In this document: one piece after another, positions 1 through 62,457 of the stretch
How the letters are laid out: each line of letters begins with the position of its first letter
How positions within the stretch are numbered: the first letter of the stretch is position 1
Source: Patescibacteria group bacterium
GTDB lineage: Bacteria; Patescibacteriota; Patescibacteriia; Magasanikbacterales; GWA2-37-8
Direction of reading: 5' to 3'
DNA length: 62,457 bases
NCBI GenBank assembly: GCA_041651015.1
Contig: JBAZKA010000006.1
Coordinates: 1 to 62,457 of the forward strand
Made by a program: the position numbers and the translations under genes
Notes under the pieces: model-generated
What the model was told of the DNA's origin: nothing
The model's input: only the letters and a program-made list of their open reading frames with translations
Databases searched by the model: none

Positions 1-1
1 G

Positions 2-1131
2 TGAACAAGATGAGATACATCGTGGACACATTTAATCCGCCAGACGGACGCCGTTAGGCGTCCAAATGGTAGAATATATGCGTTACCCATGTATCTCATC
101 CAGTTATGGTTTACGAACAATACCGCCGTGCCAAGAAGGACGGCCGGTCCATGTCCAAATACGATCGTTGGCGAGAAATCTCTAAGGCGATAAAACTGAG
201 CAAAGAAGCGCTGTGCCGGTTAGAATGGGTTATCTTTTACGAAACCAAGGCCGAGAAGGATGCGGCTATGGTTTGCCGGCACTTTGGTGTCGGTAAAAGC
301 ACTTTTTACAAATGGTTTAATCTCTTTAAAGAATACAATTTACGCTCGCTTGAAACCAAAAGCCGACGGCCGAAGGCCGTTCGCTCCAGAGCGGCTACGC
401 CGCTCAAAGATGAGCGGGTAATCCGTATCCGCAAGCAATACCCTTACTTTGGTAAAAAGAAGATTGCTGTTCTGTACCAAAGACAATATGGCGAGCCGGT
501 CACCGAGTGGTATGTCCAAAGAGTAATAGAACAATTCCATTTATATGCGAAAAAGAAGAAAAAACAGTATATACGGCCTAAAACAGGCGTGGTTAAAAAG
601 AGGATAACCGAATGCGAAAAACAACCGATTACCGGGTTTCTCATCCACATAGATACGGTTGTGCTGCATTTGGGCGGTGTTAAACGGTATGTCGTTACGG
701 GGCTGGACGAGCACTCCAAGATAGCCTACGCCCGTATGTATACCAACCACGGTTCCGGAGCCGCCAAAGACTTTTTTCAAAGGTTGTACTATCTGATGGA
801 AGAAAAAATTAAACACGTCCATACGGATAACGGATCCGAATTCCACAAACACTTCGACAATGCCCTCGGGGCATTGTCGTTAACCCATTGGTGGAGCCGG
901 TCTCATACGCCCAAAGACAATCCGTCCAATGAAAGGTTTAATCGTACTTTCAGAGATGAATTTCTGAGTTGGGGGAATTTCCACCCCGACGTAGATGTGT
1001 TTAACAAAAAACTAACCGATTGGTTAGTTGAATACAACGCCGTTAGACCGCACGGATCTCTCAATTATCTAACCCCCTTGCAATTTGCGGAAAAAACTAT
1101 GCACTTGTCCACGATGTGGTCATCTTGTACA
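2..1131 (+). mobile_element. IS481-like insertion sequence bounded by imperfect terminal inverted repeats
   Basis: IRL at 2-28 is TGAACAAGATGAGATACATCGTGGACA. The reverse complement of 1106-1131 is TGTACAAGATGACCACATCGTGGACA (one indel, few mismatches). A single DDE transposase ORF lies inside. Confidence 0.7.
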
Positions 1132-1140
1132 TGTTGTTGA
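106..1140 (+). CDS. DDE (rve/integrase-core) transposase, IS481-family-like
   Basis: N-terminal HTH region (GKSTFYKWF). Catalytic-core motifs HIDTV, HTDNGSEF and NERFNRTFRDEF, then the tail RPHGSLNYLTP. The ORF ends 9 nt past the right inverted repeat. Confidence 0.85.
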   Translation: MVYEQYRRAKKDGRSMSKYDRWREISKAIKLSKEALCRLEWVIFYETKAEKDAAMVCRHFGVGKSTFYKWFNLFKEYNLRSLETKSRRPKAVRSRAATPLKDERVIRIRKQYPYFGKKKIAVLYQRQYGEPVTEWYVQRVIEQFHLYAKKKKKQYIRPKTGVVKKRITECEKQPITGFLIHIDTVVLHLGGVKRYVVTGLDEHSKIAYARMYTNHGSGAAKDFFQRLYYLMEEKIKHVHTDNGSEFHKHFDNALGALSLTHWWSRSHTPKDNPSNERFNRTFRDEFLSWGNFHPDVDVFNKKLTDWLVEYNAVRPHGSLNYLTPLQFAEKTMHLSTMWSSCTCC

Positions 1141-1200
1141 CAATATGCATATATTGTGTTATTAATATATGTTCTTTAACAATTCACAGAGGAGGATGAA

Positions 1201-1902
1201 ATGGATCCGGGAATCAAAAAACGTTTGTTGTCCCTGCAGTACCGTTTAGGAGTCGAGTTTAATAATTTGAACTTGTTGCTTCAAGCGATGACACACAGAT
1301 CGTATTTGAATGAACATCGTAGTCATCCCGTAGCGCACAATGAGATTCTTGAGTTTCTTGGCGACGCGGTCATAGAGCTGGTTGTTACCGAATTCTTAAG
1401 TAGAAAATATCTCAACAAGGCGGACGAGGGTACTTTAACGAAGTGGCGCTCATGTTTGGTGAGCGGAGAAACTTGTTGTAAGGTCGCTGAGAAACTCGAA
1501 TTAGCCGACTGCCTCTTGGTCGGGTATGGTAAATTGGGAGAAACAGCTCGCCAGCGCATGTTAGCTGACTCGTTTGAAGCAGTCATCGGAGCGCTATATT
1601 TGGATCAAGGTCTTGGCGCCGTCCGTCTTGTCATGGATGCGCATCTACTCGTGTATTTTTCCAGTTCGACGATTGAAGGGACTGTTAATTTTCTGGTAAA
1701 GTCACGATTGCTGGAATTGGTGCAGAGGATTTATAAGATAGCCCCCAAATATGAGTTGCTCGTTGGACCTTCTGACGATAGGCATGCGGGTTATTTTCAA
1801 TTTGGGGTATTTGTCGGAGGTAAATTGATCGGCAAGGGGTGTGGAAAAACAAAACGACAAGCCAAAGAAGCCGCTGCAAAAAACGCTTTGGAAAATTTGT
1901 AA
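1201..1902 (+). CDS. rnc: ribonuclease III
   Basis: HRSY...NEILEFLGDAV RNase III signature and a C-terminal dsRBD (KRQAKEAAAKNALENL). GGAGG lies 6 nt upstream of the ATG. Confidence 0.9.
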   Translation: MDPGIKKRLLSLQYRLGVEFNNLNLLLQAMTHRSYLNEHRSHPVAHNEILEFLGDAVIELVVTEFLSRKYLNKADEGTLTKWRSCLVSGETCCKVAEKLELADCLLVGYGKLGETARQRMLADSFEAVIGALYLDQGLGAVRLVMDAHLLVYFSSSTIEGTVNFLVKSRLLELVQRIYKIAPKYELLVGPSDDRHAGYFQFGVFVGGKLIGKGCGKTKRQAKEAAAKNALENL

Positions 1903-1965
1903 CAACAAACAGAGCGATATATTGTTAAAGTGATAGTCATCACTTCACAATGAACCGCTCAGAAA

Positions 1966-3351
1966 ATGGAGCGACCGATGAGGCCGTCTGAACAAGCAAG
2001 AATGGATTTACCGGAATATCATGTTTCGCGTCATCTTCTGGAAAGAGTTGCGGGGACAAACACGATTGACGCGTCTAAAGATGAAGTGCATCTGTACATG
2101 GCGCCATTTATGAAGTATCCGATACCTCGCGGTGCTGATTTCACTCAATTGCACTCGCGATGGAAAGAACACGGTGATCGTTCTGCGTACGAAGCCATTG
2201 TGTATGGCAATGCTCGACTCGTACTCGCGACCGCTTATCGCTTGCTTGGTCGCGGCGTTGAGTTGCTTGATTTGTTGCAAGAAGGATTCATCGGCATGTT
2301 CGTGGCTCTTGAAAAGTATGACATCTCTTTAGGCTACGTCTTTAGCACTTATGCCTCGTGGTGGATAAGGCAGGCGATGACGCGAGCAATCATGAACAAT
2401 AATTTGCAGCGTCCCTACAGAATTCCTGTTCATATGATTGAAAAAATATGGAGGGTGGGACGTGTTATTGCGTCGTGCGTACAGCAATTCGGTCAATGGC
2501 CTGAGAGTAACACGATACTGAAGTTGATACGGCAACAGGATGGGCCGGGCTCGACGATGTCGTTGCACGAAATTCACCTATGTGTCGTGTACATCGCCGA
2601 GGGGTATATTTCCATTGATGATATCGCTAAAGAAGATGATGGACGTGTCGAGTCGGTGCTGGCAAAAAACGGTTTGTACGATCTCGGTAAAAAAGTGGAT
2701 ACGGACGTTGAAACTCGTCGGATCCTTCTCGAGTATCGCGCGGCCAAGCATAGGATTGTCGCCGAAATAAATAGCTCAACTCTCGACGCGCGGCAAAGCG
2801 TGATCATAAAGTTGCGGCTCGGTTTAGGTGATTTTGATCCGTTAACCCTCGAAGAAATCGGGTTGCGTTACGAGTTGACGCGCGAGAGAGTGCGACAGGT
2901 TGAGAAGCAGGCATTCGCGAAACTCGAACAAAAATTACATCTCAACCGTGATCAGATTGAGAGAATCGTTGCGGCAGTCGATGAATTGGCGACGTTAGCC
3001 GACGATGGCATCGAAGATGAAGATCCGCCGTCACCGGTTGCGCGTAACATCCGCCCCCAACGCATGTTTGAAATATTGTGCGAACACATTCAACTACTAC
3101 CGAATGGGCGCAAAGTTATTAAGTTTCCAGTACGGGTGTTGACTGCGAGATGTTCATTGTTGCCAAACGAAGCAAGGTCTTTGGTAGCAAAAATGTGTGG
3201 GGAGAATATGTTGCGCGGCGACTATCCGTGGTCTATTGTTGAGGTGATTCCTGATGTGAAAATACCAGATTATCACGGATACTCAGCCAGGCCGGAAAGT
3301 GCGGCCGTGTACGCCGCTAATCAGCGAACATCTAGAAAGGAGTGTTCATGA
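1966..3351 (+). CDS. sigma-70 family RNA polymerase sigma factor with a long C-terminal extension
   Basis: Region 2 (LLQEGFIGMFVALEKYD...YASWWIRQAMTRAI) and region 4 (LTLEEIGLRYELTRERVRQVEKQAFAKL). About 130 further residues follow region 4. Confidence 0.85.
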   Translation: MERPMRPSEQARMDLPEYHVSRHLLERVAGTNTIDASKDEVHLYMAPFMKYPIPRGADFTQLHSRWKEHGDRSAYEAIVYGNARLVLATAYRLLGRGVELLDLLQEGFIGMFVALEKYDISLGYVFSTYASWWIRQAMTRAIMNNNLQRPYRIPVHMIEKIWRVGRVIASCVQQFGQWPESNTILKLIRQQDGPGSTMSLHEIHLCVVYIAEGYISIDDIAKEDDGRVESVLAKNGLYDLGKKVDTDVETRRILLEYRAAKHRIVAEINSSTLDARQSVIIKLRLGLGDFDPLTLEEIGLRYELTRERVRQVEKQAFAKLEQKLHLNRDQIERIVAAVDELATLADDGIEDEDPPSPVARNIRPQRMFEILCEHIQLLPNGRKVIKFPVRVLTARCSLLPNEARSLVAKMCGENMLRGDYPWSIVEVIPDVKIPDYHGYSARPESAAVYAANQRTSRKECS

Positions 3352-3734
3352 TGAGTGGCAAATCAGTAGAGGACATGTTAGAAGGCAGAGTTTGCGAGTT
3401 ACGCGAGATTTCTGGTAGGACAGCAAGCAGCACGGGCAGTGATGGCGGTAGCAAGTTAGCAGATGAATATCGATGTGGCGACGTCTCCAATACAGGGCAA
3501 CGACCAAGGAGACACTCCACGATAGAGATGCCTCCGTCGATAGATGTTGTCTTTGATGATCCGATCTGCAAATTATGTGATCAAACAAAGACGTTTTTGT
3601 TTGATGTGTTTACTGGGATAGAGCGTTTGAAGCAGACGAGAATCGGTGTTTTGAGCGGCTTGGACATCATCGACGAATTGTTCAAGCGCAATGCAGGCTT
3701 TAGTCTCGCCAAGATGTTTGCAAAGCAAAAATAG
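3348..3734 (+). CDS. hypothetical protein, translationally coupled to the sigma factor gene
   Basis: ATGA start/stop overlap with the sigma gene. AAGGAG lies 5 nt upstream of the ATG at 3348. No recognisable domain. Confidence 0.5.
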   Translation: MMSGKSVEDMLEGRVCELREISGRTASSTGSDGGSKLADEYRCGDVSNTGQRPRRHSTIEMPPSIDVVFDDPICKLCDQTKTFLFDVFTGIERLKQTRIGVLSGLDIIDELFKRNAGFSLAKMFAKQK

Positions 3735-3773
3735 TCACAGGTTTAGTTAAGCCCTATGACTTCGCATGTATTA

Positions 3774-3802
3774 CCCCCGACCTCGGTCGGGGGCTATTTT
3801 TT
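3774..3802 (+). terminator. rho-independent terminator
   Basis: CCCCCGACC-TCGG-TCGGGGG hairpin followed by a T-run. Confidence 0.6.
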
Positions 3803-3970
3803 ATGGCAGCAAGATTATTGGTGGGACTTGAGCTGTTGAGTACGCGAAATTGCTCACGGCCTGCTTGATTTGCCGGCCGAGCAGATTATCCGCGAGGCGC
3901 TTAAGAGGTTGGGGAGATAATCTAAAATAAGCGAAAAGACGCCAGAACAGCGTCTTTTTTGTACTTACTA

Positions 3971-3999
3971 TTGACAAAATCTTAAAAATGTGCTATTCT
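3971..3999 (+). promoter_or_regulatory. sigma-70-type promoter (TTGACA-17-TATTCT with TGTGC extended -10)
   Basis: TTGACAAAATCTTAAAAATGTGCTATTCT. The same 30-nt pattern occurs at 11658, 33495 and 37116. Confidence 0.55.
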
Positions 4000-4005
4000 T
4001 ATTTC

Positions 4006-4316
4006 TACGAACTAATTCCCAGTGCCGTCTAGCGGGCAATGGGCAAGCTAACCCGATGGGTTTGTTTGACGAGACAGCTAGGGCTCTGCCGATGACGATT
4101 CCCGGTCAGGCAGGGGTGAAACAGGGATGAGTCCGGCGATTCGTATGTCCCGCGAGCCGGACAATAGATTGGGACAAGTTGTTCGTTCTGGGGTTGCCAG
4201 GCGCGGGAGATGGCATTTCGCCTCTCCGAGAAATCGCGACCACCCTCAAAGTCGTGACGAACGCGTCAGACGGCCCAACTCCTTTTCCACTTCGGTGGTT
4301 AAGGAGTTTTATTTTT
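4006..4316 (+). ncRNA. structured non-coding RNA candidate, class unresolved
   Basis: Lies between the promoter at 3971 and a plus-strand-only terminator at 4277-4316 (AACTCCTT...AAGGAGTT plus T-runs, inner UUCG hairpin). Long-range pairing GCCGUCU (about 4024) with AGACGGC (about 4268). Several GC-rich hairpins. There is no plus-strand gene downstream. Confidence 0.45.
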
Positions 4317-5910
4317 ATTTTAATTTTTCCCTTAATAGTTTCTCCGCCACAATCGGGTCGGCCGATCCTTCGGAGGAGCGCATCACCATGCCGAGTAAAA
4401 ATTTGATGAGCGGTTCTTTGCCGGCTTTGAATTGTGTAACTTGATCCGGATAACTTTTTATTACCTCGTCCACTATCGCGCCAAGTTTGCCCTCGTCGCT
4501 CACTTGGCCATAGCCTTTAGCTTCCATAATATGCGTCGGGTCCATATCCACGCCCGAGTCCAGCATCTCGCCCAATATTTTTTGCGCGTTGGTGGAATTA
4601 ACGCGATTCGTGTAAATGAGAGCGATGAGCTCGGCAAAATTTTCCGGTTTGATTTTCAAAATTTTAATATCAATTTTTCTTTCGGCCATCGCGCCCATAA
4701 GTTTGGATGTAATCCAACCGCCGGCGAGTTTGGCCAACTCTTTTTGTTTTGCCGAAGTTAAATTTTCCGTCATTGATTTTGATTCAGGCAAATTTTCCAG
4801 CCATTCCATTAATTCACCCATTGTTTTTTCGGCAAAGTCGCTCCAATTTTCATCAGAGGTGAGCAAGAACGCGTCCGCGTAAGAAAAACCGTATTCCTCG
4901 TGAAAGCGCGTCCGCCTCGCGGCCGGCAATTCGGGTAAATTAATTTTTCCGGAGATTTTTTCCGGTTCAAACGGCGGGATGTCCGGCTCGGGAAAGTAGC
5001 GATAATCAGCCGAAGTTTCTTTCTCGCGTTGCATATATGTGGCGCCCTTGGCGTCATCCCAACCGCGGGTTTGCTGTCCAGTACCAGAACTCCCCGCTGA
5101 TGCGGGTCGTTCGGTACCGGACTTCGCTTCGCTCGTTTCCGTTATCAGTTTTGTTTGGCGTTGTATTTCGTAATCAATCGCTCTTTCAACGGCCCTAAAA
5201 GAATTAATATTTTTTACCTCAATTTTGGGATATAATTTATAATCGCCGATGGGTTTGACCGTGTGGTCCGCAAATTCAAATTTGCCCTCCTCTTGCACTG
5301 AGATATTTACTTCACAGCGCATATGACCTTTTTCCATATCCGCGTCCGAAACGCCGAGGTAGCGCAAAATCATTTGTAATTCTTGGCAATAGGCTTTGGC
5401 CTCGGCCGAACTTTGAATATCCGGGTCTGAGACGATTTCCACCAAGGGTACGCCGGCGCGGTTAAAATCAACCAATGTATTATTTTTATCATCGTGCAAA
5501 AGTTTGGCAGTGTCTTCTTCCAAATGCACGCGAGTAATGCAAATACGCGGAGCCGCGCGCAAATTTTCCGTCGTGCGCATGTCCAAATTTAAAGAACCGT
5601 TTTCTCCAATTGGTTCATCGTATTGTGATATTTGGTAGCCCTTGGGCAAATCCGGATAAAAATAATGTTTGCGGTCAAATTTGCTCCACTGGCGGATGGT
5701 GCAGCCGAGCGCCTTGGCGATTTTTACCGTATCCACGATGGCCTGCTTGTTTGGCACAGGCAAAGTGCCCGGATGCGCCAGACAGATTTCGCAGATATTG
5801 GTGTTTGGTGCATCGCGGTCCGGATTGTTTGGACAAGCGCAGAACATCTTGCTTTTGGTTTTCAGCTCAACATGGATTTCCATGCCGATGATGGGAATGA
5901 ATTTTGGCAT
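4315..5910 (-). CDS. gatB: Asp/Glu-tRNA(Asn/Gln) amidotransferase subunit B
   Basis: N-terminus PIIGMEIHVELKTKSKMFC and GatB-wide similarity, including the C-terminal GatB/YqeY domain. Start moved to the internal Met (MPKFIP). Confidence 0.9.
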   Translation of the reverse strand: MPKFIPIIGMEIHVELKTKSKMFCACPNNPDRDAPNTNICEICLAHPGTLPVPNKQAIVDTVKIAKALGCTIRQWSKFDRKHYFYPDLPKGYQISQYDEPIGENGSLNLDMRTTENLRAAPRICITRVHLEEDTAKLLHDDKNNTLVDFNRAGVPLVEIVSDPDIQSSAEAKAYCQELQMILRYLGVSDADMEKGHMRCEVNISVQEEGKFEFADHTVKPIGDYKLYPKIEVKNINSFRAVERAIDYEIQRQTKLITETSEAKSGTERPASAGSSGTGQQTRGWDDAKGATYMQREKETSADYRYFPEPDIPPFEPEKISGKINLPELPAARRTRFHEEYGFSYADAFLLTSDENWSDFAEKTMGELMEWLENLPESKSMTENLTSAKQKELAKLAGGWITSKLMGAMAERKIDIKILKIKPENFAELIALIYTNRVNSTNAQKILGEMLDSGVDMDPTHIMEAKGYGQVSDEGKLGAIVDEVIKSYPDQVTQFKAGKEPLIKFLLGMVMRSSEGSADPIVAEKLLREKLK

Positions 5911-5963
5911 ATTTTGTATATTTATTAATCTAATCTTAACAAACAAGCGTTGTTTTGGCAAAT

Positions 5964-5995
5964 AAAAAAGCCGTCAGATGCGGGACGGCTTTTTG
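5964..5995 (-). terminator. rho-independent terminator (hairpin flanked by A/T runs)
   Basis: AAAAAAGCCGTC-AGATGCGG-GACGGCTTTTT, downstream of the 6003-6815 gene. Confidence 0.55.
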
Positions 5996-6002
5996 TATGT
6001 AT

Positions 6003-6815
6003 TTATTTTTTATCAGCTTCAATCACTGGATTGACCTGAACAGGATTTTCTTTGGCGCTGAAGTAAAGCAAGATGGAGGTGAGAGCGGTGAGCGGGGAGA
6101 GTAGGGAGCTTAAGATTCCGTAAAAGAAACCGCCTGTTATTTGATAGGCAATGTAATTTGAGTCTTCTGATGTATAGATAATATTTGGTTCAATTTGAAA
6201 GATTGAACCAAGTGTGTAGTTCAACAAATTATATATTATTACAAATAATACGCCGTAAAATATTCCGGGCGCGAGCATCCGCCAGAGAATTTTCCACCAG
6301 CGTCCGCTGACCATTTTTTTACTTTCTGTCAACGCTGCTACGCCGCGTTTTTCATCAAAGATAACAGCGAGATAAGAAAAGCAAAACCAAATGCTGAAAA
6401 TTATACCCGGGATGATAAGCAACAAGGTGCCGCCAAGCACGGCGAGACAAACCAAAACCGCGGTATAAATGGCCGGCCAGATTAGGTGCGATGTGTCGGA
6501 GAATGCTTCTTTCAGAGCGGCCAACGGTTTTTCGTGGACAATTAGACCGAGGTTTTTGGCGAGCGCCATTGAAGCCCAAAGCGTGAATACCAAACTGCCG
6601 ACAAAAACCGCGAGAACAACCAAGTTGTTGATCAGCATGTATACGCCGGTAGCGGCGTATTGGTCCATGTACAGAGAGAATATTCCGACCAGCCCCAACA
6701 CAAAATTCGGGATGAACAAAAGACACATCATCGGGACGAGTTTTTTAAAATTTTTCGCGTAATAACCCCAGCTTTTGTTAATGATTTCCCCTGCGTTAAT
6801 AAGCATATTATCCAA
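6003..6815 (-). CDS. polytopic integral membrane protein, function unknown
   Basis: Multiple long hydrophobic segments. No catalytic motif recognised. Confidence 0.6.
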   Translation of the reverse strand: MDNMLINAGEIINKSWGYYAKNFKKLVPMMCLLFIPNFVLGLVGIFSLYMDQYAATGVYMLINNLVVLAVFVGSLVFTLWASMALAKNLGLIVHEKPLAALKEAFSDTSHLIWPAIYTAVLVCLAVLGGTLLLIIPGIIFSIWFCFSYLAVIFDEKRGVAALTESKKMVSGRWWKILWRMLAPGIFYGVLFVIIYNLLNYTLGSIFQIEPNIIYTSEDSNYIAYQITGGFFYGILSSLLSPLTALTSILLYFSAKENPVQVNPVIEADKK

Positions 6816-6816
6816 G

Positions 6817-7521
6817 TTATTTTGTTAAAATTCTCCGTAAAAGGATTACGGCTTGCTCTTTCATTGTATCAATATTTACGTTTGTAGGCAAATCCATAAT
6901 CCGAGTGCCGCGTTCAATGAAAAGATTTCGGAATTTTTCATCGCGGTATTGCCCTTCCAAACGTTTTAGAAAATCCAATTTTTCAAAAATAGCCTCGTCT
7001 TTTTTGCCGGTGCGCCCGCTCAAGCGTTCAATCGCTTCTTCGGCCGAAAGTTCGGCCAAGATTAAATAGTCCGGACGATTTTTTAAAGCGAGATTATTTC
7101 CGGGTAATTCTGCCAAGACATCAAAAGTCAGTTCTTCATGCTGGGTTGATTGATAAGCAAGCGATGACGAAACCCCGCGGTCTTGAATGACGCATTTGCC
7201 TTGTTGGAGCAGAGGAATAATTATTTTGTGGTACAAGACTAAGCGGTCCAGAGAAAACGCGTGGGCGACGGCCTGTGGCGGGTAATCGGTGTACTTCACC
7301 AATTCATCACGAATGACTTTGCCAACGCCGGTGTAAGTCGGCTCGCAAGAAAAGATAAAATCATAAGCGCGCATTTCCGAAAGTTCGGGGTAACGGCCGG
7401 TTTCCTGCCAATAATTTTTTAAATCAAAAATTCCATTGCCTTGCGCCGAGATTTCTTTTTTCCAAGCATCAAGAATCGTGCTTTTGCCCGATCCGTCAAT
7501 GCCGTCAAGCATGATGAACAT
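6817..7521 (-). CDS. tmk: thymidylate (dTMP) kinase-like P-loop kinase
   Basis: N-terminal FIMLDGIDGSGKST P-loop typical of dTMP kinases. Sits in a pyrimidine deoxynucleotide operon. Confidence 0.65.
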   Translation of the reverse strand: MFIMLDGIDGSGKSTILDAWKKEISAQGNGIFDLKNYWQETGRYPELSEMRAYDFIFSCEPTYTGVGKVIRDELVKYTDYPPQAVAHAFSLDRLVLYHKIIIPLLQQGKCVIQDRGVSSSLAYQSTQHEELTFDVLAELPGNNLALKNRPDYLILAELSAEEAIERLSGRTGKKDEAIFEKLDFLKRLEGQYRDEKFRNLFIERGTRIMDLPTNVNIDTMKEQAVILLRRILTK

Positions 7522-7525
7522 ATGT

Positions 7526-8977
7526 TTATTTTTTTGGCATGAAATTAAATTCCGGATTAAACATAGTGGAAGCCCACGATGAAGATCCGGCCTCCATGTT
7601 TACTCTAATATATTTTGCCAACAGCGGCTGAATTTCATTTAATTTCTGCCAACAGGCTTGAGCCACACGGCGATAAGAGATGTGTCCTTTCAGTCCGCTT
7701 CGCAACGAAATGAAATGATGCAATTCGCGCAAATTCCAAGTGAATAAAGTGCGTTTGCGAAATCCGAGTGGCACGACATATTGCGCTTCATCCGGAAATG
7801 TCGCAGAAATTTTTTGATAAAGCCGCGCGGCTTTATCCATAGCGTCGCGATATTTTTGCTCCAGTCCGGCTTCAACTATTTCGTCCGGCGTTTCGTAGCC
7901 GTGGATTACCGTGACCGATTGGTTTGTTTGAGTACACATGCGATGTCGTTGCACATCGCGGAAAGCGCCGTAGTCCATCAAGATATCAAATGTGTAGTAG
8001 ACATGTTCCAACTCGCGAAGCGGCGCGTCATACGTTGCACGTCGGGACAACGATTCGTCAATTATTTTTTCTTTTTCCGCCGTGGTCATTGCTTCAACCT
8101 TCTTTAGAATTTGGGCAAAGGGTAATTGGGAAAAACGATATAATAAAGCGGCGACCAATTTATTTTCCGCGTTGTGATCATAATCCACAATTTGCACTGG
8201 GCTTGAGGGCTCGGGATTTTCCGGCAAAGCCGAATTAGCCAATTTTTGCAATTCAGGTAAAGTTTCTTTGGTAAATTGATTTTCGTCGGCAAATTTTATC
8301 AAGGTCGGAGTTATCTTCAATGCTTCGTTTTTTACGGCTCGGCCGATGTCATTGGCTTCTTCCAGTGGATGAGATAATAGTTTGGCAATGGCGTGTTCCC
8401 AATTGCGAGAGTTGGCCGTCATGCCAAGATTGGTCAAAGTGGCGGTGGGCAGGAGGTAGCGGTTGTTGTCGCAGATGCGGGCCTTGATGGTGGCGTTGTA
8501 GCCCTTCTCGGTTTCAGTTTCTTTGCGCGGATATTTTTTTGTGATAAATTCGCGCATGGGATCAAACATTGAAGTATATACATCATATATTTCATCCATG
8601 GTTTTTTCATATTCACCGGCCAATTCCGATTCCATTATTTTTTTTGGTTTGTAATACCTGTTTTTATCAAAAATTTGATAACGAGTGGATTTTTCCGTGT
8701 AGGATGATAGGCGATTGTCCTCAATAATTTTTGTTGCCAAGATGGATACATTTTCAATGGCCAAATGCAGATTGGCGTGTTCAGCCACGCTGCTATGCCC
8801 ATAACCCACCACCCATTTTTCATGAAAGTCCGCTGATTTTTCTTCGGTCAGTTCGGCGGCAATGTCGGCAAAAGATTCGGGCGAGCGGGAACATTTGGCA
8901 AACGCGACGGCGATTACTTCCGGTTTTAGATGGTCAAGGGAATACACCGATAATTTGTTGGAATTTTCTTCGGACAT
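7526..8977 (-). CDS. thyX: FAD-dependent thymidylate synthase ThyX, double-length form
   Basis: The second half has the ThyX motif (FRDVQRHRMCTQTNQS). The first half has a degenerate copy (GHSSVAEH...EDNRLSSYTEKSTRY). Confidence 0.75.
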   Translation of the reverse strand: MSEENSNKLSVYSLDHLKPEVIAVAFAKCSRSPESFADIAAELTEEKSADFHEKWVVGYGHSSVAEHANLHLAIENVSILATKIIEDNRLSSYTEKSTRYQIFDKNRYYKPKKIMESELAGEYEKTMDEIYDVYTSMFDPMREFITKKYPRKETETEKGYNATIKARICDNNRYLLPTATLTNLGMTANSRNWEHAIAKLLSHPLEEANDIGRAVKNEALKITPTLIKFADENQFTKETLPELQKLANSALPENPEPSSPVQIVDYDHNAENKLVAALLYRFSQLPFAQILKKVEAMTTAEKEKIIDESLSRRATYDAPLRELEHVYYTFDILMDYGAFRDVQRHRMCTQTNQSVTVIHGYETPDEIVEAGLEQKYRDAMDKAARLYQKISATFPDEAQYVVPLGFRKRTLFTWNLRELHHFISLRSGLKGHISYRRVAQACWQKLNEIQPLLAKYIRVNMEAGSSSWASTMFNPEFNFMPKK

Positions 8978-9003
8978 ATTTATTTATAATATTATTTATT
9001 ATT

Positions 9004-9435
9004 TTATTTTCCCGTACTGCCGAAGCCGCCGCGAGAGGGCGAGTTCATCTCATCTGTTTCATCCCATTCGCCGGTGTCAATGCGCACAAACACTCCTTGC
9101 GCGATACGCTCGCCCTTTTCTACTATGACTGTTTGCTCGGTAAAATTATACAAAAATATTTTTATTTCATCTTCGGGACCGCAAAAATCTTGGTCCACGA
9201 TGCCCACGGAATTTGGTATCATCAATCCCTTACGGCGCGGAGTAGAGGAGCGGGAAAACAAAGCCAGCATATAGCCGGGCGGGGTGGCGATAATCAGTCC
9301 GGTCGGCACCAAGGCAATTTCTTTCGGTTTTATTTCCATTGTTTCGCGCGAACAAAAATCAAATCCAACCGAGCCCGCGGTCTGGTATTGGGGCAAGGGT
9401 ACGCTTTTATCCAGTCGTTTAATTTTTATTTGCAT
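9004..9435 (-). CDS. dut: dUTP diphosphatase
   Basis: dUTPase motifs GSVGFDF, GIVDQDFCG and the C-terminal RGGFGSTGK. Confidence 0.9.
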   Translation of the reverse strand: MQIKIKRLDKSVPLPQYQTAGSVGFDFCSRETMEIKPKEIALVPTGLIIATPPGYMLALFSRSSTPRRKGLMIPNSVGIVDQDFCGPEDEIKIFLYNFTEQTVIVEKGERIAQGVFVRIDTGEWDETDEMNSPSRGGFGSTGK

Positions 9436-9563
9436 ACCCCGTAGAAGAATTTTGAATTAATTATTCGTTTTATTTGAAATCTCGTCCAAATGTTTGTGTG
9501 GTTGCCCGAGAGTAAGAGATGTTTATTTATTTTGCCCTTTGGGCAAAATATTTCAAAATTTCT

Positions 9564-10124
9564 CTACGGGGTATATTTCTCTACCAATTTATCAAGTTGT
9601 GCGTACAATTCATTGAGTGTGCCGTTGTTGTTGATGGTTTCGTCGGCTTCTTTGGCAATGTCAACGATTTGAACCTCCGCTTCTTTCAAATGGTCGGTCT
9701 TAAATTCCTCAAAAGTTTTTGCGGTGTCGTCTATGTTTTCTCCGCGTTTGGTAATGCGTTCATACCGCTTGTCCATGTCCGCGAAAATATGCACGAGAAT
9801 AAAGTTTGGAATTTCACGCAAGTTTTTTACGTCACCCGGTCGTCTGACCCCATCAATACAGATAATGTCATTGGCGTCGTGCGCCGCGTCCTCGGCCATG
9901 ACTTTTGAAAGCATATCATCGCCAAAATAATTTCTAATAGCCGTGGACATGGTTTGCAAATTATCACGGCTTTTGGCTAGATATAAACGGTCGCAAAGAT
10001 CACGCAGAGCCGTGGAAAAGCGATGGGTGCTGGCTTCATATTTTTTAATCAGATAATTGCAGGCCGTACCTTTGCCACTACTGATTTGCCCGGTGAAACC
10101 GATGATGATTTTATTGGTTGGCAT
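9564..10124 (-). CDS. P-loop nucleotide (dNMP/CoaE-like) kinase
   Basis: GFTGQISSGKGT Walker A and an IDGVRRPGDV motif. Overlaps the dCMP deaminase gene by 14 nt within the same operon. Confidence 0.5.
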   Translation of the reverse strand: MPTNKIIIGFTGQISSGKGTACNYLIKKYEASTHRFSTALRDLCDRLYLAKSRDNLQTMSTAIRNYFGDDMLSKVMAEDAAHDANDIICIDGVRRPGDVKNLREIPNFILVHIFADMDKRYERITKRGENIDDTAKTFEEFKTDHLKEAEVQIVDIAKEADETINNNGTLNELYAQLDKLVEKYTP

Positions 10125-10602
10125 AAGGTTCTATACTCTCATCAAAAAATTCCAATTTGACTCCGGCTTCCTTAAACATTTCTTCCGATTCTTGGCCGGC
10201 GTGATAACGTCGTTCGCATATTACTTTCACGACGCCTGCGTTGATAATAGATTTAGCGCAATTAAAGCAGGGGGTCATCTTGCAATAGAGTGTTGAGCCG
10301 TCAATGCCAATACCAAGTTTTGCCGCTTGGCAAATAGCGTTCTGTTCAGCGTGGGCAGTGCGTACACAGTGTTGGCGTGTGGTTCCATCAGAATGTACTG
10401 TCGCGTGCATTAAGTGTCCGATATCATCACAATGGGGTAGGCCTTTTGGCGAGCCGACATATCCGGTAACGAGAATTTGTCGATCACGCGCAATCACACA
10501 GCCGCTGCGTCCGCGATCACAAGTGGCCCGCTTTGCTATAGTGCGCGCTATTTCCATAAAATATTCGTCCCAAGACGGTCTCACGTATTTTTCTTCAGGC
10601 AT
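10111..10602 (-). CDS. deoxycytidylate (dCMP) deaminase
   Basis: Zinc-binding motifs HAEQNAI and PCFNCAKSIINAGV. Confidence 0.85.
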   Translation of the reverse strand: MPEEKYVRPSWDEYFMEIARTIAKRATCDRGRSGCVIARDRQILVTGYVGSPKGLPHCDDIGHLMHATVHSDGTTRQHCVRTAHAEQNAICQAAKLGIGIDGSTLYCKMTPCFNCAKSIINAGVVKVICERRYHAGQESEEMFKEAGVKLEFFDESIEPYANQ

Positions 10603-10817
10603 AATAAATTTGCTCTAAAAATTTAATAATTTTATATATCAAAACCGAGTTAATAATACCAATTATTTAGGTGGGTGGCAAGGAAGCTAAAGTGGACAAA
10701 ATAGGTGAAAGATTTGACCCCATCACCAATTCCAAACCAATGTTTATTGATCAGTTATTACCGACGATATACAAATCGTGTGCAGGCAGAAGCGATAAAA
10801 TTGGTGAGGGGCTTGGC

Positions 10818-10846
10818 TTGACAAATAATGCATTATTTGATATAAA
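10818..10846 (+). promoter_or_regulatory. sigma-70-type promoter for rplA (TTGACA-17-TATAAA)
   Basis: TTGACAAATAATGCATTATTTGATATAAA. It leaves a leader of about 50 nt containing GGUGGGACCUUGGGACACC. Confidence 0.5.
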
Positions 10847-10910
10847 TAACGCATTAAATCGGTGGGACCTTGGGACACCCCGGGGGCTAAAACCACTAAT
10901 ATATAGTAGT

Positions 10911-11591
10911 ATGTCCAAAAGAATGAAAGAACTTCGCGCCAAAGTGGACGCGAACCGTGTTTACGCGATTGACGACGCCATCGCGCTCGTCAAAGAAACA
11001 TCGGGCGTTAAATTTGACGCTTCGGTGGAAGTGCACGCCAACTTAGGGATTGACCCGAAAAAGGGCGAACAACAAATCCGCGCCACGATTGTCATGCCGT
11101 TTGGCACAGGCAAAAAGGTGAAAGTCGCGGCCTTTGTCTCGCCGGAAAAAGAAAAAGAAGCCAAAGACGCCGGCGCCGATGTTGTTTACGGCGAGGAAGA
11201 TATCAAAAAAATTAAAGACACGGGTAAAATTGATTTTGATGTGGCTGTCACTACTCCGGATATGATGCCGAAAATGGCCGCGGTGGCCAAAGTGCTCGGC
11301 CCGAAGGGTCTCATGCCGAATCCGAAAACCGAAACCGTGGGTCCGAATGTTAAAAAAATGATTGAAGAATTGAAAAAAGGAAAAATCACTTTCAAGAATG
11401 ACGACACCTCCAATGTCCACATCCTCATCGGCAAAGCGAGTTTTCCGGCGGAAAATTTGAAAGCGAATTACTTGGCCGTGGTGGAAGCGTTGAGCAAAGC
11501 CAAGCCGGCCACCCAAAAAGGAACTTACATCAAAAATTTGGTGATAAATACTTCCATGGGCCCGTCCATCAAGATTGCGGAAAAAATATAA
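10911..11591 (+). CDS. rplA: 50S ribosomal protein L1
   Basis: MSKRMKELRAKVD...KFDASVEVHANLGIDPKKGEQQIRATIVMPFGTGK. The start is set at ATG 10911 because the track's GTG at 10671 lies upstream of the promoter. Confidence 0.9.
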   Translation: MSKRMKELRAKVDANRVYAIDDAIALVKETSGVKFDASVEVHANLGIDPKKGEQQIRATIVMPFGTGKKVKVAAFVSPEKEKEAKDAGADVVYGEEDIKKIKDTGKIDFDVAVTTPDMMPKMAAVAKVLGPKGLMPNPKTETVGPNVKKMIEELKKGKITFKNDDTSNVHILIGKASFPAENLKANYLAVVEALSKAKPATQKGTYIKNLVINTSMGPSIKIAEKI

Positions 11592-11604
11592 TATTAAAAT
11601 AAAA

Positions 11605-11636
11605 AAATCGCCTCAAATTCCGGGCGATTTTTTTAT
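11605..11636 (+). terminator. rho-independent terminator
   Basis: AATCGCC-loop-GGCGATT followed by T7. Confidence 0.7.
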
Positions 11637-11657
11637 TAGATTTTTTGGCTAAGGGTA

Positions 11658-11686
11658 TTGACAAAATGGCCAAAATGTGCTATTAT
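11658..11686 (+). promoter_or_regulatory. sigma-70-type promoter (TTGACA-17-TATTAT, TGTGC extended -10)
   Basis: TTGACAAAATGGCCAAAATGTGCTATTAT. Confidence 0.6.
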
Positions 11687-11804
11687 ATAGCGTTAAATCG
11701 CTTATTTTAGGCGTTTTGGCATGTACCTTTTATTAATACTAGGCAAAAACGCGGTCTGTTGCAAGACCGTTTTTCCGGGCGATGAGCCCGACGGGAGACG
11801 AACA

Positions 11805-13352
11805 ATGAAAAACGTGATGTTGACGGTTTGCTCGATGATGTTTGTGGCCGGTGCTTGTGATCATGTGAGACCGGAGGTCAATGTCTGGTGCGGCGATTCC
11901 GACTCTGATGCCGACACTGACGCAGACTCGGATTCGGATTCCGATTCCGATTCGGACACGGACACAGACACAGACGCCGACACGGATTCTGATTCAGATG
12001 CTGACACTGACAGCGATTCCGATTCGGATAGCGATACGGACACTGACGCAGACTCGGATTCGGATTCCGATTCGGACACCGACACGGACTCGGATTCCGA
12101 TGCCGGAACGGACAGTGATGATACGGATACCAGTTCGGACATCGGGGCCGACGCAGGTGCAGAAACCGACAGTGGTTCCAACACCGATGCAGGCCCTGAC
12201 ACTGATACGAGTACAGTTGAATATATAGGCTGGAAATGTGAAGGGGGAAGTGGGGAACGAACTCGGAACGCTCAAGTAGATTTGCCTTTGGTCATTCAAC
12301 AAAAATGGGTGGTTGAAGTTGGCGGTGGAGTGTGGAACGCACCGGTGGTGGATGGCGATGGAAACCTATATGTATCGGCCGATACGAAATCGACGTCCGA
12401 CATTGGGAAATTGGTTTCCTTCAATTCTGTCGGGGAAAAGCGCTGGGAGTATGACGTGTCCGGGTATATGGGGTACGTGATAAACCCGGTTATCAACAAT
12501 GCCGGACAAGTCTTCGTGGCTGGAATGGGTAGTTACAAGGTTCATGGCGTCAACAGTGAAGATGGTTCTCAAATATGGGAAGCGATTCTTCCTGGTTCGG
12601 AGACATCAAGATTAAGTGTATCCGACAGCAATGTGCTATTTGAATCCTCGGGCGGAGTTGAGTCCTATGATTTTGAGGGGAATTTGGCGTGGAGGGATGG
12701 AATGCTTCCCTCGCTCTATGGCTACTTTTCAAATTTGTCGGATGGTCAAGTGTTTGAACAATACCAAAGTTGGAACGGGCAATATTCCCAGTTGTCCAAT
12801 ACCCTTTTTGACGCCACCGGTGTAAAAAAATATTTGGTTAAGGCGCCGGGGAGAAATTATCGTTATTCAACGATAAGTAATGGAAGAGTTATTACTCCGC
12901 GTTATGCGGTTGGCGATAGCTTTACCATTACGGCGTATGACCTTGAGACCGGAGAGGTGATTTGGACTTCGGCAAGTTTCACTGCCACCGACGAATCAAC
13001 GCGACCTGATGGCGTGGCTGTCGTAAACGGAACGGTTTATTATGCCACAAATAATATGGTTGTGATGATTTCGGAGACGACCGGGGAAAACATCGGGGAA
13101 TACATCATCGGCGAGGCTGATGGTTTGGCCAGCGTTTGCCCGGTGGTTGATCGGTTGGGCAACCTTGTTGTCGCGAGGGGTAATAGTTTGTATTACCGAA
13201 TGGCCGTTGATGGGGTTGTAACCACATTTCCTATTGGTGAAAACGCTACTACGGGAAATGCGACTAAGCCGTCCGGCATTGCCATCGGACCGGATGGGAC
13301 CATTTACATTGGTTCCAAAGACGGCAAGCTCTTTGCTTTCGGCGCAGAGTGA
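11805..13352 (+). CDS. lipoprotein with an 80-residue Asp-Ser/Asp-Thr dipeptide repeat and a PQQ/BamB-like beta-propeller region
   Basis: Lipobox MMFVAGAC, then a (D-S/T/A)n tract. The C-terminal part has repeated G..Y..s..g.l.a motifs ([37 protein letters not shown]). Start set at MKNVML. Confidence 0.75.
11895..12134 (+). repeat. coding hexanucleotide (GAY-WCN) tandem repeat
   Basis: GATTCCGACTCTGATGCCGACACTGAC... encoding [10 protein letters not shown]... continuously for 80 codons. Confidence 0.9.
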
Positions 13353-13378
13353 GTAGTTCTTCCGCCTAGTAACAACAC

Positions 13379-13402
13379 GGCCTCGGACAGATTGTCCGAG
13401 GC
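13379..13402. terminator. bidirectional hairpin terminator between convergent genes
   Basis: GGCCTCGGACA-GAT-TGTCCGAGGCC perfect stem. Confidence 0.65.
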
Positions 13403-13412
13403 CGCTTTTATT

Positions 13413-13766
13413 TTACATCACTTTTTTAAATTTCACCGAGAAGATGGGTTCGTATTTGTTGTCATACTCGTCGGTCAGCTCCACGGTTTCACCTTTCATC
13501 AGTTTGGTCATGGCCGCGTCCGAGAGAAGCATATTGTCTGATTTCAAGTCCAAGGCGTATTCTTCCATTTTTTCCATTTCGCCGGAGAAGTCGGCGCGGA
13601 TGGCTGCTTCAGTTTGTTGCTTCTTCACGCGCAGAGCTTTTATTTTTTCTAAAATTTCCTGATACTCGGCCGAAGTTGACATCGCGTCTCTCAATGCTTC
13701 GCGGATGTCTTTTTGTTTTTTCTTTGTCTCCTGCATGCGATTGTAAACCTCTTGGATATCCACCAT
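13413..13766 (-). CDS. hypothetical coiled-coil protein
   Basis: Charged heptad-like sequence. Clean ORF between two terminators. Confidence 0.55.
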   Translation of the reverse strand: MVDIQEVYNRMQETKKKQKDIREALRDAMSTSAEYQEILEKIKALRVKKQQTEAAIRADFSGEMEKMEEYALDLKSDNMLLSDAAMTKLMKGETVELTDEYDNKYEPIFSVKFKKVM

Positions 13767-13859
13767 AATGATAAAATATTTTTTAAGTGGCGCTATTGTA
13801 GCACAAAAAAATAAATAAAAAAAGGGGGTTGTTATACCCCTTTTTCTTTGATGTTGCGG

Positions 13860-14507
13860 TTAGATTTTCACGCTTTCCACAATTTTCTCCGCCACCGCGT
13901 CCAAGTCAAATGTTTCGCGTTCTTCCACGCAAGCGGATTGTTCGGGTTCATCATAATTAAGACATTGGACGGCTTGAACAGTGAAACTCGCGGAAACTAA
14001 TTTGCCGTTTTTAATGGTGGTATAAATGTATTTTGTGTACGTAGAACCGGCCGCACCTTCGCTCTCGGCCGAGATGCAATAGGTGCTTTGGTTAATATTT
14101 TTTTGCGCCACGCGATTGGGTAAACTGCTTTCGGCCGGCGTTTCCGCGCAGGAAAATTGTTTATCAGACACGGAAATTTTTGGCGGCCATGATTCCGTAT
14201 CAAAATACGGCGGATGCATATAAGTGGTGGAGAATTTTTCAGGATATTGAAATTTGATGCCTTGCGCGGTGGTTGACGTTATCCAATTTTCGCCATCGTT
14301 TGATGACGGACAAGCGGAGAAATCGCAATTTGGTCCGACGCGCCAAACCGTGGTGCCATCATCGCAAATTTTTGCTTCTTCAGTGCAAGCAACGGGAATA
14401 TTTTTCGGTTTTGGTTTTTGACAAGTAAAATAAAATGCTCCGACAAATAAAATTAGGACTAAAATAATCAAAGTGGCCACTTTTCTGGGAGTCATATTAA
14501 TTATCAA
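13860..14507 (-). CDS. membrane-anchored or secreted hypothetical protein with an N-terminal Cys module
   Basis: N-terminal TM helix, then CTEEAKICDDGTTVWRVGPNCDFSACP. Confidence 0.6.
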   Translation of the reverse strand: MIINMTPRKVATLIILVLILFVGAFYFTCQKPKPKNIPVACTEEAKICDDGTTVWRVGPNCDFSACPSSNDGENWITSTTAQGIKFQYPEKFSTTYMHPPYFDTESWPPKISVSDKQFSCAETPAESSLPNRVAQKNINQSTYCISAESEGAAGSTYTKYIYTTIKNGKLVSASFTVQAVQCLNYDEPEQSACVEERETFDLDAVAEKIVESVKI

Positions 14508-14510
14508 AAT

Positions 14511-14672
14511 TTAATTAAAAAGTTTAAAGGATAACCAGATGCCGAGCACGCCGCCCAATACTGTGCCAAGTATTGAATAGAGAGAAAATATGCCGGCGCC
14601 GAAAATTGTGGGCAAGTATCCGCCGATAGTTGAGCCGACGACCATGCCGAGCATTATTACTCTTTTGTCCAT
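14511..14672 (-). CDS. small (53 aa) two-helix membrane protein
   Basis: MDKRVIMLGMVVGSTIGGYL...GIWLSFKLFN. Start moved to the internal Met because the upstream part overlaps a terminator. Confidence 0.45.
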   Translation of the reverse strand: MDKRVIMLGMVVGSTIGGYLPTIFGAGIFSLYSILGTVLGGVLGIWLSFKLFN

Positions 14673-14710
14673 ATATTTATATCTACACTTTACCACGAAA
14701 TATGAAAATA

Positions 14711-14739
14711 AAAAAGCCGCGCGCCCAAAGGGCCGCGGC
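14711..14739 (-). terminator. rho-independent terminator
   Basis: On the minus strand: GCCGCGGCCC-TTT-GGGCGCGCGGC followed by T6. Confidence 0.6.
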
Positions 14740-14763
14740 AGTGCGTGTGATGTGAAGAAGGAA

Positions 14764-15285
14764 CTAGACGTTATCAATCTCGGCAAGCTGGGAATGAAGC
14801 TCGTCCTCTGCTTGCTTCAGGAGAGTGGCGAACCAGTCGGGGTTGTTTGGTACTTTGTGAATGGTGATCAGCGGGTCGCCGTTTCTATACGCGGAATGAT
14901 CATGTCGGATTTCAAGTATGTATTTTATACATTGAGGGTCATCAAATTTTTTTACACCTTCAAGCACTGTCTCACCGCGGATGCAGTAAGCGAGGGCGAA
15001 CCACGTGCTAGGCTTGAAAAATGTTCTTTTTGGCCTCACGATACGGGCCCGTTTGACTTCCGCCAACTGCGCTCCGTTGCTATCTATCAGGATATATCGT
15101 ACGCTCTCAAGAGATTCATAGATGCATTCATCGTAGTCCCAAAGTAGGTGTTGCGCGGATTGACTTAATAAGCCAGAGTCAACCCGCTGAACTTTTGGTT
15201 CTTCCTCGATGGTGTCAATATCGACGTAACGCTTGAGAAAAGGGAATTCTTTGTAAAGGAGCATGGTCTTAACTGAATTTTTCAT
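14764..15285 (-). CDS. hypothetical protein (GC-richer ORFan)
   Basis: AAGGAGGA lies 5 nt upstream of the ATG at 15285. No recognisable domain. Confidence 0.6.
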   Translation of the reverse strand: MKNSVKTMLLYKEFPFLKRYVDIDTIEEEPKVQRVDSGLLSQSAQHLLWDYDECIYESLESVRYILIDSNGAQLAEVKRARIVRPKRTFFKPSTWFALAYCIRGETVLEGVKKFDDPQCIKYILEIRHDHSAYRNGDPLITIHKVPNNPDWFATLLKQAEDELHSQLAEIDNV

Positions 15286-15296
15286 GGCTTCCTCCT

Positions 15297-15338
15297 TGTG
15301 GCATCCCGCCACAAAATGTATTACAGCATCCCGCTGTA
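15297..15338 (-). promoter_or_regulatory. 5' UTR with two 6-bp hairpins, each presenting a GGGAU pentaloop and abutting the SD
   Basis: mRNA sense: ACAGC-GGGAU-GCUGU ... UGUGGC-GGGAU-GCCACA-AGGAGGA-N5-AUG. Confidence 0.4.
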
Positions 15339-15377
15339 TTACAAAACAAAAGTAGCACTATCGTGCTACTTTGTCAA

Positions 15378-15407
15378 CCCGGCAGAATGCCTTTGGCCTC
15401 TGCCGGG
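15378..15407. repeat. palindromic intergenic element, copy 1 (CCCGGCAGAAT...CTCTGCCGGGCA)
   Basis: CCCGGCAG-N14-CTGCCGGG. A near-identical unit lies at 17137-17166. Confidence 0.55.
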
Positions 15408-15417
15408 CAAGTTTTTT

Positions 15418-16092
15418 CTAATTACTCCGGCTATACATTCCGGTCAGTTGCGCTTCGGCAATGATGTGGCCCTGCATAACCGCGAGCAAATCGGATTTCT
15501 TGGCGCCAATCGGTAAATTTAATTTTGCATTCAAAGCGTAGAGTTTGAATTGGTAATGATGCGTGCCTGAGTGCGGACAAGGTCCGCCGTAAACACTGGC
15601 GTCAAAATCTGTCACGCCTTGGTCAGCGCCGGACGGCACTGAATCCTCGGCAATAATTTTTGTATCCGCCGGCATGTTCCATACCAGCCAATGCACCCAA
15701 TCGCCCGATGGCGCGTCCGGATCGTCCACAATAAGGGCGAGCGTGAGTGTGCCTTCGGGAATATCGGCAAAACGCAACGGCGGATTTACATCTGTGCCAT
15801 CGCAAGTGTATTTGCCCGGAATGTATTCGTTGTTCTTGAAAGCGTCAGAGGCAATAATCATAGAGGAGGTGGTTATTTGAGTGATGATGGCCGGCGCTCG
15901 GGGTGGCGCTTGAATTTTTTTATTGACAAAATATATCAGCACAGTGCCAACAATAATTAATAAAATGGCCACGCCGATGACAATCAGCTGTTTATATAAT
16001 TTTTCGCCGAAACTTGGTTCGGGTAAGAGAGGGACGTTCGGCGGAGCGATTGGAGGCGTGACCGGAATATTTTGGGGGAGATTATTTTCCAT
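15418..16092 (-). CDS. PEBP/YbhB-family protein with an N-terminal membrane anchor
   Basis: DAPSGDWVHWLVWN and GPCPHSGTHHYQFKLYAL motifs. TM helix near the N-terminus. Confidence 0.8.
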   Translation of the reverse strand: MENNLPQNIPVTPPIAPPNVPLLPEPSFGEKLYKQLIVIGVAILLIIVGTVLIYFVNKKIQAPPRAPAIITQITTSSMIIASDAFKNNEYIPGKYTCDGTDVNPPLRFADIPEGTLTLALIVDDPDAPSGDWVHWLVWNMPADTKIIAEDSVPSGADQGVTDFDASVYGGPCPHSGTHHYQFKLYALNAKLNLPIGAKKSDLLAVMQGHIIAEAQLTGMYSRSN

Positions 16093-16094
16093 AA

Positions 16095-17075
16095 TTATCT
16101 AAGTCCGACAATTTTTCTGATTTCAACCATTGTCTTCTCAGCGACTTTTTGCGCTTTGCCCGCGCCCTCGGCCATAATTTTTTCCAAGGCTTTTTCGTCT
16201 TTCAATAGTTTGGCGCGTTCGGCGCGAAAGTTGGCAAAATAATTTGCGATTGATTCAGCCAAAGTTTTTTTCAGATCGCCATAACGAATAGTTTTGTCTT
16301 TTTCCGCTGTGACAAAATTTTGATGAATTTTTTCCTCGCCGAATTCCTTGAGTAAAGCCAGTAAATTCGTCACGCCCGGCGCTTCTCCTCCGCCCTCGGT
16401 GGCGGTCACGGCTTTTTTTAATTTCGTTTCAATCACGGACGGCTCATCACAGAGTTCAATCACATGTTCTTTACCCAAGCTCTTGCTCATTTTTTTGGTC
16501 GGTTCAAGCAAGCTCATCACTTTGGGAATTTGTGTGAGCAAATGCTTGGTCTCGGAAAAATATTCGCCGTATTTTTTATTAAACCAACGCGCGGTGTCAC
16601 GGGTCAATTCCACGTGTTGAATTTGGTCCTGACCGACCGGCACGAGATTACCATGATAAAGCAAAATGTCCGCGGCTTGGAGGGTGGGGTAGGTGAACAA
16701 TCCGGCGGTGGCAATTTTTAACTGCGCGGTTTTATCTTTGTATTGTGTCATCCTTTCCAATTCATTCATCGGCGTCACGCAATTAAAAACCCAAGCCAGT
16801 TCGGAATGTTCAGGAATATGTGACTGTACAAAGAAAGTTGTTTTTTGGGGGTCAATGCCGGCGGCGAGTAATTCGGCGCAAGTGATTTTAACTTGAGCGC
16901 GCAATTCTTCGGCTTTGAGTTTTCCGGTCAGGGCATGCAAATCAGCGATGAAAATATACATTTCATATTTGCCGGAATTTTGCAGGTCAACCCAATTTTT
17001 GACTGCGCCCAGATAATTACCAAGATGCAGATTGCCGGTCGGTTGGATGCCGGAGACGATTATTTGTTTGGACAT
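16095..17075 (-). CDS. trpS: tryptophan--tRNA ligase
   Basis: GIQPTGNLHLGNYLG (HIGH-type) and KMSKS motifs. Start set at MSKQIIVSG. Confidence 0.95.
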   Translation of the reverse strand: MSKQIIVSGIQPTGNLHLGNYLGAVKNWVDLQNSGKYEMYIFIADLHALTGKLKAEELRAQVKITCAELLAAGIDPQKTTFFVQSHIPEHSELAWVFNCVTPMNELERMTQYKDKTAQLKIATAGLFTYPTLQAADILLYHGNLVPVGQDQIQHVELTRDTARWFNKKYGEYFSETKHLLTQIPKVMSLLEPTKKMSKSLGKEHVIELCDEPSVIETKLKKAVTATEGGGEAPGVTNLLALLKEFGEEKIHQNFVTAEKDKTIRYGDLKKTLAESIANYFANFRAERAKLLKDEKALEKIMAEGAGKAQKVAEKTMVEIRKIVGLR

Positions 17076-17136
17076 AAAGTGATAAACAATAAACAATTAT
17101 CAGTAGTTTATCTTATTTTACTCGTGCGGTCAAAAC

Positions 17137-17166
17137 CCCGGCAGAATTCCTGCGGTCTCTGCCGGG
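17137..17166. repeat. palindromic intergenic element, copy 2
   Basis: CCCGGCAGAATTCCTGCGGTCTCTGCCGGG between trpS and rlmH. Confidence 0.55.
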
Positions 17167-17170
17167 CACG

Positions 17171-17653
17171 TTAATAATGATACTTCCGTCCATTGGTAAT
17201 CATCATGGCCCGATAAATTTGTTCCAGGAGAAATACCCGCGCCATTTGGTGAGTAAAAGTCATGGCCGAAAGCGAAAGTTTGAGGTCGGCAATTTTCAAT
17301 ATGGATTCATCCAGCCCGAGCGGTCCGCCGAGGATAAATGATATAGATGATGAAAGTGATGTATTTGATGAAGATGAGATAAGATTTGAGAAGTCCACTG
17401 ACGAAAATTGTTTACCGTGTTCATCCAAAATAATGATAAAATCATCGGCATGGCCGACCAGAACGGCTTTAATTTTCAACGCCTCGTTTTGTTTGACGGT
17501 TATCGGGTCGGATTTTTCGCCAAATGATTCTTCTTTCAGTTCCTTAATTTCCACTTTGGCAAAAGGGGAGAGGCGTTTGAGGTATTCGTCCGCGGCCTCG
17601 CGCCAATATTTTTCTTTGAGCTTGCCGAGGCAAATGATATTTATGTGTAACAT
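17171..17653 (-). CDS. rlmH: 23S rRNA (pseudouridine1915-N3)-methyltransferase RlmH (SPOUT)
   Basis: MLHINIICLGKLKEKYWREA...ILGGPLG...MTFTHQMARVFLLEQIYRA. Contains a Ser-rich insert. Confidence 0.85.
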   Translation of the reverse strand: MLHINIICLGKLKEKYWREAADEYLKRLSPFAKVEIKELKEESFGEKSDPITVKQNEALKIKAVLVGHADDFIIILDEHGKQFSSVDFSNLISSSSNTSLSSSISFILGGPLGLDESILKIADLKLSLSAMTFTHQMARVFLLEQIYRAMMITNGRKYHY

Positions 17654-17830
17654 TGATTTAGACAGATTAAAACTGATTAATACTGGCCTGCCCATGGCAG
17701 GCGCGACCCCTTCATTATATAGAAAAATAGCGCGGTTGGCAAAATAAAAAAAGCGCCTTGAGGGTTCAAGGGCTTCGTTGGTTTTGTCTGGCGGCAGGCG
17801 GGAAAGGGCGGGTATTATCGCGACGCGGGT

Positions 17831-18235
17831 TTAGGATTTGATATTAACCTCTTTTGGTTCATTGAACCAGTCCACTTCGTCTCCTTTGGTTTTCATAAAT
17901 ATGAGCGGTAGACTGGCCAACGCGTTGGTGACGCTCACAAAAGGTTCGGCGTAAACATGGCCGATGGTGAACGCCATGATGGACGGATCCATGGTGAAGT
18001 AGTTGTCGCGGAACATTACGCGCTTTAATCTGCAACCGTTTTTGGTGATCTTGTCGGGATTCCGTATGGAGATTTCTTGCGGGTTCAGAAAGAAAATGTA
18101 TTTGTTTTCCATGCCGGCGCTGCTGATGTGCGCGCAAAATATGTTCGGCGCGAGTTGCCAGATTGCTTCGCAATAGAAATTCAATTGCTTGCACTGTGAA
18201 ATAATTTTTTCAATGAACTCAAGTTCTTTATTCAT
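17831..18235 (-). CDS. hypothetical protein
   Basis: GGAGGTG SD upstream of the ATG. No recognisable domain. Confidence 0.5.
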   Translation of the reverse strand: MNKELEFIEKIISQCKQLNFYCEAIWQLAPNIFCAHISSAGMENKYIFFLNPQEISIRNPDKITKNGCRLKRVMFRDNYFTMDPSIMAFTIGHVYAEPFVSVTNALASLPLIFMKTKGDEVDWFNEPKEVNIKS

Positions 18236-18369
18236 CGTACACCTCCATTGTGTTGTTGACTTCTGTCAGAGAAGCCTATCGTAAATTTGTGTTTATGTCA
18301 ATGGCGGGTTGACTCTGGAAAATTAAAATGATAGTGTGAAATTGGTACATTCAACAAAAGAGGTGAATT

Positions 18370-18477
18370 ATGGTTATAGTCGCTACCGTTGGTGTTTTGT
18401 TGGGATGGGGTGTGGTGGCATGGATCAGGAAACTTATCCCGCGTTTTAACGATTTGCTGGATTTGTCCAAAGGATGA
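18370..18477 (+). CDS. candidate 35-aa hydrophobic peptide (below the ORF-track cutoff)
   Basis: AAGAGGTG-N5-ATG. Encodes MVIVATVGVLLGWGVVAWIRKLIPRFNDLLDLSKG. Followed by the bidirectional terminator. Confidence 0.3.
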   Translation: MVIVATVGVLLGWGVVAWIRKLIPRFNDLLDLSKG

Positions 18478-18502
18478 TATATCGTGAAAATTTTCACCTG
18501 TC

Positions 18503-18534
18503 AAAAAGCGACCCGTACGGGCCGCTGATTTTTT
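18503..18534. terminator. bidirectional terminator
   Basis: GCGACCC-GTAC-GGGCCGC flanked by an A-run and a T-run. Confidence 0.55.
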
Positions 18535-19684
18535 ATCCCATCATCTCCCCAAACCTATCCTCCAAAATCGCTTGTCGGGCTTCGCGCATCAGATTTAGCA
18601 TAAAATGCAAATTGTGAATGGAGGCGAGGCGCATGGCCGTCATTTCCTGCGCGTTAAATAAATGGTGAATATAAGCGCGGGTGTAATTTCTACAAGTATC
18701 GCAAGCGCAATTTTTATCAATCGGATTTGTGTCTTTGGCAAATTTGGAATTATTTATATTGACGCGTCCGGCTTCGTCGTTTGTAAACAACATGCCGTGA
18801 CGGGCGAGGCGGGTCGGCGCGACGCAGTCAAACATATCCGCGCCGCAGGACACGACTTTGAGCAAATCTTTGGGCGCGAGGCCCACGCCCATGGTGTAAC
18901 GCGGTTTGTCTTTGGGTAAAATCGGCTTGAGCCAATCCATAATTTCTTTGGTAGCTTCCATGTTATAACCGATGGATTCTCCGCCAATAGCCACGCCATC
19001 AAAATTCAGCGAAGAAATAAAACGGCCGGACTCTTCGCGCAGTTCACGGTGATTGGCGCCTTGAATAATGCCAAAAAGGAATTGGCGATACGGTTTGTCG
19101 GATTTTTTTTCATGTTCGGCCAAACATCTCTCGGCCCAGCGGTGCGTCCGTTCCATGGCTTCTTTGGTGTATTCATACGGCGCCGCATCCGGCGTGCACT
19201 CATCAAACGCCATAATAATATCCGCGCCAATTTTGTGTTGGATTTGCACGGCAATTTCCGGTGTGAATCTGTGGGTGGAGCCGTCTAAGTGGGATTTAAA
19301 AGTGACGCCATCCTCATCAATGGCCACCAAAGCGGCATTGTCGTTGTTTGTTTTACCGTTATTTTTTATTTCTTTTTGCAATCCCAAACTGAAAACCTGA
19401 AATCCGCCCGAGTCGGTGAGAATCGGCCGGTCCCAATTCATAAATTTATGCAAACCACCGAGCTCGTCAATCAAATCCTCGCCCGGACGCAAATGCAAAT
19501 GATAAGTGTTGCCGAGAATAATCGGCGCGTCTAATTTTTTTAAATCATCTTGGTCCAAAGTTTTCACTGTGGCCTGAGTGCCGACCGGCATAAAACAAGG
19601 GGTCGGGATATCCCCATGGTCGGTGTGCATGATGCCGGCGCGCGCGCCGGTGGTTTTGTCTTCGTGGATGAGTTCAAAAAACAT
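18533..19684 (-). CDS. tgt: tRNA-guanine transglycosylase (queuine tRNA-ribosyltransferase)
   Basis: TPCFMPVGT and DSGGFQ motifs, and the zinc site CACDTCRNYTRAYIHHL. Confidence 0.95.
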   Translation of the reverse strand: MFFELIHEDKTTGARAGIMHTDHGDIPTPCFMPVGTQATVKTLDQDDLKKLDAPIILGNTYHLHLRPGEDLIDELGGLHKFMNWDRPILTDSGGFQVFSLGLQKEIKNNGKTNNDNAALVAIDEDGVTFKSHLDGSTHRFTPEIAVQIQHKIGADIIMAFDECTPDAAPYEYTKEAMERTHRWAERCLAEHEKKSDKPYRQFLFGIIQGANHRELREESGRFISSLNFDGVAIGGESIGYNMEATKEIMDWLKPILPKDKPRYTMGVGLAPKDLLKVVSCGADMFDCVAPTRLARHGMLFTNDEAGRVNINNSKFAKDTNPIDKNCACDTCRNYTRAYIHHLFNAQEMTAMRLASIHNLHFMLNLMREARQAILEDRFGEMMG

Positions 19685-19828
19685 ATGCGATACAAATATA
19701 CAAATTCATGCGAATGATACGAGCGCCCTATAATGTATAACTTTTTAATTATTTTTTCAAGTGTCGCAAAATAAAAGTGCCCCACATCATTCGCGTCTGA
19801 TGCGGGGCTGTGAGCCGTGGAAAATCCG

Positions 19829-20413
19829 TTAGAGAAAGAGCTGTGCGCGCATTTGGAACTCCAGAGCCGCGTCGCCCTCAAGACGACGAGAGTACAGGGC
19901 GAGATCGAAACCGATTTTTCCGAAGCGCAGGAGCAAATTCGGTCCGCCACCATAAGCCCATGCGGCGCCGCTTTTGTAGTCGCCCCAGCCGTCGCCTTCG
20001 GCACCAATATGAAGCCAGTCCGTGAGCTTGTATTCCGCCTGGATGAAAAGGTACCCGCTTTCGCTGCGAAGATACGAATCCCACATAACGAAAGCCCAGA
20101 ACTGACCGATGTAAGGCGAAAGCGCGAGCGACACGAGCGGATCCTCGGTGTTGAAGATCCAACCCGCGTACACAGTGGTGTCGAGCCATTTGGTCGCGTG
20201 CCACGTCGGGCCGAGATAAAGCGACGGATTGAATCCGTTGACGAGGTCGCTCGAGGGAGCGAATATGGCGCTCAAGCCGACGTCGTCGTTGAGTTTGATA
20301 CCGCCGTTGATGAACAACTTCACCACGGACGGGTTGAAGGTGTCGTCCGCGTGCGCTACATACGCCGTGGAAAAGAACATCGCTATCGTCATCACCGCCA
20401 GGATTCTTTTCAT
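19829..20413 (-). CDS. secreted beta-strand-rich protein (outer-membrane-barrel-like pattern), GC-richer ORFan
   Basis: Signal peptide MKRILAVMTIAMFFSTAYVAHA. Alternating hydrophobic pattern. C-terminus ...QMRAQLFL. AGGAGGA SD. Confidence 0.6.
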   Translation of the reverse strand: MKRILAVMTIAMFFSTAYVAHADDTFNPSVVKLFINGGIKLNDDVGLSAIFAPSSDLVNGFNPSLYLGPTWHATKWLDTTVYAGWIFNTEDPLVSLALSPYIGQFWAFVMWDSYLRSESGYLFIQAEYKLTDWLHIGAEGDGWGDYKSGAAWAYGGGPNLLLRFGKIGFDLALYSRRLEGDAALEFQMRAQLFL

Positions 20414-20506
20414 TTCTTCCTCCTGCCCTCAAAGGGGCGGCTGTTGCTTATCCGAGTCGGATAAGACATTATAATAAAACATAAAATATGATTTTTGTCA
20501 AGTGTT

Positions 20507-20535
20507 TTGACCAATATATCAATATCTGATAATAT
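20507..20535 (+). promoter_or_regulatory. sigma-70-type promoter (TTGACC-17-TAATAT)
   Basis: TTGACCAATATATCAATATCTGATAATAT. Confidence 0.45.
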
Positions 20536-20560
20536 GGGTGTGAAATTAATAATTACTATT

Positions 20561-21181
20561 ATGAGCGTAGAAAAATTTAGTCCGAGTCAGGAGACCGGTA
20601 GCGATCAGGAAGTAGATTTATTTTTTGATGGTATTGGAGATCTTCCCGAGTGCGAAAAGTATTTGTCAAACGAAATTGATCCGAAAACCGGCCAGCCGTG
20701 GTTAGATGTGATTTTTGAAATCAAGCGCGCATCTGATGGAAAGATTATTGAAGCAAAAATTAAAGATCCGGACGCCAAAGTAAGATTTGTGAATCAACAG
20801 AGGCAACTTGGCGCACGGAGAGCCGCGGCTTTGGGGAAGAATTCCATTAGAAATTATGGAGTATCACCATGGAAACGCAATCAAGCCGAAGCGGACGCCG
20901 GTTATCTTAAACCCGAAGAAGAAATTGATTTGGCAAAATTTACTGAATTACTGGAATCAAAAATCGAAGAAGACGTGTGGGCGCGCGATGTAATTCGCGG
21001 TTGGAATTTAATCCCGATAAGTTCTAAGAAAAGTAAAGAACCGATTTTCAAGTTAGTTGTAGAGTTTAATGATTATGGCCGAAAATTATTTCAAGGCACG
21101 CATAAAGAAATAGAAGATGGCCTAAATGCTGAATTGGATCGCATTGAAGACTTTGAACGCGGCGAAGCGGCGGAAGAATAA
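20561..21181 (+). CDS. hypothetical acidic protein
   Basis: Start set at the ATG downstream of the promoter (MSVEKFSP). No recognisable domain. Confidence 0.55.
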   Translation: MSVEKFSPSQETGSDQEVDLFFDGIGDLPECEKYLSNEIDPKTGQPWLDVIFEIKRASDGKIIEAKIKDPDAKVRFVNQQRQLGARRAAALGKNSIRNYGVSPWKRNQAEADAGYLKPEEEIDLAKFTELLESKIEEDVWARDVIRGWNLIPISSKKSKEPIFKLVVEFNDYGRKLFQGTHKEIEDGLNAELDRIEDFERGEAAEE

Positions 21182-21187
21182 AATCGC

Positions 21188-23215
21188 ATGATAGATTTTT
21201 CCAAAGAATTAAATCAGGAACAATTGGCCGTTGTCTATATGGGCGACGGTCCTTGTTTAGTACTGGCCGGCGCGGGTTCGGGCAAGACGCGGACGATTGT
21301 TTATCGCGTGGCGTATTTGTTGGAACAGGGCGTCGCGCCGGAAAATATTTTGCTGGTGACGTTTACCAACAAAGCGGCCGGTGAAATGGTGAAGCGGGTC
21401 CGTGAATTGACCGGCGCGGAAAGCAATTTACCCTGGGCCGGCACTTTTCATAGCATTGCGAACAAAATTTTACGCCATCACGCTGATGCGCTCGGCTATC
21501 AAAATAATTTTACAATTTTGGATGAGGACGACGCCGAAGCCCTGATTAAAATCGCCGTTAAAAAAAATAAAAATGAAGAAAACGACGGGAAAAAGTTTCC
21601 CTCAGCTTCAGCAATAAAAAATATTTTCAGTTTTGCCCGCAATGCCGAACGTCCACTCGCTGAAGTTTTGGAAATTAAAAATTATTTGTGGTTGGATTAT
21701 CTGCCCGAGCTGGAACGCGTGCGCGCAGATTATGAACGGGCCAAAAAAGAAGCCAATGCCATGGATTTTGACGATTTACTTATCAATTTTCTTTTGCTTT
21801 TGCAAATGCCGGACATCCAACGGCAGTATGCCTCGCAATTCAAATATATTTTGGTGGATGAATATCAGGACACCAATAAATTACAGGCGTCTGTCATCAG
21901 TTTGCTTTCGTCCGTGCATGGCAATGTGCTCGCGGTCGGTGATGACGCGCAAAGCATTTATTCCTTCCGCGCGGCGGACGTAAAAAATATTTTGAATTTT
22001 GAAAAATCATACCCCAACGCGAAAATTTTTAAATTGGAAACGAATTATCGTTCCAGCCAAGAAATTTTGGATGTGGCGAATTGTGTCATTGCGAACAACG
22101 TCAAGCAATATCCAAAAGAATTAAAAACAATTTTTACGGGCGGGGTCAAGCCGGTTTTACATCCGATGATAGATCAGATTATGGAAGCGAAATTTGTCGC
22201 CGATGAAGTGGAAAAGCAAACCGAAGAAAATATCCCGCGCCGAGAAATGGCAGTGTTATTCCGCGCCTCGCATCATTCGCAACAACTGGAATTGGAGTTA
22301 ATGCGTCGTGGTTTGAGTTATGATTACCGCGGAGGTCTTAGGTTTTTTGAACGGGCGCATGTGAAAGACGCGCTGGCGTATTTGCGCTTGGTTCAAAATC
22401 CGGCGGACACGTCCGCCTGGTTGCGCGCTCTTTTGCATGAGGAGGGGATTGGTCCGGCCGGCGCCATGAAAATTATTGATATGGTCAAAGGCAACGCCGA
22501 GAGCACGGATATTTTGCTTCCGCCCAAAGCCCAAACTGGTTGGAATAATTTTATAAAAATCCGCGATGAACTGATGAAAGCGGGCGATCAGCCGGCCGTC
22601 ATGATGCGAGTGATTTTGGAATCGTCATATCGGGATTATTTGGAAAAAGAATATTTAGACGCGCCTGAGCGGATTGCCGATTTGGAACAAATGATAACTT
22701 TTGCCGAGCAGTACGATTCATTGGAAAAATTCTTGGCCGAGACCGCGCTCGCGGAAAATTATAATTTGAAAAATAGCGGACAAAAAAATCGCGGTGATAA
22801 AATAATTTTGTCCACCATTCATCAAGCCAAGGGTTTGGAGTGGCAGACCGTGTTTGTGATAAATATGGCGAGCGGAGCGTTTCCCAATGACCGCGCTTTG
22901 CGCGAGGATGGCGGGGTGGAAGAAGAACGCCGGTTGTTTTATGTGGCTATCACCCGCGCCAAGAAAAAACTTTTTCTCACCTATCCGCTATCGTCGGCCC
23001 AAGGCCGACCAGCCTCGGGCTGGGGACCGAGCATGTTTGTGGACGAAATTCATCCGGATTTGATTGACGACCGATCCACTCTTTCGTCCGCGCGTTCCAC
23101 CGCGTTTAATGATTCGGATGTTACTTATGTTTCCGAAGACGAAGAATATTCCGCCAGCTGGCGGACAAAAAAAATATCCCCCGGGAGTTTTCTGAGGGAT
23201 TTGGATGATTTGTAA
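21188..23215 (+). CDS. UvrD/PcrA/Rep-family ATP-dependent DNA helicase
   Basis: Helicase motifs AGAGSGKT, VDEYQDTN, TIHQAKGLEW and YVAITRAKKKL. Confidence 0.9.
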   Translation: MIDFSKELNQEQLAVVYMGDGPCLVLAGAGSGKTRTIVYRVAYLLEQGVAPENILLVTFTNKAAGEMVKRVRELTGAESNLPWAGTFHSIANKILRHHADALGYQNNFTILDEDDAEALIKIAVKKNKNEENDGKKFPSASAIKNIFSFARNAERPLAEVLEIKNYLWLDYLPELERVRADYERAKKEANAMDFDDLLINFLLLLQMPDIQRQYASQFKYILVDEYQDTNKLQASVISLLSSVHGNVLAVGDDAQSIYSFRAADVKNILNFEKSYPNAKIFKLETNYRSSQEILDVANCVIANNVKQYPKELKTIFTGGVKPVLHPMIDQIMEAKFVADEVEKQTEENIPRREMAVLFRASHHSQQLELELMRRGLSYDYRGGLRFFERAHVKDALAYLRLVQNPADTSAWLRALLHEEGIGPAGAMKIIDMVKGNAESTDILLPPKAQTGWNNFIKIRDELMKAGDQPAVMMRVILESSYRDYLEKEYLDAPERIADLEQMITFAEQYDSLEKFLAETALAENYNLKNSGQKNRGDKIILSTIHQAKGLEWQTVFVINMASGAFPNDRALREDGGVEEERRLFYVAITRAKKKLFLTYPLSSAQGRPASGWGPSMFVDEIHPDLIDDRSTLSSARSTAFNDSDVTYVSEDEEYSASWRTKKISPGSFLRDLDDL

Positions 23216-23335
23216 TTTTTAATATAGTTTTTATTGCAGTGTGTGAGTTGAGAGAACAATTGACTAAAAGACGAAAATATAATATAAGTATATTGTTTTG
23301 AAACAAACAAGTTCTTTTCACCGGGGAGGTGTAAA

Positions 23336-23836
23336 ATGCCGAAGCAAAGGCGAAACTCAGAAAAAGATTTTAGGATTGATGATTTCGCATTGACACCGGA
23401 GGAGGTGGCAAAAATTTTGAGGGTCAACCCGAGGACTGTGACCAATTGGCTTCGTTCTGGAGAAGTGCCGGGGTTCCGAGCGGGTCGTTGCTGGCGTATT
23501 GCGGCCTCCGTAGTTCAGAAACTTATGACTGGCGAATTAGAATTGAAGTTTGTGCAAGAGAAAAATGAAAAAAAGAAAATGTCCGGTCGGAGAGCCAAGA
23601 ACAAGCGGCGGTCAATAAAAAAAGTGGCGCCCGAGTCGGACAAAAAGCATCAAAGTCCAGGAATTGAAATGGCCACAGGGTGCGGTGCATGTCGCGTGGT
23701 ACCAACCTCGCTGCATCACATGTTAGGCGTGACTGAGGGAAAAGAGGCAGAGGCGTTAAGCCGTGACTTAAAAAAGTCGCGTCGGCGACATGAGAAAATG
23801 GCGCGAATGACGGCCCCCAAAGATAAGGTTTGCTAG
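23336..23836 (+). CDS. excisionase/MerR-type HTH DNA-binding protein with a Lys/Arg-rich tail
   Basis: LTPEEVAKILRVNPRTVTNWLRSGEVPGFRAGRCWRI, followed by a basic region. Confidence 0.6.
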   Translation: MPKQRRNSEKDFRIDDFALTPEEVAKILRVNPRTVTNWLRSGEVPGFRAGRCWRIAASVVQKLMTGELELKFVQEKNEKKKMSGRRAKNKRRSIKKVAPESDKKHQSPGIEMATGCGACRVVPTSLHHMLGVTEGKEAEALSRDLKKSRRRHEKMARMTAPKDKVC

Positions 23837-23967
23837 TAAGTTCGTTTTTATGTGCAACGTAGAGTCGTGACCCGAATGGACGTGTTCTGTTCGGGTTTTA
23901 TTTATGTTTGACATTTTTTGATAAATCCGTTAAAATCCCGCTAACGTTTAGTTTAAAATTATCAAAT

Positions 23968-24528
23968 ATGGCTTCAACAAGTGAAATCAGAAAAGGCGTG
24001 GTTATCCGCCATCAAAATGATTTATACGTGGTGGTGGAATTTCAGCATGTCAATCCGGGCAAGGGCGCGGCATTTGTGCGTACCCGCATGAAATCTTTGG
24101 CCACGGGCAAAGTGATTGAAATTACCTACAAAACCGTGGAATCCGTGGATATCGTGTCCGTGGATTTTATGACCATGCAGTTTCTCTACAAAACCGGCGA
24201 CAATTTCGCCTTCATGAATATGCAGTCGTATGAGCAGATTGAAATGAATGGCGACTTGATCGGCGATGAAGCCAAATACCTAAAAGAGGGTTTGGAAGTG
24301 ATTGTCGGTATTTATGAAAATCGTCCGGTTAGCATCCAATTGCCGAAAAAAGTTCAATACAAAGTGGTGGAGGCTCCACCGGCTGTGAAGGGCGATAGCG
24401 CCTCGGGCAATGTGACCAAAGAAATTGTTTTGGAAAACGGTCTGCACATCGCCGCCCCGATATTTATCAAAGAAGGCGAAGAAATTTTGGTCAATACCGA
24501 AACCGGTGACTACTCGGCCAGAGCGTAA
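23968..24528 (+). CDS. efp: elongation factor P
   Basis: MASTSEIRKGVVI...FQHVNPGKGAAFVRTRMKSLATGKV. Start set at MAST. Confidence 0.95.
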   Translation: MASTSEIRKGVVIRHQNDLYVVVEFQHVNPGKGAAFVRTRMKSLATGKVIEITYKTVESVDIVSVDFMTMQFLYKTGDNFAFMNMQSYEQIEMNGDLIGDEAKYLKEGLEVIVGIYENRPVSIQLPKKVQYKVVEAPPAVKGDSASGNVTKEIVLENGLHIAAPIFIKEGEEILVNTETGDYSARA

Positions 24529-24542
24529 AAAAATAAATTAAA

Positions 24543-24569
24543 ACGCCACGCGAAAGCGGGGCGTTTTTT
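24543..24569 (+). terminator. rho-independent terminator
   Basis: ACGCCACGC-GAAA-GCGGGGCGT followed by T6. Confidence 0.7.
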
Positions 24570-24572
24570 GAT

Positions 24573-24647
24573 TGGAGCGGGTAAGGGGAGTCGAACCCCT
24601 GTCACGAGTTTGGAAAACTCGGATAATAGCCGTTATATGATACCCGC
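24573..24647 (-). tRNA. tRNA-Gly(UCC), CCA encoded
   Basis: Manual cloverleaf: acceptor GCGGGUA/UACCCGC, anticodon arm CGAGU-UUUCCAA-ACUCG, T arm AGGGG-UUCGACU-CCCCU, discriminator U. Confidence 0.85.
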
Positions 24648-24742
24648 GAAATGAGCGGAATGGAAAAACGAAGTTTTTACATTTCCGAGCGAGGAACCTA
24701 ATATACCTAAGTATATTATGCCCGCTTGTTTTAACCCTAAGG
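24648..24742 (-). promoter_or_regulatory. structured 5' leader of tRNA-Gly(UCC), homologous to the leader at 28454-28544
   Basis: Two hairpins (TAATATAC-TTAG-GTATATTA and GGAAATGTAAAAAC-TTC-GTTTTTCCATTCC), then CCGCTCATTTC immediately before the tRNA. Confidence 0.4.
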
Positions 24743-24749
24743 TGAAAAT

Positions 24750-24778
24750 ATATTACAAAAAATTAGCCGTTTAGTCAA
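24750..24778 (-). promoter_or_regulatory. sigma-70-type promoter (TTGACT-17-TAATAT) for tRNA-Gly(UCC)
   Basis: Minus strand: TTGACTAAACGGCTAATTTTTTGTAATAT. Confidence 0.5.
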
Positions 24779-24819
24779 CCCCGGTTTTATGTTTTGCACA
24801 AATTTGCTATACTATCCCC

Positions 24820-25113
24820 ATGACTATCGCCGTATTTTATCAACAATTTTATTGGTTGATTTGGTACTTGCTCGCCATAAACGTGGCGACAATGTTTGTT
24901 TACGGCCTGGACAAAGCCAAGGCCAACAATTATAAAGCCCGGAGGATCAGCGAGCGTACCTTGCTTATCCTCGCGCTCATCGGCGGGTCAATTGGCGCGC
25001 TTATCGGTATGAAGTTGTTCAGGCACAAGACGCAAAAATTGTCTTTTCAGGCTCCACTGGCCGTAATTATTGGCCTGCAAATACTTTTAATCTGGTTGGT
25101 GTTTTTTAGGTGA
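24820..25113 (+). CDS. DUF1294-family membrane protein
   Basis: YGLDKAKANNYKARRISERTLLILALIGGSIGALIGMKLFRHKTQKLSF. Confidence 0.8.
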   Translation: MTIAVFYQQFYWLIWYLLAINVATMFVYGLDKAKANNYKARRISERTLLILALIGGSIGALIGMKLFRHKTQKLSFQAPLAVIIGLQILLIWLVFFR

Positions 25114-25124
25114 TAGGGGTCTGA

Positions 25125-25248
25125 CCCCACACCCAGAGGCCACTTTTCCCGGACTAATGCGTTTAAATTTACCTCAAAGAATAAGTTTGGTTATCGCTGA
25201 GCATAAACCTTTGAGTGGCGCAAAGCGCCGTGGCTTCTGGGTGTGGGG
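25125..25248. repeat. 124-bp element closed by 19-nt inverted repeats
   Basis: CCCCACACCCAGAGGCCAC (25125-25143) against GTGGCTTCTGGGTGTGGGG (25230-25248), one mismatch. Internal CTCAAAG/CTTTGAG and GGCGCAAAGCGCC hairpins. Confidence 0.45.
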
Positions 25249-25249
25249 C

Positions 25250-25278
25250 TTGACAAAAAATTGACGGCGTAGTATTAT
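25250..25278 (+). promoter_or_regulatory. sigma-70-type promoter (TTGACA-17-TATTAT)
   Basis: TTGACAAAAAATTGACGGCGTAGTATTAT. Confidence 0.6.
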
Positions 25279-25316
25279 GTTTACCGATTTAACTAATTTA
25301 AGCTCCCACAAAGCTT

Positions 25317-25538
25317 ATGACAGCAAACAAACAAAACATCGATTTAAATGACGATGATAATCTCTTGGAAGACGAGGAAGATGAAGAACTCGGTTTTCAC
25401 GAGGTTGACGAAAACGAAGACGAAGAGTCGGAAGACGAAGAAGATGAGTATGAAGATGAGGAAGACGAAGAATCCGATGACGAATTGGACGAAGAAGATG
25501 AAGACGATGACGACGACTCGGCCAAGGACGACATGTAG
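25317..25538 (+). CDS. 73-aa poly-acidic (Asp/Glu-rich) protein
   Basis: Has its own promoter and a downstream hairpin with a T-run (about 25547-25578). Sequence is ...EDEEDEELGFHEVDENEDEESEDEEDEYEDEEDEESDDELDEEDEDDDDD.... Confidence 0.55.
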   Translation: MTANKQNIDLNDDDNLLEDEEDEELGFHEVDENEDEESEDEEDEYEDEEDEESDDELDEEDEDDDDDSAKDDM

Positions 25539-25611
25539 AATATAAAATCATCCCGTTAGACGCGGGGTGATTTTTTGTTGAGTTTCGGTTGGCAGTGTAT
25601 AATATGTAAAT

Positions 25612-25851
25612 ATGTATTATTTATATATTTTGGAATGCCAAGATAAAACATTGTACACCGGCATCACGGTGGATTTGGCGCGCCGTTTGCGCGAACACAA
25701 TTCGTCCAAACTTGGGGCGAAATATACGCGAGCGCGCCGGCCGGTCAAATTAGTTTATTCCAAAAAATTCCGTAACCGCTCGCTCGCGTCAAAAGCTGAG
25801 AGCGAGGTGAAGAAATTATCGCGAGCGGAAAAATTAAAATTGATTTTGTGA
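25612..25851 (+). CDS. GIY-YIG nuclease-domain protein (UPF0213-like)
   Basis: YYLYILECQDKTLYTGITVDLARRLREHN. Confidence 0.85.
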   Translation: MYYLYILECQDKTLYTGITVDLARRLREHNSSKLGAKYTRARRPVKLVYSKKFRNRSLASKAESEVKKLSRAEKLKLIL

Positions 25852-25864
25852 TATAATATACCCG

Positions 25865-28414
25865 ATGCTAAATATTAGCGCAGGGGATATGAACGTGCTT
25901 AACTTCAGCGGACGGAGCAGTAAAAATTTAATGACCGAGTTGGAAACATCGGAGAACGGCTTGTCCATGTCCGAAGTTTTGTCGCGCCAAAAAAAATACG
26001 GGCTGAATGAAATAGGCGGGCGTGAAACTCACTGGTGGGACATTCTCGGCCGACAATTTAAGTCGCCGTTTATATATTTATTGATCGGGGCGGCCGCGCT
26101 TTCCATCGCCATGCGCGAGACGATTGACGGGATTATGGTGATTTGTTTTATTGTCATCAACAGCGGCTTGGGTTTCATACAAGAATTTCATTCCGAGAAA
26201 TCGGTTAAACTCCTAAAAAAATTTGTGATTGCCCGAACACGCGTGCGGCGCGATGGGCACGAATATTTGGCGGGGAGCAAAGACTTAACTTTAGGTGATG
26301 TAATAATCGTGGGTACGGGCGATGTCTTGCCGGCTGATGTTAGATTTTTTGAAGCCAATGATTTGATGGTGGATGAATCCATATTGACCGGCGAGTCGGC
26401 GCCCGCGGAAAAGAGCGCCGGTGATTTGGCGCAAGCGGCCGCGGATATTTATGCCGCGAAAAATATGGGATTCTCCGGCACCTGCATCGCGAGCGGTCGG
26501 GGTATGGGCGTGGTAGTGGCTATTGGTCAAGATACAATCATTGGGGATGCCGCCAAAATGACCACCGAGACGCAACGTGTCAGTCCGTTTGAAAAAGGCA
26601 TCAACAATTTTAGCAAGATCATTTTGCGCATGGTCGTTGTGATCATTATGTTTATTTTTGCGGCCAATGTTTTGATTAAAGGCCATGGAACAGATATCGC
26701 GGAATTGGTTTTATTTTCTATTGCTCTCGCAGTAAGTGTGATTCCCGAAGCTTTGCCGGTCGTCACCACGTTGTCACTTTCGCGCGGCGCTTTGCGTTTG
26801 GCTCGGGAACAGGTGGTGGTCAAGCGTTTATCCGCGGTGGAAGATTTAGGTAGTATTGAAGTTTTATGCACGGATAAAACCGGTACGATCACGGAAAATA
26901 AATTACAAGTGGCCGGCACCTACGGCCAGGCAGATCGGGCGATATATTTAGCCGCGCTGGCCTCATCGTTTCTGGGCGAAAAAAAACGCGAACCGAACAA
27001 TGCTTTTGATCTGGCCCTTTGGAATAAAATTTCTGCGGATAAAAAACAAGAAATCACGATCATTAAACGCGTAAGCGAGTTACCTTTTGACCCGGACCGT
27101 CGGCGCAATAGCGTGCTCGTGGAAAAAGGCCAAGAACGGCAGATGATTGTCCGTGGCGCGTTTGAATCTATCGCTCCTTTGTGTGCTGATCTGGATGAAA
27201 TTAAACACGCGGAATTGGGCAAATGGATTAAGGCCGAAGGCATGCAAGGCCGCCGGACAATTATTCTCGCCGAGCGAGCTTGTCCGTCAATGATAAATTA
27301 CAAAGAAAAGGACGAACAAATGCTCTCGTTTGTTGGCGCGATTTCCTTTGAAGATCCGATTAAGGCCACGACAAAAAGCGCGATTCAACAAGCGGCTATG
27401 CTTGGCGTGATGGTCAAAATTATTACCGGCGACAGTCCGGAGGTAGCCGGCGCCGTAGCCGCGCGCATTGGTTTGATTCAAAGCGCTGAAGCGGTGTTGA
27501 CCGGCGAGAGGTTGGAAAAGATGAATGACGAAGAACAGTTGGAAGCCGTGGAAAAATATTCTGTGTTTGCCCGTGTGTCTCCACGGCAAAAATTTTTAAT
27601 TATACAAACCCTGCAAAGAAAATTTGAAGTGGGATTTTTGGGCGAGGGAATTAATGACGCACCGGCTTTGAAATTAGCCAACGTGGCCTTGGCCGTGGAC
27701 GGCGCCTCGGACATTGCTCGCGAAGCCTCGGACATTATTTTGCTTAACCCCAGTTTAGCTGTAATCATTGACGGCATCAGGAGCGGGCGGGAAATTTTTG
27801 CCAACACGGTAAAATATTTGAAAATAACTTTGATATCCAATTTCGGAAATTTTTACGCCATTGCCGTGGCGTCGCTCATCATTTCATTTTTGCCCATGTT
27901 GCCGGCGCAACTTTTACTTTTGAATTTATTGTCGGATTTTCCCATGATTGCCATTGCTATGGACACGGTGGACAAAAATGAATTAAAACGTCCGCGTTCG
28001 TACAATGTGCGTGAAGTTGTGTTGATGGCTGTGTTGCTCGGCCTTGTCAGCACAGTGTTTGATTTTATATTTTTTGGTTTATATTTTCGTAAAGACCCGT
28101 CAGTCTTGCAGACAAACTGGTTCATCGGTTCGGTGCTGACTGAATTGGTTTTAATTTATTCAATCAGGACGCGCGGTTTATTTATCAAGGCGCGGCGCCC
28201 GTCCACGATTTTATCCGCCTTGTCCATTGTGGCAATCGGAGCAACTCTGTTATTGCCTTTTACTCCGCTTGGCATTGGTTTGTTTAAATTTACACCACCG
28301 ACTGCGTATTTCCTCATTACAATTTTTAGTGTGGTGATTTGCTATTTTATTATCACGGAAATTTTAAAAAGAGTTTACTATCGTTTCGCGGGCAATGGGG
28401 ACGGGGGGAAATAG
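25865..28414 (+). CDS. cation-transporting P-type ATPase (MgtA/Ca-ATPase-like)
   Basis: TGES, CTDKTGTITENK (DKTGT), GEGINDAPALK, and about 10 TM helices. The exact start is uncertain. Confidence 0.9.
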   Translation: MLNISAGDMNVLNFSGRSSKNLMTELETSENGLSMSEVLSRQKKYGLNEIGGRETHWWDILGRQFKSPFIYLLIGAAALSIAMRETIDGIMVICFIVINSGLGFIQEFHSEKSVKLLKKFVIARTRVRRDGHEYLAGSKDLTLGDVIIVGTGDVLPADVRFFEANDLMVDESILTGESAPAEKSAGDLAQAAADIYAAKNMGFSGTCIASGRGMGVVVAIGQDTIIGDAAKMTTETQRVSPFEKGINNFSKIILRMVVVIIMFIFAANVLIKGHGTDIAELVLFSIALAVSVIPEALPVVTTLSLSRGALRLAREQVVVKRLSAVEDLGSIEVLCTDKTGTITENKLQVAGTYGQADRAIYLAALASSFLGEKKREPNNAFDLALWNKISADKKQEITIIKRVSELPFDPDRRRNSVLVEKGQERQMIVRGAFESIAPLCADLDEIKHAELGKWIKAEGMQGRRTIILAERACPSMINYKEKDEQMLSFVGAISFEDPIKATTKSAIQQAAMLGVMVKIITGDSPEVAGAVAARIGLIQSAEAVLTGERLEKMNDEEQLEAVEKYSVFARVSPRQKFLIIQTLQRKFEVGFLGEGINDAPALKLANVALAVDGASDIAREASDIILLNPSLAVIIDGIRSGREIFANTVKYLKITLISNFGNFYAIAVASLIISFLPMLPAQLLLLNLLSDFPMIAIAMDTVDKNELKRPRSYNVREVVLMAVLLGLVSTVFDFIFFGLYFRKDPSVLQTNWFIGSVLTELVLIYSIRTRGLFIKARRPSTILSALSIVAIGATLLLPFTPLGIGLFKFTPPTAYFLITIFSVVICYFIITEILKRVYYRFAGNGDGGK

Positions 28415-28418
28415 GATA

Positions 28419-28447
28419 TTGACAAAATTTCGTTTTTCTTATATAAT
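28419..28447 (+). promoter_or_regulatory. sigma-70-type promoter (TTGACA-17-TATAAT) for the tRNA-Gly/tRNA-fMet operon
   Basis: TTGACAAAATTTCGTTTTTCTTATATAAT. Confidence 0.6.
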
Positions 28448-28453
28448 CTAACC

Positions 28454-28544
28454 CAGAGTAAATAGATTTCGCGGGTATACTAAGGTATACCCGCTCATTC
28501 GCGGAAAATGTCAAAATAAATTTTGCCATTTTGCCGCTCATTTC
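28454..28544 (+). promoter_or_regulatory. structured 5' leader of tRNA-Gly(GCC), including an acceptor-stem-like minihelix
   Basis: GCGGGTATAC-TAAG-GTATACCCGCTCA (tRNA 5' and 3' acceptor strands joined). Also AAAATGTCAAAA-TAAA-TTTTGCCATTTT. CCGCTCATTTC lies directly before the tRNA. Confidence 0.4.
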
Positions 28545-28616
28545 GCGGGTATAGTACAACGGTTAGTATACGTCCTTGCCAAGGATGAGATGGCGGTTCG
28601 ATTCCGCTTACCCGCT
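28545..28616 (+). tRNA. tRNA-Gly(GCC), no encoded CCA
   Basis: Manual cloverleaf: acceptor GCGGGUA/UACCCGC, anticodon arm CGUCC-UUGCCAA-GGAUG, T arm GGCGG-UUCGAUU-CCGCU. Confidence 0.85.
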
Positions 28617-28660
28617 CAAGACGACCCATAATTAAGATATGGGTCGCGCTATACATATAT

Positions 28661-28733
28661 AGCGGGGTAGAGCAATTGGCAGCTCGTCGGGCCCATAACC
28701 CGAAGGTTCCCGGTTCAAGTCCGGGCCCCGCAA
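28661..28733 (+). tRNA. initiator tRNA-fMet(CAU), no encoded CCA
   Basis: Nearly identical to the E. coli tRNA-fMet core (GCUCGUCGGGC-C-CAUAACCCGAAGG). Has the three G-C pairs in the anticodon stem and an unpaired 1:72 (A:A). Confidence 0.8.
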
Positions 28734-28734
28734 C

Positions 28735-28770
28735 AAAAGAGTTCAATTATAATAATTGAACTTTTGTTTT
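28735..28770 (+). terminator. rho-independent terminator
   Basis: AAAAGAGTTCAATT-loop-AATTGAACTTTT followed by a T-run. Confidence 0.65.
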
Positions 28771-28818
28771 ATTGGGGATATACTAAGTGGATATAATAAT
28801 TTTTTAAAGTAATGTAGT

Positions 28819-29946
28819 ATGTCAACTAAAGAATTCTTTAATGATCAAAGTGACGGCACTGCCGTAAAGATAAACTTTTATGAAGATTACATAGAGAGTT
28901 ATCTATTCAAGATATTATTATCTTTTGGTAGTTGTATGATCGCAGACTTATTCTGTGGACCGGGCAAAAATGGCGATAAAGATGGAAGCCCGTTAATTTT
29001 GCTTAAAAAAGCAACGGAAGTTTTAAAAGACGAGAAATTTAGTAACAGTGTAAAATCATCCTCGGAAATTATCGTTATTTTTAATGACATTAATAAAGAA
29101 AATATTAATAAGTTAAAAAGTGAGTTATCAGCCATAAGTCTTCCGGGAAATATAAAAATAATTGAACCGCAGAATAATAAATTTAGTGATATCGCCGCAG
29201 AAATTGTTAAGCTTAATATTTCAATGCCCAAATTTTTTTTCTTAGACCCGTTTACATATGGCGACATTCAGCTGTCTGAGATCAAGCAATTAATGGATAT
29301 AAATTGTTCCGAAGTGATGTTATTTATGCCTACATTCTTGGCTTATCGTTTTGCGACGTCAATTAAGAACCCGCAAAAATTGATAAGTTTTTTAAATAAT
29401 TTTACCGACAAAGGAGTTTATGATTATGAAGATATATATGATTTTGTTAATTCAATTAAACGAAAAATTAAGATGGAGCTTGGTTTAAAATTTGTGCAGG
29501 ATGCTCTAATTGATGTCGGCAAAAATAAAAATTCACTTTTTTTATTAACAAAAAACACGAAAGGCGCCATGCTTTTTAATAATCTTTTTTGGAAGGAGTC
29601 TTATGACGGTAAATCATTAAATGTTTCTGAAATTAAACACAATGAAAAAGAACCGAGATTATTTTCTAAAGATGTTCTGCCAACGGCCGAACTTGAAGAA
29701 CGCGTTCTTAACTTTCAGACAAAGGTCATTGATGAATTAAAGAAGAAGCGCAAGATGTGTAATACGGAAGTAATAGAATTTACAGTCGTCGAGGGTTTTA
29801 AGCCGAAACACGCGAACGACGTTCTTATAAAATTAAAAAAAGAAAATAAAATTAGAGTAAATTATTTTAGTGCCTTAAAAGTTAAGGGTTTTTATGTATC
29901 TGAAAAGATGTTCGATCAGAAATTGTGTGAAATAGTATTTTTATAG
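28819..29946 (+). CDS. TcmP-like (three-Cys-motif partner) protein
   Basis: N-terminus ...KINFYEDYIESYLFKIL...IADLFCGPGKNGDKDGSPLILL resembles the TcmP family as I recall it. Paired with the atypical radical-SAM-like gene. Visibly AT-rich. Confidence 0.5.
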   Translation: MSTKEFFNDQSDGTAVKINFYEDYIESYLFKILLSFGSCMIADLFCGPGKNGDKDGSPLILLKKATEVLKDEKFSNSVKSSSEIIVIFNDINKENINKLKSELSAISLPGNIKIIEPQNNKFSDIAAEIVKLNISMPKFFFLDPFTYGDIQLSEIKQLMDINCSEVMLFMPTFLAYRFATSIKNPQKLISFLNNFTDKGVYDYEDIYDFVNSIKRKIKMELGLKFVQDALIDVGKNKNSLFLLTKNTKGAMLFNNLFWKESYDGKSLNVSEIKHNEKEPRLFSKDVLPTAELEERVLNFQTKVIDELKKKRKMCNTEVIEFTVVEGFKPKHANDVLIKLKKENKIRVNYFSALKVKGFYVSEKMFDQKLCEIVFL

Positions 29947-29962
29947 TATAATTACTATATAG

Positions 29963-30814
29963 ATGTTTATGCTTACCATAAAGCGGAAATCCCTACTTTA
30001 TAAAAGCGGTGTTGAATACGCTGATTTTTGCGTTAATCATGTTGAGGGGTGTGCCCACGGTTGCCGGTTTCCTTGCTACGCCATGATGATGAAAAAACGC
30101 TGCGGCATTATCAAAGATTATAAAGATTGGATAAAACCAAAATTAGTGAGTAACGCGTTGGAATTACTGGATAAAGAAATACCCAAATACAAGGATAAAA
30201 TTAAATTTGTCCATCTTTGTTTTACCACTGATCCTTTTATGTATGAGTATCCGGAAGTCAGCGATTTAAGTTTAAAAATCATTGAACGATTTAATAAGGA
30301 TAACATACGCCTAACCGTGTTGACGAAAGGGGTTTATCCGAAAGATTTAGCCGACGGCGAAAAGTATGGAAAAAGGAACGAATATGGTATTACTTTGGTT
30401 TCGTTGAGCGACAAATTTAAAAGAGACTTCGAACCGTTTACTGCATCGTACAGAGAACGAATAAAATCATTAAAATATTTGCATGATAAGGGTTTAAAAA
30501 CATGGATTAGTATGGAGCCGTATCCGACGCCGAATATAGTTTGGCAGGATCTAAATAAAATATTAAAAGAGGTTAGTTTTGTTGATAAAATTATTTTTGG
30601 TAAGTTAAATTACAACGTTGACGCGTCACAGTCCGTTTTTAGGGCCAGTAAAGAATTTTATGATGAGCAGGCGAACATTGTCATAGATTTTTGCAAGGAA
30701 CGAGGTATAGAATATCATATTAAATTTGGCACGCAAAAAAAAGATAGTAAAAAAACCGACAAGATATTTGTTCGTGACGCTACGTCCGTTAGAAGAATTG
30801 CTTACGCAATTTAG
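29963..30814 (+). CDS. radical-SAM-like protein (SplB/DNA-photolyase-like fold) with a CxxxCxxxC motif
   Basis: VEGCAHGCRFPCYAM in place of the canonical CxxxCxxC. Confidence 0.6.
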   Translation: MFMLTIKRKSLLYKSGVEYADFCVNHVEGCAHGCRFPCYAMMMKKRCGIIKDYKDWIKPKLVSNALELLDKEIPKYKDKIKFVHLCFTTDPFMYEYPEVSDLSLKIIERFNKDNIRLTVLTKGVYPKDLADGEKYGKRNEYGITLVSLSDKFKRDFEPFTASYRERIKSLKYLHDKGLKTWISMEPYPTPNIVWQDLNKILKEVSFVDKIIFGKLNYNVDASQSVFRASKEFYDEQANIVIDFCKERGIEYHIKFGTQKKDSKKTDKIFVRDATSVRRIAYAI

Positions 30815-30830
30815 AATAAACTTCCTAACA

Positions 30831-30864
30831 AAAAAACACCCCGCTTTTCGCGGGGTATTTTGTT
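30831..30864. terminator. bidirectional terminator
   Basis: A-run, ACCCCGC-TTTTC-GCGGGGT, T-run, between convergent genes. Confidence 0.7.
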
Positions 30865-30869
30865 TAATA

Positions 30870-31922
30870 CTAATTTTCCTCCAACTCTTTCCTATAATGC
30901 GCTTCGTACATTTCCCAGAACGCCAGCATGAGCGAAGCAATAATCGGCCCGATGATAAATCCGGAAATGCCGAATACGGCAATACCGCCCAGAGTGGAAA
31001 GCAAAACCAAAAGAGGATGCATTTGCGAATCTTTGCCCACCAGCATGGGGCGCAAAATGTTGTCAATTGTGCCGATAACCAGCGCGCCGAATAAAATCAT
31101 GCCGATACCAATCCAAGTGTGTCCGATAATGATCATAATAATCGCGGCTGGCAACCAAACAAAGTAAGGCCCGATACCCGGCACTGAGGAGAGGAGCACC
31201 ATGAGGAGTCCCCAGATGACCGCGCCGTTAATACCGGAGACCCAAAACATTAGTCCGCCGAGCGTGCCCTGAATCAAGCCAATAATCAAAGAACCCTTTA
31301 TAGTGGCGCGCGTCGTGGAAGTAAATTTGTTGTAAAGCATTTTTTCCTGTTCATCTCCCAACGGGCAGAGATACATTATTTTTTTCAATAATTTTTCGCC
31401 ATCGCGGATAAAGAAAAACAAGGAATAAAATGTGATAAAGAACATAATAAGAAATACGACCGAATTTTGTGTGAAACTTTTCGCGCTGTTTAACAAGAAC
31501 GAAGTGAGGGATTGAGCCAATTCGGTAAATTTTTGGGTGATCGCCGATTGATCAATGTTTAATTGCGCGGTCAGCGGATTGTCGCGTATCCATTCAACGG
31601 CCGCGTTAATGCTAGTCTTAAGAGTACCGGAATTTTGCGACAGGGAATTATACATGTCAATTGATTGACTGACTACCAACGTGCCGATGAGGACAATTGG
31701 CACCACGATTATCGCCAGGACAATCATCATGGTGATGGCCGTACTCAGATTTGGGACTTTTAATTTGCGATTCAGAAATGAGTATAACGGATAAAAAATG
31801 CCGGCAATAATTGCCGCCCAAAAAATCGGATAAGCAAAGGTTTTGATTATCCAAAGAAAAGCCACGGTGACGACAGCGAGCAGGGCAACGAATAAAAAGT
31901 TGCGCATTTTGGAAAAGTCCAT
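30870..31922 (-). CDS. AI-2E family transporter (PerM/UPF0118)
   Basis: About 8 TM helices. IGLIQGTLGGLMFWVSGINGAVIWGLLMVLLSSVPGIGPYFVWLPAAI. Confidence 0.85.
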   Translation of the reverse strand: MDFSKMRNFLFVALLAVVTVAFLWIIKTFAYPIFWAAIIAGIFYPLYSFLNRKLKVPNLSTAITMMIVLAIIVVPIVLIGTLVVSQSIDMYNSLSQNSGTLKTSINAAVEWIRDNPLTAQLNIDQSAITQKFTELAQSLTSFLLNSAKSFTQNSVVFLIMFFITFYSLFFFIRDGEKLLKKIMYLCPLGDEQEKMLYNKFTSTTRATIKGSLIIGLIQGTLGGLMFWVSGINGAVIWGLLMVLLSSVPGIGPYFVWLPAAIIMIIIGHTWIGIGMILFGALVIGTIDNILRPMLVGKDSQMHPLLVLLSTLGGIAVFGISGFIIGPIIASLMLAFWEMYEAHYRKELEEN

Positions 31923-31967
31923 ATTTTTACAGTTATCAATTAACAGTTATATATTATCAGACAATTA

Positions 31968-33380
31968 TCATTTTTTCAAAGCCGGCAAAATCTCCCGTAA
32001 AGTTTGCTTGGAAATAACGCGTAGAGCTAAGACCAAAACCGTGTAAATTATCACACCGATGATAATGGAAACGAACAGTCCAAGTTGTAATTTGATAATA
32101 ACAAAAGCCATAATGGCCGAGGCCAGACAAATTTTCAAAAAGGCAAACGGACGGGGCCAAAAACCCGAATAGCATCCGGCCATAATGAGGAGTCCCAAAC
32201 CGGCAAAAGTTTCCGAACCCACGCGCACCCAGGCCGCGCCAAAACCGCCAAGCATTGGAATAAAAATAAAATAAGCGACCACCGCCAGAATCGCATTCGC
32301 CAAATAAATCCACAGAGATTTTTTTTGTTTGCCCAGCGCCAAGTTCACATGGCCGAAAACCGTGCCAAATAATATTCCCAGCATAGTAAGAATCTGCACG
32401 CGCAAATACGCGCCCGAGCCAATAAATTTGTCACTCGCGACAAAACGCATAATCGGAGTGGCGAGAGCCAGCACGCCCGCGACCATGGGGATAATAAAGA
32501 GCGACATCAAATCAAAACCGCGTTGTACTTGCATTTTGAAATCATCTTTTAATCCGCGGGACCAAGCAAAGGCGATAAGCGGTAAAAACATGCCCATGAG
32601 CATGGATGATACCTGGATGCAGATATCAATCACGCGATAAGCCGCGCCATAAAGCCCGACTTCTGTTTGTGAGACAAAGAGCGGTAAAATCACGCGATCG
32701 CCTTGCAAATAAAAACAATTGAAAATTACCGACAAAGCCACGGGCCAAAGTTTTTTGAAAATTGATTTGCTAATGGCGCGGTCAATTTGAAAATGAATTG
32801 GTTCGGATTTGTACCAAAGATACGCGGTGTAAGACAGAGAGCCTAAAGTAATCACGGCCATCATTGGTAAAAATCCCAAGTGCCCGGTGGCCACCAGCGC
32901 AAGACCGGCGACCAGCACCACGCGCCCGATAACTTCGCCCATGGCCTGAATGTGCATTTTTAATTTGGTCTGGTAATAGGCGACAAGGACTTGGTTGAGC
33001 GACACGCCGATAAAAGAAAACGACATTATCACCGCCGCCCATTTAATCGGCGCGGGATAAGGAAATAAAAATATCGTCAGCGGAGCAATGCCTTGCGTAA
33101 GTACGGCTGTAATTATCCTCCAGGTAAACAAATTGCTGAGGAGTTTGGATTTATCGTGCGCCGGTTCGGCGAGCATACTGGAAGTAATGACCGTAAAACC
33201 AAAATCCGTGAAGATGCCGATGAATTGTAAAAATCCGATGGCCGTGGAATACCAGCCAAATTGTTCCACGCCCAAAGCGCGGGTCATGATGGCGATGGCG
33301 ATCAAACCCAAAAGCGTGCTGACGGTTTTTCCACCCAGTTGCCACATGGTATTGTGCGCGATAGCGCGGACTTGGGACAT
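31968..33380 (-). CDS. MOP-superfamily oligosaccharide/polysaccharide flippase
   Basis: About 12-14 TM helices. N-terminus ...NTMWQLGGKTVSTLLGLIAIAIMTRALGVEQFG. Confidence 0.7.
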   Translation of the reverse strand: MSQVRAIAHNTMWQLGGKTVSTLLGLIAIAIMTRALGVEQFGWYSTAIGFLQFIGIFTDFGFTVITSSMLAEPAHDKSKLLSNLFTWRIITAVLTQGIAPLTIFLFPYPAPIKWAAVIMSFSFIGVSLNQVLVAYYQTKLKMHIQAMGEVIGRVVLVAGLALVATGHLGFLPMMAVITLGSLSYTAYLWYKSEPIHFQIDRAISKSIFKKLWPVALSVIFNCFYLQGDRVILPLFVSQTEVGLYGAAYRVIDICIQVSSMLMGMFLPLIAFAWSRGLKDDFKMQVQRGFDLMSLFIIPMVAGVLALATPIMRFVASDKFIGSGAYLRVQILTMLGILFGTVFGHVNLALGKQKKSLWIYLANAILAVVAYFIFIPMLGGFGAAWVRVGSETFAGLGLLIMAGCYSGFWPRPFAFLKICLASAIMAFVIIKLQLGLFVSIIIGVIIYTVLVLALRVISKQTLREILPALKK

Positions 33381-33429
33381 AATGATGAGAGAATTCTGAA
33401 ATTTGTGTATTAACTGGATATACGAAATA

Positions 33430-33449
33430 CCTGCCTGCCGGCAGGCAGG
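33430..33449. repeat. perfect 20-bp GC palindrome CCTGCCTGCCGGCAGGCAGG
   Basis: The identical 20-mer occurs at 62060-62079. Confidence 0.8.
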
Positions 33450-33494
33450 CGAAAGCTACGAAATATACGAATATTTTATCACACATATACACTA

Positions 33495-33523
33495 TTGACA
33501 AAACCGCCAAAATGCGCTTAACT
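33495..33523 (+). promoter_or_regulatory. candidate promoter (TTGACA-17-TTAACT), same template as 3971, 11658 and 37116
   Basis: TTGACAAAACCGCCAAAATGCGCTTAACT. Confidence 0.4.
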
Positions 33524-33655
33524 TATATTATCATTATTAAATTTTCGCTCATTTTACACTAAAACCGAAAAAGAGAATCAAAATCCCCATTTCGGGGAAA
33601 ACCCTTCCCTTTTAGGGAAAGGAATTACAGGGCCTTTGGCCCCGGGAGAACGAAG

Positions 33656-34558
33656 ATGGGTAAGTCGAACGAAGACAAACTGGGAATAAACACGTTGACG
33701 TTCCAAGAGATTAAGTTTCTCGCAAGTATGTTGGGCGGTGCCAGCAGAATACGCGAGATGATCCCGAGTTTTCACATCAACGGCGGTTGGGATGCGAAAC
33801 ACCCCGACATTACATATGGGCAGGTGGAAGCGCTCATCAACATGCTTGGCGGTGAGGAAAACGTTTTTGCTGTTTTGAACGGCCGTAAGATTGTGCAGAT
33901 CAAGGACACACCGAGCGGAAAAGTGGAACAAAAAATGAAGGGGGACTACTTTGCGTCCGTCGCTACGGACGAGAAAACTGTTACTCGTTTGGTGTCGAGT
34001 TGCGAGTACAATGTAAACGCGGCATCATACACTGTCGCAATGGGGCGCGCGTTGGCGGACGATCTCGACTACACCGGCCCGGTGTTCTGGCGGGTCAAGG
34101 TAGGCTTCACCTTGAAGTCGCACACCCCGCTCGCCGGTCCCTGCTACGAGAAGTTCGCATATCTGCAAGATTGGAATTTGCAGAACGACGAGTCCACGGC
34201 CGACTGCATGGTGTTCTTTATCCCGCGCATCATTGCGACGGGTAAGAATGCCGGGGAGCAGAAGCAGGCTCTCGTCGAGCTTCGCGCGAAGTACGGTCTG
34301 CCCACGAAATACTTGTCCTCGTTCGGCTCGGCGGCTCTCGTGTCCGGCCTCATCCTGGCGCACTTCAAGCGCACGGGCGAGCGCGCCCCGCTCAACACCA
34401 AGTGGGTGCGGACGGATACCCTCAGCTCGGACGGCGGCCGGCTCAACCTCGGCGGCTTTGACGGGATCGGGCTCCGCTGCTGCAGCGGCCACTGGGATGA
34501 CAACCGCGGCGGCAGCCTGGGCGTCTTCCCGCTGGGGGTGGTGAAAATCGCCGCCTGA
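33656..34558 (+). CDS. hypothetical protein, strongly GC-richer than its flanks
   Basis: GGGAGAACGAAG-ATG. Two MLGG-containing repeats near the N-terminus. Many shadow ORFs in other frames, typical of a high-GC insert. Confidence 0.6.
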   Translation: MGKSNEDKLGINTLTFQEIKFLASMLGGASRIREMIPSFHINGGWDAKHPDITYGQVEALINMLGGEENVFAVLNGRKIVQIKDTPSGKVEQKMKGDYFASVATDEKTVTRLVSSCEYNVNAASYTVAMGRALADDLDYTGPVFWRVKVGFTLKSHTPLAGPCYEKFAYLQDWNLQNDESTADCMVFFIPRIIATGKNAGEQKQALVELRAKYGLPTKYLSSFGSAALVSGLILAHFKRTGERAPLNTKWVRTDTLSSDGGRLNLGGFDGIGLRCCSGHWDDNRGGSLGVFPLGVVKIAA

Positions 34559-34733
34559 TTCTCAATTCGGTTTTCCATTGGCCTTGGCGCATCCGCGTCA
34601 TGGCCTTTTTTATTTTTTGTCACAAATACATTCGCTAAATCGTAATAAATACAGGACTTCACCAAGAGGGTTTTTTCTGATATACTTTGTGTACGATACA
34701 ACATTCTGTATTCTACATCCAAAATACAAAAAC

Positions 34734-36617
34734 ATGTCAAAATATAGCAAAATTTTATCATTATTTGCCATCATCACCGGTGTATTTTTCGCATCCACGG
34801 CCTCGGCCATCAGTTTTACCCCGCCGAAATTCAATGACACGGGTTATTTGGGTAGTTATGTCAGTGTGTCCGTGGCCGAGCCGATTGTAATGGAAGCGGG
34901 CACAACCAAAGAAATAATTGTCAAAATAAAAAATAAAGGAACGAAAACTTGGTATCCGACCGGGACGAATTATGTTTCCGCCTATACAGTCAATCCGAAT
35001 TACCGGTCTAGTGTTTTTTCCGGGACTGGGTGGCTCTCCAAAAATCAGGCGGCCAAAATTCTCACCACCACCAAGTCGGGCGAAACCGCGCAAATCAAAA
35101 TTAAATTGACCGCGCCAACCAAAATCGGAACTTATCGCGAAGATTTTTATTTGGCCGCGGAAAATAAAACTTGGATTAAATCCAGTTATTTTTATTTGGA
35201 TATCAAAGTTACGCCCGCGACTGCCAAGCCCACTGCGACCGCCACCACCACGGTGAGTGACGCATCCGGTAATTCCACTGAGGGAGTAAATGACACTGCT
35301 TCGGAAGTTTCCGCCGAATACAAAGCTAATCTGTTGGCATTTTCCGCGAGACAAGTATCCGCGGTGGGCGGTGGTATAATCAGCTTTACAGTTAGATACA
35401 AAAATATTGGCACCGAGACCTGGAAAAATTATTTATGGCAAGAATCAGGCAGTACAATTTCCGGCGACACGCAAATTGCCGGAGTGACTCGCGTGGCCTT
35501 GGCTGATTCCACCTGGTTGAACGAAAAAACTATTGTGTCAAAAACCCAAACAGTCGCGCCGGACGGCGTGACTGAAATCACTTTTAATTTCCGCGCGCCC
35601 AAGAGCCAAGGCGCGTACATCGCGCGTTTCCAACTTACGGCTGACAGCCATACGCTTGACGGCGGTACTTTGGAATTGCCGGTGACAGTCACGGCTGACG
35701 CGCCGATTGGTTATGTGGAACCGGTTTTTACCACGGCCGCGCGCGCTCTTATTACCGAACCGAAAATCAGAGTCGGACTTTATAAAAGCGAAGACGCGGT
35801 GAAATTTATTTCGCCGTTTGTGTATCAGGTTTGGAGCGGAGAAATTTTGAAAGGCGAATTGTTAACCAACGAGACTGCGACATTGAGTTATGATAGCGGG
35901 ACATATCAATTCAAAAGCGCGGAATTAAATTTTTCCGGTGAAGACAAAATTCGTTTGGTGCCGGTAAATCCCGACAGCTACTTTACCTTAACTAATTACA
36001 GCCGATTGGTTAGTTGGAAAGGCAATAAAAATTTTAATGCTTATCGTAATACTTTTGAATACGTTTATTCCAACAAGAGCGCGACCACTTGGGTGGTGAA
36101 TGAATTATTGTTGGATGAATACACAGCCGGTATCGCCGAGACCTCCAACGGCGCGGCCATGGAATATATCAAAGCCTTGCTCACAGCCGCGCGGTCGTAT
36201 GCGTATTATCATATGAACAACGGCGTGGCGGCGGACCAGCGCACTTATGATGTGGTGGCGACCACGGCCGACCAATTATATTTGGGTTATAATTCCGAAG
36301 TTTTGATGCCCCGCGTGGTGCAAGCGGCCCGCGCCACTTATGGCGAGATGGTGACTTACAAAAATACGCCGGTCATCACGCCATACTTTGGCCATTCGGA
36401 TGGAAGCACCCGCACTTGGAAATCAGTTTGGGGCGGGACAGACAAAGATTGGTTGAAGTCAGTCGCGTGTAAATACGACGAAGGCGAATCAATGTTTGGG
36501 CATGGCGTGGGTATGAGCGCGCAGGATGCTTCGCAACGCGCGGACAAAGACGGTTGGACTTATGATCAATTGTTGAAATATTATTATACGGGCGTGGATG
36601 TACAGAGGATATACTGA
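34734..36617 (+). CDS. secreted SpoIID/LytB-domain protein with N-terminal Ig-like repeats
   Basis: Signal peptide MSKYSKILSLFAIITGVFFASTASA. C-terminus ...LTAARSYAYYHM...TPYFGHSDGSTRTW...GHGVGMSAQDA.... Confidence 0.85.
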   Translation: MSKYSKILSLFAIITGVFFASTASAISFTPPKFNDTGYLGSYVSVSVAEPIVMEAGTTKEIIVKIKNKGTKTWYPTGTNYVSAYTVNPNYRSSVFSGTGWLSKNQAAKILTTTKSGETAQIKIKLTAPTKIGTYREDFYLAAENKTWIKSSYFYLDIKVTPATAKPTATATTTVSDASGNSTEGVNDTASEVSAEYKANLLAFSARQVSAVGGGIISFTVRYKNIGTETWKNYLWQESGSTISGDTQIAGVTRVALADSTWLNEKTIVSKTQTVAPDGVTEITFNFRAPKSQGAYIARFQLTADSHTLDGGTLELPVTVTADAPIGYVEPVFTTAARALITEPKIRVGLYKSEDAVKFISPFVYQVWSGEILKGELLTNETATLSYDSGTYQFKSAELNFSGEDKIRLVPVNPDSYFTLTNYSRLVSWKGNKNFNAYRNTFEYVYSNKSATTWVVNELLLDEYTAGIAETSNGAAMEYIKALLTAARSYAYYHMNNGVAADQRTYDVVATTADQLYLGYNSEVLMPRVVQAARATYGEMVTYKNTPVITPYFGHSDGSTRTWKSVWGGTDKDWLKSVACKYDEGESMFGHGVGMSAQDASQRADKDGWTYDQLLKYYYTGVDVQRIY

Positions 36618-36620
36618 TTT

Positions 36621-36660
36621 GTCATTGCGAGGAGCGAGGGACGAGCGACGCGGCAATCTA
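36621..36660. repeat. REP-like hairpin unit (GTCATTGC...GCAATC family)
   Basis: GTCATTGCGAGGAGCGAGGGACGAGCGACGCGGCAATCTA. Related units lie at 61948-62092. Confidence 0.55.
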
Positions 36661-36666
36661 TTTGAT

Positions 36667-36704
36667 TAAAAAATTCCGTCCGCCTATGCGGACGGAATTT
36701 TTTT
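36667..36704. terminator. bidirectional terminator
   Basis: AATTCCGTCCGC-CTAT-GCGGACGGAATT flanked by A/T runs. Confidence 0.75.
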
Positions 36705-36715
36705 GCGTTACCGTC

Positions 36716-36982
36716 TTATAATTTCTCCAGCATTTCCAATGTGGCTTTTACCGAAGAATTTTGACTGGGCAAAAGAAATAAATTATTTCCAAATTCATTT
36801 TTTATCGGTGTAATAAATTCGTCGGCCCAAGCAGGTGATAGTACATCAACACCCGCGAAATCTATCTTGATGATTTCGTTTGGCGTTTTCGGTAGGTGGT
36901 AAGCTCGGAAAACCAAATACGCTTCTCTGCCGGCAGGTCGAGAAGTCAAAATATTGCCAAACTTTTTTAGTTCAATTTTCAT
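36716..36982 (-). CDS. STAS-like domain protein (DUF4325-like)
   Basis: ILTSRPAGREAY...IKIDFAGVDVLSPAWADEFI. Confidence 0.6.
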   Translation of the reverse strand: MKIELKKFGNILTSRPAGREAYLVFRAYHLPKTPNEIIKIDFAGVDVLSPAWADEFITPIKNEFGNNLFLLPSQNSSVKATLEMLEKL

Positions 36983-37115
36983 AATGATGTTATTAATATT
37001 GAATTATACCAAAATAGTAGTGAAATAGTAAAATATGCTAATTTAACTTTAAAAATGTAATTATTTCATGAATTATTGGTTTATAGGATTGGCTTATTTT
37101 AGCCCAATTTTACTC

Positions 37116-37169
37116 TTGACAAAACCCTCATTTTGTGCTATTGACAAAGTGTCAATACTTTGTTATGAT
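37116..37169 (+). promoter_or_regulatory. two overlapping sigma-70-type promoters facing the 3' end of the NYN gene
   Basis: TTGACAAAACCCTCATTTTGTGCTATTGA and TTGACAAAGTGTCAATACTTTGTTATGAT. Confidence 0.4.
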
Positions 37170-37175
37170 ATAAAT

Positions 37176-37228
37176 ATCACTACGAAAAGAACCCCTACAA
37201 GGTATCGTCCTTGTCGGGGGTTTTTTCT
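37176..37228 (+). ncRNA. candidate short antisense or terminated RNA
   Basis: The promoters are followed within about 20 nt by CCCCTACAAGG-TATCGT-CCTTGTCGGGG plus T7. The hairpin overlaps the stop codon of the minus-strand NYN gene. Confidence 0.3.
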
Positions 37229-37719
37229 TTTAATTGCAAAATTGATTTTTGGTCATGGATGTAAGAAATCGGCGCGTTAGTTCGTTTGAGCAGGATAGAA
37301 CATTTTTTTACTTGTGCCGGAGATAATATTATTTTAAGTTTACTTTTTCCGAGCAAAAATTTAATCATGCCGGCATAATCGCCGTCACTGGATACAATGA
37401 TTGCTTGATCAAAAATATTTTCGTAAGCGTCTTGTGTCACTTTCAAGACCAAATCGGCATCGCAGTTCCCTTTGGCTTTACCGTCGCTGTCGTAAACGAC
37501 TTCTTTAAAAATTAATGTAAACCCGGCCTCTTGCAGGTTGGTATAAATATCTTTATGTTTTGGAATTAATCCGATAAATATGTAAGCGGTAGTGACGGAA
37601 TATTTTTCCCGCAACCAAACTCTGAATCTTTTATAATTCATTTTCCAGCCCAACCCTGTTATGCCTTTATGCAAATTCGCTCCGTCAATGTATGCGTGGT
37701 TGTTAAATTTATTTATCAT
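37195..37719 (-). CDS. NYN/LabA-like (PIN-related) ribonuclease-domain protein
   Basis: AYIDGANLHKG...CDADLVLKV...AIIVSSDGDYAGMIKFL. Confidence 0.8.
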   Translation of the reverse strand: MINKFNNHAYIDGANLHKGITGLGWKMNYKRFRVWLREKYSVTTAYIFIGLIPKHKDIYTNLQEAGFTLIFKEVVYDSDGKAKGNCDADLVLKVTQDAYENIFDQAIIVSSDGDYAGMIKFLLGKSKLKIILSPAQVKKCSILLKRTNAPISYIHDQKSILQLKEKTPDKDDTL

Positions 37720-37736
37720 AGCCCTCCTTAATAATT

Positions 37737-38273
37737 TTATTTCGCATGATACTTCCGATCCTCCTCAGCCAAGTCCATCAGTTCTATACGCAAGTGATGC
37801 GGGTCTTTGATATTGTGCACGATAAACTTCGGCACACTGCCCGCGGTTTGAATAGTCATGTCGCCATAATTAAATAAAGTCGCAAACACGCCTTTGATTT
37901 CGGAAGTGACGTCTTGGATTTGATACAAATCCACCTCGGCAACTGTGCGCGAAAACAAACCATTCTGCTCCATATCCACTAAGCGGTCGTTGGTGACGAC
38001 GAGCAAATCCAAATAAAAATCCACAAAATTTGTAAAAAAGAAAATAAGCGCGCCAATGTAATAAATACTGCCGAGCAAAATTAGCGCAGTAAAAATTGCT
38101 TCGTTCGCGAGCCAAGTGGACAGTTGCGTCTTGATTAGAAAACCAATCGCGATTGGTAAAATTAATAGCACGGCAAAGAAAAGCGCAGTCGGTAAAAATG
38201 TAAAAGGATGCCGGCGAAGTTTATGCAAAACTTTTTCGTAATCCTTGGCGTGGATAAAAGATTCAATACTCAT
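37737..38273 (-). CDS. membrane protein with a bacterial PH (bPH_2/YdbS-like) domain
   Basis: Two N-terminal TM helices followed by a PH-like soluble domain pattern. Confidence 0.5.
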   Translation of the reverse strand: MSIESFIHAKDYEKVLHKLRRHPFTFLPTALFFAVLLILPIAIGFLIKTQLSTWLANEAIFTALILLGSIYYIGALIFFFTNFVDFYLDLLVVTNDRLVDMEQNGLFSRTVAEVDLYQIQDVTSEIKGVFATLFNYGDMTIQTAGSVPKFIVHNIKDPHHLRIELMDLAEEDRKYHAK

Positions 38274-38279
38274 ATAGAT

Positions 38280-38552
38280 TTAATAAATTTGATTGTTTGA
38301 AACAATTCCTCCAAACCATTCTTTGTTAAAAATTGTCAGGCCTTGCGTCCAATCCATATTTTGTAAGATATACCAAGTAAACCAAAGCACAGCCAAGGAC
38401 GCGAGCAAAATAAACATGGTCATAATAAAACTGCCAAACGTGATGGAGCCGGTGGCGACGATATGGCCGACGTTTACCAAGAAGAAAAAGACAAAAAATA
38501 GAAATAGTATCGCGTAGATGATGAGAAATGAATACAGAGGGATGGTGAGCAT
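38280..38552 (-). CDS. small three-helix membrane protein
   Basis: Hydrophobic 90-aa ORF, tightly spaced within the operon. Confidence 0.5.
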   Translation of the reverse strand: MLTIPLYSFLIIYAILFLFFVFFFLVNVGHIVATGSITFGSFIMTMFILLASLAVLWFTWYILQNMDWTQGLTIFNKEWFGGIVSNNQIY

Positions 38553-38557
38553 AGAAA

Positions 38558-39595
38558 TTAAAATAATGAATCTATTTTTGGCGCGTCAAATCCCAAATGT
38601 TTGTAAGCCAGGGGCGTGGCCTTGCGTCCGCGCGGGGTGCGTTCCAAGAATCCGGTTTGCAAGAGATACGGCTCAAGTACATCTTCTATTGTGTCAATTT
38701 CCTCGGCAATGGAAGCGGCAATTGTGCCCAGTCCGACCGGTCCGCCGTTGAATTTTTCAATCAAGGCTGTCAGCATCCGTCTGTCCGTATCATCCAGCCC
38801 ATGTTCGTCAATCGCCAATAAATTCAAAGCGGCTTTGGCCGCGATAATATCAATTTTTCCATTGCAATGAACTTCTGCATAATCGCGGACGCGTTTCAGC
38901 AGGCGATTAGCCACTCTCGGCGTCCGGCGGGCGCGCTCGGCAATGACGGCCGTTGATTCAGGGTCTATTTCCACGCCCAAAATTTGCGCGTTGCGGGTCA
39001 GGATTTTTTCAATGTCGCCTTGTTCATAAAAACTCAAATGAAAACTGTGGCCAAAGCGATCTCTCAACGGCCCGGATATCATACTCATCTTGGTGGTGGC
39101 GCCGATCAGAGTAAAACGATTGAGAGGCATACGAATAGTCCGGGCAGCCGGACCCGAACCAATGATAATATCCAGTGAATAATCTTCCATGGCCGGATAA
39201 AGCACTTCTTCAATGGTTTTGTTGAGCCGATGAATTTCATCAATGAACAAAACATCGCCGGTTTCCAAATTGGAAAGTATGGCCGCGAGGTCGCCGACTT
39301 TTTCCAAGGTCGGGCCGGACGTCACTTTGACATTGGCGTTCATTTCGCGGGCGATAATGTGGGCGAGTGTGGTCTTGCCCAAGCCCGGATTGCCATAAAG
39401 CAAAATATGTTCCAACGGTTCCTCGCGTTTTTTGGCCGCTTGGATGGAAATGGTCAGATTTTGTTTGATTTGTTCTTGACCGACAAAATCACCGAGCTCT
39501 TTTGGGCGCAAAGTGTTTTCCAAAACGACTTCTTCATCGCGCGGGTCGGGCGCGACCGCGCGGTCGTCGGTTAATTGTTCAAATTCTTCTTCCAT
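38558..39595 (-). CDS. ruvB: Holliday junction branch migration helicase RuvB
   Basis: [42 protein letters not shown]. Confidence 0.95.
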
Positions 39596-39647
39596 AGTGA
39601 ACTTATGTTAGCATTTTGAAAGGAAAATGTCTATTATTAGTCTATAA

Positions 39648-39723
39648 AGTTAAAAAGTTATAAAGTTCATAAAGTTATAGTGGTGGCGACTTTTAACTTT
39701 ACAAACTTTATAACTTTTTAACT
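39648..39723. repeat. large imperfect palindrome built from TAAAGTT 9-mers (30-nt arms, 16-nt loop)
   Basis: AGTTAAAAAGTTATAAAGTTCATAAAGTTA against the reverse complement AGTTAAAAAGTTATAAAGTTTGTAAAGTTA (2 mismatches). Confidence 0.7.
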
Positions 39724-39831
39724 GGCGCGAAGCGCCTGCTGTGGATAAGTCCGCGCATTTTTCATTTTCCCTTGCAAAATCACCATTTGGCGCGATTTAC
39801 AAAAAAGTGTTATAATGAATTCGGTCAAGAA

Positions 39832-39879
39832 ATACAAGATGTTGTGTTCCGCGAAACGTTTAAACACAATATATAGGGT
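39832..39879 (+). promoter_or_regulatory. two NrdR boxes upstream of nrdD
   Basis: ATACAAGATGTTGTGT and ACACAATATATAGGGT compared with the consensus acaCwAtATaTwGtgt. Centres are 32 bp apart. They lie just downstream of the GTGTTATAAT extended -10. Confidence 0.65.
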
Positions 39880-39958
39880 GGGGAAAAAACCCGAAAAATG
39901 GCCAAAAAATCCTTAAAAACAAAATATTTTAAATATTGTTTCTAATTTTGAACTTCTT

Positions 39959-42070
39959 ATGTTCAAGAAAATAAAAAAGCGCGACGGACGCTTGGAAGAT
40001 TTTGACGCCAAGAAAATAATCAAAGCCATCACCAAGGCCGGCGAGGCCACCGGTGAGTTTGGCGAGAAAGAAGCCGAGCGTTTGGCCGCCAGAGCATTGG
40101 CCATGGCCGGTGATCTTTTGAATGAAGAAGCTCCGACCGTGGAACAGTTGCAAGATATTGTGGAAGAGGCTTTGCTTTCTTCGTCATACAAAAAAACGGC
40201 CAAGGCTTACATCATTTACCGCGACCAGCATAATCAATTGCGCGAATTGAACAACAAAGCCAGCGTCACTTTGGTGGACCAATATTTGGATCAATTAGAT
40301 TGGCAGGTCAACGAAAATTCCAACATGACTTTTTCGTTGCAAGGCCTCAACAATTATATTTCATCCGAAATCAGCAAGGTCTATTGGTTGAACAAAATTT
40401 ACCCCAAGGAAATAAAAGAAGCGTATTTATCCGGTGATTTTCATTTGCATGATTTAAACATTTTGTCCGTGTATTGCGTGGGTTGGGATTTGCATGATTT
40501 GCTAATGGAAGGATTCCGCGGTGTGCCGGGGAAGATTGAGTGCAAACCGCCGAAACATTTGCGCAGCGCCTTGGGTCAAGTGGTGAATTTTTTCTACACT
40601 TTGCAAGGCGAAGCAGCAGGCGCGCAAGCCTTTTCCAATTTTGATACTTTGCTCGCGCCATTCATCCGTTATGATGGGTTGGATTACGAAGGCACCAAGC
40701 AGGCCTTGCAGGAATTTATGTTCAACATGAATGTGCCGACTCGCGTTGGCTTTCAGACGCCGTTTACGAATGTCACCTTGGACATGGAAGTGCCGAGTTA
40801 TTACAAAGATCAACCGGTCATCTCCGGCGGAAAACCGCAAAAAGAAACTTACGGCGAATTTCAAACCGAGATGGACATGTTTAACAAAGCATTTTTTGAA
40901 GTGATGATGAACGGAGACGCTAAAGGCCGCGTCTTTACATTCCCGATTCCGACCTACAACATTACCAAGGGATTTAATTGGGACAACCCTCGCGTTCAGC
41001 CGTTGTGGGAAATAACGGCCAAATACGGCATTCCGTATTTTTCCAACTTTGTTAATTCAGACATGAGTCCCGAAGACGCGCGTTCCATGTGTTGCCGTCT
41101 GCGCATTGACAATCGCCAATTGGAAAAACGCGGCGGCGGTTTGTTTGGCGCCAATCCTTTGACCGGTTCCATTGGAGTAGTGACTTTAAATCTGCCACGC
41201 CTTGGCTACACTTCAAAAACCGAAGAAGAGTTTTTGGAAAAACTTTCCAAACTCATGAATTTGGCCAAGGAAAGTTTGGAAATCAAACGCAAGGTTTTGG
41301 AAAATTTCACCGAGAAAAATCTTTATCCGTATTCCAAATATTATTTGCGCAACATGAAAGAACGCCATGGCGTGTATTGGAAAAATCATTTTAACACCAT
41401 CGGCATCCTCGGCATGAATGAAGCGATTATAAATTTAATGGATGGTGAAAACATTGCCACGGAAAAAGGCCGGGCTTTTGCCGAACGGGTCTTGAATTAT
41501 ATGCGCGATAAAATGGTGGAATTCCAACAAGAAACCGGCAATAACTTCAATTTGGAAGCCACGCCGGCCGAAGGCACGTCGTATCGTTTGGCCCAAAAAG
41601 ACAAAGAAAAATATCCGGAAATCGTCGTGGCCAATGAGGATCTATACAAGAGCGCCAAAGCCGACCCGTTCTATACCAATTCCACGCATCTGCCGGTCAA
41701 TTATACGGATGATATTTTTGAAGCCTTGGATTTGCAGGACCCTCTGCAAACCAAATACACCGGCGGTACGGTCATGCATTTGTTTGTCGGTGAAAAAATT
41801 ACCGACCCATCCGCGGTAAAAAATATGGTCAAGAAAATTTGCGAAACATATCATTTGCCGTATTTCACAATTTCGCCGACCTTTAGCGTTTGCCCGACTC
41901 ACGGCTACATCGCCGGCGAGCATTATAAATGTCCGGAGTGCGAGGCCAAATGTGAAGTTTATTCCCGCGTAGTCGGCTATCTGCGTCCGGTGGACCAGTG
42001 GAACAAGGGCAAGCGCGCCGAATTCCAAATGCGTAAAACATACAAAACCGTAATGCCGCTTGACGTATGA
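39959..42070 (+). CDS. nrdD: anaerobic (class III) ribonucleoside-triphosphate reductase
   Basis: N-terminal ATP-cone (KIKKRDGRLEDFDAKKIIKAI). C-terminal Zn ribbon CPECEAKC and glycyl-radical region SRVVGYLRP. Confidence 0.95.
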   Translation: MFKKIKKRDGRLEDFDAKKIIKAITKAGEATGEFGEKEAERLAARALAMAGDLLNEEAPTVEQLQDIVEEALLSSSYKKTAKAYIIYRDQHNQLRELNNKASVTLVDQYLDQLDWQVNENSNMTFSLQGLNNYISSEISKVYWLNKIYPKEIKEAYLSGDFHLHDLNILSVYCVGWDLHDLLMEGFRGVPGKIECKPPKHLRSALGQVVNFFYTLQGEAAGAQAFSNFDTLLAPFIRYDGLDYEGTKQALQEFMFNMNVPTRVGFQTPFTNVTLDMEVPSYYKDQPVISGGKPQKETYGEFQTEMDMFNKAFFEVMMNGDAKGRVFTFPIPTYNITKGFNWDNPRVQPLWEITAKYGIPYFSNFVNSDMSPEDARSMCCRLRIDNRQLEKRGGGLFGANPLTGSIGVVTLNLPRLGYTSKTEEEFLEKLSKLMNLAKESLEIKRKVLENFTEKNLYPYSKYYLRNMKERHGVYWKNHFNTIGILGMNEAIINLMDGENIATEKGRAFAERVLNYMRDKMVEFQQETGNNFNLEATPAEGTSYRLAQKDKEKYPEIVVANEDLYKSAKADPFYTNSTHLPVNYTDDIFEALDLQDPLQTKYTGGTVMHLFVGEKITDPSAVKNMVKKICETYHLPYFTISPTFSVCPTHGYIAGEHYKCPECEAKCEVYSRVVGYLRPVDQWNKGKRAEFQMRKTYKTVMPLDV

Positions 42071-42759
42071 TCTTCGGTGGGTGGCAAAAATTTTCCATGA
42101 TAGATTTTCCGGCGCGGACTTCAGCCATTCTCTTTACCCAAGGCTGTCCGTTCCGCTGTCCGTTCTGTCATAATCCCGAATTGCTCAATGCCGCGCAAGG
42201 CATGTTCGCGCCAATCACCGAAGAAGAAATTTTGGAATTTTTACAAACGCGCCGAGGCAAGCTGGACGGCGTGGTCATCACCGGCGGTGAGCCGACTTTG
42301 CATCATGATTTGATTGACTTCATCCGCCGGCTCAAAGAAATGGAATTCGCGGTGAAACTGGATACCAATGGTAGTAATCCGGAAATGTTGGAGCGGATTA
42401 TCAGGAATGATTTGTTGGATTATATTGCCATGGATTACAAAGCGCCTTTGGAGAAATACCAAACGCATACCAATTCATCAATCATGTCCGAGCATATTCG
42501 TGAAAGCGCGAGGATGATAAAAGAATCGGGCGTTGATTACGAATTTAGAACGACTGTGGTGCGCGAGCAATTATCACCCGAAGACATAATGCAGATCGGC
42601 CAAGAAATTCAAGGCGCAAAAAAATACGTCTTGCAAAAATTCTTGCCGGGCAAAACATTGAACCCGGATTATGCGAATATGACCACCTATGAAGACCATG
42701 AGTTTGAACAATTTTGTTTGCAATTAAAACCGTTTGTCGCGCAGTGCCTGTGGCGATAA
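42067..42759 (+). CDS. nrdG: anaerobic RNR activating radical-SAM enzyme
   Basis: GCPFRCPFCHNPEL cluster motif. 4-nt overlap with nrdD. Confidence 0.9.
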   Translation: MIFGGWQKFSMIDFPARTSAILFTQGCPFRCPFCHNPELLNAAQGMFAPITEEEILEFLQTRRGKLDGVVITGGEPTLHHDLIDFIRRLKEMEFAVKLDTNGSNPEMLERIIRNDLLDYIAMDYKAPLEKYQTHTNSSIMSEHIRESARMIKESGVDYEFRTTVVREQLSPEDIMQIGQEIQGAKKYVLQKFLPGKTLNPDYANMTTYEDHEFEQFCLQLKPFVAQCLWR

Positions 42760-42764
42760 ATGAG

Positions 42765-42802
42765 TTTATAAAGTTAGTAAAGTTTGTAAAGTTCATAAAG
42801 TC
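42765..42802. repeat. tandem TAAAGTT 9-mer repeat (4 units)
   Basis: TTTATAAAGTTAGTAAAGTTTGTAAAGTTCATAAAGTC. Confidence 0.6.
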
Positions 42803-42833
42803 TCTCGGCCTCGGGCTGAGGGATTTTATGTAT

Positions 42834-42866
42834 AAAAAAAGAGGGGCCGGTTTTATCCGGCTCCTC
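42834..42866 (-). terminator. rho-independent terminator for the NUDIX gene
   Basis: Minus strand: GAGGAGCCGG-ATAAAA-CCGGCCCCTC followed by T7. Confidence 0.6.
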
Positions 42867-42888
42867 GGATGAAAAGCGTCGCTGGCTT

Positions 42889-43446
42889 TCAAAAAGAGGC
42901 GAGGAGACGATGTTCGATGCAGAATCGCCTGAGGCCCGGCTGCATGTTGCGTGGCGCCGCATGAACGAAGCGGAACCGGCCGCCCTGCTCGTCCAAGCTA
43001 ATGCGTGCCTTTTCCTCGCTGGTGATCTTGATGCGGTATACGTTGCTCACCGAATGAACGAAAGGTCCATCGTGGATGAACTCCATCTCACCGACGAGTT
43101 GAGGCTTGCCATCGACCTTGATGCCGAGTTCCTTTTTGAGGATACGAGCGATTGTTTTTCTCACATTCTCTTTGTAAAGTCGCCGTCCGCCCGGGAGACA
43201 CCATCGTCCTTTGTGCGGCTTGATCGTCCTTTTCACGATCAGCATTGCGCCGTCAGGATCGATGATAGCGAGGTCAAGGCACAGTCGCGGCACGCGGCTG
43301 TAATACGTCTTATACTCATCGTCAGTCAGCCAATTTGTGGATTTTTTCAACGTACACCCCTTTTTTGGCGCGTTTTGAAGCGCGCTTTTTTGTCTTTCTG
43401 TAGAGTTGGCCCAAAATTGGGTACCCAACGGGTCAGTATAGCACAA
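42889..43446 (-). CDS. NUDIX hydrolase (GDP-mannose mannosyl hydrolase-like)
   Basis: Degenerate Nudix box GGRRLYKENVRKTIARILKKELGI. The track start is a TTG, so the start is uncertain. GC-richer. Confidence 0.7.
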   Translation of the reverse strand: MCYTDPLGTQFWANSTERQKSALQNAPKKGCTLKKSTNWLTDDEYKTYYSRVPRLCLDLAIIDPDGAMLIVKRTIKPHKGRWCLPGGRRLYKENVRKTIARILKKELGIKVDGKPQLVGEMEFIHDGPFVHSVSNVYRIKITSEEKARISLDEQGGRFRFVHAAPRNMQPGLRRFCIEHRLLASF

Positions 43447-43548
43447 AATAGGGGTTTTGTCAAGATTAAAAAACGGGATATCCGATTTCGGATTCCCGTG
43501 TTGAAGGTGCCAATTTGCGTTCGGCTGTTTTGGTGCGTTGTCGCTGAT

Positions 43549-43755
43549 TTAGGCCTCGGCGATGAGGCGGTCGAGGTGAGCAAGGAACGCCGCGTCAGCT
43601 CTTGCAAGCGTTCGTCCGGCTGCGGCTTCCGTTTCCTCATCCGTCATGGCATCCCCATCTTTGCCACGGAAATGAATCGGCCCAGATCCTTGTACGAGCT
43701 CCCGCACCGCTTGTGAAAAGTCGGACGCATGTACGCGCAGTATGCTTTTATCCAT
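43549..43755 (-). CDS. small hypothetical protein (antitoxin-like size and charge)
   Basis: AAGGAG-N7-ATG. MDKSILRVHASDFSQAVRELVQGSGPIHFRGKDG.... The track ORF was truncated because its N-terminus reads through tRNA-Leu. Confidence 0.45.
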   Translation of the reverse strand: MDKSILRVHASDFSQAVRELVQGSGPIHFRGKDGDAMTDEETEAAAGRTLARADAAFLAHLDRLIAEA

Positions 43756-43817
43756 CTCGTTTCTCCTTCCGAGCAGTGCTCGGTGTTGTCGTGATAAAGG
43801 ACGAATTATTATTTCTG

Positions 43818-43899
43818 TGGTCCGGGTGGGAATCGAACCCACACGCCTTGCGGCAAGGGATTTTAAGTCCCTCGTGTATACCAGTTTCACCACCGGACC
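43818..43899 (-). tRNA. tRNA-Leu(UAA), no encoded CCA
   Basis: Manual fold: acceptor GGUCCGG/CCGGACC, anticodon arm AGGGA-CUUAAAA-UCCCU, long variable arm UGCCGCAAGGCGU, T arm GUGGG-UUCGAUU-CCCAC. Confidence 0.85.
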
Positions 43900-43987
43900 G
43901 TTTTGATTTGCCGATAATATAACAAATTATCCGCTATTAATCAATAGTTGAATTTATGGTATAATTGAATCAACAAAAAATATCCGC

Positions 43988-45781
43988 ATGAAGAAACTTG
44001 ATTCCCGAGGAGTGATGATCATTGAGGTGATTGTGGCAATCGCCGTTTTTGTAGTTTTTGCAATTGGTGTATATGAGGGGATTAGGTATTTATATAAAAT
44101 AGTTTTCCTATCGCGTTTGCGTATTATTGAAACATCAATTCTCGCCGAGCGAATGGAAATAATTCGCAATGTGCCATACGCAAGCGTCGGCATTGTCGGC
44201 GGTGTGCCGTCCGGAGTTTTTTCTCACGCCACCACGACCGTGCGCAATGGAATTAATTTTACCCTGACGACGTATATCCGAAATGTTGATGACGCGTATG
44301 ATGGTATGGCCACCGGCACCGCTGTCAAAGATACTTCGCCGGCTGATTATAAATTAGTTCAATTGGAAATTATTGCTCAAAATTCCATTCAAGCCAAAGC
44401 TGTTTCGCTCACCACTATTGTCGCGCCAAAAGGTTTAGAAGGAGCTTCAAATAATGGCTCGCTTTTTATCAATGTTTTTGACGCCAATGGTTTGGCCGTA
44501 GTTGGGGCTAATGTTCATGTGGTAAATTCATCAACCAATCCGGCGACTGTGATTGATGATGTCACGGATAATGATGGCATGCTTCGTATCATTGATGTTC
44601 CGACCGGCACGCAAAAATATTTAATTCAGGTGTCAAAGGCCGGATATTCGGCGGATTACAGCGTCAGCACGACCGCGAGTAATCCGTCGCCGACCAAACC
44701 GTATTCCACCGTGGTCAAACAAACCGTTACGGATATTAGTTTTTCCATAGATTTGACGGGTGCGATTAGCCTGAATACGATTTACGATAATTGCGCGATA
44801 GCGCCGAACATCTCGTGGAACTTGCGTGGTGCCAAAAAGATTGGCAACTCCCCGATTGTTTATAAAAATGATGTAGTTTACAACAGCGGTTCGTCGGCTG
44901 TGAACGCTTTGAGCAACGTGGAATGGGATACGTATTATTTGCTTGGTACCACCACGGCTTATTCGGTCGGCGGCACCATCCCAATTTCTCCGTTTTATTT
45001 GTCACCCGGGCAAACGCAAACAGCGTATGTGATTATTCAACCGCGCACCACCAATAATTTATTGGTGAAAATTTTAGATAATTCCACTAATTTGCCGATT
45101 TCCAGTTCAAGTATCCGTCTGGTGGGGGCGGGCTATGATAAAACTCTAATTACCGACCTTGGTTATTCCGCGCAGACCGATTGGTCCGGCGGTTCCGGGC
45201 AAGTGGATTATAGCGACACGGCCAAATACGCGAGTGACGATGGTAATATTGATGCGACTTTGGTCGCCGGAGATTTGAAATTAAAAATTGCGGCCGGAAA
45301 ATATATGCCGAGTGGTTGGTTGGAATCGTCAACTTTTGATCTTGGTTCCTCGGTTGATTTTAGAAATTTGGTTTTTACTCCCATTAGCCAGCCGATACAA
45401 ACCGGCGCGGATTCAGTATTGGCGCAACTGGCCACTTCTAATAGCAGCACGCCGGCTTCGTGGGATTATTACGGTCCGGACGGTACGAGCGCCACATATT
45501 ATTCGCCGACCAGCACTGAGATTAACAGTATCCACGACGGGCAAAGATATATGCGCTATAAAATATTTTTATCCACGGCCAGTACCAGCTACACACCGAC
45601 ATTTTCCGAACTTTCGGTCACCTACACCAACGGTTGTATGCCGCCCGGCCAGGTATTTTTTGACGATGTCGCTTCCTCAACTTACACCTACACGATTTCG
45701 CGCAACGGTTATCTGACAGTCACCGGCACGGTCGCGACCGGAGGGCAAGCGGAATTAACCGCAAGATTAATTGTTAATTGA
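43988..45781 (+). CDS. large type IV pilin-like protein (prepilin-type N-terminus plus carboxypeptidase-regulatory-like domain)
   Basis: SRG/VMIIEVIVAIAVFVV with Glu at +5. VHVVNSSTNPATVIDDVTDNDGMLRIIDVPTGTQKYLIQVSKAGY. Confidence 0.7.
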   Translation: MKKLDSRGVMIIEVIVAIAVFVVFAIGVYEGIRYLYKIVFLSRLRIIETSILAERMEIIRNVPYASVGIVGGVPSGVFSHATTTVRNGINFTLTTYIRNVDDAYDGMATGTAVKDTSPADYKLVQLEIIAQNSIQAKAVSLTTIVAPKGLEGASNNGSLFINVFDANGLAVVGANVHVVNSSTNPATVIDDVTDNDGMLRIIDVPTGTQKYLIQVSKAGYSADYSVSTTASNPSPTKPYSTVVKQTVTDISFSIDLTGAISLNTIYDNCAIAPNISWNLRGAKKIGNSPIVYKNDVVYNSGSSAVNALSNVEWDTYYLLGTTTAYSVGGTIPISPFYLSPGQTQTAYVIIQPRTTNNLLVKILDNSTNLPISSSSIRLVGAGYDKTLITDLGYSAQTDWSGGSGQVDYSDTAKYASDDGNIDATLVAGDLKLKIAAGKYMPSGWLESSTFDLGSSVDFRNLVFTPISQPIQTGADSVLAQLATSNSSTPASWDYYGPDGTSATYYSPTSTEINSIHDGQRYMRYKIFLSTASTSYTPTFSELSVTYTNGCMPPGQVFFDDVASSTYTYTISRNGYLTVTGTVATGGQAELTARLIVN

Positions 45782-45783
45782 TT

Positions 45784-46392
45784 ATGAAAGCGATAAATCG
45801 CCGCGGAATTTCACTGATTGAAACCATGGTGGCCGTGGCCTTAACCGCGGTTTTTGTCGTCGGCATCGCTTCTTTGTTCACCACCAGCATCCAGTCGCGG
45901 AAAATTATTTGGGAACAATTATCCACTCAAGAAGAAGGACGAAAGATCGTGCAAGATTTTGCCACTGAAGTTCGCGGCGCTTGTTATTCCGGCACCGGTG
46001 CTTATCCTTTGGAAATTGCCACCAGTACTGAAGTGGCCTTTTTTTCCAATATAGATACTGATAACGCGATTGAGAGAATTCATTACAAGTTGGTTGGCAC
46101 GTTTCTAAACAAAAGTATTATTAAACCTGCCGGCGACCCGCCATCTTACGTCACCACTACTGAAACGTTTATCACCATGGTGCATGATGTCGTGTACGAG
46201 ACCAGCACTCCGATTTTTACTTACTATCCGGCGACTTACGACGGCACCGGCAGTGCCATGACTTCCACGATATTCAAACCGTATGTCCGAATGATTGGGA
46301 TTAAATTACAACTGGAAGAGCGGCCGAATTTTTCGCCGACTCCTTTTAACATTGAATCAAAAGTTTTGATGAGAAATTTGAAAGATAATTAA
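45784..46392 (+). CDS. type IV minor pilin/pseudopilin
   Basis: RRG/ISLIETMVAVALTAVFVV prepilin cleavage/methylation motif with Glu at +5. ATG start at 45784. Confidence 0.7.
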   Translation: MKAINRRGISLIETMVAVALTAVFVVGIASLFTTSIQSRKIIWEQLSTQEEGRKIVQDFATEVRGACYSGTGAYPLEIATSTEVAFFSNIDTDNAIERIHYKLVGTFLNKSIIKPAGDPPSYVTTTETFITMVHDVVYETSTPIFTYYPATYDGTGSAMTSTIFKPYVRMIGIKLQLEERPNFSPTPFNIESKVLMRNLKDN

Positions 46393-46394
46393 CT

Positions 46395-47771
46395 ATGAAA
46401 TTACCACGCGGACTAAAAAATAATCTTGATAATCGCGGCAATATATTGCTGGTCGCGACCATGTTTGGCTTACTCGCGTTTTCATTCACGGTCGCGGCTA
46501 TTTCCAATTATGCTTTAAGCGAGAACCGCGCTTCAGTTTATAAGCATAATCGCGAACGCGCTTTTCAAATTTCTGAAGCCGGTACTAATTATTATCGTTG
46601 GCATTTAGCGCACAACAACACTGATTATAAAGACGGCACTTCCTCCACCGGTCCGTATTATCATGATTTTGAAGACAAAGACGGAAATGTGATCGGTCGT
46701 TATGCTTTGACCGTCACCCAACCGCCGACCGGCACGACTGTAGTGACGATTGACTCGCAAGGTTGGCTTTTGTCCCAAGAAAACAGCAAAAGAAATATTA
46801 AAATCCAAGTCGGTTTTCCCTCGCTCACAGATTATTCATTTTTAACCAATTCGCAAATTTGGATCGGCAACACTGAATCAACACACGGAAAATTTCAATC
46901 CAATGACGGAGTGCATTTTGATGGCGTGTGCGATGCGCCGGTAATGAGCGCGGTACCCACTTTTTATTGCGATTCATCAATCGGTTGCTCAGGGAAACAA
47001 AACGGAGTTTTTGGCAGCGGCGGTCCGTCACAATTTTTTATTTATCCAATGCCATCAAAAGATTTTTCCGCGGTGACAGCTAAACTTTCCACCATCAAAA
47101 CAAACGCCGGAATTTCTTTATCCAGTTCCGGCGCCTATGGTTGGTATTTAAAATTTTTATCCAGCGGGAAAATATATATCAGTAAAGTGACCGGAGTGAC
47201 CAAGTGTTTGAGCGGTGGTGGTTGGGGTGGTTGGGGTGGTTGGGGTGCAAGCGATTGTTGGGATATTACTTCCACGAGTTCCGGCGCGACCCATGATATG
47301 CCGACTTCAACCTATATTTATGTGGCCGATAATACTTGGGTTGACGGGGTGGTCAAAGGGCGAGTGACTGTGGGCGCGGCTTCGGATACGAAAAATCCCT
47401 CCATAGTTGTTAACGGAAATTTAACCTATGCGGCCAAGGATGGGACAAACGCGATTGGTCTGATTGCCGAGGATGATATTATTGTACCGTATTACTCTCC
47501 GGATAATTTGGAAATTGATGCGGCTATGTTGGCGCAATATGGTAAGGTTTATCGGCCGGAATATAGTAATACAAAAAAAACCATTACGATTTACGGTTCC
47601 ATTTTGACATACGACCAATGGACTTGGTCATATGTGAATTCCAGCAATGTGGTTATTTCCGGTTATATCACCACGACAAATATGTATGATGGAAATTTAA
47701 CTTACAGTCCGCCGCCGGGTTTTCCGGTCGGTTCTGAATATAGTCCAATCAGTTGGGAAGAAACCGATTAA
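46395..47771 (+). CDS. PilX-like pilus-associated protein containing a GGW tandem repeat
   Basis: N-terminal hydrophobic helix NILLVATMFGLLAFSFTVAAI. GGGWGGWGGWG is encoded by a GGTGGTTGG 9-nt repeat at 47214-47247. Confidence 0.55.
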   Translation: MKLPRGLKNNLDNRGNILLVATMFGLLAFSFTVAAISNYALSENRASVYKHNRERAFQISEAGTNYYRWHLAHNNTDYKDGTSSTGPYYHDFEDKDGNVIGRYALTVTQPPTGTTVVTIDSQGWLLSQENSKRNIKIQVGFPSLTDYSFLTNSQIWIGNTESTHGKFQSNDGVHFDGVCDAPVMSAVPTFYCDSSIGCSGKQNGVFGSGGPSQFFIYPMPSKDFSAVTAKLSTIKTNAGISLSSSGAYGWYLKFLSSGKIYISKVTGVTKCLSGGGWGGWGGWGASDCWDITSTSSGATHDMPTSTYIYVADNTWVDGVVKGRVTVGAASDTKNPSIVVNGNLTYAAKDGTNAIGLIAEDDIIVPYYSPDNLEIDAAMLAQYGKVYRPEYSNTKKTITIYGSILTYDQWTWSYVNSSNVVISGYITTTNMYDGNLTYSPPPGFPVGSEYSPISWEETD

Positions 47772-47839
47772 TATTTGCAGAGTGGTGATAAAATTTGATA
47801 GAATAGAAAAGTGTTATAAATTTCACTAATAACTGTTTT

Positions 47840-48703
47840 ATGCCTATAAAAAAACTTGTCATTCCCGTAGCCGGACTTGGCACCAGATTTTTACCCGCGA
47901 CCAAAGCCCAACCCAAAGAAATGTTGCCTGTGGTGGATAAGCCGATTATCCAATACGTGGTGGAAGACGCGGTGCGCGCCGGCATCACGGATATTATTTT
48001 TATTACCGGCCCGTCCAAACGCGCGGTGGAGGATCATTTTAGCCCGAACTACGAATTGATAAATATATTAAAAAAACAGGGCAAAGAAGATGTGGCTGAA
48101 GAAGTGAAAAAAATCGCGGACATGGCCAATTTTATTTTTATCCGTCAAAAGGGTCCTTATGGCAATGGCACTCCGGTGCTCTGCGCCAAGCCGATTGTTG
48201 GAAATGAACCGTTTGCGGTGATGTGGGGTGATGAATTCTTCTACACACCGAGAAAATCCCAGTTGCAACAACTGATTGAAGTCTATGAAAAATATGGTGA
48301 TCCGGTAATTACTACGCGTGAAGTTGATGCCGAAGGAACGAAAAAGTACGGCATTATTGATGGGATTAAAGTGGAAAATGGCGTCTATCAATTGAAAAGC
48401 ATTGTGGAAAAACCCGGTCCGGAAAATGCGCCTTCGCGCCTCGCTTGCCTTGGCGGGTTTATCTTAACGCCGGATATTTTTGACGCGCTTGAACATACCA
48501 AGCTTGGTAAAGACGGCGAACTTTGGTTGTCTGACGCAAACGCCAAAGTGCTGAAAAAACGTCCGATTTATGCTCGGTTGATTGATGGCGAATATTATGA
48601 TACCGGTTCCAAACTCGGATATTTGCGCGCCAATGTTGATTTTGCTTTGCGCAATCCGAAATTAGCCAAAGACTTTCGGAAATATTTGAAAAGTGTGGTA
48701 TAA
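47840..48703 (+). CDS. galU: UTP--glucose-1-phosphate uridylyltransferase
   Basis: KKLVIPVAGLGTRFLPATKAQPKEMLPVVDKPIIQYVVEDA. Confidence 0.95.
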   Translation: MPIKKLVIPVAGLGTRFLPATKAQPKEMLPVVDKPIIQYVVEDAVRAGITDIIFITGPSKRAVEDHFSPNYELINILKKQGKEDVAEEVKKIADMANFIFIRQKGPYGNGTPVLCAKPIVGNEPFAVMWGDEFFYTPRKSQLQQLIEVYEKYGDPVITTREVDAEGTKKYGIIDGIKVENGVYQLKSIVEKPGPENAPSRLACLGGFILTPDIFDALEHTKLGKDGELWLSDANAKVLKKRPIYARLIDGEYYDTGSKLGYLRANVDFALRNPKLAKDFRKYLKSVV

Positions 48704-48707
48704 TGGA

Positions 48708-48746
48708 GTTGAAAGTTCGTAAAGTTATAAAGTTCATAAAGTTGCG
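48708..48746. repeat. tandem TAAAGTT 9-mer repeat
   Basis: GTTGAAAGTTCGTAAAGTTATAAAGTTCATAAAGTTGCG. Confidence 0.6.
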
Positions 48747-48767
48747 AATTTTTTAGGCGTAAAAAAT

Positions 48768-50171
48768 ATGGTTTTAAATAAAAAATATTTATTGGCATCC
48801 GCGATGATGGTTTGTCTTTTTGTATTCGCCGGTTTTGGCTGTAAAGGCCAGACCGCCGAGGAAAAACAAGCCACCAAAGCCGTGAGTTTGGAGTATTGGA
48901 CGGTGTATGATGACGTAGATCAGATCAACGCCCAAATTGCCAAATACACGGCCAGCCGTCCGTATCTCACCGTGACCGTGCGCCAACTTCGTTCCGATGA
49001 ATTGTACGATCGTTTGGTGGAAGCGTTGGCCGAAGATAAAGGACCGGATATTATTTCTATCAATGTCCGTGATTTGGCGCGTTTCAAAAGCAAACTATCG
49101 GCCATGCCGCCAAGTTATTCCGATACCACGGTGACGACCCAAAAAAATATTATTAATCAAGTTGAGACCACGGTGGCCACCAAGTCATTGGCATTGCCCA
49201 CCGCGTTTCAAATCGGCAACGAATATTTGCAAACTGTCAAAAAAGACGTGATTATTGATAATAAAATTTACGGCTTGCCATTGTCTTTGGATACTATGGC
49301 AATTTATTACAACAAAGATTTATTGGATAGAGCGCAAGTGGCCGAGCCGCCGGAAACCTGGACTGAATTTCAGGATGCGGTGAAAAAAATCAGCAAATAC
49401 AATGCCGAGAGCGGCAAGATTACCCAATCGGGCGCGGCGCTCGGTTCGGCCAACAATATAGAAGGGGTGGATGATATTTTAAATATTTTGTTCAAACAAA
49501 ATTCAGTCAGTTTGATTTCCAGCGATAATCGCGCGGCCTTTAACACAGTCGCACGAGATTCCTCGGGTGCGAACATCTCTCCGGCCATATCAGTGATGGA
49601 TTTTTATACGGATTTTGCCAATGCCACGCGCGATACATATTCTTGGAATGAATCCATGGATAATTCCGTGGACGCTTTTGTGCAAGGCAAACTGGGATTT
49701 TTATTTGGTTATAGTTACAATAACGCGCAAATTAAATCGCGCGCGCCGCAACTAAATTATGGAATTTTGCCCATGATTCAATTGGACCCGGACAATCCGG
49801 TCAATGCGGCCAATTATTGGGTGCAGTGCGTGGTGAGCAAATCCGCCGGCCAAAACACGGCTTGGGGTCTGATCAATTTTTTGTCGCGAACTTCGGCCAA
49901 CAAAGAATACTTGACTGCGACCGCGCGCCCAACCGCTTTGCGCGCGAACGTGGCTTCGCAAAAAGAAGATGTAAATTTACAGCCTTTTGTTTCTCAGTTG
50001 CTCGTGGCCGAAAATTGGTATCGGGGCAATGATTACGCCGGCGCATCTCAAGCGCTCAAAGATATGATTTCCGAATGGCTGCAAGTTCCGCCAAAATACG
50101 AAAGCAAAGTAATGCAATGGGACCAAGAAGTTTTGAATCGCGCGGCTGCGAAAATAAACCAGACACTGTAA
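48768..50171 (+). CDS. lipoprotein, ABC-type extracellular solute-binding protein (family 1-like)
   Basis: Lipobox FAGFGCKG. LPLSLDTMAIYYNKDLLD-type SBP pattern. No permease or ATPase genes adjacent. Confidence 0.7.
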   Translation: MVLNKKYLLASAMMVCLFVFAGFGCKGQTAEEKQATKAVSLEYWTVYDDVDQINAQIAKYTASRPYLTVTVRQLRSDELYDRLVEALAEDKGPDIISINVRDLARFKSKLSAMPPSYSDTTVTTQKNIINQVETTVATKSLALPTAFQIGNEYLQTVKKDVIIDNKIYGLPLSLDTMAIYYNKDLLDRAQVAEPPETWTEFQDAVKKISKYNAESGKITQSGAALGSANNIEGVDDILNILFKQNSVSLISSDNRAAFNTVARDSSGANISPAISVMDFYTDFANATRDTYSWNESMDNSVDAFVQGKLGFLFGYSYNNAQIKSRAPQLNYGILPMIQLDPDNPVNAANYWVQCVVSKSAGQNTAWGLINFLSRTSANKEYLTATARPTALRANVASQKEDVNLQPFVSQLLVAENWYRGNDYAGASQALKDMISEWLQVPPKYESKVMQWDQEVLNRAAAKINQTL

Positions 50172-50175
50172 TGAT

Positions 50176-51069
50176 ATGAAAAATTTTTCCAAAATAATTT
50201 TATTTGCCGTGATTATCAGTGGTTTGACCGCGGCCAAGGTTGCGTTTGCCTCCAATCTTATCCCCGAGTGTTTGCTCGGTACCACTTTTAGCGCTGAGTG
50301 TGACAACATCAATCAATTCATTATTTTGGGCATCAATGTTGGCACATATATTTTTGGGTTTATCGGCGCGTTGGCGTTGTTGTTTTTTGTCTATGGCGGT
50401 TTTATTTTGATATTATCTCAAGGCAATCAAGAAAAAATCAAGCAAGGCACCGGCGCCATGACGGCGGCCGTTATCGGTTTGGTGATTGCGTTTGGCGCGT
50501 ATGCCCTGATTACATTTTTGGGCAATACCGTCGGGCTCAAAGCGGAAAAAAGTTTGAATTTTGTGGAAACGGCTTGGGCTGGTGACACGACGCCGCAAAG
50601 ATGTACCTTGGCAGAAGGGTGTTATTGTCTGGACGAAGACAGCAATGAGTGTTCGGCGATTATCAACGATGACGATTGTTATGGCACGCTCACAACCGAA
50701 CCGTGTGAAGACAGTTCTGTCGGCACCGGTTCAAACGCGGCCGGAGTAATGACCGAAGAGGTCGGCACAGCCACCGGAGACACTTCGGGCAATATTTCGG
50801 CTTTGAAGCAAGCGGCCATGAGTTTAAATCCAGCTGACATTGGCGAGCCGGCAGATTTATTTGCCCGCGCCATCAACGCGATGACGGCATTTATGGGGTC
50901 AATCGCCTTAATTTTGTATATTTACGCCGGTTTTATTTGGATGTCGGCCGGAGGCGCGGCTGATAAAATTACCAAAGCCAAAAATATTTTAATTTGGACC
51001 ACGCTTGGTGCTGTGGCCATGGGCGCCGGTTATATGATTATTCGCACGGTGTTGGAAAAAATCGGGTGA
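50176..51069 (+). CDS. T4SS-pilin-like (VirB2/TrbC-type) protein with two pilin modules joined by a Cys-rich acidic linker
   Basis: Module 1 is YGGFILILSQGNQEKIKQG. Module 2 is YAGFIWMSAGGAADKITKAK. The linker is CTLAEGCYCLDEDSNECSAIINDDDCYGTLTTEPC. Confidence 0.65.
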   Translation: MKNFSKIILFAVIISGLTAAKVAFASNLIPECLLGTTFSAECDNINQFIILGINVGTYIFGFIGALALLFFVYGGFILILSQGNQEKIKQGTGAMTAAVIGLVIAFGAYALITFLGNTVGLKAEKSLNFVETAWAGDTTPQRCTLAEGCYCLDEDSNECSAIINDDDCYGTLTTEPCEDSSVGTGSNAAGVMTEEVGTATGDTSGNISALKQAAMSLNPADIGEPADLFARAINAMTAFMGSIALILYIYAGFIWMSAGGAADKITKAKNILIWTTLGAVAMGAGYMIIRTVLEKIG

Positions 51070-51084
51070 TATTTTAGTTATATT

Positions 51085-51450
51085 ATGAAAAAAAATTTAT
51101 TATTTATTTGCGCGCTGCTCTCCTTGGGTCTATTTTGTGCTTCACCGGTTTTGGCGGCCACTTCAAGCGATGCCGGCGCAACTGTATCATTGGATAACCC
51201 GCTTAACACGAACACTACCGATCCGGCGCAAATTATTGGTCTTGTTATTAAATCAGTGTTGGGCATTGTCGGCGGCGCGGCTTTGGTAATGGTGGTATGG
51301 GGAGGGTTCCAATGGCTCACTTCAGCCGGCAATCCGGAAAAAGTTAAAAAAGGTTCGTCCACGATGATTTGGTCGGTAATCGGTTTAATTTTGGTGTTGG
51401 GAAGTTATTTATTGGTGCAGAATGTTTTGAATTTTATTACGGGAACATGA
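51085..51450 (+). CDS. T4SS-pilin-like small membrane protein
   Basis: Signal peptide plus WGGFQWLTSAGNPEKVKKG between two hydrophobic helices. Confidence 0.65.
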   Translation: MKKNLLFICALLSLGLFCASPVLAATSSDAGATVSLDNPLNTNTTDPAQIIGLVIKSVLGIVGGAALVMVVWGGFQWLTSAGNPEKVKKGSSTMIWSVIGLILVLGSYLLVQNVLNFITGT

Positions 51451-51548
51451 AATGACAATAAATACAAATATCAGTTGCGGAAAAGTTGATAATAATGTAT
51501 CATTATACATATGAAAAAAAATCAAAAATTGCGAAGGGAGGTGACATT

Positions 51549-51941
51549 ATGAAGAAATTATTATATGGATTAGCCACCTTTGCTTTGATTTTCGGCGGAT
51601 ACATCGGTTTGGCCATCCCGGCTCACGCCGCTGATACCAGTCCGATTGAGGTTGGAGATTTGGGCTTGTCTTATGGCGAAGAAACCGGTCTCGGCACAGC
51701 AGATGTGCGCAGCACAATCGCGTCAATTATCCGTGTGGCCATGGGCCTCTTGGGTATCGTCGCAGTGGTGATTATCCTCATCGGCGGCTTCAAATGGATG
51801 ACGGCCGGCGGTAACGAAGACCAAGTCGGAGAAGCCAAGAAATGGATTTTCTCAGGCGTGATCGGTCTCGTGATCATCTTGTCTGCCTACGCCCTCGCCA
51901 GCTTTATTATCACTCAGCTTGTTCAAGCAACAACAGAATAA
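51549..51941 (+). CDS. T4SS-pilin-like small membrane protein
   Basis: GGGAGGTG SD. IGGFKWMTAGGNEDQVGEAK core. Start set at MKKLLYG. Confidence 0.65.
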   Translation: MKKLLYGLATFALIFGGYIGLAIPAHAADTSPIEVGDLGLSYGEETGLGTADVRSTIASIIRVAMGLLGIVAVVIILIGGFKWMTAGGNEDQVGEAKKWIFSGVIGLVIILSAYALASFIITQLVQATTE

Positions 51942-51946
51942 AAATT

Positions 51947-51991
51947 TTTCTGTCAGGGGGTTCGCGCGCGCAATCCCCTGACAGAAATTTT
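51947..51991 (+). terminator. strong rho-independent terminator inside the pilin-like array
   Basis: TTTCTGTCAGGGG-N15-CCCCTGACAGAAA followed by TTTT. Confidence 0.75.
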
Positions 51992-52029
51992 GGATTGCAT
52001 TTCACCTAAATTGGAATACAGTTCAAAGT

Positions 52030-52410
52030 ATGTTATCAGTAAAAAAAATAATCGTAGGCATTTTATTGGCGATGGCTTTGGCATTGCCGATTTTTGTTTT
52101 AGCCGCAGACAAATATGGCGCAAGCGCCACGGCCGAACAAACCAGTTTGTCGCGCTTGAGCCTTAGTAACAAAACTCCCGAATCGCTCGCCTCGCAAATT
52201 GTCACTATAGTCCTCGGATTTACGGCCACGATTTTTTTTCTAATGGTTTTATATGGCGGTATCACTTGGATGACGGCCATGGGTGCGCCGGACAAAGTAA
52301 ACAAAGCTAAAGATATTTTGATTACCGCCATTCTTGGCATGGTCATTGTGGCCGCGTCATACGCTATCAGCGTGTTTATTTTTAGTAAAATATCGTCAGC
52401 CGGCGCTTAA
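52030..52410 (+). CDS. T4SS-pilin-like small membrane protein
   Basis: YGGITWMTAMGAPDKVNKAK core between two hydrophobic helices. Confidence 0.65.
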   Translation: MLSVKKIIVGILLAMALALPIFVLAADKYGASATAEQTSLSRLSLSNKTPESLASQIVTIVLGFTATIFFLMVLYGGITWMTAMGAPDKVNKAKDILITAILGMVIVAASYAISVFIFSKISSAGA

Positions 52411-52414
52411 GGTT

Positions 52415-53359
52415 ATGAAAAAATTTTTATTGTCTACATTTATTTTTGCCGTTTCATTGGTTGCTCTGCCTTCAATTGTTTTTGGCGCCGGTGATTATGG
52501 TTTGGGTATGGCGGCCACCACCGGCGGTTTGACTTCCTCAACTATCAGCCAAGCGGGCGACATACCGACCATGCTCGGTTATATTATATCAATCGCCTTA
52601 TCACTGGTCGGCGTATTCTTTTTTATTTTGATTTTATACGCGGGAATTATTTGGATGACAGCAGCCGGCGCGGCCGATCGAGTGGAAAGCGCCAAGAAAA
52701 AAATGATGTCCGCGGCCATTGGTCTGGTGATTGTTTTGTCGGCTTATGCCATTGCCAATTTTGTTTTCAGCAATTTACTTCGGGATCAATCGGCGGTGGA
52801 TGCGGATAACTTATCATCTTTCTGCGCCGCTTCACCGGCCGGCACGGTTTGCGCCGCGAATAAAGTTTGCGACGGCAATCAGTGTGTTGAAGAATGTCTG
52901 TATACTTTCAAAGAACACAATGGTTCGTGTATCAACATGGCGTCTGATCCTTGCGCCGGCGTGATTTTAAGCGGCAAATGTTCGGGCGGTAAAAAATGTT
53001 GCGTGCCATCCGCTGATTACGATAATTGGGAAACTTCGGTGCTGACGGACACAAGTGAAACGACGAATTTAGTCAGCGAAGAATCAGGGACCAGTGCGTG
53101 CGAAAAGAAAGCCGGACATTTCTGTGCCACCAAGGCCATCTGCGAGAGTGGAGCTTACAACGGCGCCGGTACCGAGCAAAATGGTTGTGATAGTGGTGAA
53201 GTCTGTTGTAATAATTGTGTTCAACTGGGCGGCAACTGCATTGATAATACTAAATATACATGCGGACCGGATAATGTAAATTTTGAACCCGGTTATTGCC
53301 ACGGCGCGTTTGGCGCGAATAAATTTCAATGTTGTTTAGGTACATACACACTCAAATAA
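52415..53359 (+). CDS. T4SS-pilin-like module fused to a C-terminal region of about 190 aa with 22 Cys
   Basis: YAGIIWMTAAGAADRVESAK core. The tail has two Cys-rich halves, one ending KKCCVPS and the other ending QCCLGTYTLK. Start set at MKKFLLS. Confidence 0.65.
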   Translation: MKKFLLSTFIFAVSLVALPSIVFGAGDYGLGMAATTGGLTSSTISQAGDIPTMLGYIISIALSLVGVFFFILILYAGIIWMTAAGAADRVESAKKKMMSAAIGLVIVLSAYAIANFVFSNLLRDQSAVDADNLSSFCAASPAGTVCAANKVCDGNQCVEECLYTFKEHNGSCINMASDPCAGVILSGKCSGGKKCCVPSADYDNWETSVLTDTSETTNLVSEESGTSACEKKAGHFCATKAICESGAYNGAGTEQNGCDSGEVCCNNCVQLGGNCIDNTKYTCGPDNVNFEPGYCHGAFGANKFQCCLGTYTLK

Positions 53360-53383
53360 ATTGCCAATAATTATTTATTATTT

Positions 53384-53881
53384 ATGAAAAAATTATTACT
53401 TACGTTTATTATAATCAGCGCGCTGATTCCCTTGTCTGCTTTGGCGGCCGACACATTTGGTTCCGGAATGTTGACCGGCTCGGCCGGCAATCTGGGCTTG
53501 CAAAGTGATTTAAACACCGGCGTAGCCGCCGTGATATCCGCGATTCTTGCAGTCACCGGCACGATATTTTTGGTGCTGACAATTGTCGGTGGTATTATTT
53601 GGATGACAGCTTCGGGCAATGATGAAAAAATCAGCCAAGCCAAAAAAATTATTATTGGCGCGGCCGTGGGCTTGGCTGTTTGTTTGTTTGCTTATACAAT
53701 TACCTGGTTTGTGGCCAACAATTTAGGCAACGCTTCATCGGCTGGATCAACGAGCGGCAGCGAGACCACCGGTTGTTGTGTTTGGTCTACAGGTGGTAGT
53801 GACACCAGTCAAGGAACCATGACTGAAAACGCCTGTGATCTGCATGATGGTTCATCATGGAGTTCAGGTGCATCTTGTTGA
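53384..53881 (+). CDS. T4SS-pilin-like protein with a CC...C...W...C C-terminal mini-domain
   Basis: VGGIIWMTASGNDEKISQAK core. Tail GCCVWSTGGSDTSQGTMTENACDLHDGSSWSSGASC. Confidence 0.65.
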   Translation: MKKLLLTFIIISALIPLSALAADTFGSGMLTGSAGNLGLQSDLNTGVAAVISAILAVTGTIFLVLTIVGGIIWMTASGNDEKISQAKKIIIGAAVGLAVCLFAYTITWFVANNLGNASSAGSTSGSETTGCCVWSTGGSDTSQGTMTENACDLHDGSSWSSGASC

Positions 53882-53893
53882 TAATCCAGATAT

Positions 53894-54445
53894 ATGAATA
53901 TTTTTTTTAAAAAATATTTTACTTTGTCTCTCATTGGTTTATTGTTGATGGCGGGATTTTTATTCCCTTTGTCTGCGTCAGCTCAAGGGCTCAAAGATGC
54001 CGGCGCCACTTTGGGCGATATGCAAAATCAAGGTGTGACTCTTTCCGGTGATTTGTCGGGCACGGCCAACACAGTGGTTAAAACAATTTTTTATTTAGTC
54101 GGTACAATTTTTTTAGTCTTGGTGATTTACGGCGGTATTGTTTGGATGAAATCCGCCGGACGTGACGCCGAAGTGGCCCGCGCCAAACGGATTGTCGCCA
54201 CGTCGGTGATTGGCGTGGTCATACTCTTGCTTTCATACGCCATTACGACTTTTGTCATGGGAAGATTGACTGGAAGCTCCACCGGCACGAGCAACGGCTC
54301 GGGAACTCCGGTGGATACATCCTCTTTGGGTTGTTGTTATTCATCCAGTGAATCTGATGACGGGCTAAATCATTTCCCCTCAAGTAAATCCACTTGCGAA
54401 GACAATGGCGGCGCATACTACTGGAGCAGTTCGCAATGTCATTAA
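53894..54445 (+). CDS. T4SS-pilin-like protein with a CC...C...W...C C-terminal mini-domain
   Basis: YGGIVWMKSAGRDAEVARAK core. Tail GCCYSSSESDDGLNHFPSSKSTCEDNGGAYYWSSSQCH. Confidence 0.65.
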   Translation: MNIFFKKYFTLSLIGLLLMAGFLFPLSASAQGLKDAGATLGDMQNQGVTLSGDLSGTANTVVKTIFYLVGTIFLVLVIYGGIVWMKSAGRDAEVARAKRIVATSVIGVVILLLSYAITTFVMGRLTGSSTGTSNGSGTPVDTSSLGCCYSSSESDDGLNHFPSSKSTCEDNGGAYYWSSSQCH

Positions 54446-54540
54446 TTGCTTTATTTTTTTTGAATTTTTAATTTTTTAAAATTAGAAATTAGGATATTTA
54501 TTAAAAATTACAAAATTATAAAAATTAAAAATTTTCATAT

Positions 54541-55155
54541 ATGTCCACCTCAAAAAAATTAATTTTATTTTTCGCCATTGCCTCGGGTGTTATGCTTTTT
54601 ACCACGCTGGTTTTTGCCGCCTCGGTTTCAGCCGCCGACATCGGTTTCGGTTCGGGTGGTATGGCCGCGGATATTGCCAGCAAGGCCGGTTACGACACGG
54701 CGCAAACCAGCACCTCGTTGTCCCAAACAGTCGGCGGAATTATTCGCGCCGTGCTCTCGGTCATCGGGGTTTTATTTTTGGGTTTGACCATTTTCGCCGG
54801 CTTTATGTGGATGACGGCCTCGGGCAACGAAGACAAGGTGACCAAGGCAAAAAGTATTTTGACTTCCTCGGTGATCGGCCTCGTAATCGTGGTTGCGTCT
54901 TATGGCATTACCGCTTTAGTATTTTCTTTTTTCTTTCAAGCCACCGCGCCGGCCACTGATGTAAGCACCGGTAGTGCCGGCGATGGAGAAATGGGTTGTT
55001 GTGTGAGCGAAGACGAATCAAAATGCGGCCAAACAAATACGCGCAGTTCCTGTACAACAAAATCCGGGTGGGGCAATGCCTCGTGGTATGCCGGTGAATC
55101 TTGCACGCCATATATTACCTTGAATACCAATTGTGAAATTCAAAATGATTTATAA
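54541..55155 (+). CDS. T4SS-pilin-like protein with an extended Cys-rich C-terminal mini-domain
   Basis: FAGFMWMTASGNEDKVTKAK core. Tail GCCVSEDESKCGQTNTRSSCTTKSGWGNASWYAGESCTPYITLNTNC. Confidence 0.65.
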   Translation: MSTSKKLILFFAIASGVMLFTTLVFAASVSAADIGFGSGGMAADIASKAGYDTAQTSTSLSQTVGGIIRAVLSVIGVLFLGLTIFAGFMWMTASGNEDKVTKAKSILTSSVIGLVIVVASYGITALVFSFFFQATAPATDVSTGSAGDGEMGCCVSEDESKCGQTNTRSSCTTKSGWGNASWYAGESCTPYITLNTNCEIQNDL

Positions 55156-55177
55156 CCGCTCTGTCAATTAAAATTGT

Positions 55178-55600
55178 ATGAAAAAAATAAAATTACTCGC
55201 CTTGTTCGCGGTATTGGGATTATCTTGTTTGATGCCGTTCGCGGTTTCGGCCGCCGATAGCACTGTGGGCGCGATAGAAAGTAATTTGCAAGCCGCGGCC
55301 GAGACCGGTGCCGGGTTTGCTTCGCCGGTTGATCCGCGTGTGCAAGCGGCAATTTATATTCGCTATGCTTTACAAGTAGTCGGGATTTTGTTTGTCTGTC
55401 TCATGGTTTACGCCGGCTTCCTTTGGATGACGGCCGGCGGTAATGAGGACAATATTGATAAGGCCAAAAAATTAATAATGGCGGCCGTCATCGGGCTTGT
55501 CATTGTTTTGACTTCGTATAGTATCACTTATTTTGTCGCTAAGTTGGTGACCGGCGATGATGATAATTTTTCTTCCAACGACGCCACAATTTTTAAGTAA
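55178..55600 (+). CDS. T4SS-pilin-like small membrane protein
   Basis: YAGFLWMTAGGNEDNIDKAK core. Acidic tail without Cys. Confidence 0.65.
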   Translation: MKKIKLLALFAVLGLSCLMPFAVSAADSTVGAIESNLQAAAETGAGFASPVDPRVQAAIYIRYALQVVGILFVCLMVYAGFLWMTAGGNEDNIDKAKKLIMAAVIGLVIVLTSYSITYFVAKLVTGDDDNFSSNDATIFK

Positions 55601-56714
55601 ACGCTTTCTCTAAAATATCGCCGGCCGCGTCTTTGGGCATAAGCGGTTCGGCGAATTTTATTTTTCCGGCGAGCACGTCGGAAATTTTTTTCGCCAGTGT
55701 TTCCAAATCAAAGACGTAAAGTCCATAATTGTTTGTTTCCACAAAGGTGACGTTGGCGTCTTCGTTGCCTGGAATGGGGGACACCAGTAGTAAAGGCTTT
55801 TTCATGGTTAAGGCTTCGGTCGTGGTCAGTCCGCCCGGTTTGGTGATAATAACATCGGCCGCGGCCATCAGTTCGTGAATCTTATTGGTGTATTCTATCG
55901 GATGAAAATTATTGTATTTGTCGGCGAGGTTGGATAATTTTTTGAACAAACGCGGATTGCCTCGGCCGGATACCGCGATAAAATTCGCGCGCGGATGCGC
56001 CTCAAGACAATTTTTTAGCGCCCAAGTGTAATCGGCAAAACCGGATCCGCCGGAAAGAGATAAAATTACCGGTTCATTAAAATCCAAATTTAAATTTCGT
56101 TTTATTTCTTCAATATTTTTTGTTTCTTTGAAAATTGGGTGAATCGGGATGCCGGTATAAAATGCCGTTTGTCCGTAAGCGATCAACTTGTTTTTTATTT
56201 CTTCGGTTGGCGCGTAAAGACGGCGCGTGTTGGGCGAGACAAACACGCGATTAAAATCATAATCGGTCAGAGTCATGTCAAAAGGCGTATCGCCGAGCGC
56301 GTGGCTAAGCATGGCCGGGGCGAGAAAGTTGGTGCATATCACCAAGTCCGGATTAATTTCTTTAACCTGCTTGGTCGCTCGGCGCAAATCAATTTTTAAA
56401 ATTTTTGCCAGTTGGTAAATCAGTTTTGTGCTTTGGTCGCGATTAAATTGGCGATAAAGTTCGCCGTATATTGTCGGAACATGTTTAGCAATTTTTTCGT
56501 AGGATGATGTGGTGATTTGTTTTGTCAACCAACCGCAAGAAGACGCCAGATCCAAATGATGCGCCTCGACCTCAGGATATTTTTGTTTGCACGCCTCAAG
56601 CAGGGCTTCAGCTGCGCGGACATGTCCGCCACCGGCCGAAAGCGAAGCAAATAAGACACGTTTGGGTGGATTCATAGTAATTAGTAATATATCAGGATGA
56701 CGGGAGTTTTTCAA
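55593..56714 (-). CDS. GT28-family glycosyltransferase (MGDG-synthase/UgtP-like)
   Basis: RVLFASLSAGGGHVRAAEALLEA N-terminal motif. C-terminal GT28 pattern ...ITKPGGLTTTEAL.... Confidence 0.75.
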   Translation of the reverse strand: MKNSRHPDILLITMNPPKRVLFASLSAGGGHVRAAEALLEACKQKYPEVEAHHLDLASSCGWLTKQITTSSYEKIAKHVPTIYGELYRQFNRDQSTKLIYQLAKILKIDLRRATKQVKEINPDLVICTNFLAPAMLSHALGDTPFDMTLTDYDFNRVFVSPNTRRLYAPTEEIKNKLIAYGQTAFYTGIPIHPIFKETKNIEEIKRNLNLDFNEPVILSLSGGSGFADYTWALKNCLEAHPRANFIAVSGRGNPRLFKKLSNLADKYNNFHPIEYTNKIHELMAAADVIITKPGGLTTTEALTMKKPLLLVSPIPGNEDANVTFVETNNYGLYVFDLETLAKKISDVLAGKIKFAEPLMPKDAAGDILEKAFT

Positions 56715-56788
56715 TACTTGGGTATGAAATAAAAAAAGAACGCCGTCCGCAGATTATCTGCGAGCGGCGTGAAGAGCCAACTGCCTTC

Positions 56789-57271
56789 TCACGAACCATA
56801 AATTCTGGCTCGTTGGAAGAAATGACGTTTACTGATAGAGGAGGGCGCGAGTGTCTGATCCTCGTCTGAACTTGTGACATGTACTCCGCCGGCGACTTTT
56901 CTATCAAGCAGAAACTGGAATAGAACCGGCTTATTTCCGAAATGGGTATTTACAACAGCGATGTGTTGGCCTGTTCCATTGGCGTATCTTGATTCGGCAC
57001 GATTGTAGCAGTAAAACCCCTCGCCAAATATCGGAGCTTTCAGCCAAAATCCAATCATGATATTGAAGGGTTCTTCGCCGCGGAGAACAATGTTACGCAT
57101 GCCTCGCGGTTTTCCACCGAATCGCGCGCCCTTGTGAAAAAATTCCACTGGAGCGGGGTTGTGTGTTGCCGCGAATATGCGCAGGAATTGCTGTTTCTTC
57201 ATCAGTTCCTTTATGAGAAACAGACAGAAACCAAAGAGGAATATATCTATGCTCAAATGAACGGTTGCCAT
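56789..57271 (-). CDS. hypothetical protein (GC-richer ORFan)
   Basis: N-terminal hydrophobic segment. No recognisable domain. GGAGAGA upstream of the ATG. Confidence 0.5.
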   Translation of the reverse strand: MATVHLSIDIFLFGFCLFLIKELMKKQQFLRIFAATHNPAPVEFFHKGARFGGKPRGMRNIVLRGEEPFNIMIGFWLKAPIFGEGFYCYNRAESRYANGTGQHIAVVNTHFGNKPVLFQFLLDRKVAGGVHVTSSDEDQTLAPSSISKRHFFQRARIYGS

Positions 57272-57456
57272 TGTTATCTCTCCTTCCGCTTGCTTAGCGG
57301 GGTTGAATTGTCAACGTTTTATAAATAGCATATTTTGGGGTTTTTGTCAACCCCGACGCCCCTTAGGGTCGGGGTCCCGACCTTGCGTCGGGAGGGTCTG
57401 ATTAGGCTAATTTTAGGGAAAAACAAAAACAAGCCTGATATGAATTAGGATTGTTT

Positions 57457-57514
57457 TTAGGGCGGCTCGGCTACTGGGAATGTCACTAAGTATTTAGGGC
57501 GGCTACTGGGAATT
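57457..57514 (-). repeat. two partial direct duplications of the tRNA-His 3' end (att-like)
   Basis: TATTTAGGGCGGCTACTGGGAATT (57491-57514) is identical to 57665-57688 at the real gene. A degenerate copy with a CGG insertion lies at 57457-57486. An inverted T-arm fragment GTTCAATTCCCAGTA lies at 57607-57621. Confidence 0.7.
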
Positions 57515-57672
57515 TCACTCGGCGCTCTGCGCCTCTCGCGGAAACCTTCGGGTTTCCGCGGACCTTCCTCGGCAATGCGGGGAAATACTTTCCCCGCCAC
57601 CCCTTTGTTCAATTCCCAGTACACTCACAAAAATATATAACCCCAGCACTTCGGCTGGGGTTATATATTTAG

Positions 57673-57744
57673 GGCGGCTACTGGGAATTGAACCCAGGTG
57701 ACTGGTACCACAAACCAGTGTTCTACCATTGAACTATAGCCGCC
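57673..57744 (-). tRNA. tRNA-His(GUG) with encoded G-1
   Basis: G-1 pairs with C73. Anticodon arm CUGGU-UUGUGGU-ACCAG. T arm CUGGG-UUCAAUU-CCCAG. A terminator hairpin follows at 57637-57665. Confidence 0.85.
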
Positions 57745-57814
57745 ATGTATTTGGAGCCAACTGCTCCATTTTCAATAAAATGATTTTATCAAATATTTTT
57801 TGAAAAATCAAGTC

Positions 57815-57889
57815 TGGTGACCCCAGTAGGAATCGAACCTACATTATCTCGTTAGAAGCGAGGTGTCCTATCCGTTGAACGATGGGGTC
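57815..57889 (-). tRNA. tRNA-Arg(UCU), CCA encoded
   Basis: Acceptor GACCCCA/UGGGGUC. Anticodon loop CUUCUAA. T arm GUAGG-UUCGAUU-CCUAC. Confidence 0.85.
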
Positions 57890-57971
57890 TTGTGGCAAAA
57901 CAAAGCCATTCTATCACATTTTGCTCAAATATTCAAGATGGGGTATAATATCCATACATTTAAACAATTTT

Positions 57972-58466
57972 ATGAAAAAGAAAATTTTACTTATTATCAT
58001 TATTGCCCTGTTTTTGGCCTTTGCTCGCGAAGCATTGGCCGCCGGCGGATTTGGCTTGGATACCACAGCCCAGCAAGCCGGCTATGAGACATCCGGCACA
58101 ACGGCTTCTCTCTCGGGGCGCGTGGAAATCATTATTTCCACTGTGCTCGGTTTTGTCGCTCTCGGATTTTTTGCTCTAACTCTATACGGCGGAATTATTT
58201 GGCTGACCGCCCGAGGCAAAGAAGAAAAAGTCACGCAGGCCAAAGAAATTTTGGAAGCGGCGGTCATTGGTTTGGTGGTCATTAGTGCATCATATGCAAT
58301 CGCCAAATTTGTGTTTGCGCAATTGAGCACTGTCGGTGATAGTACTACCGGCACGTATTGTTATTGGTATGATACGACTTGTACTCCGATAAATAGCGAG
58401 GCCGACAGCCAAGCCTGTGTCGCTGATCCGAGTCTTGGCCAGATAGTCAGTTCGTGTGGAGGATAA
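57972..58466 (+). CDS. T4SS-pilin-like protein with a 4-Cys C-terminal tail (tenth paralogue, detached from the array)
   Basis: YGGIIWLTARGKEEKVTQAK core. Tail YCYWYDTTCTPINSEADSQACVADPSLGQIVSSCGG. Start set at MKKKILL. Confidence 0.65.
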   Translation: MKKKILLIIIIALFLAFAREALAAGGFGLDTTAQQAGYETSGTTASLSGRVEIIISTVLGFVALGFFALTLYGGIIWLTARGKEEKVTQAKEILEAAVIGLVVISASYAIAKFVFAQLSTVGDSTTGTYCYWYDTTCTPINSEADSQACVADPSLGQIVSSCGG

Positions 58467-58478
58467 ACATTCTTGACC

Positions 58479-58507
58479 TTGACAATTTTACTCAATTCTG
58501 TTATTCT
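58479..58507 (+). promoter_or_regulatory. sigma-70-type promoter (TTGACA-17-TATTCT) for rpsO
   Basis: TTGACAATTTTACTCAATTCTGTTATTCT. It leaves a GC-rich leader of about 75 nt. Confidence 0.55.
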
Positions 58508-58588
58508 GAAATAGTTAAATTCAGGGCGAGGGGCCCCCGAACCGACGAAGCACATGCCTTTGTTGCGCTCGGTAAATATACGCATGTT

Positions 58589-58954
58589 ATGTTGGAAACC
58601 AAAAAGAAGCAGCAGCTCATCAAGAAGTATGCCACCCATGATGGCGACACCGGTTCAAGCGAGGTGCAAATCGCGATTTTGACCGCTGAAATTGACGAGC
58701 TTATCAAACATTTGAAGTTGCACCCAAAGGATCATTCATCCCGCCGTGGTTTGCTCCGCAAAGTGAGCATGCGCCGCCGTTTGATGAGATATTTGAAGAA
58801 AGAAAATCCGGAATCCTACGAAGAATTGACCAAAAAATTGAAAATCAAACAACCGCGCCAAATGAAGAGCACTCGTTCCGATGAAGTCGGCGAGGACGAA
58901 GCGGTTGACGAGGATGTGTTAATTGATGAAGGAGATGAAACCCAACCTGAATAA
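58589..58954 (+). CDS. rpsO: 30S ribosomal protein S15 with an acidic C-terminal extension
   Basis: TGSSEVQIAILTAEIDELIKHLKLHPKDHSSRRGLLRKVSMRRRLMRYL. About 30 extra acidic residues at the C-terminus. Confidence 0.9.
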   Translation: MLETKKKQQLIKKYATHDGDTGSSEVQIAILTAEIDELIKHLKLHPKDHSSRRGLLRKVSMRRRLMRYLKKENPESYEELTKKLKIKQPRQMKSTRSDEVGEDEAVDEDVLIDEGDETQPE

Positions 58955-59507
58955 AAAGAATCCGCTTAAACATCCCGACCAACGCGTCGGGGTGTTTATT
59001 GATGTACAAAATATGTATTATAGCGCCAAAAATTTATTTGGCGCCAAAGTTGATTTTGGCAATATCGTCAAAGAAGCGACAGCCGGACGCAAGTTGATTC
59101 GCGCCATTGCCTATGTCGTTTCCACCGAGAGCAAAGAAGAACAGCCGTTTTTTGATGCCCTGTACAATCTCGGCATTGAAACCAAAGAGCGCCCTCTGCA
59201 AATTTTCTACGGCGGTGAGAAAAAGGCTGACTGGGATGTGGGCATTACAGTGGACGCAATTCGTTTGTCGCCAAGTTTGGACGCGGTGGTGCTGGTTTCG
59301 GGCGACGGCGACTACATTCCGTTGATTGATTATTTGCAAAACCAAGGTAAGCAAGTGGAAGTAATCGCTTTTGGCGAGACCACTTCCAGCAAGATGCGAG
59401 AGTTGGTGGATGATTTCACGGATATGAGTTCGGAAAAAGGCAAGTTTTTGATTCAGGATAGACGGTTCATTAAGCCGGCGAAAAAGTCTAACCTTATTAC
59501 CTTATAA
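58923..59507 (+). CDS. NYN/LabA-like ribonuclease-domain protein
   Basis: VGVFIDVQNMYYSAKNL...LVSGDGDYIPLIDYLQNQGKQVEVIAF. Its 5' end overlaps rpsO, and the exact Met is uncertain. Confidence 0.8.
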   Translation: MMKEMKPNLNKKNPLKHPDQRVGVFIDVQNMYYSAKNLFGAKVDFGNIVKEATAGRKLIRAIAYVVSTESKEEQPFFDALYNLGIETKERPLQIFYGGEKKADWDVGITVDAIRLSPSLDAVVLVSGDGDYIPLIDYLQNQGKQVEVIAFGETTSSKMRELVDDFTDMSSEKGKFLIQDRRFIKPAKKSNLITL

Positions 59508-59648
59508 AATTTAATTCACCCTGTTAAATCCTCGCAAAGCGAGGGCCGCCCACGCGGCATTTTACAGGGTAAAGAAGCTGGTGCGCGGACAGATAGACTC
59601 TTACTTGAGCGTCTGTAGTTCGCGGATCAGTTTCATATCATAATATAT

Positions 59649-61880
59649 ATGACAGTGAAAAACTGGTCCATGGAATGGGGCGGCCGAACACTTTCCGTAG
59701 AAATCGGAAAATTGGCTCTGCAGACCCAGTCCTCATGTGTGGTGCGCTATGGCGACACCGTAATTTTAGCGACTGCCGCGATGAGCAAGAACACTCGCGA
59801 CGGTATTGATTTTTTTCCTCTGATGGTGAATTTTGAGGAAAAATTATACGCGGCCGGCAAAATCAAAGGCAGTAGATTTATCAAACGCGAGGGCCGTCCG
59901 AGCGAAGAAGCAATTCTTTCCGGTCGTATGGTTGATCGCGCCATCCGCCCGTTGTTTGATGATTCCATGCGCAATGATACTCAAGTAATTTTGACCGCGC
60001 TGTCTTGGGATGGCGAGAATGATTCGCAGGTGCCGGCGTTTGTCGCCGCGTCGCTCGCCTTGGCCATTTCTCCGATTCCGTGGAACGGTCCGATTGCGGC
60101 CGCCCGTGTTGGCCGTAAGGAAGGCAGATTAATATTGAACCCAAGTTTCAAAGAGCGCGCCGAAGGTGATTTGGATTTGATGGTTTCGGGCACACCGGAA
60201 AAAGTCATTATGGTGGAAGCCGAAGTCAAAGAGGTCCCGGAAGAAGAAGTGATTGCCGCCATGCAGTTTGGCGCGATTGAAATGGGACCGGTTTTGGATT
60301 TTATCAAAAAAATTCAATCGGAAATTGGGCAAACAAAAATTGATTTACATGCGAATTTATCCGAGAATGAAATTAAATTGCGCGCAGTGGAACAACAAGT
60401 CCGTGAATTTGTCGGCTCGCATGTGGATGATTGGATTTTTGACGCGCCGAAAAAAGGCCGTCCGGAACGCGTGGCCTTAATTGAAAAATTTTCCTCTGCC
60501 ATCAAAGAAAAATTAGTGGCTGAAGAAACCGAAGAAAAAATAATTACCATTGTGCTCGGTAGAATAAAAATTTACGTGGAAGAATATATTTCCAAAAGAA
60601 TTTTGGAACAAGGCGAACGTCTTGATGGACGCGGTCTTACCGATGTGCGTGAATTGTATAGCGAGATCGGACTCTTGCCGCGCACACACGGCACCGGACT
60701 TTTCCAACGCGGCGATACACAAGTGTTGTCCGTGGTCACTCTCGGCGCGCCGGGTGATGTGCAAACTTTGGATACCATGGAAGAAGAAGGCACCAAGCGC
60801 TACATGCATCATTATAATGACACTCCGGCCACTTATGGCGAGACCGGCCCGCTTCGCGGTCCGGGCAACCGCGCCATCGGGCACGGCGCTTTGGCTGAAC
60901 GAGCCTTGATTCCGGTTTTGCCGGATGAGAAAGATTTCCCGTACGCTATCCGCGTGGTTTCCGAAGTGCTTGGCTCCAATGGTTCCAGTTCCATGGCCTC
61001 AACTTGCGGTTCCACTCTCGCCCTCATGGACGCGGGTGTGCCGATTCGTAAACCGGTCGCCGGCATTGCCATGGGCTTGGCTTCGGACAAAAATGGTAAA
61101 TGGCAAATCATTACTGATCTGCAAGATGTGGAAGACGGTCCGGGCGGTATGGATTTCAAAATCACCGGCACTGACTTTGGCATCACCGCCATCCAAATGG
61201 ATACCAAGACCGATGGTTTATCTTGGGACATTGTCAAACAAACTTTTGCGCAATCGCGTGAAGCTCGTTTGAAAATTTTGGATGTCATGGCTCAGACAAT
61301 CGCCGAACCGCATAAAGATTTGTCACCGTACGCTCCGCGCATCGTGACCATTCAAATCAATCCGGATAAAATCCGCGATGTGATTGGCCCGGGCGGAAAA
61401 ATCATCAACAAAATTATTGCCGATACAGGCGTGTCCATTGACATTGAACAAGACGGACGTGTGAATATTACTTCGGCCGATGCGATTGGTTTGGAAAAAG
61501 CCATCAAGATGGTGAAAGACATCACGCACGAAGTGACAGCCGGCGAACAATACGAAGGTACGGTCGTCCGCTTGGAAGACTTTGGCGCGTTTATAAATAT
61601 TTTACCGGGTCAGGACGGGTTGGTGCATGTCTCGGACATTGCTTGGGAACGTACTAACCGACCGAGTGATGTGTTGCATCTTAATGACAAAGTCAATGTG
61701 GTGGTGAAGGAAATTGACAGTTTGGGCCGGGTTAATTTGAGTATGAAAATGCTTACACCCAAGCCCGAAGGTTATGTGGAACAACCGCCCATGGAAAGAC
61801 GAAGCTTTGGCGGTGGCGGACGAGGCGGTCATGGCGCCACCGGTTCCCGCGGCGGCCACAGTGGTGGACGAGGAAGATAA
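59649..61880 (+). CDS. pnp: polyribonucleotide nucleotidyltransferase (PNPase) with an Arg/Gly-rich tail
   Basis: Two RNase PH domains, KH (IRDVIGPGGKIINKI) and S1 (GTVVRLEDFGAFINI), plus a GGGGRGGHG...GGRGR tail. Confidence 0.95.
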   Translation: MTVKNWSMEWGGRTLSVEIGKLALQTQSSCVVRYGDTVILATAAMSKNTRDGIDFFPLMVNFEEKLYAAGKIKGSRFIKREGRPSEEAILSGRMVDRAIRPLFDDSMRNDTQVILTALSWDGENDSQVPAFVAASLALAISPIPWNGPIAAARVGRKEGRLILNPSFKERAEGDLDLMVSGTPEKVIMVEAEVKEVPEEEVIAAMQFGAIEMGPVLDFIKKIQSEIGQTKIDLHANLSENEIKLRAVEQQVREFVGSHVDDWIFDAPKKGRPERVALIEKFSSAIKEKLVAEETEEKIITIVLGRIKIYVEEYISKRILEQGERLDGRGLTDVRELYSEIGLLPRTHGTGLFQRGDTQVLSVVTLGAPGDVQTLDTMEEEGTKRYMHHYNDTPATYGETGPLRGPGNRAIGHGALAERALIPVLPDEKDFPYAIRVVSEVLGSNGSSSMASTCGSTLALMDAGVPIRKPVAGIAMGLASDKNGKWQIITDLQDVEDGPGGMDFKITGTDFGITAIQMDTKTDGLSWDIVKQTFAQSREARLKILDVMAQTIAEPHKDLSPYAPRIVTIQINPDKIRDVIGPGGKIINKIIADTGVSIDIEQDGRVNITSADAIGLEKAIKMVKDITHEVTAGEQYEGTVVRLEDFGAFINILPGQDGLVHVSDIAWERTNRPSDVLHLNDKVNVVVKEIDSLGRVNLSMKMLTPKPEGYVEQPPMERRSFGGGGRGGHGATGSRGGHSGGRGR

Positions 61881-61947
61881 AATTGATGGAAGTGATAAAG
61901 TTGATGAATCGCCGCGCTTGATGAAAATGATGAAATGTCCGTTACGA

Positions 61948-62092
61948 GTCATCCTGAATTTATTTCAGGATCTTGGGCGGTTTGTCATTCCGAGCCGCAG
62001 CGAGGAATCCCTTCGGCAATGTCGCGCATCGTTGCGTGTCATTGCGAGAAGCGGAGCGACCTGCCTGCCGGCAGGCAGGCGTGGCAATCTAT
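61948..62092. repeat. three tandem REP-like hairpin units (GTCATYCY...RGRATC family)
   Basis: The units are GTCATCCTGAATTTATTTCAGGATC, GTCATTCCGAGCCGCAGCGAGGAATC, and GTCATTGCGAG...CCTGCCTGCCGGCAGGCAGG...GGCAATC. Confidence 0.6.
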
Positions 62093-62194
62093 CGGCGTGT
62101 GGTCGCAAAAAAATAATAAAAAATACTCCGATTTAAGTCGGGGTATTTTTGTTATCTTGATTTATCACTTAATATATTGTATAGTTTTCACAAT

Positions 62195-62278
62195 GCCGTG
62201 GTGGCGGAATTGGTATACGCGCAGGTCTTAGAAGCCTGTTCCCGCAAGGGATTGAGAGTTCGAGTCTCTCCCACGGCA
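62195..62278 (+). tRNA. tRNA-Leu(UAG), no encoded CCA
   Basis: Acceptor GCCGUGG/CCACGGC. Anticodon arm CAGGU-CUUAGAA-GCCUG. Long variable arm. T arm GAGAG-UUCGAGU-CUCUC. Confidence 0.85.
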
Positions 62279-62345
62279 CAACGCTCGGCGCTGTGAAAGT
62301 GACGCTCAGCGTCACACAGGCGACGCAATAACCAAAGTCAAGTTT

Positions 62346-62457
62346 TCAATGCACCACTTTATTAAATACTTCGTTCGGCGTTTGGTAGTTTAAACACTTC
62401 CTCGGCCGGTTATTTAGCTTCTCTTGGATTAGATAAATATCCTCATCCGTCATTTGG
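62346..62457 (-). CDS. IS30-family transposase, C-terminal fragment (continues beyond the window)
   Basis: Minus-strand translation ...QMTDEDIYLIQEKLNNRPRKCLNYQTPNEVFNKVVH* matches the characteristic IS30 C-terminal LNNRPRK...TPNEVF motif. Confidence 0.7.
   Translation of the reverse strand, partial: QMTDEDIYLIQEKLNNRPRKCLNYQTPNEVFNKVVH

Follow-up and report, generated by a model that had tools for sequence, protein, structure and literature searches.

A tandem array of VirB2-like pilin genes

Ten paralogous genes assigned to PF18895 (T4SS_pilin, VirB2-like) lie at 50176-55600 and 57972-58466 of the window (the whole stretch of 62,457 nucleotides analysed), among housekeeping genes of a Magasanikbacteria-like genome. 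Nine of these genes stand in tandem at 50176-55600 with gaps of 4 to 95 bp, and the tenth lies 2.4 kb downstream; neighbouring genes encode a solute-binding protein, a sugar nucleotidyltransferase, MGDG synthase, ribosomal protein S15, and PNPase. The pilin genes (p1 to p10) and their cysteine-rich parts are as follows.

50176..51069, + strand: p1, a fused double pilin with two PF18895 cores in one ORF (Pfam; both cores via a local HMM)
50599-50706: six-cysteine segment of p1 between the two cores; two further cysteines follow the signal peptide
51085..51450, + strand: p2, short pilin without a tail (PF18895, 47 bits)
51549..51941, + strand: p3, short pilin without a tail (PF18895, 46 bits)
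52030..52410, + strand: p4, short pilin, tailless in the window
52415..53359, + strand: p5, PF18895 pilin with a 179-aa, 22-cysteine tail (52820-53356) of units ending in CC
53384..53881, + strand: p6, 165 aa, with signal peptide, two hydrophobic helices, and Ser/Thr/Gly linker (hydropathy; PF18895, 35.8 bits)
53771..53878, + strand: four-cysteine GCC module of p6, GCCVWSTGGSDTSQGTMTENACDLHDGSSWSSGASC
53894..54445, + strand: p7, 183-aa pilin (PF18895, 32.3 bits)
54329..54442, + strand: four-cysteine GCC module of p7, GCCYSSSESDDGLNHFPSSKSTCEDNGGAYYWSSSQCH
54541..55155, + strand: p8, 204-aa pilin, conserved carrier of the six-cysteine module (PF18895, 35.1 bits)
54994..55152, + strand: six-cysteine GCC module of p8, GCCVSEDESKCGQTNTRSSCTTKSGWGNASWYAGESCTPYITLNTNCEIQNDL
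55178..55600, + strand: p9, 140-aa PF18895 pilin with a short acidic tail without cysteine
57972..58466, + strand: p10, detached PF18895 pilin with a different four-cysteine tail (58356-58463; spacing 6-11-12)

Scores against PF18895, by which Pfam represents the VirB2-like pilins of monoderms and Patescibacteria, ranged from 28.3 to 47.1 bits and were above the curated gathering cut-off (26.6 bits) for all ten paralogues. PF04956 (TrbC/VirB2; cut-off, 27.9 bits) gave a match below its cut-off for p2 only (22.8 bits, E = 1e-4) and none for p6, p7, or p8, so that these three do not count as members of that family. Some pilins of relatives have precomputed matches to both models. Identity to p4 was 26 to 41% (seven paralogues aligned), and the gene order of the array is kept in relatives. 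In p3, the ATG at 51549 is followed by the signal-peptide-like MKKLLYG.

Patescibacteria are known to have tandem arrays of 2 to 11 PF18895 or PF04956 genes whose paralogues are divergent and share little identity (PMC12102498), and the array in the window agrees with their definition (2 to 11 genes in tandem or one non-pilin gene apart). Such arrays are widespread in the phylum and essential in Southlakia epibionticum (PMC12102498; PMC10633639; PMC12857230). The published arrays are chromosomal and from the same phylum as the window array; the Southlakia array, however, lies within a type IV secretion system (T4SS) cluster (PMC10633639), whereas the array described here lies outside one. The window genes differ in this respect from those of VirB2, TrbC, and TraA pilins, as they are outside any T4SS locus and not in a cluster beside virB3, virB4, and virB6. 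None of the T4SS machinery (VirB4, VirB6, or others) was found among the scanned ORFs of the 62-kb window, and the tie of the array to a secretion apparatus or pilus is by family membership only.

The GCC module of the p6, p7, and p8 tails

Translation of p6, p7, and p8 reproduced exactly the C-terminal tails quoted in a first-pass annotation of this DNA, each preceded by a Ser/Thr/Gly-rich linker, and p10 ended, as quoted there, in a different tail. The tail of p8 contains six cysteines (C153, C154, C162, C171, C188, and C198). In 26 sequences with identities down to 36%, G152, C153, C154, C162, C171, and C188 were invariant and W182 was nearly so, and the sixth cysteine was present in 26/26; the co-conservation of cysteines expected by the annotation was thus observed. 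Full-length orthologues of p8 numbered about 25 (44 to 86% identity), and the loops between the cysteines were 44% identical among them. The tails of p6 and p7 are four-cysteine versions without Cys3 and Cys6. The shared framework reads G-C1C2-aromatic, x5-14, C3, x8, C4, x11-16 including Trp, C5, x2-9, C6. From the pattern proposed earlier, the GCC start and the tryptophan before the last cysteine held, but the stretch given as 17 to 20 variable residues contains a conserved cysteine in p8, and the distance of 10 to 12 residues from the third cysteine to the tryptophan is 7 to 8 in the two four-cysteine tails.

A tail was counted as a GCC module when it began with G-CC, contained C4 and C5, had a tryptophan or other aromatic residue 2 to 8 residues before the closing cysteine, was positioned after the pilin core, and had C3 and C6 either both present or both absent. 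By this definition p8 carries the full six-cysteine module, and p6 and p7 are four-cysteine members by framework. The GCC module would be a small autonomous extracytoplasmic unit of about 35 to 55 residues, fused through a flexible Ser/Thr/Gly linker to the C terminus of a PF18895 pilin. An HMM of the six-cysteine module, built without window sequences, scored 34.5 bits with the p8 protein, 16.2 bits with p6, and 13.3 bits with p7, scores equalled by 0, 1, and 0, respectively, of 1000 composition-preserving shuffles; the detached p10 reached 5.6 bits (46/1000 shuffles as high). Upon searching all ORFs, the two four-cysteine tails (p6 and p7) matched the family weakly (E 0.06 and 0.5), and an HMM of four-cysteine modules only (p about 0.02) was too weak for use. 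Because of this weak sequence similarity, membership of the p6 and p7 tails is based mainly on the framework (G before CC, spacing, and Trp before the last cysteine). The internal cysteine segment of p1 had been considered as a further member and was dropped (just 5.7 bits against the GCC HMM).

The p6 and p7 tails share little sequence outside the framework, as would be expected if low-complexity Ser/Thr/Gly-rich tails with cysteines resembled each other by chance. We compared pilin ORFs from a census of 81 loci (679 pilin ORFs) with other reading frames. Regular expressions for the four- and six-cysteine GCC modules gave 39 matches (19 and 20, respectively) in pilin ORFs (126 k residues) and 1 match (0 and 1) in all other six-frame ORFs (716 k residues). 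These counts, the invariant cysteines in 26 orthologues, the shuffles (0 to 1/1000), and the parity of cysteine counts given below refute a chance resemblance, the probability of which we consider virtually nil.

Cysteine made up 9.1% of tail residues and 0.57% of residues in the pilin cores. The number of cysteines was even in 193 and odd in 5 of 198 tails (binomial p = 1e-50), C3 and C6 always occurred together, and modules with five cysteines were absent. As predicted from cysteine parity and co-occurrence only, the disulfides of the GCC module would be C3-C6 plus two bonds in which C1 and C2 pair with C4 and C5. Modelled alone (AlphaFold2), the tail of p8 adopted a β-β-α-β-α fold (pLDDT 81, pTM 0.63), which, with the even counts and the pairing of Cys3 and Cys6, indirectly favours a small disulfide-held module as suggested by the first-pass annotation. 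Counting against disulfides are the lack of a thiol-disulfide oxidoreductase among the window ORFs scanned and the presence in the genome of an anaerobic ribonucleotide reductase, the organism being probably anaerobic. An anaerobic cell would also suit cysteines that bind metal (as a knuckle with Zn or Fe-S) and that might face the cytoplasm, and tails with four or eight cysteines are indeed common. Tails with two (38) and six (58) cysteines are equally common, however, and such counts do not fit tetrahedral sites; the GCC framework has neither CxxC nor CxxH, its adjacent cysteines offer poor metal geometry, the predicted topology points to the outside, and AlphaFold2 gave a compact β-sheet fold without metal. 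Metal binding is therefore very improbable in our view.

Searches of five tails from the window (that of p5 among them) against Pfam and NCBIfam gave zero matches at E values up to 10, including profiles for hevein/CBM18, β-defensins, and the iRhom homology domain; these libraries contain neither the GCC module nor its sister frameworks. Foldseek searches with the tail model (PDB and BFVD) and with the full-length model (PDB) returned nothing with E < 1. The only weak match that recurred for the p8 module (in sequence and in Foldseek) was to a hairpin, GCCVQNDHSGCIQTQRKDC, of the iRhom2 luminal domain; in hmmsearch against PDB it had an E value of 0.17, at the lower end of the non-significant values (0.17 to 2) obtained for the tail, and we treat it as a lead and not as evidence. 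As neither PDB nor BFVD contains a significant match to the fold, homology offers no ligand for it.

Census, turnover, and selection of cysteine-rich tails

Tails starting with CC numbered 47 and were spread over 34 of the 81 loci, and the motif is thus conserved outside this genome, as the first-pass annotation had anticipated. A glycine preceded CC in 38/41 modules, and an aromatic residue preceded the closing cysteine in 40/41. In Magasanikbacteria-type arrays, at least 8 recurrent cysteine-rich tail frameworks were found on about 29% of pilin paralogues, with sizes from two-cysteine hairpins up to >200 aa with 48 cysteines. Net charge was acidic in 80% of cysteine tails (median, -3). The modules also occurred in tandem: locus L027 has two four-cysteine units on one pilin, and L048 and L050 each have a four-cysteine unit followed by a six-cysteine unit. 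In addition, a secreted non-pilin protein, P0071, combines a signal peptide, three GCC copies, and an IPTL-CTERM sorting signal. An HMM of the tail only, searched against 1.84 billion representative proteins, gave 6 matches, namely, 3 pilins, P0071, and 2 spurious repeat proteins; with 55 positions, this profile is underpowered for mapping the family globally. P0070 and the SRCR-like P0072 were rejected as GCC carriers, as their sequences upon reading were those of spurious repeat proteins.

Comparison of array positions between close relatives indicated that the tails have diversified mainly through whole modules being swapped, gained, or lost on scaffolds that stay conserved. At the p6 position, the four-cysteine GCC tail of the window is kept in L082 (82% identical), the orthologue in L083 is tailless, and L001-L005 have a different six-cysteine tail ending in CC. 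The GCC tail of p7 is kept in L082 and absent from L083, L001, L003, and L005, and L002 has a similar four-cysteine tail at this position (GCCMSTENPANITPMSKEACVAKGGAFMWTSSPCK), so that the p7 position bears a GCC module, a CC-ending tail, or none, depending on the relative. Since the p6 and p7 tails are missing in a close relative, they are dispensable there. In the close relative L083, the p4 orthologue bears a six-cysteine tail ending in CC, and the position of the detached p10 has a 6-11-11 framework in L004, L005, and L083 and a four-cysteine GCC module in L001 and L002. The p5 tail type occurs in L001-L005 and L083 as well, at the matching place in the array.

Between the window and its closest relative, dN/dS was 0.18 for the tails and 0.06 for the helix core (one genome pair, dS ≥0.7), a value that indicates purifying selection on the tails. 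On the same genome pair, diversifying selection was rejected as a source of the variable loops that the first-pass annotation had described.

In the VirB2 family, the propilins of RP4 (TrbC) and Ti (VirB2) are shortened at the C terminus prior to cyclisation, and the tails could by analogy be pro-regions that are cut off, the hairpin acting as a carrier for export and the cysteine-rich part being either freed (as a signal, bacteriocin, or defensin-like peptide) or discarded. A possible processing site is seen in the p8-family linker 'APSTDV' between helix 2 and the GCC module, in which the alanine is invariant and the proline nearly so, and the sister tail type ending in CC has β-defensin-like cysteine spacing. 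The tails, however, are acidic and not cationic, and the acidic charge of most cysteine tails is unlike that of membrane-active defensins; a cationic antimicrobial peptide was rejected on this ground. Neither Pfam nor NCBIfam gave a toxin or bacteriocin family match, and the toxin- or bacteriocin-like reading of the first-pass annotation found no support. Moreover, a TraF-like or other peptidase is absent beside the array, and tandem modules and a cell-anchored IPTL-CTERM carrier suit display better than release. We consider cleavage of the tail distinctly unlikely.

Topology of the pilins and possible display of the modules

Each pilin begins with a signal peptide of the MKK type that bears an AxA motif, after which come two hydrophobic helices linked by a short lysine-containing loop (hydropathy), i.e., the cleavable signal peptide, two helices, and short charged loop of VirB2/TrbC pilins. 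Lysine was conserved at three columns of the inter-helix loop in the 679 pilin ORFs, and the AlphaFold2 pilin model had helices at 58-92 and 97-135. A Sec-type signal peptide combined with a two-helix hairpin would put the tail on the outer face of the membrane, and judging from sequence the tails are probably located outside the cell, in line with the extracytoplasmic C terminus proposed by the first-pass annotation. In the double pilin p1, the cysteine-rich segment between hairpin 1 and hairpin 2 would again come to lie on the outer side. VirB2, TrbC, and TraA pilins (PF04956) are alike in signal peptide, two helices, and short loop with conserved lysine, and in both cases the termini are expected on the outer side and the loop on the inner side.

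TraA of the F pilus exposes its two termini on the outside, with the loop between the helices facing the lumen (PMC5018250). If the window pilins polymerised like VirB2 or TraA, the C terminus and its knob would face outward from the filament surface. With a filament diameter of 87 Å and 5 subunits per 12.1 Å, the calculated surface per subunit is ~660 Å² (larger at greater radius), which leaves room for a knob of ~5 kDa on a 20-residue linker. Tails ranging from two-cysteine hairpins to >200 aa with 48 cysteines would be difficult to place on each subunit of a tightly wound helix, the array has no adjoining T4SS gene in 62 kb, and a PF18895 pilus is still called a possibility, with none seen in any Patescibacterium (PMC12857230). 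These observations would suit a hairpin that is a mere membrane anchor without a filament, its modules acting at the membrane or wall space on the cell's own peptidoglycan, S-layer, or envelope stability. We nevertheless regard such a role as unlikely, as the conserved lysine loop and the invariant core positions (G, W, AK, and Y) match a VirB2-type pilin that polymerises and not a generic anchor, and as the essential pilin array of Southlakia lies inside a T4SS cluster.

We lean slightly towards the view that the tails are disulfide-linked GCC modules on VirB2-like pilins, displayed outside the cell, interchangeable, and probably ligand binding. Exchange, duplication, gain, and loss affect whole modules on scaffolds that are conserved, and the array can thus be seen as several scaffolds for display whose heads are interchangeable. 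The most likely role of the modules would be binding to a ligand on the surface of a host or partner cell, or to one on the envelope of the cell itself. A glycan ligand is plausible because 3 to 4 aromatic residues are conserved in an acidic mini-domain; hevein-type glycan binders (hevein/CBM18), which have a similar size, an adjacent CC pair, and conserved aromatics, are a lead only. The receptor-binding 'tip' of the first-pass annotation found no backing, as no feature separates a tip from a shaft. A wider reading of the arrays, which we offer tentatively and hold to be rather doubtful, is that of combinatorial display, in which a polymerising scaffold would carry at least 8 disulfide-locked head frameworks on a filament, the GCC module and the tail with defensin-like cysteine spacing among them, and their exchange between paralogues and strains would set the host or partner surface that the episymbiont binds. 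If true, no T4SS-type pilin with folded adhesin domains would have been known before, and the heads would offer a molecular handle on the host range of uncultured CPR bacteria.

Patescibacteria rely on contact with host cells, and in the cases examined their pilin arrays are essential. As to the purpose of the many pilin paralogues, swapped cysteine-locked heads offer a concrete and testable answer, namely, ligand specificity. The modules, being small and stable, could be expressed and used as probes for the hosts of uncultured lineages. Classical VirB2, TrbC, and TraA are minimal subunits of about 65 to 75 mature residues, in which the C terminus is trimmed or cyclised and not extended, and we know of no classical VirB2/TrbC/TraA pilin with a folded cysteine-rich C-terminal domain. 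As VirB2-type pilins are held to be minimal, grafted folded domains would alter views on target recognition by T4SS-related filaments. In agreement with the first-pass annotation, to which no such fusion was known, our literature search found no cysteine-rich or disulfide-bearing VirB2-like pilin in CPR. Cysteine-rich C-terminal modules are unmentioned in PMC12102498, PMC10633639, and PMC12857230; the word 'cysteine' occurs once in the first of these, for VirB1 peptidase domains, and is absent from the other two. Patescibacterial pilin arrays as such have been published, and the literature searched contained no account of their cysteine-rich tails.

The closest likeness in design is with modular type IV pilins (e.g., S. 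sanguinis PilB), which occur in many architectures, are frequent in CPR genomes, and likewise join a polymerising pilin to a C-terminal functional module on a short linker (PMC8179133). The likeness is one of design and not of membership: type IV pilins belong to another filament superfamily, with a class III signal peptide and N-methyl motif versus the Sec-type signal peptide of p6 to p8, which had no match to PF07963 (N_methyl), and their grafts are large known domains (vWA, lectins) versus the cysteine modules of 35 to 55 residues found here. An N-methyl motif in the region was seen only in an unrelated upstream gene (45778-46392).

The pilin array and the GCC module

Three cysteine-tailed genes (p6, p7 and p8) sit within a plus-strand tandem array of nine pilin-like genes, p1 to p9, whose neighbors are spaced by 4 to 95 bp. 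These nine and a detached tenth, p10, all (10/10) scored above the Pfam gathering score for PF18895 (T4SS_pilin, VirB2-like).

Pilin paralogues of the window
50176-51069, + strand, p1, 297 aa
51085-51450, + strand, p2, 121 aa
51549-51941, + strand, p3, 130 aa
52030-52410, + strand, p4, 126 aa
52415-53359, + strand, p5, 314 aa
53384-53881, + strand, p6, 165 aa
53894-54445, + strand, p7, 183 aa
54541-55155, + strand, p8, 204 aa
55178-55600, + strand, p9, 140 aa
57972-58466, + strand, p10 (detached pilin), 164 aa

The first-pass annotation had quoted three tail strings, in which p6, p7 and p8 indeed end exactly, and had given the detached paralogue a different 4-Cys tail, in which p10 ends. What it observed was confirmed; its interpretation, a disulfide-locked knob with variable loops, was partly supported. 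Judged by the sources of homologues, the window falls in or close to Candidatus Magasanikbacteria (Patescibacteria/CPR).

Tails were assessed in 80 related loci from a scan of species-representative genomes plus the window, where 679 ORFs contained a pilin core. Of the 81 loci, 67 had one or more Cys tails, and about 29% of pilin paralogues carried one. The motif was conserved beyond the window genome: 47 tails, in 34 loci, start with CC. They take mainly two forms of what we call the GCC module, a 4-Cys form (p6 and p7; GCC-x14-20-C-x11-15-C, with Trp 3 to 5 residues ahead of the last Cys) and a 6-Cys form (p8; GCC-x5-14-C-x8-C-x11-16-C-x2-9-C). Gly directly preceded CC in 38 of 41 modules, and an aromatic residue lay ≤8 residues ahead of the closing Cys in 40 of the 41 (Trp in 33). 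Two framework regular expressions matched 39 times in the pilin ORFs (126 k residues) and once in all remaining ORFs of these loci (716 k residues); throughout the related loci (1.1 Mb), the module was confined to pilin ORFs. With a 6-Cys module HMM built without window sequences and 1000 shuffles per tail as the control, the tail of p8 scored 34.5 bits (0/1000 shuffles reaching the score), that of p6 16.2 bits (1/1000), that of p7 13.3 bits (0/1000), and that of p10 5.6 bits (46/1000). Plain sequence similarity of 4-Cys tails to the family was weak and, given the scores of p6 and p7, these tails are therefore tied to it mostly by framework.

About 25 full-length orthologues of p8 were found (44 to 86% identity). 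In an alignment of 26 sequences, down to 36% identity, G152, C153, C154, C162, C171 and C188 were invariant, W182 was nearly so, and the sixth Cys was always there; the module consensus is MGCC[VY]-x5-6-KC-x-QTA-x4-C-x2-KW-x3-6-WY-x-GESCTPY-x5-C. In L082, the closest relative of the window (82% identical), the tails of p6 and p7 were retained. In the p8-family linker between helix 2 and the module (residues 134 to 151; 54940-54993), Ala134 is invariant and Pro137 near-invariant ('APSTDV'), which could mark a processing or packing site.

Cysteine parity and topology

Cysteine made up 9.1% of Cys tails, versus 0.57% of pilin cores and 0.91% of other proteins, and Cys-bearing tails held an even number in 193 cases versus an odd number in 5 (binomial P = 1e-50).

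Cysteines per tail in the 679 pilin ORFs
0 Cys, 481 ORFs
1 Cys, 4 ORFs
2 Cys, 38 ORFs
3 Cys, 1 ORF
4 Cys, 39 ORFs
6 Cys, 58 ORFs
8 Cys, 28 ORFs
10 Cys, 10 ORFs
12 or more Cys, 20 ORFs

The 4-Cys form matches the 6-Cys form minus C3 and C6 (numbering the module cysteines in order); its CC-to-next-Cys spacing (14 to 20 residues) agrees with C2 to C4 of the 6-Cys form, and no 5-Cys modules occurred among the census modules. This spacing and the absence of 5-Cys modules therefore point to a C3-C6 disulfide, with C1 and C2 probably bonded to C4 and C5. A rival reading of the same cysteines is metal binding by the module.

Each paralogue has an MKK-type N terminus, a hydrophobic stretch, an AxA site, and then two hydrophobic helices joined by a short loop with a conserved Lys (consensus GNEDKVEKAKK). 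A C terminus that follows a signal peptide and an even number of membrane helices lies outside, and the tails are therefore predicted to be located there. An internal check is offered by p1, which consists of two fused pilin hairpins with a 6-Cys segment between hairpin 1 and hairpin 2, a placement that would put this segment on the outer side as well. The segment (50599-50706, starting RCTLAEGCYCLDEDSNEC) bears only a weak resemblance to the GCC module (5.7 bits); p1 also has two Cys after the signal peptide. Cys tails are acidic, being net negative in 80%, with a median charge of -3.

Tail turnover, mobility and selection

Array order was conserved among the window, five related loci (L001 to L005), the close relative L083 and a further locus, L084: double pilin, two short pilins, variable gene, 22-Cys pilin, two variable genes, 6-Cys GCC pilin, tail-less pilin, monogalactosyldiacylglycerol (MGDG) synthase and detached pilin. 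Tails at given positions were kept or differed as follows.

Tails by array position
p4: window, none; 6-Cys tail ending in CC in L083
p5: window, 22-Cys tail; relatives, the same (24 Cys in L005)
p6: window, 4-Cys GCC module; 6-Cys tail ending in CC in L001 to L005; none in L083
p7: window, 4-Cys GCC module; similar 4-Cys GCC in L002; tail ending in CC in L004; none in L001, L003, L005 and L083
p8: window, 6-Cys GCC module; relatives, the same
p10: window, 4-Cys, spacing 6-11-12; 6-11-11 in L004, L005 and L083; 4-Cys GCC module in L001 and L002

Many tail frameworks exist besides the GCC module. Tails ending in CC, which stand in its place at the p6 position in relatives, were found on 47 pilins in 33 loci (L001 to L005, L083 and 27 more; for example, the L005 ORF at offset 7073 and L083 5750-6253) and have 6 Cys with a spacing near C-x6-C-x5-C-x8-C-x5-CC; this spacing is like that of β-defensins, whereas the tails are acidic. 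A 2-Cys hairpin tail, C-x-QNPLDP-x-C, was recurrent, and there were several further types, from 4-Cys to 48-Cys. The p5 tail (52820-53356; 179 aa, 22 Cys, in units ending in CC) had no Pfam or NCBIfam match and was kept at the same array position in L001 to L005 and L083. Between the p7 and p8 orthologues of L084, a 117-aa gene matching 23S_rRNA_IVP (PF05635) is inserted (4958-5311), which is not in L083 or the window.

The GCC module is autonomous and mobile. Tandem modules occurred within one tail, as two 4-Cys units in L027 and as a 4-Cys followed by a 6-Cys unit in both L048 and L050. Searching 1.84 billion representative proteins with the module profile gave few matches, as expected of a profile with 55 positions; among them was P0071, a non-pilin protein of 215 aa with a signal peptide, three tandem GCC modules (i-E values of 5e-4, 1e-9 and 4e-7 with the HMM from the loci) and an IPTL-CTERM sorting signal (TIGR04174, above cut-off), encoded at L081 3969-4616 on a 4.8-kb contig of GCA_012974925.1.

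With p6 to p8 pooled, comparison of the window with L082 (one genome pair, dS 0.7 to 1.6) gave a dN/dS of 0.18 for tails and 0.08 for the linker, and of 0.06 for both the helix core and the N-terminal exposed region. Among p8 orthologues, the two helices had mean pairwise identities of 0.79 and 0.71, and the tail one of 0.50 (0.44 without Cys). Tails are thus constrained, less so than the core, and the variable loops claimed between fixed cysteines were not supported in the sense of diversifying selection; no sign of a single-residue arms race was seen in this one-pair dN/dS or in the p8-orthologue identities.

Predicted structure, display and surroundings

As expected, AlphaFold2 modeled full-length p8 (26 sequences) as a long hairpin of two helices (58-92 and 97-135), with the tail at moderate confidence (pLDDT 69 to 79). 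The tail modeled alone (24 sequences) reached pLDDT 81 and pTM 0.63, in the order β(5-8)-β(14-18)-α(21-25)-β(34-37)-α(43-49). Foldseek gave no significant match in PDB or BFVD, and no tail searched matched Pfam or NCBIfam. A weak match recurred between the start of the p8 module (54994-55065) and a hairpin of the luminal iRhom homology domain of iRhom2, GCCVQNDHSGCIQTQRKDC (hmmsearch, E = 0.17; Foldseek, E = 1.6 to 2.5, 23 to 34 aligned columns, 35 to 48% identity, rmsd 1.4 to 2.7 Å); the similarity is local and not significant, and we regard it as a lead, not as evidence of homology.

In the mechanism we propose, a VirB2-like pilin would bear the GCC module at its outer end, as a head locked by disulfides and attached through a flexible linker. 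In a reference pilus 87 Å wide with five subunits per 12.1 Å, we calculated a surface of about 660 Å² per subunit (more at larger radius), which would leave room for a head of ~5 kDa on every subunit; the big tail of p5 and others like it would call for a longer reach or a low abundance. Acidic, stable and rich in conserved aromatic residues, the head fits what is expected of a small ligand-binding, possibly glycan-binding, knob. We infer filament, display and ligand alike; the rivals to such display are a tail released after C-terminal processing and a purely membrane-anchored role.

Tandem arrays of 2 to 11 divergent VirB2-like pilins are known from Patescibacteria, a survey having counted 441 of them in 383 assemblies (PMC12102498). 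In Southlakia epibionticum the array is essential (PMC10633639), and a pilus in Patescibacteria is still a possibility only (PMC12857230). None of these three papers mentions Cys-rich pilin tails, and targeted literature searches were also negative; the array of the window is of this known kind, its VirB2-like pilins bearing interchangeable, probably cysteine-locked C-terminal modules. From another CPR lineage, large extracellular proteins rich in cysteine are on record (PMC4736985). Closest in concept is the 'modular pilin' of type IV pili (PMC8179133); type IV pili belong to another filament family, and the signal peptide that defines it does not occur in the VirB2-like pilins described here.

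Neither T4SS machinery nor a thiol oxidoreductase was found among the scanned ORFs of the window, which outside the array is ordinary chromosome (RuvB, anaerobic ribonucleotide reductase NrdD and activase, GatB, ThyX, TrpRS or TyrRS, EF-P, ribosomal proteins L1 and S15, PNPase, a P-type ATPase, UvrD and one IS-type integrase). The genes for NrdD and its activase, a radical-SAM protein, lie at 39959-42759, so the organism is probably anaerobic. Type IV pilus-type genes (43988-47771) are located a few genes upstream of the array, with a CarboxypepD_reg-like domain (43988-45781), an N-terminal methylation motif (45778-46392) and no match (46395-47771), respectively; the same neighbors occur in L083. 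At 28001-30000, GC falls to 0.35 versus 0.43 to 0.50 elsewhere in the window; an ORF of 375 aa without a Pfam match (28819-29946) is followed there by a radical SAM protein (29963-30814). An IS-type transposase (HTH and rve integrase core) occupies 106-1140, at the left end of the window.
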